Assembly: GCA_035458445.1 (NCBI GenBank)
Contig: DATHZU010000235.1
Coordinates: 1-35,474 of the forward strand
Direction of reading: 5' to 3'
From: Thermohalobaculum sp.
GTDB lineage: Bacteria > Pseudomonadota > Alphaproteobacteria > Rhodobacterales > Rhodobacteraceae
DNA: 35,474 nt
Positions within the stretch are counted from its first letter, which is position 1; the number at the start of each line of letters is the position of its first letter. Of the stretch, positions 1 through 35,474 are shown piece by piece. The translations under genes were made by a program, and so were the position numbers. The notes under the pieces were generated by a model. The model saw only the letters and a program-made list of their open reading frames with translations. It did no database searches and had not been told where the DNA came from.

Positions 1-186
1 GCACTGAACAACGTGACGCTGCCCCATGCACTGCGCATTGCCAACCGGGGTTGGCGCGAGGCGCTGCTGGCCGACCCGCATCTGAAGGCTGGCCTGAACG
101 TCTGGAACGGCAAGATCACCTACCAGGCAGTGGCCGAGGATCTGGGCTATGACTACATGCCGGTCGACAAGGCATTGGCGGCCTGA
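1..186 (+). CDS. ald: Alanine dehydrogenase, C-terminal fragment (gene begins upstream of window)
   Basis: Frame 1 reads ALNNVTLPHALRIANRGWREALLADPHLKAGLNVWNGKITYQAVAEDLG...KALAA* (TGA 184-186), the typical Ald C-terminus; an alanine symporter lies just downstream. Confidence 0.9.
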   Translation, partial: ALNNVTLPHALRIANRGWREALLADPHLKAGLNVWNGKITYQAVAEDLGYDYMPVDKALAA

Positions 187-244
187 AAAAAATCGGTGTG
201 ATCCGAGGTTATCGAGTCCACAATAGACCATCAAGATCGCCAAA

Positions 245-276
245 GGGGGGCGGCTCAGGCTTTAAAGCCGCCCCCC
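245..276. terminator. GC-rich hairpin between ald and usp (terminator or mRNA-stabilising stem)
   Basis: GGGGGGCGGCT (245-255) pairs perfectly with AGCCGCCCCCC (266-276), 10-nt loop. No immediate U-tract on +. Confidence 0.5.
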
Positions 277-316
277 GCAAAGGCGGCATTTTCATCAACG
301 ACAGGGGAGACTGAAT

Positions 317-748
317 GTGTCAAATGAACTTTACGTTGTTGCCTATGAGGGCGACGACCGGTCAGTCGTGAACTTCGCGGCCAGCCGGGCCAAGAAGGAC
401 GGCGCGGCGCTGCACGTCGTGCATGTCCTGGAATGGTCGCCCTATTCCTTCCTGACTCCGGAGGAACTGGATCAGCGCCACAAGCAGCGTGCCGAGGAAC
501 TGGCCAAGGCCAACGAGCTGGTCATGGGCCCGGTGCTGAAAGACCTGAAGGCGCAAGGTGTGACCGCGGACGGCGAGATCCGCCACGGTTCGGTCGTCGA
601 CCTCCTGGTCGAGATCGCCGAGGAGCGCAAGGCGGCGATGATTTTCGTCGGCCGCTCGGGCGCATCGAGCCTGACGGCGCGGGTGTTCGGCAGCGTGCCG
701 ATCGGCCTGGCCCAGGCTTCTCCCGTTCCAATCGTCATCGTGCCGTAA
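317..748 (+). CDS. Universal stress protein (USP family)
   Basis: 143 aa; N-terminal YVVAYEG strand, LHVVHV, MIFVGRSG...VFGSVP...PIVIVP USP signature; GTG start after a GGGGAGA RBS. Confidence 0.9.
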   Translation: MSNELYVVAYEGDDRSVVNFAASRAKKDGAALHVVHVLEWSPYSFLTPEELDQRHKQRAEELAKANELVMGPVLKDLKAQGVTADGEIRHGSVVDLLVEIAEERKAAMIFVGRSGASSLTARVFGSVPIGLAQASPVPIVIVP

Positions 749-772
749 GCGCGGCCTGAAGGAGACAATCCC

Positions 773-2344
<1,572 letters not shown>

Positions 2345-2357
2345 TGCCATTGGCAAA

Positions 2358-2381
2358 GCCGGTCCCCGCCCGGGGACCGGC
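2358..2381. terminator. Hairpin downstream of the symporter (probable terminator)
   Basis: GCCGGTCCCC-gccc-GGGGACCGGC perfect 10-bp stem starting 14 nt after the stop codon; no clear U-tract on +. Confidence 0.5.
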
Positions 2382-2568
2382 AAGAGAGCGGGAGGGCCGG
2401 GTTCGGGGAACTGAATCCGGCCTTCTCGCTGCGCTGCAGTTGGATCGAGACCAATTCAGACTGATCCTTCTCATGCCTAGGGTTTCGCTAACCGCCACCG
2501 CCTAGACTTCCGCCGCGAGAGCTTTCCGCCCCGTCGGGCGGAGACTGGCGGGAGCAGGTGCCGGGCCC

Positions 2569-3615
2569 ATGACGCAAGCGAAGGATCCGACCCGGTCGGA
2601 GACCGAGTACGCCGAGGCCGAGCGCCTCGCTGCGGAAGCGCTTCGTCATGCCCGCGAGCACGGCAGCCCGCCCAGGCCCAGCGTCTACGAGGTCTGGTAC
2701 ACCTATGCCGCCGGGGCGGACAAGGCGCTGAGCGCCAGGCTCGACAGCGCCTTGACCCATGGCGGCGTGGTCGATCTGGACACCATCGAGCGCATCTACG
2801 AGGAGCATTTCCTGCAGAGGCGCCTCTCCAGCGGCATGACCCGGATCGGCGACGAGCTGGAGAGCGGGCTTCAGGACACCATGCGCCTGATCCGGGAGGG
2901 GCTGGGCTCGAACCGGGCCTATGTCGGCTCGCTGAAGAAGTCGCAGGAGCAGATCGGCGCGCTGGCGCAGAACCACAAGGCCAAGAAGCTGCTGATGCAG
3001 CTGGTCTCGGCCAGCCGCGAGCACGCGGAGCAGACCGAGACGGTCGTCGAGGACCTGGTTCGCGCGCGCGCCCAGGTGGAGGAGCTCAAGAACGAACTGA
3101 GCAAGCTGCGCGACAGCGCCTATCTGGATCACCTGACCCAGATCGCCAACCGCCGGCACATGGAAGAGGTGCTGGAGCGCGAGATCATCGAGGCGCGGCG
3201 CAGCGCGACGCCGCTGTGTCTCGCCCTGGCCGATCTCGATCACTTCAAGGCGGTCAACGACCGCTGGGGTCACCAGGTCGGCGATGCCCTGCTGAAACAT
3301 TTCGCCGCCCTGGTCCAGAAGAACGTCAAGGGTCAGGACACGCCGGCGCGCTACGGCGGCGAGGAGTTCGCCATCATATTCCCGCGAACCGCACTGTACG
3401 GTGCCGCGCATGTGGTCGACCGCATCCGCCAGCTGCTGAACGAGACCGAGTTCGTGCGCAGCGGCGACAAGACCCCCATCGGCCAGGTCTCGGTCTCGTT
3501 CGGAGTCACCCAATTGCGGCCCGGAGACCGGATGGACGCCCTCTTGCGCCGCGCCGACATCCTGCTCTACGCCGCAAAGAAAAAGGGCCGCAACCGGGTC
3601 GAGGCCGATATGTGA
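2569..3615 (+). CDS. Cytoplasmic diguanylate cyclase (helical N-terminus + GGDEF domain)
   Basis: DHLTQIANRR, DLDHFKAVNDRWGHQVGD, RYGGEEF, LYAAKKKGRNRV; N-terminal PSVYEVWYTY helical region and coiled coil; no TM segment. Confidence 0.93.
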   Translation: MTQAKDPTRSETEYAEAERLAAEALRHAREHGSPPRPSVYEVWYTYAAGADKALSARLDSALTHGGVVDLDTIERIYEEHFLQRRLSSGMTRIGDELESGLQDTMRLIREGLGSNRAYVGSLKKSQEQIGALAQNHKAKKLLMQLVSASREHAEQTETVVEDLVRARAQVEELKNELSKLRDSAYLDHLTQIANRRHMEEVLEREIIEARRSATPLCLALADLDHFKAVNDRWGHQVGDALLKHFAALVQKNVKGQDTPARYGGEEFAIIFPRTALYGAAHVVDRIRQLLNETEFVRSGDKTPIGQVSVSFGVTQLRPGDRMDALLRRADILLYAAKKKGRNRVEADM

Positions 3616-3631
3616 GCGGAATTGCGCGCGG

Positions 3632-4894
3632 TTAGAAAGCCTTCCGCAATCCGGCCTCGATGCGGGTCTCGGTGTAGGAAAATGCGTCGAGGTCGCTGTC
3701 CCTGCGCGTCAGTCCCAATTTGACGTAAGGTGAGAACTGGCCGAAGACGAAGACATCCGTTTTGGTCAGGTCCAGATCGGCTCCGTACTCCCACGCGTCA
3801 GCCTTGGCAAAGAACCCTGGGATTCGCTCGTCGAATTGCTGGTTCGCTAGATAGACCCGCGCGCTGGCGTCGATTCCCAATCCGAGGTCAGTGAAGCCGA
3901 ACACCTCCGCTCCCAGGGACGTGTAGCTCTCGAAACCCTCATCCGCATCCAGCCGCTCGCCGGTCAGCGCGAGGCCGGCCTGTCCCCGGCCGCCGATAGA
4001 CTGCGCTGCGCCGGCCCGCAGCCGCGCGGTCTGGCCGTCGCGGAATTCGGATATATGGTCGTCAAGGATACCGGCCGCGCCCGACGCAAAGAGCGACAGG
4101 CCCGCAGGGCTTCGCCATTCGAGGGCCGCGCGAAGTTCGAGGCGGTCCTCGAAATGCCGGCCGCCATATTCGCGCATGGAGGCGGCGACCGCGCCCGTGG
4201 CCGTCACGCGGGGCCACGCGCCGCGCAAGCCGGCCTCCGCCCCGCCCAGATAGTCGTCGGCCCCGGAGCCGTTGCCCTCGAAGACGCTGAAGAAGGCGCT
4301 GCCGAAGGCCAAGATCTTGACCCGCTCGCCACCAAGCCCAGGAACCTCGACCCGGTATTCGGCCGCGCCGCGGACCTTAATGCCATAGTCGCCGTCGTCG
4401 TTCCGATCGATTTCGAACGGCACCGGAATGCCCAGGAAGTCGATCATGACGACATCGCTGTCATAGTGGCGCGCGCTTTGCGGCGAGGTCGAGAAGCCAG
4501 CCTCCAGGTTCCAATCAAATCCCCTGCGGGCGTCGATTGCGCGCAGGAACTGGATGATCCGTAGCTTGACGGTGTCCGGCACCCCGCCCGAAAGCACCGC
4601 CAGAAATTCGCGCCGCGAATGCTCCCATTGCCGGGCGTGGAAATAGGCTCGGGCGAGTTCCAGCCGAACGCGCGGAAGATCGGGCTGGCGCGCGAGGATA
4701 CGCCTGAAGATCTGGATTGCCTCCGAGGCGTCACCCGCCTCCAAGGCCTTCAACCCGCTGAGAAAGGCCCGCTCGATGGCTTGGGGCTGCGGATCCGATG
4801 GGGTCTGCGCATGGCTGGCGGCCGGAGCCGCCAGCGCCAGACAGGCGAGCAGGAAGAGCGTGATCCGTGCCGAGGCGGTCCTATCGCACCGCAC
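3632..4894 (-). CDS. Surface lipoprotein assembly modifier (Slam-like; TPR + outer-membrane beta-barrel, DUF560-type)
   Basis: Signal peptide, TPR segment (AIQIFRRILARQPDLPRVRLELARAYF), amphipathic beta-strands, terminal Phe (AGLRKAF); directly downstream of a surface-lipoprotein gene. Confidence 0.8.
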   Translation of the reverse strand: MRCDRTASARITLFLLACLALAAPAASHAQTPSDPQPQAIERAFLSGLKALEAGDASEAIQIFRRILARQPDLPRVRLELARAYFHARQWEHSRREFLAVLSGGVPDTVKLRIIQFLRAIDARRGFDWNLEAGFSTSPQSARHYDSDVVMIDFLGIPVPFEIDRNDDGDYGIKVRGAAEYRVEVPGLGGERVKILAFGSAFFSVFEGNGSGADDYLGGAEAGLRGAWPRVTATGAVAASMREYGGRHFEDRLELRAALEWRSPAGLSLFASGAAGILDDHISEFRDGQTARLRAGAAQSIGGRGQAGLALTGERLDADEGFESYTSLGAEVFGFTDLGLGIDASARVYLANQQFDERIPGFFAKADAWEYGADLDLTKTDVFVFGQFSPYVKLGLTRRDSDLDAFSYTETRIEAGLRKAF

Positions 4895-5834
4895 CGATCG
4901 CCCCGAGGTACTGACCCGCGTCGCCGCTCATGCCGAAGGTCGCGCCGATCTCCTCGAAATTGGGGCCATAGAGCCGGCCGTCCATCGTGCCTGCAAGGTC
5001 CGTCGCCGTAATGGTGGCCTCGAAAGTGCCATCCGGGTCGCTGCCGCCGAAGGGTCCGCCGTTCGATACCGTTCCGGTTCCGGTGAAATCCAGACCCGGC
5101 ATGGCGCTGGAAATTCCGGTCGCAGTGTCGATCGCCTGGCTGCCCGTTGTATTGACCGAAATCTCGTGGTTGGTGAAGTTGAAGAAGGCGTCGAAGTCGG
5201 CGAAAACGGCGAAGGTGTCGCCATCCTTGTCGAGGAAAAGACCGGCCGACTGGCCGTTATAGGTTGCCGACCCATTTGCTGGCAGTGACTGGCGAGGCGT
5301 CGCAAAGCCGAAAGTGCCTGCACCGGCGGTGCCGTTGCCTGTGTCGATTCCGGTCGCCCAAATCCCGAAGGTCTGGTACTCGAAACCCATCGCCGCAGGA
5401 TCGGCTGCCACCGCAATCCTGTCGGCGCCGGCGCTGATCGCGGTCGCGTAGTCGACCGTCAGCGGATCCAGAGTGTCGCCATCGGCGAAGATATCGCCAT
5501 CGGCTGTGTCGAAGGTCAGATCGGGAGTGGCATTCCCTCCAAAGCCGCTATCATCGACGAACAGCTCCGCCGCCAGCAGCGCGCCAATATCGTCAAGCGT
5601 GATCACGACAGCGGCACTGTGCTGTTCGACGTCGCTGCCTGAGACATCGCCGCTGGACGGATCGGTTTCGTAGTTGGCGACGATCGCCTGGCCATTTATT
5701 CTGTGACTGCGGCCCGCCTCCAGCGTGGCGAAGGATTGAAAGGCGTCGCCGTCGCCGCCTCCACCACCGCCGCCGCCGCAGCCAGAAAGCGCTGCCGCAG
5801 CGGCAGCCATTCCGAGAAGCTTCAAGGTCTTCAT
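4881..5834 (-). CDS. Surface lipoprotein with TbpB/fHbp-like C-terminal beta-barrel (putative Slam substrate)
   Basis: Lipobox LSG-C followed by eight Gly; C-terminal LPANGSATYNG...GTMDGRLYGPNFEEIGATF barrel motifs; AAGGAG RBS. Confidence 0.82.
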   Translation of the reverse strand: MKTLKLLGMAAAAAALSGCGGGGGGGGDGDAFQSFATLEAGRSHRINGQAIVANYETDPSSGDVSGSDVEQHSAAVVITLDDIGALLAAELFVDDSGFGGNATPDLTFDTADGDIFADGDTLDPLTVDYATAISAGADRIAVAADPAAMGFEYQTFGIWATGIDTGNGTAGAGTFGFATPRQSLPANGSATYNGQSAGLFLDKDGDTFAVFADFDAFFNFTNHEISVNTTGSQAIDTATGISSAMPGLDFTGTGTVSNGGPFGGSDPDGTFEATITATDLAGTMDGRLYGPNFEEIGATFGMSGDAGQYLGAIGAVR

Positions 5835-5920
5835 GAGCTAACTCCTTATCCAAGCCGCGAGCGATCACGGATAACAAGTAGTAAATTATTCTTAGGGGTT
5901 TAGAAACGCCTTGATTCAAC

Positions 5921-6598
5921 TCAAGCAGGACGGATCAGCCCGCCCTCCAGCCGCACGGTGCGGTCCATCCGCGCCGCGAGGTCGTGGTTGTGAGTGGCGA
6001 TCAGCGCCGAGAGGCCGGTCTCTCGGACGACCTCCAGCAGCATGTCGAAGACCCGGCCCGAGGTCTCGGGATCCAGATTTCCGGTCGGCTCGTCCGCCAG
6101 CAGCAGGCGCGGCCGGTTGGCCAGTGCCCGGCAGATGGCAACCCGCTGCTGCTCGCCGCCGGAGAGCTCGGAGGGCCGGTGATTGCGCCGCTCGGCGAGG
6201 CCGACCCGGTCCAGCAATTCGCGGGCGCGGTCCAGGGCCGCGGACTTGCCAAGCCCGGTGGCCATTTGGGGGATGGCGACGTTCTCCTCGGCGGTGAATT
6301 CGGGCAGCAGGTGGTGGAACTGGTAGACAAAGCCCAGATGCTGCCGCCGCGCCGCGGTACGGCTGGCGTCATCGAGCCCGGTCAGGGACTGCCCGGCGAT
6401 CGCGACGGTGCCGCCATCCGGCGTATCGAGCAATCCAGCGATTTGCAGCAGGGTCGACTTTCCCGCCCCGGAAGGCGCAACCAGCGCCACGGTTTCGCCC
6501 GCGCCGATGATCAGGTCGGCGCCCTTCAGAACCTCGACCTCGCGCGGTCCCTGGCGGAAGGTACGCACGATCCCCTCGAGCCGCAGAGCCTCACTCAT
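5921..6598 (-). CDS. lolD: Lipoprotein-releasing ABC transporter ATPase LolD
   Basis: APSGAGKST Walker [36 protein letters not shown]; overlaps the lolC/E stop. Confidence 0.93.
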
Positions 6599-7871
6599 AG
6601 CGCAGCGCCTCGACCGGATCGAGCCGGGCCGCCCGGCGCGCCGGGTAGAGCGTCGCCAGGAAGGCGAACAGCAGCGAGACCGAGCAGGTCAGCACCACGT
6701 CCCGGATCATCAGCACCGCCGGCAGCCGGGTCAGGAACCTGAGTTCAGGGTCCCAGACCGAGGTGCCGGTCACTGCTTCGACCAGAGCCTGGATCTCCTG
6801 GATGTAGGTGGTGAACAACACCCCGGCGACCACGCCCAGCGCCGTGCCAACCACGCCGATGGCCGACCCGCAGATGAAGAAGATGCGCAGGATCGCCCCG
6901 CGCGTCATGCCGAAGGTGCGCATGATGGCGATGTGGCGGGTCTTCTCCTTCACCAGCATGATCAGGCCCGAGACGATGTTCAGCGCCACGATGACGAAGA
7001 TCAGGCTGAGGATGATGAACATCACATTGGCCTCGACCTTCAAGGCCGAGATGAAGCTGGAATTGGCGCGCTGCCAGTTCCAGAGATAGGCCTGGCTGCC
7101 GATCAGCGGATAAAGCTCGGTGCCGATCTCTTCCACCCGGTCAGGCTCGGAGACCATGATCTCGATACCGTCGACCCGGCCTTCCTTGCGGAAATAGATC
7201 TGCGCCTCCTCCAGCGGCATGAAGACGAAAACCTTGTCGTATTCGCTCATCCCGATGCGGAAGACGTAGGTCACGGTATAGGACTTGATCCGGGGAGCCA
7301 CTCCAAATGGGGTTGTGATGCCGCGCGGGCTGATCAGGGTGATCTGGTCTCCGACCCCGAGGTGCAGCTTCCTTGCCAACCCCTGGCCGATGGCGACGCC
7401 CTGGTCATAGTCGTCGAGACTGCCGCGCGCCTCCTCGGGGCTTGCCACGCCCGGCAGGCTGAGAACGTCTTCCTTGCGCAATCCACGGACCAGCACGCCC
7501 GAATTGCCCGCATCGGAGGACCCCATCACCTGGCCCTCGATCATCGGGGCGACGCGCGTGACGTTGGCATTCTTCGCAATTTCGGCGGCCAGGGGATCGT
7601 AATCGATCAGCCCGGATTCGGCCGAGGGCAGCACGATGATATGCGCCTGCGCGCCCAGGATTCGGTCCACAAGCTCGGCGCGGAAGCCGTTCATCACCGA
7701 CATCACCACGATCAGCGTGCCGACGCCCAGCATGATCCCGGCCAGCGAGAACCCGGCGATGACCGAGATCGCCCCTTCCTTGCGCCGCGCGCGCAGATAG
7801 CGCCACGCGATCATCCATTCCAGACGCGAGAAGGCGCCGGCGGTTCCTGTTTGGCTGCCCGCACCGCTCAC
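6591..7871 (-). CDS. lolE: Lipoprotein-releasing ABC transporter permease (LolC/LolE family, single copy)
   Basis: [62 protein letters not shown]. Start reassigned to GTG 7871, which has GAGG upstream overlapping the proS stop. Confidence 0.9.
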
Positions 7872-7878
7872 CCGGTCC

Positions 7879-9219
7879 TCACAATCCGGCGTAGATATCG
7901 GCCAGCCGCTGGACGGCGGCATCGGGCGACAGTTCGGCGGTCTCGCCGGTCCTGCGCGAGGTCAACTCGACAACGCCCGACTTCAGCCCGCGAGGCCCGA
8001 CCGTCACCCGCCAGGGCAGGCCGATCAGCTCCATGGTGGCGAACTTCGCCCCGGCGCGCTCGTCGCGGTCGTCATAGAGGACATCGAGCCCGGCCGACCG
8101 AAGCTTGCCGTAGATGTCGAGGCAGGCCGCATCCGCCGCATCGTCGCCCTGCTTCAGGTTCACCAGACCCGCCTGGAACGGTGTCACGCTCTCGGGCCAG
8201 ACGATGCCGTTGTCGTCGTGGCTGGCCTCGATGATGGCGCCGACCAGGCGGCTGACGCCGATGCCGTAGCTGCCGCCGTGGATCGGCACCTGGACCCCGT
8301 CCGGATTGGTTACCATCGCACCCAGCGGTTCGGAATACTTGGTGCCGAAATAGAAGATATGGCCCACTTCGATGCCGCGCGCCGAGACCCGCCGCTCGGC
8401 GGGCACCGCGGCCTGGAAAGCCGCCTCGTCATGGGTGTCGTCGGTCGCGGCGTAGGAGCCGGTCCACTGGTCGACGATGCCCTGGATCTGCGCCTTGTCC
8501 TCGTAGTCCACCTGCCGGTCCCCCAGCGTCAGCTCGACCAGATCGCGGTCGAGAAAGACCTCGGACTCGCCGGTCTCGGCCAGGATCAGGAATTCGTGCG
8601 CGTAATCGCCGCCGATCGGCCCGCTCTCGGCGCGCATCGGCACCGCCTTCAGGCCCATGCGCTCGAAGGTGCGGATGTAGCTGACCATCATCTGGTTGTA
8701 GCTGTGGATCGCGCCCGGCTTGTCGAGGTCGAAGGAATAGGCGTCCTTCATCAGGAACTCGCGCCCGCGCATGACACCGAACCGCGGCCTGACCTCGTCG
8801 CGGAATTTCCACTGGATGTGGTAGAGGTTCTTCGGCACGTCGCGGTACGATCCGCAATAGGCGCGGAAGATCTCGGTGATCATCTCCTCGTTGGTCGGGC
8901 CGAACAGCATGTCGCGCTCGTGCCGGTCCTTGATGCGCAGCATCTCGGGACCGTAGTCGTCGTAGCGGCCGGACTCGCGCCAGAGGTCGGCGGACTGGAT
9001 GGTCGGCATCAGCATCGGGATGGCGCCTGCGCGCTGCTGCTCCTGATGCACGATCTCCTCGATCCGGCGCAGCACCTTGTAGCCCATCGGCAGCCAGGAA
9101 TAGATCCCGGCGCTGGCCTGCCGGACCATGCCCGCACGCAGCATCAGCCGGTGCGAGACGATCTGTGCCTCGGCTGGGGTTTCCTTCAGCACCGGCAGGA
9201 AATAGCGGGTCAGACGCAT
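7879..9219 (-). CDS. proS: Proline--tRNA ligase (short alphaproteobacterial type)
   Basis: [63 protein letters not shown]. Start set at ATG 9219 rather than the ORF-track 9378. Confidence 0.97.
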
Positions 9220-9517
9220 GCTCGGCCTCGGTCTCGGGTTCAGGTTCGGATCGAAGCCGGGTTTAGGCGGATTGGCCCGGCGGGGCAAGGGCGGCGAGGC
9301 GGGATCGCCTCCCTTCGGGGCTAACGGAGTCGCGGCCGGGTTCCGCCAAATGGAAATCTCGCTAAGGACAGGTGACACGAACCTGATTCTGCGCTAACCG
9401 ACACTCTATAAAGAGGCCAAGAAGCCAAGAGCTTCCGGCCCAAGTCTGGGGGAGGAAACGGTCTGCGATCCGCAGGCCGTTTTCGTTTTCGACGGCCCGG
9501 AAGGCCGCATCGCCGGA

Positions 9518-11062
9518 TCAACGATCCGGAGCGGCCGCGATCGAGCCCGACACACGCAATGCCCGCAAGAGGCGGCCAAAGCGTTTCTCGACTTCCTCGC
9601 CCAACAGGTCCGCTGCCTTCCCACGGAACTCCAGATCGAGCCTGTCCGCCGTGCGGATCACGCCGCAATCGGGCAATGCGCCCGGTGTCGAGCCGGAAAT
9701 CGCCGTGCCGAGCCGGAAGGCGGTCCCGTAACAGAACGCGCGGAACTGCCGGTCCTCGCTGAGCAGGCCAGGGAATTTGGCGTTCTGCCCGGCTTGACGC
9801 GACCGTTTGTAGCGCGCCGACAGGATCGACCCCATGAAGACACGGCCGGAATGGCCAAGATCGGTCAGTGCCGTCCGGGTCACGGTCTCCCAGCAGCCGG
9901 TGATCCGGTAGTCGGGGTTGGTCCGCCAGTTCACGTCGGCCAACATTGCGGATGCGCGGACCAACCGTTCTTCGCCAGGGTCCAGCGCCGGCATGATCTG
10001 CAGCGCCCAGTCCGCCAGTTCGGCGCCGGACCCGGGCGCCCTGGCGCGCAGGACCTCCTGCTTTTCGGCGGCCGCCATCAGCGGGTCCCTGGCACGCAGG
10101 GCTGGCGGCATGTTCTCGAGGCAGACCCCCTCGCGCAGGCCGAAGCCCGAGATCATCGCATCGCCAGGTTCCAGATGTTCGATCAGCGACCGCAGCAGGC
10201 GTCCGGCCAGCGGCAACACCGGCGCCCGGCTGGACGGGACGCCGGGCAGTGCGGCGATCTTCGCGGGCGCGGTCGCGGCCGCCCAGTCCGCATGTTCCAA
10301 AGCCTGCTCGATGGTCATCCCGTATTCATGCAGCACGCGCAGCGGATAGCCGGTTCGCTCCATATGCGCCCGGCCGAGCGCCCGCCAGGCCCCGCCGACC
10401 AGATAGAGTCGCCCGCCGGCGATCCGGAAGGCGTCGGCCAGCGTCCGCACCCGCGCCTTGATCTCGGCAGCAACGGCCCGCGCGCCGACGCCGGGCGCCT
10501 GCAGCCGCAATGGGCCCAGCGGCGTGGTCAACCCCTGCCCCGCATGGCCGTTCTCGACCCTGCAGAGCTCCATCGAAGCACCGCCCAGATCCACGACCAC
10601 GCCGCTGGCCCGCGGATTGCCGAACACCACACCTTGCGCGGCCAAACGTGCCTCGGTGACACCCGACAGGATCTCGAGTCGGATGCCGGTTTCGGTCTCG
10701 ACCTGATCGCGAAACGCGGCGCCGTCGCTGGCGTCACGGACGGCGGCGGTCGCAACCCCGGCCAGCGCACCCACATGCAGCGCCGGCGCAATGGCGGCAA
10801 AACGCTTGAGCGTGGCGATGGCCCGCGCCTTGCCCTCCGGGTCAAGCGCCCCGGTCTCGGCCAGCCGGGCGCCCAGCGCGCACATCACCTTCTCGTTGAA
10901 CAGCATCGCCGGGCTGCGGTTGCCGCCCTCGAAGACCACCATGCGAACGGTGTTCGAGCCTACATCGATCACACCGATCCGGTCTGCCGCCGTGCGCAGG
11001 CCGGGAAATGAGGGAGGCTGGCCGGGAAAGAACGTGCCTTGCCGCTCGGCCGGGCTGCGCAC
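9518..11062 (-). CDS. ppx: Ppx/GppA family exopolyphosphatase
   Basis: IGVIDVGSNTVRMVVF, ATAAVRDA, DLGGASMEL, GFGLREG; directly downstream of ppk1. Start codon uncertain. Confidence 0.92.
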   Translation of the reverse strand: MRSPAERQGTFFPGQPPSFPGLRTAADRIGVIDVGSNTVRMVVFEGGNRSPAMLFNEKVMCALGARLAETGALDPEGKARAIATLKRFAAIAPALHVGALAGVATAAVRDASDGAAFRDQVETETGIRLEILSGVTEARLAAQGVVFGNPRASGVVVDLGGASMELCRVENGHAGQGLTTPLGPLRLQAPGVGARAVAAEIKARVRTLADAFRIAGGRLYLVGGAWRALGRAHMERTGYPLRVLHEYGMTIEQALEHADWAAATAPAKIAALPGVPSSRAPVLPLAGRLLRSLIEHLEPGDAMISGFGLREGVCLENMPPALRARDPLMAAAEKQEVLRARAPGSGAELADWALQIMPALDPGEERLVRASAMLADVNWRTNPDYRITGCWETVTRTALTDLGHSGRVFMGSILSARYKRSRQAGQNAKFPGLLSEDRQFRAFCYGTAFRLGTAISGSTPGALPDCGVIRTADRLDLEFRGKAADLLGEEVEKRFGRLLRALRVSGSIAAAPDR

Positions 11063-11119
11063 GAGCCCCGCGCCGGGGCCGCGCCGGATGCCATGCAGAT
11101 AAGACAGGCGCCTGCTCCC

Positions 11120-13309
11120 CTATTCGCCGCGCGGCCCGCCCTCGGTCAACCGGGGGGCATCGGCGGCGCCGCTGCGGCCTCGACCCGAGAGCGAGGGATA
11201 CTTCATGAAAAACTCGTGGCAACTGAAAAGTTCCTCGCCCTCCCCACCCGAGGCCCGGACATATTGTCCATCCGGCATCAGCACCCAGCTCCGCGCCTCG
11301 TCGCGCAGATTTGCCGCCATGACCTGGTCGATGATCTGGGAATGCACGGTCGGATTGTCGATCTCGACCAGGGTCTCGACCCGGCGATTCAGGTTGCGGT
11401 CCATCCAGTCGGCTGACGAGATGTACACCCGCGCCTTGTCAGAGGGCAGGCCGTGGCCATTGCCGAAGCAGACGATGCGGCCATGCTCGAGGAACCTGCC
11501 GACGATGGATTTCACCCGGATGTTCTCGCTGAGGCCCGGAACACCGGGCCTCAGCCCGCAGATTCCGCGCATCACCAGATCGATCCGCACCCCTGCCTGC
11601 GATGCCCGGTAGAGGGCGTCGATCACCTCGGCCTCGATCACCGCGTTCAGCTTGGCCCAGACCTGCGCCGGGCGGCCGGCGCGGGCATGGGCGCTCTCCG
11701 CCTCCAGGAGTTCCAGCAGCGTCCGTTTCAAGGTCAGCGGCGCCACCTGGACCTTCTCGAGACGCTGCGGCGCGGTGTAGCCGGTGATGTAGTTGAAGAT
11801 CCGCGCGGCGTCGCGGGCGTGTGCGGGCGAGCAGGTGAACAGCGACAGGTCAGTGTAACTGCGCGCGGTGATCGGGTGGTAGTTGCCGGTCCCGAAATGG
11901 CTGTAGGTGACAAGCTCGCGGCCTTCCCGGCGCACGACTGTCGACATCTTGGCATGGGTCTTCAGGTCCATGAAGCCGAAGACCACCTGCGTCCCGGCAC
12001 GATCCAGTTGCCGTGCCAGCCGGATATTGGTCGCCTCGTCGAAACGCGCCTTCAGCTCGACCAGCGCGGTGACGGACTTGCCGTCCTCGGCGGCCTCGCA
12101 CAGCGCCTGGACGATCGGGCTGTCCTTCGAGGTGCGATACAGGGTCTGCTTGATCGACAATACGTCGGGATCGCGCGCTGCCTGCTGCAGGAACTGAACC
12201 ACCACCTCGAAGCTCTCGTAGGGATGGTGCAGCAGCATGTCCTTCTGGCGAACGGCGGCGAAGATGTCGCCGTCATGGTCGCGCACCCGCTCGGGCATCC
12301 GGGGATTATGCGGCCGCCAGCGCAGGTCTGGGCGGTCGTCGACGATCAGTTCGGCGACATCGGCGATGCCGACCACGCCATCGACCTCGATCATCTCGTT
12401 GCGCGCCACGCCCAGCCGCTCGCAGATCAGCGACTTCAGCGCTTCGGGCGCGCTGGCGTTCAGTTTCAGCCGGATCGCGTCGCCGCGGCGGCGGCGCTTG
12501 AGCGCGGTCTCGAATTCGCGCACCAGGTCCTCGGCTTCTTCCTCGACCTCGAGATCGCTGTCGCGCAGTACCCGGAACACGCAGTGACCGGCCGATTGGT
12601 ATCCCGGGAAGAGCTGCTCCAGCGACATCCCCAGCAGGGTCTCGAGCGGCAGAAAGCGAATCTCGCCCCCGGCACCCGCCGCCAGCCGGACATAGCGTGA
12701 AAGCTGCGCCGGGACCGGGATCATCGCCCGCATCGGCTCGCCATCCGAGATCCGGCGCAAGTCCAGCACCAGCGCCAGCCCGCCATTGGCGACGAAGGGG
12801 AAGGGATGCGCCGGGTCCAGCGCCAACGGTGTGATGACCGGGAAGACCTGGTCCAGGAAATAACGCTCGAGCATGGCCCGGTCGTCGTCGGTCAGCTCGT
12901 CCGGCCGGACGACATGGATTCCCTCGTCCGCCAGCTTCCGCCGCAGTTCGGCCCACGAGGTCTGCTGCGCAGCCTGAAGCGCAAGCGAGTCGCGATCGAT
13001 CAGCTCCAACTGCTGCATCGGAGCGCGCCCGTCGACCGAGAGCGTCTCGACCCCCGCACGCACCTGCGCCCTGAGGCCGGCGACGCGCACGGTGTAGAAT
13101 TCGTCCAGATTGTCTGCCGAGATCGAAAGGAACCGCAGCCGTTCGAGCAATGGCTGCTGCGGGTCGCATGCCTCCTCGAGCACGCGCCAGTTGAAGGCGA
13201 GCCAGGACAGCTCGCGGTTGCGGAAGCGTTCGGGACTGGCGGCGTCGACCTCGACCCGATGCTGCTCAGGCACAGGCTGGATCGGCGCGTTCAGGAAGTC
13301 TGCGCGCAT
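11120..13309 (-). CDS. ppk1: Polyphosphate kinase 1
   Basis: NRELSWLAFNWRVL, NLDEFYTVRVAGL, LLHHPYESF, KQTLYRT, ELKARFDE, KTHAK, SIVGRFLEH, SSADWMDRNLNRRVE. Confidence 0.97.
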   Translation of the reverse strand: MRADFLNAPIQPVPEQHRVEVDAASPERFRNRELSWLAFNWRVLEEACDPQQPLLERLRFLSISADNLDEFYTVRVAGLRAQVRAGVETLSVDGRAPMQQLELIDRDSLALQAAQQTSWAELRRKLADEGIHVVRPDELTDDDRAMLERYFLDQVFPVITPLALDPAHPFPFVANGGLALVLDLRRISDGEPMRAMIPVPAQLSRYVRLAAGAGGEIRFLPLETLLGMSLEQLFPGYQSAGHCVFRVLRDSDLEVEEEAEDLVREFETALKRRRRGDAIRLKLNASAPEALKSLICERLGVARNEMIEVDGVVGIADVAELIVDDRPDLRWRPHNPRMPERVRDHDGDIFAAVRQKDMLLHHPYESFEVVVQFLQQAARDPDVLSIKQTLYRTSKDSPIVQALCEAAEDGKSVTALVELKARFDEATNIRLARQLDRAGTQVVFGFMDLKTHAKMSTVVRREGRELVTYSHFGTGNYHPITARSYTDLSLFTCSPAHARDAARIFNYITGYTAPQRLEKVQVAPLTLKRTLLELLEAESAHARAGRPAQVWAKLNAVIEAEVIDALYRASQAGVRIDLVMRGICGLRPGVPGLSENIRVKSIVGRFLEHGRIVCFGNGHGLPSDKARVYISSADWMDRNLNRRVETLVEIDNPTVHSQIIDQVMAANLRDEARSWVLMPDGQYVRASGGEGEELFSCHEFFMKYPSLSGRGRSGAADAPRLTEGGPRGE

Positions 13310-13312
13310 CGG

Positions 13313-14029
13313 CTACTCCGTTTCCCCGGCCGCAGCGGCCTGGGCCAGCGCATCGGCCGCGAGGACCCGCGTCACCGGCCGCTTTCGCGCCAGCGACAGC
13401 CGGTCCAGCGCCTCGACAGCGTGCCCGGCGGCGGCGAAGGATCGCTCGATTCGCCTCGCCAGGTACTGGATCACATCCGGTCCGACCTGAAGCTGGCGGT
13501 CCGCGAACAGCTTGACAAGGACCGACGACAGCAAGGTGTCGTCTGGCGGCGCCAGCCGGACGACCGGCAGCGCGGAGAGGCGCGAACTCAGGTCCGGGGT
13601 GGCGAACGACCATCGCCCCGGCGCCTCGCGGCCGGTGACCAGCAGCCAGCATACGCCGGACGCGGCCAGGTTCCAGAGGTGAAACAGCGCCCTCTCGGCA
13701 TCCCGGCGGAGACCGGGTTCCAGACTGTCCAGCCGGTCCGCGTCCTCGACCACCACGCGGCCATGCGCTGCCAGACGCGCGGCGGTGGCGTCGTCCAGCG
13801 TGGCTGCCGCGACACATTCCGCACCGGCTTCCTGCATCCAGACATGCGCGAGATGGGTCTTGCCGGACCGCGCCGGGCCGACCAGCGCCATGCGCCGGTC
13901 CGGCCAGTCGCGCCAGCCATCCATCGCCGCCACGGCGGCGGCATTCGACGGAGAGACAAGAAATGCCGAGCGCCCCAGGGCTGGGCGATGCTCCAGCGCC
14001 AGGGGCAGTTGCCGGGAGGCGGCGGTCAT
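13313..14029 (-). CDS. hdaA: DnaA regulatory inactivator HdaA/Hda
   Basis: N-terminal QLPL clamp-binding-like motif, GPARSGKTHL Walker A, LFHLWN, PDLSSRL, KLFADRQL. Confidence 0.88.
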   Translation of the reverse strand: MTAASRQLPLALEHRPALGRSAFLVSPSNAAAVAAMDGWRDWPDRRMALVGPARSGKTHLAHVWMQEAGAECVAAATLDDATAARLAAHGRVVVEDADRLDSLEPGLRRDAERALFHLWNLAASGVCWLLVTGREAPGRWSFATPDLSSRLSALPVVRLAPPDDTLLSSVLVKLFADRQLQVGPDVIQYLARRIERSFAAAGHAVEALDRLSLARKRPVTRVLAADALAQAAAAGETE

Positions 14030-15099
14030 TCGCCCGCCTCGCCGGGTCGCGAGCTCTCGGTGCCGATATAGAGCCGCGCCTGCTTGTAGCGCCCCACCAG
14101 GAAGCGCCCGAAGACCCCGATCCCGGCCGCGGCGGGAACCGCGATCAGCAGCCCGACGGCCCCGAACAGCGACCCGAAGGCCGAGAGCGCGAAGATCAGC
14201 CAGACCGGATGCAGCCCGATCTTCCCGCCGATGAATTTCGGCGTGAGCAGGTTGCCTTCGGCCAGCTGCCCGACCACGAACACCGCGGCGACGGCGCCGA
14301 TCATCGCCGGATCGGTCCAGAACTGCGCCACAGCCACACCGATCGACAACGCCCCGCCGACGATCGAGCCGACGAAGGGAATGAAGCTGATCAACCCGGC
14401 GAAGGCCCCGATCAGAAACCCGAACTCCAGGCCGATCACGGTCAACCCGATGGCATAGTATGCCCCCAGGATCGCGCAGACCGATAACTGCCCACGCAGG
14501 AACCCGGCCAGCACCTGGTCGAGCTCGGTCATCAGCTTGCGGATCGTGTCAAGATGATCGCGCGGCAAACAATCGTCGATCCATGCGATCATCCGGTCCC
14601 AGTCGAGCAGCAGATAGAATGCCACAACCGGCGTGATCACCAGCAACGAGACGAAATCGACAACCGCCAGGCTGCCGGACCAGAGGCGTTCGAGAACCGA
14701 CAGGCTCCAGCCCTGCGCCCGCTCGCGCAACGTGTCCAGCGCACCGCGGAGCGGCGAGCTTTCGTCGCCGAGCGCCGGCAGCCAGGTGGCCACGAAGTTG
14801 CGGACCCATTCGACATAGGCGGGCGCATTGACGACGACGCTGCGAATCTGTTCGGCCAGAATCGGAATGATCAGCAGCACCGCGAGTACCGCGAGACTCA
14901 GCGCCACGACAGTGACCAGCACGGTAGCCCAGATCCGCGACATTCCCATGCGCTGCAGCCGGTCGGCGAGCGGATCGGTCAGATAGGCCAGCGCTGCCCC
15001 CAGGACGAAAGGCAGCAAGGCGTCGGACAGCAGCCACAGCAGCAAGACCAGGACCGCCAGCCCGGAGGCCCACCAGCGAAGTTGCGCACCGATCGTCAT
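14026..15099 (-). CDS. AI-2E family transporter (PerM-like)
   Basis: [51 protein letters not shown] motifs; hydrophobic; usual neighbour of hdaA. Confidence 0.92.
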
Positions 15100-15902
15100 G
15101 CGGTGAACTGCTCGCTGAGCAGCCGCTCTTCCAGCCCGTGGCCGGGGTCGTACAGCAGCTTGATCTCGATCTCGGGCGCCGAGGCGACATCGACCCGCCG
15201 CACGTCGCGCACCTCGACATGGTCGGCGGTGGCCGAGACCGGCCGCTTGGAGGGTTCGAGAATCTCGAAGGTGACCTTCGCCTCCCAGGGCAGGATCGCG
15301 CCGCGCCAGCGCCGGGGACGGAACACCGAGATCGGCGTCAACGCCATCAGGCGCGCCCGGATCGGCAGGATCGGCCCGTGCGCCGAAAGGTTGTAGGCGG
15401 TCGACCCCGCGGGCGTCGCAACCAGCACCCCGTCGCAGATCAACTCGTCCATCCGCGTCTCGCCATCGAGGATGATGCGGATCTTGGCCGCCTGCCGGGT
15501 TTCCCGCAGCAGGGCGACCTCGTTGATCGCCAGCGCCTCGTGACTGCCGCCTCTCAGATCGAAGGCGATCATCCGCAGCGGGTTGATGACCGCGCGGCGG
15601 GCCTGCGCCAGCCGGCTGGTCAGCTCGTCCGGGTGGTATTCGTTCATCAGGAATCCGACCGTGCCGCAGTTCATGCCATAGACCGGCGCCTCGAGCTGCA
15701 TCGTGTCGTGCAGGGTATGCAGCATGAAGCCATCGCCGCCCAGTGCCACGATCACGTCGGCGCGCTCCGCCGGGACATGGCCGTACCGGTGGCGCAGGCC
15801 GCGCAGCGCCGCCTGCGCCTCGTCAGCCTCGCTGGCCAGGAAACAGATCTTCTCGAAGCTCACGCGCTGGGCCGCCCTGGGTTCGTTCCTTTGCCCGAGC
15901 AT
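15096..15902 (-). CDS. nadK: NAD kinase
   Basis: [44 protein letters not shown]. Start could be ATG 15902 or GTG 15863. Confidence 0.93.
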
Positions 15903-16095
15903 ATCGGCCGCGCCCGACCGGGGCAATCGCCGCCAAGCGGTCCGGGGCCGGGTTCGCTGCCGTGAGAAATCTCCGGGCAGCCGTTCAAATTCTCAGGCGG
16001 GACCCCCGGTATCCCGGAACGTCGCTTTTGGTATAGAAGCGGGTGCCAAGGATGCTATAGCGCCGCCACCTGCCCGCCCGAGAGGAGACCGTCAC

Positions 16096-17391
16096 ATGGA
16101 CGCCACCAGCCGCGATGCCGAATTCTTCACCGAATCCCTCGAGACCCGCGACCCCGAGCTGTTTGGCTCGATCCGCGACGAGCTGCACCGCCAGCAGGAC
16201 GAGATCGAGCTGATCGCGTCCGAGAATATCGTCAGCCGAGCGGTGATGCAGGCGCAGGGCTCGGTGCTGACCAACAAATACGCCGAGGGCTATCCGGGAC
16301 GGCGCTATTACGGCGGCTGCCAGTATGTGGACGTGGCCGAGCAGATGGCGATCGACCGCGCCTGCAAGCTGTTCAACTGCCGGTTCGCCAATGTGCAGCC
16401 CCATTCCGGCGCCCAGGCGAACCAGGCGGTCAACATGGCGCTGATCAAACCGGGCGACACGATCCTGGGCATGGACCTGTCGTCGGGCGGCCATCTGACC
16501 CACGGCGCCAAGGTCAACCAGTCTGGCAAGTGGTTCAACGCGGTGCAATACGGCGTGACCCGTACCGACAACCGCATCGACTATGACCAGGTCGCCGAAC
16601 TGGCCGAGCAGCACAAGCCGAAGCTGATCATCGCCGGCGGCTCGGCCATTCCGCGCCAGATCGACTTCAAGCGCTTCCGCGAGATCGCCGATTCGGTCGG
16701 TGCCTGGTTCCACACCGACATGGCCCATTTCGCCGGGCTCGTGGCGGGCGGGGTGCACCCGAACCCGCTGGACCACTGCCACGTGGCCACCACCACCACC
16801 CACAAGACCCTGCGCGGGCCCCGCGGCGGCATGGTGCTGACCAATGACGAGGAGATCGCCAAGAAGATCAACGCGGCGGTGTTCCCGCAGCTTCAGGGCG
16901 GGCCCCTGATGCATGTGATCGCCGCCAAGGCGGTCGCCTTCGGCGAGGCGCTCAGGCCCGAGTTCCGCGCCTATTCGGCCCAGGTCGTCAGGAACGCCCA
17001 GACCCTGGCCGCGACCCTGATCGACGGCGGGCTGGCGATCGTCACCGGCGGCACCGACACCCATGTGATGCTGGTCGACCTGCGGCCCAAGAAGGTCACC
17101 GGCGTCGCCGCCGAGCGGGCGCTGGGCCGCGCCCACATCACCTGCAACAAGAACGGCATTCCCTGGGACCCGGAGAAGCCGATGGTGACCTCGGGCATCC
17201 GCCTCGGCTCGCCGGCCGGCACCACCCGCGGTTTCGGCACCGCCGAATTCGCCGAGATCGGCCGCCTGATCGTCGAGGTGATCGACGGGCTCGCCGCCAA
17301 TGGCGAGGACGGCAACGGCGCCGTCGAGGCCGCGGTGAAGGCCAAGGTCAAGACCCTCTGCGACCGGTTCCCGATCTATCCGGGGCTCTGA
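16096..17391 (+). CDS. glyA: Serine hydroxymethyltransferase
   Basis: [61 protein letters not shown]; ATG 16096 after AGAGGAG. Confidence 0.98.
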
Positions 17392-17399
17392 GCGGCGCA

Positions 17400-18263
17400 A
17401 TGGCCATCTCGCGCGACCAGGCCCGGGGAATGTTCCTCGGGCTGGCTGCGGGAGATGCAGTCGGCACGACTGTCGAGTTCCGGACCCGCGGCAGCTTCGA
17501 GCCTGTGACCGGCATGACCGGCGGCGGGCCGTTCCATCTCGCCGCCGGTGAATGGACCGACGACACCGCGATGGCGATCTGCCTGGCCGAAAGCCTTATC
17601 GAATGCGGTGGCTGGAATGCCATCGACTGCATGGACCGGTTTTTCGCCTGGTCCGAAGATGGTTACGCCTCGTGTACCGGCTCTTGCTTCGACATCGGCA
17701 TGACGATCGCCCGTGCGTTGTCCCGCTACCGCCAGACCGGGCACCCATATGCCGGTTCGACCGATCCGCGGTCCTCGGGGAACGGTGCGATCATGCGACT
17801 CTCGCCCGCGGTCATCGCCTTGGCGGATGCACCTGAGGCGGCGGTCCGATTGGCCGTGCTGCAAGGCCGGCTTACCCATGCAAGCAGTGAGTGCGACCTC
17901 TATGCGGAGAGGCTGGCCAGACTGTTGATCACCGGCGACCCGGCAAAGGCGGAAGGGGCGCTGCCCGCTGGAACCGCCGAGGCGAAGATTTCCTCCACGG
18001 GCTATGTCAGGCATACCTACGAAGCGGCGGTTTGGGCCGTCGCGACAACGGGCGATTTCCGCTCCGCAGTGCTCCGCGCCGTCAATCTCGGCGACGACGC
18101 GGACACGGTCGGCGCGGTCACCGGGCAGATCGCGGGCAGACTCTACGGTGCATCAGGCATTCCCGCGGAATGGCTCGATCGGCTCGCCTGGTGCCATCGG
18201 ATCGAGAGGCTGGCGGACACCCTGCTCGACGGCAAGATTTCGCCACCATCCGCCGCTGGCTGA
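17400..18263 (+). CDS. ADP-ribosylglycohydrolase (DraG/ARH/Tri1 family)
   Basis: GDAVG, GEWTDDT, FDIG, GNGAIMR, NLGDDADTVGAVTGQIAG metal-binding motifs. Confidence 0.92.
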   Translation: MAISRDQARGMFLGLAAGDAVGTTVEFRTRGSFEPVTGMTGGGPFHLAAGEWTDDTAMAICLAESLIECGGWNAIDCMDRFFAWSEDGYASCTGSCFDIGMTIARALSRYRQTGHPYAGSTDPRSSGNGAIMRLSPAVIALADAPEAAVRLAVLQGRLTHASSECDLYAERLARLLITGDPAKAEGALPAGTAEAKISSTGYVRHTYEAAVWAVATTGDFRSAVLRAVNLGDDADTVGAVTGQIAGRLYGASGIPAEWLDRLAWCHRIERLADTLLDGKISPPSAAG

Positions 18264-18290
18264 TCATGGCCGCCTGATTGATCCGGCGAC

Positions 18291-18659
18291 TCAGTTGACC
18301 TTGGCCACCCCCAGCGGCACCGAGTATTTCCGGCACCAGATATAGACCTCGTCGAAACTCGCCGCGTCGATCCCCGCCGGAACCGCATAGGTCTGGGCGC
18401 CCTTGTTCTGGCGCAGTACCTCGAAATCCGTGCCGTCCGCGAACTTGCCGCCCTTGCCGAAGCCGACCCGCGGGTCTGGCGCGCCGTCCAGGCTGAAGTC
18501 CGCGCCGAGCCGGATTTCCCAGCCGGTGGCGGTCTGCACCACCTCGACCCCGCCAGTGGTCACATGGCCGCTGGCACCGGTGAAGCTGCCGCTGCCGGCC
18601 ATGGCGGCAGCGGGGGCCAGTACCAGGACGGCGAGCAGTGCTGCCGATATCTTCTTCAT
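18291..18659 (-). CDS. Secreted DM13 domain protein
   Basis: Signal peptide MKKISAALLAVLVLAPAAAMA; GSFTG, DGAPDPRV, GAQTYAVP, VYIWCRKYSVPLGVA DM13 signature; GGAGG RBS supports ATG 18659. Confidence 0.85.
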   Translation of the reverse strand: MKKISAALLAVLVLAPAAAMAGSGSFTGASGHVTTGGVEVVQTATGWEIRLGADFSLDGAPDPRVGFGKGGKFADGTDFEVLRQNKGAQTYAVPAGIDAASFDEVYIWCRKYSVPLGVAKVN

Positions 18660-18845
18660 CTCCAACCTCCGGGTCATTCTGTTGCCGTTCCGTAAGAGAT
18701 GCTTGGATCGAACGGCATTTGCATCCCCCTTCACGCAGAGGTTATCAGCCTTGCCGCGGCCAGATTTTGGGCGTCGTCCGCGACCCCTACACAATCGATT
18801 GGCATGGCCCTATAGTGGTGGTGTTTGTGCGTGAAGGAGAGCAAG

Positions 18846-19316
18846 ATGCGCTGCCCATTCTGCGGCAATACCGATACTCAGGTAAAGGATTCCCGCCCCG
18901 CCGAGGACCATGTGGCAATCCGGCGGCGGCGCAGCTGTCCCGGGTGCGGCGGCCGGTTTACCACCTACGAGCGCGTGCAGTTGCGCGATCTGGTGGTGGT
19001 CAAGAAGAATGGCAGGCGCGAGGATTTCGACCGCGACAAGCTCTCGCGCTCGATCCGCATCGCCATGCAGAAGCGCCCGGTCGAGCCTGACCGCATCGAG
19101 CAGATGATCTCGGGCATCGTGCGGCGGCTCGAGAGCATGGGCGATACCGACATTCCCTCGGACACGATCGGCGAGATCGTCATGGAGGCGCTGGCCCGGA
19201 TCGATACCGTGGCCTATGTGCGCTTTGCCAGCGTCTACAAGAACTTCCAGGAGGCTGATGACTTCGAGGAGTTCGTCGCCGAGTTGCGTCCGCCTTCCGA
19301 TACCCCCGAGGCCTGA
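18846..19316 (+). CDS. nrdR: Transcriptional repressor NrdR
   Basis: [33 protein letters not shown] zinc ribbon, ATP-cone, AYVRFASVY; AAGGAG RBS. Confidence 0.97.
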
Positions 19317-19319
19317 TCC

Positions 19320-20468
19320 ATGCCCCAAGCGCCGGTGTCCGCGGAGACCGACGCCCGCTGGATGCGCATGGCGCTGGCGCTGGCGGCGCGGGGGCTCGGG
19401 CGGGTGGCGCCCAACCCAGCGGTCGGTGCGGTGCTGGTGCGCGAGGGCCGCGTTCTCGGGCGCGGCGCCACCGGGCCGGGGGGCCGGCCCCATGCCGAAA
19501 CCATCGCGCTGGCCCAGGCGCTGGCCCTCTACGGCGCCGACGCGCTGCAGGGTGCCACCGCCTATGTGACGCTTGAGCCTTGCGCCCATCACGGCAAGAC
19601 CCCGCCCTGCGCCCAGGCACTGGTCGAGGCCGGGATCGCCCGGGTCGTCTGTCCGCTGCAGGACCCCGACCCCCGGGTCTCGGGCCGCGGCTTTGCGGCG
19701 CTGGCCGCAGCTGGAGTCGCGGTCGAGACCGGGCTGATGGCGGACGTGGCGCGCCGGCTCAATGCCGGCTTCATGTCACGGATCGAGCGCGGGCGGCCGC
19801 ACCTGACCCTGAAGCTGGCGGCGACGCTGGACGGGCGCATCGCCACCCGCACCGGCGAGAGCCGCTGGATTACCGGACCCGAAGCGCGGGCGCGGGTCCA
19901 TCTGATGCGGATGCAGTCGGACGCAGTGCTGATCGGCGCGGGGACCGCCCGGGCGGATGACCCGATGCTGGATGTTCGGGGCTTCGGCCAGGGGGCGGCG
20001 CAGCCGCTGCGGGTGGTGGCCGATGGCGGGCTGTCGCTGCCGCTGACCGGCCGGCTGGCGATGAGCGCAGGCGACCATCCCGTCGCTGTGCTCTGCCGCC
20101 GCGACGCCCCGGCCGACCGGCGTGCGGCGATGGCCGGGCTCGGGATCGAGGTCATCGACACCGACGCGGGCACCGACGGCACGCTGGAAATCACCGATGC
20201 CGTCGCCAGGCTGGCCTCGGCCGGGGTGACCCGAATCCTGTGCGAGGGCGGCGGCCGGCTTTCGGCAACGCTTCTGGCCGCGGGTCTGGTGGACGAAGTG
20301 GCGCTGTTTTCCGCCGGCAAGGTCATCGGCGGCGACGGTGTCGCCGCGGTCGCGGAGCTCGGGCTCGACCGGCTTGGCGCAGCGCCGGGATTCGCGCTGG
20401 AGAGCGTCGAGCCGATCGGCGGAGATGTCCTCTCGGTCTGGCGCTCGCTGCCCGCGGAAACCCGCTGA
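19320..20468 (+). CDS. ribD: Riboflavin biosynthesis deaminase/reductase RibD
   Basis: PNPAVGAV, HAE, TLEPCAHHGKTPPC, LKLAATLDGRIA, SRWITG, CEGGG. Confidence 0.97.
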   Translation: MPQAPVSAETDARWMRMALALAARGLGRVAPNPAVGAVLVREGRVLGRGATGPGGRPHAETIALAQALALYGADALQGATAYVTLEPCAHHGKTPPCAQALVEAGIARVVCPLQDPDPRVSGRGFAALAAAGVAVETGLMADVARRLNAGFMSRIERGRPHLTLKLAATLDGRIATRTGESRWITGPEARARVHLMRMQSDAVLIGAGTARADDPMLDVRGFGQGAAQPLRVVADGGLSLPLTGRLAMSAGDHPVAVLCRRDAPADRRAAMAGLGIEVIDTDAGTDGTLEITDAVARLASAGVTRILCEGGGRLSATLLAAGLVDEVALFSAGKVIGGDGVAAVAELGLDRLGAAPGFALESVEPIGGDVLSVWRSLPAETR

Positions 20469-20502
20469 AGCGCCCCGGCGGCAAGCCGGCAGGGCCATGG
20501 CC

Positions 20503-21630
20503 TCAGAACGTGGTCAGCGCCCGCGCCGATCCGGCAAACGTGACGAAGGGCATGACCGACTGCAGCACCTTCATCCACTTGGTGAAAGGCGCCGAGGTGA
20601 CATAGAGCGTATCGCCGTCGCGCATCACGAATTCACGGGCCAGGAACATGCCGCCGGGACTGGTCAGGTCGATCAGGTAGACGACCCTCCGGTCGCCACC
20701 CCCCGGGGCGCCCGGCAGCACCTGTGCCGCGACCTCGGCCGGCTCCTGCCGGAAGATGAAGACGCCGGTGGGATCCGCGCTGGCGTCCAGAAGCCCGCCG
20801 ACGGCGCCCATTGCCCGGTCGACCGACAGGTCGCGGGCTGGGAAGGGCACGGTCGCTGGGCGGCCGACGGAGCCCAGCGCCGTGAAGCTGCGCCGGTCGC
20901 GCTCGGCGATCACCGCATCGCCCGTGCGCAACGCCACGTCGTTGCGCGGGTCGTCATAGAGGTCCTGCACCCAGATCTCGCCCGAGGCGGTGCCGCGGCG
21001 CAGCTTGAGCCGCACCACCTCCGGGTCTTCGCCGACACCGCCGGCGCGCGCCAGCATCGGCAGCAGCCGCGCGGTCGGCGGCTCGATCGGATAGAGGCCG
21101 GGCGACCGCACCCGGCCCTGCAGGCTGACCACGCGCCCGCGCATCTCGAGTGGAAAGATGTCGACCTGGGGGTTCAGGGTCTGCTCGGCCAGTTGCACGC
21201 GAATGGCCTCGCGCAACTGGGCGACCGTCCGTCCCGCGGCGCGGACCGCGCCGACATAGGGGACGAAGATCATGCCCTTCTCGTCCACCTGCGCCTTCGG
21301 CAAGGCCGTCGCGCCGATGCCCTGCGGGTTCAGCAGGCCCTGGTCGATGTTCTCCCAGACGGTGATCGCCACCACGTCGCCCGGAGCCAGCGCCGCGGTG
21401 TCCTCGGGCGCAGCCTCGACGAAGGCCGCCGGGAACACCGCACGCTCGTCCAGCCGGGTCGCCTCGGCCACGGCGGGCGTGACGCGGACCAGGTCGAAGT
21501 CCAGCCCGGCCGGCGCCGGCGCGGTCACCTCGGAATAATCGGGTCCGCTGCGCGGCACGCCGCACGAGGCGAGGCCGGCCAGCAGGGCGGCGAACAGGAT
21601 GGGGCGGAGCGCTCCGGCAATCATCGGCAT
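20503..21630 (-). CDS. Polysaccharide/capsule outer-membrane export lipoprotein (Wza/BexD/CtrA family)
   Basis: Lipobox LAS-C followed by GVPRSGP; GDVVAITVWE, GMIFVPYVG, DPTGVFIFR, MRDGDTLYV motifs; start set at ATG 21630. Confidence 0.9.
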   Translation of the reverse strand: MPMIAGALRPILFAALLAGLASCGVPRSGPDYSEVTAPAPAGLDFDLVRVTPAVAEATRLDERAVFPAAFVEAAPEDTAALAPGDVVAITVWENIDQGLLNPQGIGATALPKAQVDEKGMIFVPYVGAVRAAGRTVAQLREAIRVQLAEQTLNPQVDIFPLEMRGRVVSLQGRVRSPGLYPIEPPTARLLPMLARAGGVGEDPEVVRLKLRRGTASGEIWVQDLYDDPRNDVALRTGDAVIAERDRRSFTALGSVGRPATVPFPARDLSVDRAMGAVGGLLDASADPTGVFIFRQEPAEVAAQVLPGAPGGGDRRVVYLIDLTSPGGMFLAREFVMRDGDTLYVTSAPFTKWMKVLQSVMPFVTFAGSARALTTF

Positions 21631-21722
21631 TTCGACTTTCCCTTTCTGGGTGGGCCGGTTCGGCATTCAACCGTTCCGGTCTGCGGACCTATGGCCCGGT
21701 CCGTTGTTGCGGGTGCCGGTCC

Positions 21723-23048
21723 TCATCCGACCGCCAATCGTAGTTCCGCGGCCTGCGGCCGCGGGATCGGGGCGACGGCCGGCGCGGCCGCGCCGGTTTC
21801 GGCCAGCAGCGTTTCATAGGGGTCGAGCGGCGCCAGCATCGCCTGCGGCAGCGTGGCAAGGAGTTCGTCGATCCCGGCCTCGGAATAGAACGAACCGCGC
21901 AGCTGCGACGTCTGGATCAGGAACTGGCGGAACGCCCAGTAATGCGCCTGCCGCGGCGGCCGTGGGGCGGCAAAGAAACGTGCCAGCGGTTGGTCCGAGG
22001 TCAAGCCGGGGCGCGCATAGACCGCATCGCCCAGGGCGGCCACTGGCAGTCCTCGCCACAGCGCCTGTTGCCCCGCGGTCGAATTCACGGTCACCACGCT
22101 CCGCGCGCCATCCAGAAGCGCCGAAAGGCCGTTTCCGCCGTCGAGGAACAGCACCCGTCCGGCCACGCCGTGATGCGCCGCTTCGTCCGCGATGACGCGG
22201 CCCAGCCGCTCGCGCCCGTCCTCGAATGGATGGGCCTTGAAGACCAGAAGCTCGTCAGGCGCAGCGCCGGCTGCAAAGCCCGCGACACAGTCGGCGACGA
22301 ATTCCGCGGAGCAGCGATAGGGCGAATGGAACTGCATCGCGCTGTCGAACGAGAGTTGCAGCAGGGCCAGATTGTAGGTGCGGCCCGCCGCCAGCAGCCG
22401 CCAGACCTGGAATCCCTGGGCCGCCCGGCGCAGGGGCAGGCTCGCGAGCCGGGAAAGATAGAGACCCAGCTCGGCCCACAGGCCCCTGCTTCTGCGGCTG
22501 CGGTAGCGCCCGTAGGCACGCGATGGCATCAGAAGCCGCAGGTAGTACCTTGCCGAGTGCCACATATGGGCGCGATGGCTGCCCCAGCGGTCGGGGACCT
22601 GCTCGGCCGGCGGCTCACACGGACCCAGCGCCCGCATAATTCGGTCGAGGCCGATCTCGTTCAGCAGCGAGTTGCCGTTGCTGCCCCCCCGCTCGTAGGT
22701 GGCCCAGTGAGGGCGCAGATACCCCTCCTCGAGACAGTGGCAACGGATGCCGCGGGCGCGGGCCAGGTCAATTGCTTGGGCGTGCTCGGGACGCGAGTCG
22801 CCGTAGAGAACGATGTCGGTGACCCAGTGGAGAGAAAGATACCGGACCAGCCAGGCCGCGTAGGAGGCCTCCGGCCCGACATAGCGGTCCAGCGGACCCG
22901 CGGCCTGCCATTCCGCCTCGTCCGCCGCGTTGAAGGCGACCCGCCGGACCTTGGCGCCCAACCGCGCCATCTCGAGTGCAAGGTCGCGGAAGAACGGCCC
23001 GTGTGGACCCTGAAGAAACAGGAAGACGCGACCGCTTGCCTCGTTCAT
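21723..23048 (-). CDS. kpsS: Capsule biosynthesis protein KpsS (beta-Kdo transferase family)
   Basis: FLFLQGPHGPFF, EEGYLRP, GSNGNS, LQLSFD, FKAHP, VTVNSTAG motifs; start set at ATG 23048. Confidence 0.88.
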   Translation of the reverse strand: MNEASGRVFLFLQGPHGPFFRDLALEMARLGAKVRRVAFNAADEAEWQAAGPLDRYVGPEASYAAWLVRYLSLHWVTDIVLYGDSRPEHAQAIDLARARGIRCHCLEEGYLRPHWATYERGGSNGNSLLNEIGLDRIMRALGPCEPPAEQVPDRWGSHRAHMWHSARYYLRLLMPSRAYGRYRSRRSRGLWAELGLYLSRLASLPLRRAAQGFQVWRLLAAGRTYNLALLQLSFDSAMQFHSPYRCSAEFVADCVAGFAAGAAPDELLVFKAHPFEDGRERLGRVIADEAAHHGVAGRVLFLDGGNGLSALLDGARSVVTVNSTAGQQALWRGLPVAALGDAVYARPGLTSDQPLARFFAAPRPPRQAHYWAFRQFLIQTSQLRGSFYSEAGIDELLATLPQAMLAPLDPYETLLAETGAAAPAVAPIPRPQAAELRLAVG

Positions 23049-23240
23049 GCCACTGCTGGTCCCCTGGCCGGTCACGCCCGATACTCGATGGGTCAGCGCT
23101 ACCACGGCGAAGGTTAATGGACGGCTTACGCCGCGCGGGCTTTCGGCCCGCCAGCCGCGCCAATGCCTTGCCCCAACCAATGGCTTTCTGTATCGCTGGC
23201 GCCCAGACCCCGCTGGGGGACAAGTTCAGAGGATCGCCGC

Positions 23241-23843
23241 ATGTTCACCGGGATCATCCGCGAGGTCGGCACGCTGCTCGCCCGGCGCGACGCCGGCGAC
23301 ACCTATCTGCGAATCGGTTGCCAGCGGTCGCCCGAGACCATCGAGATCGGCGCCTCGATCGCCTGCAACGGAATCTGCCTGACGGTGATCGAGACCGGGT
23401 CAGACAACGGCCAGAACTGGTTCGAGGTCGCGGCGTCGGCGGAAACCAAGTCGAAGACCACTCTGGGCGGCTGGCAGCCCGGCCAGCGGATCAACCTGGA
23501 GCCCGCGCTCAGGCTGGGCGACGAGATGGGCGGGCACATCGTCTCGGGCCATGTGGACGGGGTTGGGGAAATCACCGCGATCCGGCCCGAAGGCGACAGC
23601 CATCGGCTGACGATCCGGGCACCGGAAGGGCTGGCGAAATTCATCGCTGCCAAAGGCTCGATCTGTGTCGACGGCATATCGCTGACCGTGAACGAGGTCG
23701 CGGGCGCAGCCTTCGGGGTGAACATCATTCCGCACACCTGGTCGGTGACCAGCCTCGCAGGGGCGGAACCGGGCGCGCGAGTAAATCTGGAAATCGATTT
23801 GCTGGCGCGGTATGTCGCCCGCCTGAACGAAATGACGGGCTGA
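23241..23843 (+). CDS. ribE: Riboflavin synthase
   Basis: Invariant N-terminus MFTGII; GASIACNGICLTV, GGHIVSGHVDG, KGSICVDGISLTVN, VNLEID. Confidence 0.97.
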   Translation: MFTGIIREVGTLLARRDAGDTYLRIGCQRSPETIEIGASIACNGICLTVIETGSDNGQNWFEVAASAETKSKTTLGGWQPGQRINLEPALRLGDEMGGHIVSGHVDGVGEITAIRPEGDSHRLTIRAPEGLAKFIAAKGSICVDGISLTVNEVAGAAFGVNIIPHTWSVTSLAGAEPGARVNLEIDLLARYVARLNEMTG

Positions 23844-23870
23844 ATCCCGCGCCGCACTCCGGAGCCTCCG

Positions 23871-24986
23871 ATGACCGAAACCGACTACAGCGACTACATC
23901 TCGACGGTCGCCGAGATCATCGACGAGGCGCGCAACGGGCGCATGTTCATCCTGGTCGATCACGAGGACCGCGAGAACGAGGGCGACCTGGTGATCCCGG
24001 CGCAAATGGCCACACCCGACGCGGTCAACTTCATGGCCATGCACGGGCGCGGGCTGATCTGCCTGGCGATGGAGGCCGAGCGGCTCGACAAGCTGGGGCT
24101 GCCGATGATGGCGCCATCCAACAGCTCGCGCCACGAGACCGCGTTCACCGTCTCGATCGAGGCCCGCGAGGGCGTGACCACCGGCATCTCGGCCCATGAC
24201 CGGGCCCACACCATCGCGGTGGCGATCGACCCGAAGTCCACCCCCGCCGATATCGCGACGCCTGGCCATGTGTTCCCGCTGCGTGCCCGCGAGGGAGGCG
24301 TGCTGATGCGGGCCGGGCATACCGAGGCAGCCGTCGACGTGGCGCGCCTGGCGGGCCTCAGCCCGGCCGGCGTGATCTGCGAGGTGATGAAGGACGACGG
24401 CTCGATGGCCCGGTTGCCCGACCTGGTTGCCTTCGCGCAGCGGCACAACCTCAAGATCGGCACCATTTCGGACCTGATCGCGTACCGCCGCCGTCACGAC
24501 AACCTGGTCCGCGAAGCCGCTTCCGAGACCATGACCTCGACCATCGGGGGCGAGTGGAGCATCCGCATCTTCACCGACCAGACCGAAGGCGCCGAGCATA
24601 TCGCCCTGGTCAAGGGCAAGGTCGACGACGGCGAACCGGTCCTCGTGCGGATGCACGTTCTGGACCCGCTGGACGATCTGCTGGCGCTGCATGCCGAGCG
24701 CTGGCAGCAGGTACCGGATTCGATGGCCGCCATCGCGTCGGAGGGGCGCGGCGCCATCGTGATCCTGCGCGACATGTCGCCGAACGCGATCTCGGCCCGG
24801 CTGAAGGGCGGGGGCGCCTCGCCGAAGGAATTGCGGCAGTATGGCGTCGGCGCCCAGATCCTGGGCGCGCTGGGCGTGACCGAGCTGATCATGCTGACCA
24901 ATTCGCCCGCCCCCAAGGTGGTTGGCCTCGAGGGCTATGGCATCACCATCATCGGCACCCGGCCGATCCCGAAGCGGTGCGAGTGA
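23871..24986 (+). CDS. ribB: 3,4-dihydroxy-2-butanone-4-phosphate synthase fused to a degenerate GTP cyclohydrolase II-like domain (RibBX type)
   Basis: DHEDRENEGD, FTVSIEA, TTGISAHDR, PGHVFPL, RAGHTEA; the C-terminal domain lacks the zinc-binding Cys residues of RibA. Confidence 0.93.
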   Translation: MTETDYSDYISTVAEIIDEARNGRMFILVDHEDRENEGDLVIPAQMATPDAVNFMAMHGRGLICLAMEAERLDKLGLPMMAPSNSSRHETAFTVSIEAREGVTTGISAHDRAHTIAVAIDPKSTPADIATPGHVFPLRAREGGVLMRAGHTEAAVDVARLAGLSPAGVICEVMKDDGSMARLPDLVAFAQRHNLKIGTISDLIAYRRRHDNLVREAASETMTSTIGGEWSIRIFTDQTEGAEHIALVKGKVDDGEPVLVRMHVLDPLDDLLALHAERWQQVPDSMAAIASEGRGAIVILRDMSPNAISARLKGGGASPKELRQYGVGAQILGALGVTELIMLTNSPAPKVVGLEGYGITIIGTRPIPKRCE

Positions 24987-24987
24987 C

Positions 24988-25518
24988 ATGGCCTCGCACG
25001 AGCAACATGGCGTCCTGCCCCTGCCCGAGTTTACACCAGCACCGCGGCTGCTGATCGTCGCGGCCCCGTTCTACCGGAAGATCGCCGACGACCTGATCGC
25101 GGGTGCCCGGGCGGTGCTGGACGCAGCCGGCGCGGTGCACGAGCTGGTCGAGGTTCCGGGCGCGCTGGAAGTGCCGGTCGCGATCCGGCTGGCCGCCGCC
25201 TCGGGCGCCTTCGAGGGTTATGTCGCGCTCGGCTGTATCATCCGCGGCGAGACCACCCATTACGACACGGTCTGCAATGACAGCTCGCGCGGCCTGATGC
25301 TGCTGGGCATCGAGCGCGGGCTGGCGATCGGCAACGGCATCCTGACCTGCGAAAACATGGCCCAGGCGGCGGTGCGCGCCGACCCCTCCGAGATGGACAA
25401 GGGCGGCGGCGCGGCAGCGGCGGCCCTGCATCTGGTGGCGCTGGCCCGGCGTTTCCGGAGACGTGCCTCGGGCGACGTTCTGCTGGCGGCCTCGGGCGGC
25501 GAGCCGGGGGCGGCCTGA
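24988..25518 (+). CDS. ribH: 6,7-dimethyl-8-ribityllumazine synthase
   Basis: VPGALEVP, ALGCIIRGETTHYD, GNGILT, DKGG; ATG 24988 directly after the ribB stop. Confidence 0.95.
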   Translation: MASHEQHGVLPLPEFTPAPRLLIVAAPFYRKIADDLIAGARAVLDAAGAVHELVEVPGALEVPVAIRLAAASGAFEGYVALGCIIRGETTHYDTVCNDSSRGLMLLGIERGLAIGNGILTCENMAQAAVRADPSEMDKGGGAAAAALHLVALARRFRRRASGDVLLAASGGEPGAA

Positions 25519-25519
25519 C

Positions 25520-25999
25520 ATGCCCTCCAAAGCCCACGAGGAGGCGCGGCTGGCGCGCTCGGCCGCCCGGCTGGCGGCGGTGCAGGCGCTTTACCAGATG
25601 GAGATCGGCGGCGCCGACTGGCAGACCGTTCGCCGCGAGTTCGAGGATCACCGCCTCGGCGCCGAGATCGAGGGCGCCCAGTACCGCGAGGCCGATATCG
25701 AGCTGTTCCGCGACATCCTGAAGGGCGTCGTCGCCCGGCAGGCGACCATCGACCAATTGACCGACCGGGCGCTGGTCGAGAAATGGCCGCTGGGCCGGAT
25801 CGATGCAACGCTCCGTGCCATCTTCCGCGCCGCCGGGCACGAATTGACCGCCCGCCTAGACATCCCGCCGAAGGTGTGCATCGGCGAGTATGTCGACGTG
25901 GCAAAGGCGTTTTTCGAAGGCGGCAAGGAAGCGAAGTTCGTGAACGCCGTGCTCGACCACATGGCCCGCGAGGCGCGGCCGGAGGCGTTCGCGGGGTAG
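25520..25999 (+). CDS. nusB: Transcription antitermination factor NusB
   Basis: RSAARLAAVQALYQME, WPLGRID, EYVDVAKAFF, FVNAVLD; canonical position after ribH. Confidence 0.96.
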   Translation: MPSKAHEEARLARSAARLAAVQALYQMEIGGADWQTVRREFEDHRLGAEIEGAQYREADIELFRDILKGVVARQATIDQLTDRALVEKWPLGRIDATLRAIFRAAGHELTARLDIPPKVCIGEYVDVAKAFFEGGKEAKFVNAVLDHMAREARPEAFAG

Positions 26000-26259
26000 C
26001 CGGCGATCGGCGGCCCCAATCATTTCCACCACTTGACTGGACACCGATCCGAGGTGTCGAGCCGGCCTCCGGCAGACTCAGATGCTTACATCGAGTCGGC
26101 CTTCGTTGCACAACGGCCGCGAAGCGTTTCAGGTCCCTCGTAGCCGCCTTCATCAAACTCAATCCGATCAAAGCCGCGCCACCTAATCATTTGTAATGGC
26201 GCTGAATTCACCGGTCGGGACTGGCTTCCCGCGCTTGAATACCGCGTTACAATCTCCGA

Positions 26260-26288
26260 TTGAGAGGTCGTGAAATATATGATATCAT
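26260..26288 (+). promoter_or_regulatory. Putative sigma70-type promoter of the uncharacterised operon
   Basis: TTGAGA (26260-26265), 17-nt spacer, TATCAT (26283-26288) in a conspicuously AT-rich patch about 50 nt before the ATG at 26340. Confidence 0.6.
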
Positions 26289-26339
26289 TAGAGAATGTAG
26301 AGTGAATTTCCTATGAGTACAGATTTTGGGAGATCGATT

Positions 26340-27470
26340 ATGAGCGCGCATCCGGCGCGGGTGACTTCCGATCCAGAGCTCGAAAACCCGCACCGCGTCG
26401 TCATCCGGTCCGTCGGGTCGGCGGTGCCGGCGAGCGCAGCCTCGGTGGCCGCGGGGCTTGGTGTTCCGGTGCGCCGTGTGGTCGAAGCCTTCTACCGCGC
26501 GCCGGCCGTACTGGTCGATCAGGTCAGCCCCGAGATCGCCGATAGCATGGCCAAGTTGCTCGGCGAGCTCGGCTACGAGGCGGATGCCGAGCCGGAAACC
26601 GTCCCTCGGCTGGAGCCTGAGCAACTCTTCGACGTCGCGGTCCATGTAGAGGATGTCCAGCAATACGCCGCGATCGTCGCGGCGCTGTCGAGATTCATCG
26701 GATCGAGTGACGAGGAGGCTGCCAGGTTGCTCTCCACTCCGCCTGCGATCGTGTTGGGCGGCGTCAGCGCGGCCACGGTCGCGGCATTGAAAGTGGCGCT
26801 CGGCGCAGGGGCGAGCGTGGTCCATTCGGACCCCGATGTGGCCGCCTACGACCTGTTCCTGGCGCAATGCGAACCTCGAATCGCCGATCAGGTGCTGGCC
26901 GACCTGCGCCGCCGTGGTCACGAGCCACTGGGGCGGGGCGGCTGCATTTTGACGGGCCTGGAACGGGTCGAGGCGGACGGGCTGTGGGCGCAGCACCAGA
27001 AGACCGGCGCGCTGCGGGTCGTCAACCGCGATTTCCTGCGCTTCGACGTGGTGCTGACCGGCCCGGCGGCCGCCACACCGACAGCCGAACAGACGGCCGC
27101 GCTGACCGAGGTCGCCGGCATTCCTGAGGCAGTTGTCCCGGCGGTCTTCGGCGAGTTGCCGATCACCCTGATGGATGCGGTCCCGAGCGCCGATCTGCCC
27201 CGGATTCTGGACGCCCTTGCCGCGGCGGGGCTGGAGGTCAGCGCCGAGTTGGTGACCTTCCTGCATCTGGGGCTGGAGATCGTCGCCGCCGAGTCGCCGC
27301 GGCGGCTGCAGGGCACCCTGACCGAACTCGGCATCCTGAAGGCGGGCGAGATGCTTCCGCGGCTGCCGTTCCGGCTGCCCTATCACATGCCCGAACTCCA
27401 GGCCCGGCTGATGCGCGATTCGCTGGCCGGCATCGGCGTGCGCGCGATGCTGGTGGAGGCACCGGGATGA
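26340..27470 (+). CDS. Hypothetical protein built of about five tandem L7/L12-CTD/ClpS-like repeats
   Basis: Repeats such as FDVAVH..ALSRFIGSSDEEAARLLSTPPAIVLGGVS..VAALKVALGAGA and FDVVLT..LTEVAGIP..ELPITLMDAVPSADLPRILDALAAAGLEV. ATG 26340 has GGGAG 7 nt upstream (ATG 26313 also possible). Confidence 0.7.
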   Translation: MSAHPARVTSDPELENPHRVVIRSVGSAVPASAASVAAGLGVPVRRVVEAFYRAPAVLVDQVSPEIADSMAKLLGELGYEADAEPETVPRLEPEQLFDVAVHVEDVQQYAAIVAALSRFIGSSDEEAARLLSTPPAIVLGGVSAATVAALKVALGAGASVVHSDPDVAAYDLFLAQCEPRIADQVLADLRRRGHEPLGRGGCILTGLERVEADGLWAQHQKTGALRVVNRDFLRFDVVLTGPAAATPTAEQTAALTEVAGIPEAVVPAVFGELPITLMDAVPSADLPRILDALAAAGLEVSAELVTFLHLGLEIVAAESPRRLQGTLTELGILKAGEMLPRLPFRLPYHMPELQARLMRDSLAGIGVRAMLVEAPG

Positions 27471-28087
27471 GCAGGGCCGCCGATTCACGCAATGGCAACG
27501 GGCGGGCCGCCCACGACATCCATTTTGGCATCGCCGAGGCCGGCAAGCTCGCCGCCCTGGCCGGAGACCATCGCGAGGCCCTGCGCCATTACCGCGAGGC
27601 CCTGCGGATGGCGGTCTCGGCGGGTTCGCCCGAAGTCTTCTTCCGGCATTACACCCAGTGCGTGCTGGAGAGCCTGGAACTGCTGGGGGATTATGACGCG
27701 ATCATCCAGTTCTGCGAGAACGCCGACGCCCATTACGCGACTCTGTCGCAGCCCAATCCGCTCCTTGCCCGGGACCACGGGTCGGTGCTGGAACGCCTGG
27801 GCGCCGTGCATCTGAAGGCCGGCCGCCAGGCCGAGGCGAAGGACGCACTGACCCGCGCGCTGGACACTGCCGGCGCAGGCCGGTTGCCGCTGGCCGCGAC
27901 CTTGCTGGGATGGTTGAGACGGGGCCTCTGCCCAGACGTTACGCGGATCACCGAGACCCAGAAGAAGCACAAGTATTTCACCGTCCGCCGCGATCAGGTG
28001 GACAAGACCCGTGCCCGCCCGATGCCGAAGGGCAGCGGCGGCACACCCACATCCGTGGCCGGATTCAACGCCGCCGACGTCCCCTGA
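27467..28087 (+). CDS. TPR-like helical protein
   Basis: AGKLAALAGDHREALRHYREAL and LGAVHLKAGRQAEAKDALTRAL TPR patterns; ATGA overlap with the upstream gene; GGAGG RBS. Confidence 0.75.
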   Translation: MSRAADSRNGNGRAAHDIHFGIAEAGKLAALAGDHREALRHYREALRMAVSAGSPEVFFRHYTQCVLESLELLGDYDAIIQFCENADAHYATLSQPNPLLARDHGSVLERLGAVHLKAGRQAEAKDALTRALDTAGAGRLPLAATLLGWLRRGLCPDVTRITETQKKHKYFTVRRDQVDKTRARPMPKGSGGTPTSVAGFNAADVP

Positions 28088-28132
28088 CGACGGTCCAACC
28101 CGCCGCGGGAATCGCGGCATGGAGGTATTAGG

Positions 28133-29929
28133 ATGCTTGACCTCGAAGACATGACCCCCGGACAGGTATTGGCCGATGCAAGCGTTGCCGAGTTCATCAA
28201 GACCCTCGGCCTCTCGATCGCCGAGGCGCAGAAGGCGCTGGACGAGAACTCGGTCGACCAGATCGGCGAGTTCATCACCCCGCGCGAAGGCCTGGGCGGG
28301 CGCACGCTGCTCGACATGGGGCTGTCGCCGGCGTTCTACCATTACCAGCATGCCGACATCAGCTGCTCGCTGCAGCTGAACCTCAGGGTCGAAAAGGACC
28401 TCAGCGTCGGGCTGAACCTGTCGGGATCGTTCAGCGATACCACCACCTCGGACGAGAACCGTACGGCTTCGAGCTCCAGTACCGAGAGCGGATCGGAAAC
28501 CCGCACCTCCGAGCGCACGGCCAGCGTCAATATCGAGGCCCAGAGCCAGGGCGCGCTGACCATCGGCGGGCGCAATTTCCAGCTCAGCGGCGACGACCCC
28601 TTCACCCGCATCCGCAACCTGCAGGAAGCTGTCACCGCGGATGACGCGGCCGGCGTGCCACGGCTGCTGTACCGGCCAACGCCGCGCACCTTCCAGATCA
28701 CCACCGACGCGCCGGCGGACAAGGTCCAGACCACCACGAACACCATCTCGTTCCAGGGAGGCGGGTTCGACCGGGCAGTGATCCAGGTCGATACCGACGT
28801 GGCCACCGATTACCGCTTGAACGCGTCCACCACAGTCAGCACGACCGCGCAGGGCTCGGTCTCGACCTATGCCGATCATGTTGCGGCACAGATAAACGCG
28901 GCAGGGATGACCGCCTTCGTCGTCGGGCCGAGCACGCCGCTGATGAAGACCTATTTTCGGACCGGGCGCCACCACCTCGAGACCTTCAGCACGGGATCCA
29001 CCACCTATAACGACAGCTTCGCGCAGCGGCTGATGGAACTGGCACAGTTCATTCGCCTGCACAGCATCCCGGTCGAAATCGAAGGCTATGCCGATGCCCA
29101 GCCCTATCGCGGGCAGGGGTCATCGAGTTCGGACCAGTCCAATCGCGACCTCGGCGACCGGCGCGCGCACGAAATTGAGCGCTTCCTGCTTGCCAACGGG
29201 GTGCAATCGTCGCTGATCACCATGGTGCCCTCGCGCGGCGCGGCCGATGCGCAGGCCGCTGGCGGTCCGGAGGACAACGTGAACTTCCGCCGGGCCGAGG
29301 TTCGCACCCGCGGGCGCACCGCCTATTACATCTTCGTCCGCGCGCCGAACTCCAGTTTTACGATCGAGAACGTCTCGCCGGACAAGCTGACGCCGCCGCT
29401 GACCCCGGGCAACGGATTCATCTTCCTGTACCGGCCGCAGCCGCTGGCGCTGGCGGGCAAGAAAGTCACCATCGACGGGACCGAATTCGGTTTGAGCGGT
29501 GCCGCCGGCGGCGGCCATGGTCCAGGCACTCCCTCGGCCCATGCCCATAACCTCAGCACCGCGATCAACGGGAATGCCGCGGTCGACTTCACATCGTCGG
29601 CCGAGGCAAACGTGGTCACGGTCTTCGGCAAGACCACGCCCTTCGAGTTGACGCTGGTCACCTCGGAGACGCGACAGATCCAGATCAGCGGCACCGAGGG
29701 TATCACCATCACCAGACAGTTCACGCGCAGCCAGAGCAGCAGCCTGACGCGGCAAAACACCGGCAACCGGACGGTGGCGGTGGGGGCCTCGCTGGATGTG
29801 CGGTTCTCGCGGCAATACGAGATGAACGTGACGGGCAATTCCTCGATCTCGGCGCGTCTGGTCTCGATACCCGCACCGCCGCAGTTCCTCGAGACCATCA
29901 GGGAATTCCTGAGCGGCAACCAGAACTAG
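28133..29929 (+). CDS. Core-module paralogue 1 with a large internal insertion containing an OmpA/MotB-like domain
   Basis: N-terminal LGLSIAEAQKALDENS / LLDMGLSPAFY and C-terminal SSISARLVSIPAP match the downstream paralogues; internal VEIEGYAD..NRDLGDRRAHEIERFLLANGV..NFRRAEV; GGAGG RBS. Confidence 0.8.
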   Translation: MLDLEDMTPGQVLADASVAEFIKTLGLSIAEAQKALDENSVDQIGEFITPREGLGGRTLLDMGLSPAFYHYQHADISCSLQLNLRVEKDLSVGLNLSGSFSDTTTSDENRTASSSSTESGSETRTSERTASVNIEAQSQGALTIGGRNFQLSGDDPFTRIRNLQEAVTADDAAGVPRLLYRPTPRTFQITTDAPADKVQTTTNTISFQGGGFDRAVIQVDTDVATDYRLNASTTVSTTAQGSVSTYADHVAAQINAAGMTAFVVGPSTPLMKTYFRTGRHHLETFSTGSTTYNDSFAQRLMELAQFIRLHSIPVEIEGYADAQPYRGQGSSSSDQSNRDLGDRRAHEIERFLLANGVQSSLITMVPSRGAADAQAAGGPEDNVNFRRAEVRTRGRTAYYIFVRAPNSSFTIENVSPDKLTPPLTPGNGFIFLYRPQPLALAGKKVTIDGTEFGLSGAAGGGHGPGTPSAHAHNLSTAINGNAAVDFTSSAEANVVTVFGKTTPFELTLVTSETRQIQISGTEGITITRQFTRSQSSSLTRQNTGNRTVAVGASLDVRFSRQYEMNVTGNSSISARLVSIPAPPQFLETIREFLSGNQN

Positions 29930-29938
29930 GGGGCTGTC

Positions 29939-30409
29939 ATGGCCAGTGTCGTTCCACAAGTCACACGCTCGCTGGTCTCGGCGCCGCTGCCGCAGATCAT
30001 CGAGAAGCTCGGGGTGGCGATCGCACAGGCCCAGATGGCGCTGGACCAGAACTCGGTCCAGATCGCCAAGGAGCTGTCCGAGACCGAGGTCGAGATCGGC
30101 AACCGGTCCCACAACCTTCTGTCGCTGGGCTTCACCCCCACCTTCTATGCCTTCACCGAGGCTACGGTCGAGGCGAAGCTCAGCTTCACGATGACCGAGA
30201 GCACCGAGATGTCGGTCAATGTCGGAGTACAGGCCGGGGTCAATGCCGGGATCTTCATGGCCGCCGCCTCGGTCGACGTGGGCTATGCCCGGAAGTTCTC
30301 GGTCTCGTCGTCCGGGACCAGCTCGATCGCAGCGCGGCTGGTCTCTCTGCCGCCGCCGGAGATCTTCATGCAGTTGCTGAAACGCGAGTACCAGCAGGAA
30401 ATCGCCTAA
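29939..30409 (+). CDS. Core-module paralogue 2 (minimal 156-aa form)
   Basis: APLPQIIEKLGVAIAQAQMALDQNS, LLSLGFTPTFYAF, SVDVGYARKFS, SSIAARLVSLPPP. Confidence 0.85.
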   Translation: MASVVPQVTRSLVSAPLPQIIEKLGVAIAQAQMALDQNSVQIAKELSETEVEIGNRSHNLLSLGFTPTFYAFTEATVEAKLSFTMTESTEMSVNVGVQAGVNAGIFMAAASVDVGYARKFSVSSSGTSSIAARLVSLPPPEIFMQLLKREYQQEIA

Positions 30410-30439
30410 TTTGAATCGACATCGGAAAAGGAGAAGAAC

Positions 30440-31207
30440 ATGGCCATCGGACAGGAGCTTCTGAACGTCCCAATGGGTGACATGATCCGGCAGATGGCGT
30501 TTGCCATCGCGGACGGCCAATACAAGCTCGACGAGAACTCGATCAACGTCGCCGAGATGATGGGCGGCCTGACCACGGTCTATGACGAAAGGGGCGACGT
30601 CACCTTCGACGACAGCCGCGTCTTCTTCGGCTACGAGTACATGACCGTGAAGGAGGCCCGGGCCTATGCCGCGGTCGATGACGCCCTGTCCGGCAGCATG
30701 GACGACGACACCATCAAGCTGGGCGAGGTCCTGGACAAGATCATCAAGAGCGGCGACACCGACGACACCGAAATCCGGGTGCCGGTGCGCCATTCGATGA
30801 TGGAGCTCGGCTTCACGCCGACCTTCTATCAGTTCGTCGACACGATCATCGAGGTGAAGATCGCCATCAAGATCACCCGGACCCGCGAGTTTTCCCGGAC
30901 CCGGACCGACAAGAACCGCAACGCCGCCTCGTCGCACAAGCGCAAGCGCAGCTTCTGGGGCACCAGCCGGTCCAGCGCCCATCAATCCACGGTCGCGACC
31001 AGCCAGGTCGATGCCACCTATTCCGGCAAGTATTCCTACTCCGCTGAGGGCGCCAGCATCTTGCGCACCAAGATCACCCCGGTGCCGCCGCCGGCCATAC
31101 TGGAAGAAAGAATCCGTTCATTCATGGAAAGCGAGGAAGAGCGCCGCGCAGCGAGCCTCGAGAAGAAACGCAAGGAACTTGGCCTCGACACCCCGGCACC
31201 GGAATGA
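30440..31207 (+). CDS. Core-module paralogue 3 (acidic insert, basic hairpin)
   Basis: VPMGDMIRQMAFAIADGQYKLDENS, MMELGFTPTFYQF, VDATYSGKYSYSAEGASILRTKITPVPPP; strong AAGGAG RBS. Confidence 0.85.
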   Translation: MAIGQELLNVPMGDMIRQMAFAIADGQYKLDENSINVAEMMGGLTTVYDERGDVTFDDSRVFFGYEYMTVKEARAYAAVDDALSGSMDDDTIKLGEVLDKIIKSGDTDDTEIRVPVRHSMMELGFTPTFYQFVDTIIEVKIAIKITRTREFSRTRTDKNRNAASSHKRKRSFWGTSRSSAHQSTVATSQVDATYSGKYSYSAEGASILRTKITPVPPPAILEERIRSFMESEEERRAASLEKKRKELGLDTPAPE

Positions 31208-31232
31208 TCTCTGGCATTGAGGAGTCTTTGCC

Positions 31233-31802
31233 ATGACCGTTGGCACGGAACTTATGAACACCCCGTTCCCGGAGATGATCCGGCTGCTCGGGGTTGGCAT
31301 CGCGGAGGCGCAGTACGAGCTGGACCTGGTCTCGCTCAAGATCGCGCGGATGATGGCGGGCTACGCCCCCGATCCCGAACCGGAGGAGGGTCAGCCCCCG
31401 CCGGTCGTGGCGAGCCCGCCCGAGCGCAACATGCTGGTCCAGCTGGGGGACGGAAACGAATACTCGCTGCTGGAACTGGGCTTCACCCCGACCTTCTATC
31501 AGTTCGTCGATACGCTGATCGAACTGAAGATGTCGATCTCGGTGTCGCGCGAGACCAATATCTCGCGGTCGTCCACCCAGGTCAGGGCCAGCGTCAAGGG
31601 CAGCGTCGGGTTCTTCTCGGCGACGGCGAAGATGAACGTGAGCAGTGTCTCGGCCTCGTATTCGTCGAAATACCAGTACTCCGCCGAAGGCAGCTCGCTG
31701 ATCCGCACCAAGCTGGTGCCGGTGCCCGCGCCCGCGATCCTGGAGCAGCGCATTCGCTCGATGATCGCCAGCACGGTGGCCGCGGCGGAAGGTGAGGGCT
31801 AG
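31233..31802 (+). CDS. Core-module paralogue 4
   Basis: TPFPEMIRLLGVGIAEAQYELDLVS, LLELGFTPTFYQF, VSASYSSKYQYSAEGSSLIRTKLVPVPAP; GAGGAG RBS. Confidence 0.85.
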   Translation: MTVGTELMNTPFPEMIRLLGVGIAEAQYELDLVSLKIARMMAGYAPDPEPEEGQPPPVVASPPERNMLVQLGDGNEYSLLELGFTPTFYQFVDTLIELKMSISVSRETNISRSSTQVRASVKGSVGFFSATAKMNVSSVSASYSSKYQYSAEGSSLIRTKLVPVPAPAILEQRIRSMIASTVAAAEGEG

Positions 31803-31804
31803 CG

Positions 31805-32869
31805 ATGGTGCGGCGCAGTTGGCGCGATCTCGGCGCAGCGGGCGGGTCCGCGCCGCCCGGTGCTGCGGGGACAACCGCGCCGGCACGGCCGGGAGCGCCT
31901 GCCGGGCGCGGCGCTGGGGACCTGGAAGCCGCCGCCGCGATGGCGCCCGACGCGCGCCTGGGAGAGCTGTTGCGCCAGCGCCGCGCGCTGGAGGCGCGCA
32001 TCGCCGGGCTGGCAGGTCTGCCCGGTGCGCCCGGCGATGACGCGCAGACCGCACGCTATCCGGTGATGAGCTTTGCCGAGCGCAGGCGGGAGCAGGCCGA
32101 ATGGGCTGCACGCCGCAATGCGCTGCGCGCGCAGCAGGACGAGATTCGCGGCCGGACCGGCGACGCCGCCGGGGGGAGCCAGCCCGCTCCAGAGCCCGGC
32201 GGCTTGGCACCGACCCCGCTGGAGGCCCGTCTGGGCGCCGGTCTGCCGATCCGGACCGACCTGTCGTCCGGCCGGACCCATCTCGGTGCCGCGCGCGACT
32301 GGATTTCGGACCGCACCTCCGGCCTCCGCTCGGGCATCGGCGCGGCGCGGCGGCGGGTTCAGGAAGCGATCACGCCGGTCAACCGGGTGGCCGATGTGGG
32401 CAACGACCTGCAGCGGCAGACCGACGACGCCGGGCGGCAGCTTCGCGACCTTGACCGGCGCCTGGCTGAAGAAGGGGTCTCCGAGGCGGATCGCGCCGAG
32501 ATCCGAGATTCGATCGGAGGTGAGCAGATTTCGAAGGTCAGCGGCCCGCTTGCCCGCGCCAACAGTGCCTTGAACGCCCCGCGGCGGGCAGTCGAGCGGG
32601 TCGACGAGGGCTGGCAACGCAGGGAGCGCGCCGTCACCGGCGCGATGGACCGCTTCGGCAGTTACGCCGAGATGCGCGACCGGCGCCTGTCGCCCGAGAC
32701 CGGCGGTTCCGGTGATCTATTCGAGCGGATGCGCGCCAATCGGATGGCAGCGCTGGAGCGCCGCCGCGAGCAGCAGCGCGCCGAGGAACGCGACCAGGCC
32801 CGGCGCGACCGCGCCCGGCGGGCGAGCGCCGAGCGCCGCCGCGACGAAGCAAAGAAGGAAGAACGATGA
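31805..32869 (+). CDS. Arg/Ala-rich predicted coiled-coil protein, unknown function
   Basis: Fills the gap exactly (2 nt after the previous stop, ATGA overlap with the next gene); long charged helical runs such as RMAALERRREQQRAEERDQARRDRARR. Confidence 0.65.
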   Translation: MVRRSWRDLGAAGGSAPPGAAGTTAPARPGAPAGRGAGDLEAAAAMAPDARLGELLRQRRALEARIAGLAGLPGAPGDDAQTARYPVMSFAERRREQAEWAARRNALRAQQDEIRGRTGDAAGGSQPAPEPGGLAPTPLEARLGAGLPIRTDLSSGRTHLGAARDWISDRTSGLRSGIGAARRRVQEAITPVNRVADVGNDLQRQTDDAGRQLRDLDRRLAEEGVSEADRAEIRDSIGGEQISKVSGPLARANSALNAPRRAVERVDEGWQRRERAVTGAMDRFGSYAEMRDRRLSPETGGSGDLFERMRANRMAALERRREQQRAEERDQARRDRARRASAERRRDEAKKEER

Positions 32870-33513
32870 GCGACGGCGATTTCATTGCCGATACACTCGA
32901 AGCCATCCTTGTCGGCATGGCGGAAAGTCTCAGAGACGCCCAGGAGGCGCTCAACGCCGCGCCTTCGCTGGACAATTTCGGCCGCCCGGCGCCCCGGTAC
33001 CAGATCCCCAGCCTCGATTTCGAGATCGGTTTCCGGCTGGCGACCGAGACCAAACAGAGCGGCGGCGCCCGGCTGTTGATGATGCCGGTAAAGACCGGCG
33101 AGACCAGCAGCGAGGTGACCAGCCGCATCACCGGCCGCTTCGTCGCCGTGCCGCCGGGCGACGGGTTGCCGCTGCCGGTGCTGACCGCCGCGGCCACCCG
33201 CGACGCGGGCGGCAATATCGTCCTCGCGGTCTCGGCCAGCAACAGCGCTGGCGAAGTGCTGACCGGGGTGCCAATCGAGCTCAATTTCGACATGGAGGCC
33301 TCGCGTGCGCTGTCGCAGGCGGCCGGCGTCCAGACGCCACGGCTGGCAGGCGCAGTCACGCTGGGCGACGCGGTCCTGGTTACCGATGAGACCGGACAAG
33401 CGGCCACCAGCGTTTCACTGGCGCCCAGCCTGCAGCGACAGGCGGTAGTCGTGCTCAGCGCCGAGCTGGGCTCTGAAATGGTCCGTGTGACGCTGAGCAA
33501 GGAGATCGGCTGA
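32866..33513 (+). CDS. Divergent core-module paralogue 5 fused to an Ig-like (Big_1-like) domain
   Basis: LEAILVGMAESLRDAQEALN..RYQIPSLDFEIGFRL..TSRITGRFVAVPP, then IVLAVSASNSAGEVLTGVPIELNF..LVTDETGQAATSVSL. Confidence 0.75.
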   Translation: MSDGDFIADTLEAILVGMAESLRDAQEALNAAPSLDNFGRPAPRYQIPSLDFEIGFRLATETKQSGGARLLMMPVKTGETSSEVTSRITGRFVAVPPGDGLPLPVLTAAATRDAGGNIVLAVSASNSAGEVLTGVPIELNFDMEASRALSQAAGVQTPRLAGAVTLGDAVLVTDETGQAATSVSLAPSLQRQAVVVLSAELGSEMVRVTLSKEIG

Positions 33514-34757
33514 TGGTCGCTGTCGTCGTCGCCGCGAAGATCTTCACCGACGAGGGCAAGCCGGCGGTGGGCCATAATGTCGAGGTCCATTGCTTCTCGG
33601 TCAATGCCCGGAGCTGGCGGACGGTGCTGAACGCCCGCACCAACAATGCCGGAGTCGTGTCCGCCAGAATCCCTGAAGTTGCGACGTCAGGTGAGTTCGC
33701 GCCCGCATTCCGTCTCGTCGAGCCCGGCTCGCCGGTGCCACGCGTCCTGGCGACCGGAGGCATGGTGCAGTTCAATGCCAACTCGAAGATCCTGATGGTC
33801 GATTTCGGAGAGATCGAGCGACTGGAGGAGACCTCCTTCCAGCGCCAGCATGTGGCGTCCGCCTTCCGCAATACGAAGCACGTGACGGCCGGCGTTCCCA
33901 AGCGCCCCGAGGTCAACACGGTGGGCGTAACCCGGATGGTGCTGTCGAACCCGGCCCTGGTCGCGGGGTTTGCAACGCCCGGCGCCGCGGCCGCCACGCC
34001 CGACGCCACGGTCGCGCTGCTGGTCAGCAAGGAGACCGCAGCGTTCAAGAAGCGCGAGACCGAGTTGAATTCGCTGCTCATGGACAAGGACCGCCAGATC
34101 ATGGCGAAGACCGATAACCTGACGGTCGCTGAGAATCAGATCAAGAACCTGGAAGCGTCGCTCGCCACCGCCAGGGTAGCGGCGGAAGCGGCCCGGGGCG
34201 AAGCACAGGCCGCCAAGGCCGCCGAGGCCGCGGCCAAGGCGCAGGCGGAAGCCGCCAGGGTCGCAGCGCAGGCAAGCCCGAAACCGGCCACGACGGAGGC
34301 GGATGTCGGCACCCTTCTTTCCAATTTCGGCTCGAAACTGAACGTTGCCAACACCCAGATGAAGACCCGAAGCGTTGGGTACAAGGTGAGCAACGTCAAG
34401 CTGGACCTGCGGGGCAAATTGCTGAACGAAGGTCAGACCATCCAGATCGGTCGCGCGCCCGGCGATGCACCGGATGATTCCGGGCTCAGCGCCGAGTTGA
34501 TCCCTGACGATCCGGCGACCAGACCGGACTCCGTCGCCGTGCCGGACGTCTCCGGGCTGACAGAGGCGGCGGTGCGCCGGGTCCTGGCCTCGGTGGGCCT
34601 GCGGCTCAACCTGGCCACCAAGACGCTGGCTGACGGGCAGGGAACTGCTGGCCAGTCGATCCAGCAGCACCCCGCCGCCGGGTCCGATGCCAGGCGCGGC
34701 AGCAGCATTCTGGTCGTGTTCGGCGTACGCGCCACACCCCCAGCAGGGAAGGAATAG
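33513..34757 (+). CDS. Multidomain protein: N-terminal beta-sandwich, coiled coil, reduced core-like segment, C-terminal PASTA domain
   Basis: DEGKPAVGHNVEV..RTNNAGVV; coiled coil/Ala-rich linker; VPDVSGLTEAAVRRVLASVGL..QQHPAAGSDARRGSSILVVF; TGATG coupling to the upstream gene with an AAGGAG RBS. Confidence 0.78.
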   Translation: MVAVVVAAKIFTDEGKPAVGHNVEVHCFSVNARSWRTVLNARTNNAGVVSARIPEVATSGEFAPAFRLVEPGSPVPRVLATGGMVQFNANSKILMVDFGEIERLEETSFQRQHVASAFRNTKHVTAGVPKRPEVNTVGVTRMVLSNPALVAGFATPGAAAATPDATVALLVSKETAAFKKRETELNSLLMDKDRQIMAKTDNLTVAENQIKNLEASLATARVAAEAARGEAQAAKAAEAAAKAQAEAARVAAQASPKPATTEADVGTLLSNFGSKLNVANTQMKTRSVGYKVSNVKLDLRGKLLNEGQTIQIGRAPGDAPDDSGLSAELIPDDPATRPDSVAVPDVSGLTEAAVRRVLASVGLRLNLATKTLADGQGTAGQSIQQHPAAGSDARRGSSILVVFGVRATPPAGKE

Positions 34758-34760
34758 ACC

Positions 34761-35438
34761 ATGGTCGACTTGCGCAAGCTGACGAGAGAAGTGGTCGCCT
34801 CGCCGCTGGGCGACGTGATCGCCTCGGTGGGCGAGGGCGTGGCGGCGGCGCAAAACGCGCTGGACGAGGGATCGCTGGCGGCGGTGCTGGACATCTACTC
34901 GGAGAACGACGACCAGAAGCTGGCGCTGTTGCGCGAGATCGGCTACCGGCCCACCTTCTATGCCCTGCCCGAGACCATCGGCGAGGTGCGGGTGGCGCTG
35001 CGTCTGGGACAACGATCCGGGGCGCGGCCCCCGGCATCGGCGGCCCGCGCCGCGACGCCCGCGGTCTCGGCCAACCTGGCGCGGCTGGGGCTGAATACCG
35101 GGGTGGTGCCGCGGATGTACGCGACGCCGGTCGATGCGGGCTACGCCAACCAGTTCGCCTATTCCGCCGACATCAGCGCCAAGGTCACCTTCAAGATCGT
35201 CCCGATCCCGGCGCCGGAGGGCGCGGACGAGTTGCGCGTGGTCCCGACCGTCACCGGCCTCGAGGTTCCGGCCGCCCGCGACGCGCTGGAGGCGCTGGGT
35301 CTGGAGCCGGCCTTTGTCGACCAGGCCACCGGCAACACCGTGGCGAACCCGGACGACAAGGCGGCCGTGGCCGAGCAGTCGCCCGTTGCTGGAACCATCG
35401 CGCGTGCCTCGGATACCGTCACGCTGATGATCGTCTGA
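34761..35438 (+). CDS. Core-module paralogue 6 fused to a C-terminal PASTA domain
   Basis: SPLGDVIASVGEGVAAAQNALDEGS, LLREIGYRPTFYAL, VDAGYANQFAYS..KVTFKIVPIPAP, then VPTVTGLEVPAARDALEALGL..EQSPVAGTIARASDTVTLMI. Confidence 0.85.
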   Translation: MVDLRKLTREVVASPLGDVIASVGEGVAAAQNALDEGSLAAVLDIYSENDDQKLALLREIGYRPTFYALPETIGEVRVALRLGQRSGARPPASAARAATPAVSANLARLGLNTGVVPRMYATPVDAGYANQFAYSADISAKVTFKIVPIPAPEGADELRVVPTVTGLEVPAARDALEALGLEPAFVDQATGNTVANPDDKAAVAEQSPVAGTIARASDTVTLMIV

Positions 35439-35474
35439 GCCGTCAGGGCGGAACAGGAAAGGCCCCGGGGTCTC

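What the first reader, a model, noticed from the sequence alone, without database searches (positions are those of the whole stretch)
28133..35220. A repeated core module: helix - LGFTPTFY - long beta-hairpin - PxP helix
Shared blocks in 28133, 29939, 30440, 31233 and 34761: (i) P/S-x-x-x-x-I..(I/V)A(E/Q/D/A)(A/G)QxxLDxxS; (ii) (L/M/I)G(F/L/Y)xP(T/A)FY followed by a beta-strand; (iii) a VDxxY..(K/Q)(Y/F)-type block followed by S..I/L...(L/I)(V/T)(P/S)(V/I/L)P(P/A)P and a closing helix. The overall layout is reminiscent of DUF2589 and Trypco-type small domains, but I cannot confirm homology by eye. Variation is confined to two insertion points: the helix-to-strand loop and the hairpin tip.
Basis: partly seen in the sequence, partly recalled or inferred. 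Interest (0 to 1): 0.8.

Follow-up and report, generated by a model that had tools for sequence, protein, structure and literature searches.

The report
Seven-paralog mixed beta-barrel pore operon
A ten-gene operon, conserved in the same order across many bacterial phyla and not found in our literature searches, encodes six or probably seven related hairpin proteins plus cell-wall-binding domains, which are predicted to build one mixed membrane pore that would likely be released to attack other bacteria.

Summary
The five ORFs are paralogs (all 10 pairs z 6.6-50, 0 of 200 shuffles). They lie in a ten-gene operon (26313-35438) whose order is kept in 35 of 42 long-enough related loci. The core is a helix, a long beta-hairpin and a PxP helix (AlphaFold pLDDT 76). 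It is remotely related to DUF2589 (HHalign 86%). Through the shortest paralog it links to Trypco2/Pepco (91%), which a 2025 preprint reports forms beta-barrel pores. Each paralog keeps its own hairpin tip: two membrane-type, one basic/aromatic, one carrying an OmpA wall-binding domain, two short. PASTA, Ig and lectin domains are fused at the C-terminus. No gene has a signal peptide by a crude scan, and no protease was detected. Best reading: a mixed barrel, built like complement MAC, that is released and attacks other bacteria's envelopes (0.4). The barrel alone is about 0.7. Main rival: it breaches its own envelope from inside. Co-assembly is untested because the complex predictor was not available.

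The parts
26260..26288 (+). sigma-70-like promoter match (10 of 12, extended -10) just upstream of the first gene
   Evidence: consensus match only (3 sites found, 0.7 expected)
26313..27470 (+). Gene 1, 385 aa: tandem ribosomal L7/L12 C-terminal-domain-like repeats (at least three clear, up to five); inferred adaptor or chaperone
   Evidence: Ribosomal_L12 in 18 of 45 orthologues at E<=0.1, best 1.8e-7; profile hit to PDB 1ctf E 1.9e-5; repeat-to-repeat HHalign P 64-96% for repeats 1, 2, 4
27467..28087 (+). Gene 2, 206 aa: TPR protein; inferred chaperone
   Evidence: TPR_2 E 8e-7, over cut-off; overlaps gene 1 by 4 nt
28133..29929 (+). Paralog A, 598 aa: core split at the hairpin tip by polar Ser/Thr-rich segments and a ~400-aa insert of nested small domains around an OmpA-like domain
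   Evidence: orthologues without the insert (156-212 aa) in L147, L154, L168
28982..29278 (+). OmpA-like peptidoglycan-binding domain (residues 284-382); D321 and R344 conserved
   Evidence: Pfam OmpA in 44 of 44 orthologues; D and R together in 52 of 59; fold Z 14.7 to Pal, rmsd 4.7, 119 aligned
29939..30409 (+). Paralog B, 156 aa: minimal core with a membrane-type alternating hairpin tip
   Evidence: AlphaFold hairpin at residues 69-102/105-137; tip faces +2.95 / -0.63 mean hydropathy over 60 sequences
30440..31207 (+). Paralog C, 255 aa: large helix-to-strand loop insert; long polar hairpin with a basic/aromatic tip
   Evidence: tip faces -0.8 / -1.3, not membrane-type
31233..31802 (+). Paralog D, 189 aa: core with a membrane-type alternating hairpin and a Gly-Phe-Phe turn
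   Evidence: tip faces +2.18 / -1.52 over 56 sequences
31805..32869 (+). Gene 7, 354 aa: Arg-rich, highly charged, predicted helical protein of no known family; possible plug, cargo or scaffold
   Evidence: R+K 19%; no Pfam, NCBIfam or PHROGs hit; no usable Atlas hit; only coiled-coil-level PDB hits
32866..33513 (+).
   Evidence: HHalign P 88%, E 3.5e-6 against the core profile, 42.7 against shuffle maximum 21.9; Big_1 in 10 of 41 and weak Trypco2 in 3 of 41 orthologues
33513..34757 (+). Probable paralog F, 414 aa: N-terminal domain, coiled coil, shortest core (residues ~262-331), PASTA (341-403)
   Evidence: PASTA in 40 of 40; short core against Trypco2 P 91% and against paralog E P 41%; against the main core only the helix aligns (P 7%)
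34761..35438 (+). Paralog G, 225 aa: core with an irregular tip plus C-terminal PASTA (160-224); last gene, 36 nt before the contig end

Best explanation
The operon encodes six clear and one probable paralogous helix-hairpin subunits that are predicted to co-assemble into one mixed beta-barrel pore, which is likely released without signal peptides and would dock on the cell wall of other bacteria through its OmpA and PASTA domains and breach their membrane. Shown here: the paralogy, the fixed gene order, the class-specific tips, the wall-binding domains, and the lack of signal peptides by a crude scan. Predicted: the hairpin fold. Inferred: side-by-side barrel assembly, by analogy with the remotely related Pepco barrel. 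Inferred: division of labour as in complement MAC, with short, docking-domain-bearing subunits (E, F, G, A) starting the barrel, the basic/aromatic tip of C touching lipid headgroups, and B and D crossing the bilayer. Inferred: the TPR and L7/L12-repeat proteins keep the subunits inactive in the producer. Least supported: release by lysis, and the identity of the target.
For: Barrel: single long hairpin with strict alternation; tips of B, D and the flanks of the A insert have one hydrophobic and one polar face; profile chain core - paralog E - short core - Trypco2; Pepco forms 9-10-mer barrels that act as pores (bioRxiv 10.1101/2025.11.14.688446, section 8). Mixed complex: four of five classes are one side of a branch across phyla and C nests inside D (quick tree, 105 rows); all ten genes in order in 35 of 42 loci; even reduced operons keep a long-tipped, a medium and a short subunit together (L125, L127, L176). 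Action outside the cytoplasm: OmpA in 44 of 44 with the two DAP-binding positions in 52 of 59; PASTA in 40 of 40; among 60 long relatives, 11 carry PASTA, 6 an Ig-like, 5 a LamG lectin and 1 an HhH domain, none an enzyme. Release by lysis: endolysin-like wall hydrolase or wall-binding genes without a hydrophobic N-terminus lie within 2.8 kb of the operon in 9 of 102 loci. Patchy and mobile: 5 of 150 other genomes of the family, varied neighbours.
Against: No oligomer model exists. The hairpin tip is the least confident part of the monomer model (pLDDT 44-54 at residues 91-120; pTM 0.56). No solved structure matches (Foldseek best E 0.02, VIA Z below 5). The Trypco2 link is transitive, covers 53 columns, uses six hand-picked distant sequences, and had no shuffle control in that form. 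If paralog A's hairpin crosses a membrane, its 400-residue insert must cross too, which is hard to picture. No immunity-type membrane or lipoprotein gene is in the operon. 93 of 102 loci, including this window, show no linked wall hydrolase by my small profiles, and 5 of the 9 were profile seeds or hand-picked. Pepco itself acts inside its own cell.
Confidence: 0.4

Rival explanations
1. Inside-out breach or conduit: the same mixed barrel inserts into the producer's own inner membrane from the cytoplasm, the OmpA insert at the hairpin tip reaches and anchors to its own peptidoglycan, and the pore lets out proteins that lack signal peptides, either as a holin-like lysis step or as a new export route.
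For: No signal peptide, lipobox or membrane helix by crude scan in the ten families; cytoplasm-type partners; a tip insert lies on the far side of the membrane, which here would be the periplasm; T6SS sheath TssC found in only 21 of 39 carrier genomes and not in this one; neighbouring signal-less wall hydrolases; unchecked earlier notes place DUF2589 pairs beside phage lysis genes.
Against: PASTA, Ig and LamG domains are fused on the base side and would stay in the cytoplasm, away from their usual ligands. The OmpA insert is absent in L147, L154 and L168. No relatives were found in viral contigs or phage records.
Confidence: 0.27
2. Non-lytic structure: the paralogs build a beta-stranded tube, filament or cap that displays wall-binding and lectin domains, for adhesion or as a scaffold, without making a pore.
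For: Small domains in the A insert resemble phage sheath and flagellar cap domains at middling scores (Z 8.6 and 8.2); weak hairpin matches include phage lower-collar and FliF ring proteins; tips of C and G are not membrane-type; orthologues stay 60-80% identical among proteobacteria, which is unusual for a weapon.
Against: Tips of B and D are conserved two-faced hairpins with aromatic turns; the nearest characterised relative is a pore.
Confidence: 0.2
3. Anti-phage suicide pore: TPR and L7/L12-like proteins sense infection and trigger a Pepco-like barrel in the host's own membrane.
For: Remote link to Pepco, an anti-phage effector; patchy distribution; TPR domains are common sensors (recalled).
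Against: No protease or STAND NTPase detected in the operon; PADLOC gives only PASTA- and coiled-coil-level hits in 2 of 24 proteins; of 67 flanking proteins only 2 carry restriction-type domains; wall-binding domains are unexplained.
Confidence: 0.1

Closest known systems
Pepco (Trypco1/Trypco2, PF19493/PF19631); bioRxiv 10.1101/2025.11.14.688446
   Same: Small subunits with a basal helix and beta-strands that form a barrel; weak to moderate profile match of the two short paralogs to Trypco2.
   Different: Pepco is one gene next to a protease, forms a homo-9/10-mer and is activated by cleavage. Here there are six or seven different paralogs with hairpin spans of 46-90 residues (513 with the insert), wall-binding domains, and no protease.
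DUF2589 (PF11655), uncharacterised
   Same: Full-length profile match; same layout and tandem paralog clusters; one member of each family carries a similar repeat insert in the same loop (BLAST E 4e-5).
   Different: Below the Pfam cut-off. The DUF2589 loci inspected are compact 2-4 gene cassettes, not this ten-gene operon. Only two passing mentions in the searched papers.
Complement membrane attack complex (C6, C7, C8, C9); PMC6294249
   Same: Working analogy: paralogous subunits whose hairpins differ in length and charge build one barrel; some tips carry aromatic and basic residues and touch headgroups, others span the bilayer.
   Different: No MACPF domain hit and no fold match; subunits are much smaller; MAC is secreted with signal peptides (recalled). 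Analogy only.
Long-stem beta-pore toxins (aerolysin, lysenin, binary-toxin translocases) and beta-collar rings (FliF, phage lower collar)
   Same: Their stems are the top, non-significant matches to the hairpin.
   Different: Only 45-70 hairpin residues align to the toxin stems, Z 4.4 or less; none of their other domains is present.
Holin-endolysin and lysis-released weapons (tailocins, type 10 secretion; recalled)
   Same: Proteins without signal peptides; occasional adjacent endolysin-like genes.
   Different: No holin-like membrane protein, sheath, tube or baseplate gene detected in the operon.

Membership tests
DUF2589 (PF11655) | Score above the Pfam gathering cut-off (23 bits) | tested here: not met
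   No hit in the window proteins or genome (control did not ring); 3 of 123 family members match at best E 0.11
DUF2589 (PF11655) | Profile-level homology over the whole domain | tested here: met
   HHalign P 86%, 138 columns, against 14 DUF2589 sequences; 41.4 against shuffle maximum 16.9; Atlas 0.92-0.93
Pepco / Trypco2 | Score above the Pfam cut-off for PF19631 or PF19493 | tested here: not met
   No hit in the window proteins; 3 of 41 orthologues of 32866 match weakly, best E 0.0075
Pepco / Trypco2 | Profile homology of the helix-hairpin core | tested here: inconclusive
   P 91% over 53 columns for the shortest core; P 7-11% for 32866 and full 33513, noise level for the five main paralogs; Trypco1 against Trypco2 itself gives only P 2%, so the test is insensitive
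Pepco / Trypco2 | Encoded next to a trypsin-like or caspase-like protease that activates it | tested here: not met
   No peptidase family in the ten genes; no conserved flanking gene
Pepco / Trypco2 | Forms a detergent-resistant beta-barrel that permeabilises membranes | not testable with these tools
   Needs purification; the complex predictor was not available
MACPF / complement MAC | MACPF domain | tested here: not met
   No MACPF Pfam hit in the window proteins or among the listed families for 123 members; the core is about 150 aa with one hairpin
Aerolysin-like beta-pore toxins | Aerolysin pore-forming fold | tested here: inconclusive
   Hairpin-only matches, Z 3.5, rmsd 7.0, 54 aligned
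Hcp / phage tail tube | Tail-tube beta-sandwich fold | tested here: inconclusive
   Not among listed matches; no PHROGs hit for the core
OmpA-like peptidoglycan-binding domain (insert of 28133) | Pfam OmpA, Pal-like fold, conserved Asp and Arg | tested here: met
   44 of 44; Z 14.7; D/R in 52 of 59; residue roles from PMC5974059; the match of D321/R344 to those residues is by motif position, binding not tested
Known anti-phage systems (PADLOC 2.0) | Model hits in the layout of a defined system | tested here: not met
   2 of 24 proteins hit, at PASTA or coiled-coil level only
T6SS-delivered effector cluster | Obligate co-occurrence with a T6SS | tested here: inconclusive
   TssC in 21 of 39 carriers, none in this 93.5% complete genome; incomplete genomes and the Bacteroidota T6SS type may be missed

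The most novel reading that the evidence does not exclude
Bacteria independently evolved a complement-MAC-like machine: seven paralogous subunits of a Pepco/DUF2589 superfamily assemble in a fixed order into one barrel, anchor to peptidoglycan through a domain carried on a hairpin tip, and cross membranes without Sec, Tat or Bam, either as a released weapon or as a self-inserting export conduit.
Probability: 0.35. Interest if true: 0.9.

Novelty: new variant of a known kind. Interest (0 to 1): 0.78.

Why it matters
If true, it adds a widespread bacterial pore machine with far more distinct subunits than the one- to three-component bacterial pore formers I recall, and it parallels complement MAC. 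It would tie the unstudied DUF2589 family and 1,388 unnamed protein clusters to the one characterised relative, Pepco, and give them a testable function. Natural reduced forms (three to five genes) and forms without the OmpA insert provide a ready deletion series. Cultured carriers are named in the records (for example Rhodobacter aestuarii, Marinobacterium, Corallococcus, Flavobacterium cheongpyeongense), so tests are within reach.

Tried and rejected
Pfam, NCBIfam and PHROGs name none of the cores. The core profile finds no PDB sequence at E<=10. Fold searches of the 29939 model found nothing significant in the PDB; one unnamed viral model matched at E 1.3e-4, TM 0.58 and was not followed. 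A link to R-body (RebB) genes, a recalled lead, was not seen in this genome or in five DUF2589 genomes, but the control did not ring. No relatives in viral contigs or phage records. A search for long fused forms gave 2 proteins, both with LamG; it covered only 589-2000 aa and is weak. A homologue search from one Trypco2 sequence returned only itself, so the Trypco2 profile rests on 11 sequences. A T6SS export route is not obligatory on present data. RNA: contigs 99-100% identical to the operon occur in four metatranscriptomes of two studies, one of 1,201 nt spanning three genes; the runs were found with this stretch, hold only contigs and may contain DNA, so I do not count this as proof of expression. 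The complex predictor was not available, so no oligomer was folded. No continuation of the contig was found; relatives show no conserved eleventh gene. Literature searches for DUF2589, Trypco, Pepco and term combinations found no description of this operon; subscription papers are not covered, and the supplements of the Pepco preprint, which may list such neighbourhoods, were not seen.


Full report
OBSERVATION. The window is a whole contig of a 93.5% complete genome. From 26313 to 35438 ten + strand genes follow each other with gaps of -4 to 45 nt, behind a sigma-70-like promoter match. Family profiles match at 97-100%. In 28133 the module is split: residues 13-97 and 550-590 both match 29939.

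MORE COPIES. 32866 carries a short-hairpin version (P 88%, 97 columns; 42.7 against a shuffle maximum of 21.9). Residues 262-331 of 33513 carry a still shorter one. Its link is weaker: P 41% to 32866, and only the helix aligns to the main core. In reduced operons the equivalent protein ends in the same strand-and-proline pattern as the core (seen by eye). I count six clear copies and one probable. Median spans between the two conserved prolines are 46, 55, 72, 80, 85, 90 and 513 residues.

CONSERVATION. A scan of species genomes gave 59 loci. Record titles include Alpha-, Beta- and Gammaproteobacteria, Corallococcus, Bacteroidota, Gemmatimonadales, Latescibacterota and Nitrospirota. Of 42 loci long enough to hold the operon, 35 have all ten genes in order. 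Six lacked a detected homologue of 31805; in the five I inspected, a basic ORF with a similar start sits at that place. Three of those six were also flagged out of order by the script, which I did not resolve; their BLAST-detected genes are in order. One locus (L010) is partial. No flanking gene is conserved, and the 67 of 113 neighbours that I scanned are varied. Only 5 of 150 other genomes of this family have the core: three with the same five hits, two with a reduced form. In a quick tree of 105 cores from 21 loci, four classes each form one side of a branch and class C nests within D; similar cross-phylum pairings recur in several classes, which suggests movement as a block (inference; the careful search did not finish). 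The core profile finds 1,388 clusters at 50% identity. Metagenome loci show variants: orthologues of 28133 without the insert (L147, L154, L168) and three- to five-gene forms.

FOLD. AlphaFold on 29939 with 123 sequences gives helices 4-13 and 17-48, a small hairpin, a long hairpin (69-102, 105-137) and helix 141-151; mean pLDDT 76, pTM 0.56, tip below 55. No solved structure matches significantly; the top rows are hairpin stems of beta-pores and collar rings. All classes alternate hydrophobic and polar residues near the base. At the tip, B, D and the flanks of the A insert have a hydrophobic and a polar face; C is polar on both faces with a basic/aromatic turn (I chose the registers by eye). 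In the 28133 model the insert is confident (mostly above 90) and the stem is not (below 50). The insert holds a Pal-like OmpA domain (Z 14.7) and small domains that resemble phage sheath and flagellar cap domains at middling Z 8.2-8.6.

RELATIVES. Against 14 DUF2589 proteins the core aligns over 138 columns at P 86%, and the Atlas agrees; Pfam's own cut-off is not met. Against 11 Trypco2 proteins the shortest core gives P 91% over 53 columns once six hand-picked distant members are added; without them full-length 33513 gives P 11% and 32866 P 7%, both above 25 shuffles, and the main core is at noise level. A preprint reports that Pepco (Trypco1/2) forms detergent-resistant 9-10-mer beta-barrels with a hydrophobic outside and amphipathic basal helices, and kills after cleavage by a linked protease (bioRxiv 10.1101/2025.11.14.688446; passages and section 8 read). 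This operon has no detected protease, so it is not a Pepco system, but it may work like one. For MAC I read passages of PMC6294249, which describe paralogs with hairpins of different length and charge in one barrel. Other papers seen as passages only: PMC7159879, PMC11402942, PMC3949148, PMC5974059, 10.64898/2026.01.04.697583.

ACCESSORY PARTS. OmpA occurs in 44 of 44 full-length orthologues, with Asp and Arg at the likely DAP-binding positions in 52 of 59. PASTA occurs in 40 of 40 orthologues of 33513 and on 34761. Of 60 long relatives chosen from the best 150, 23 carry PASTA, Ig-like, LamG or HhH domains and 37 have no Pfam hit. Gene 1 is built of L7/L12 C-terminal-like repeats, gene 2 is a TPR protein, and gene 7 is a charged protein of no known family. 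A crude hydropathy and lipobox scan finds no signal peptide or lipobox; 4 of about 530 sequences have a 19-residue window above 1.8. TssC is found in 21 of 39 carriers. Wall hydrolase or wall-binding genes without a hydrophobic N-terminus lie near the operon in 9 of 102 loci. Four were seeds of the profile and one was hand-picked; of the four others, three lie within 500 nt, and one of these is a close relative of a seed. This is suggestive, not strong. This genome has an unlinked homologue, 60% identical to one of them, on contig C300.

MECHANISM. The simplest reading of fixed, non-interchangeable paralogs with two-faced hairpins is one mixed barrel (about 0.7; inferred, not modelled). Its direction is open. 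Wall-binding and lectin domains on proteins without export signals must reach a wall somehow. Release by lysis puts all of them outside at once and fits swappable docking domains; I give this weapon model 0.4. Its weak point is the bulky insert on a hairpin tip and the lack of an evident immunity gene. Insertion from the producer's cytoplasm puts the OmpA tip on the right side but strands PASTA and Ig domains in the cytoplasm (0.27). A non-lytic tube or scaffold (0.2) and an anti-phage suicide pore (0.1) remain. Earlier unchecked notes from this scan link DUF2589 cassettes to wall-cutting enzymes; they prompted the hydrolase check and raised the inside-out rival, but they are not independent support.

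VERDICT. It is a new variant of the Pepco/DUF2589 kind of subunit in an operon unlike any system I could match. Interest 0.78.

Noticed in passing
window 3632-5834 (-): Adjacent genes with TPR_Slam/DUF2860 plus a weak outer-membrane barrel hit, and with a TbpB-like barrel domain: looks like a Slam (type XI secretion) translocon with its cargo; the family reading is recalled.
   Followed up: no
window 19320-25999 (+): Riboflavin genes and nusB directly upstream of the operon, with a polysaccharide export gene on the opposite strand at 20503-21666 between them; housekeeping context, not a defence island.
   Followed up: no
window 17400-18263 (+): ADP-ribosylglycohydrolase domain ORF, overlapping other ORFs; gene call not checked.
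   Followed up: no
L148:239-11579: Two copies of the operon in tandem on one metagenome contig.
   Followed up: no
L010:9314-12070: Partial operon: only the end of paralog A plus B, C and D; the other six genes were not detected in 20 kb.
   Followed up: partly
P0265 and L080: A core-family protein and a DUF2589 protein carry a similar Gly-rich repeat insert in the same helix-to-strand loop (BLAST E 4e-5).
   Followed up: partly
L092:6581-7048, L093, L094, L096: DUF2589 cassettes of Bacteroidota have a divergent second paralog and a helical third gene; one sits beside a putative wall hydrolase of the type found at L059 and L056, others beside apparent peptidases (read by eye).
   Followed up: partly
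G000 contigs C300, C70, C51, C537: The genome holds several unlinked proteins with peptidoglycan-binding or wall-hydrolase-like domains; C300 is 60% identical to the gene beside the operon in L059.
   Followed up: partly
L159, L173, L195: A low-GC variant operon with an HhH/DUF4332 domain fused to the 34761-like subunit (L159, L173), coiled-coil short cores and TPR genes downstream; host lineage not determined.
   Followed up: partly
BFVD model A0A516MP19: An unnamed 178-aa viral protein matches the 29939 model over its whole length (E 1.3e-4, TM 0.58), although no sequence relative was found in viral contigs.
   Followed up: no
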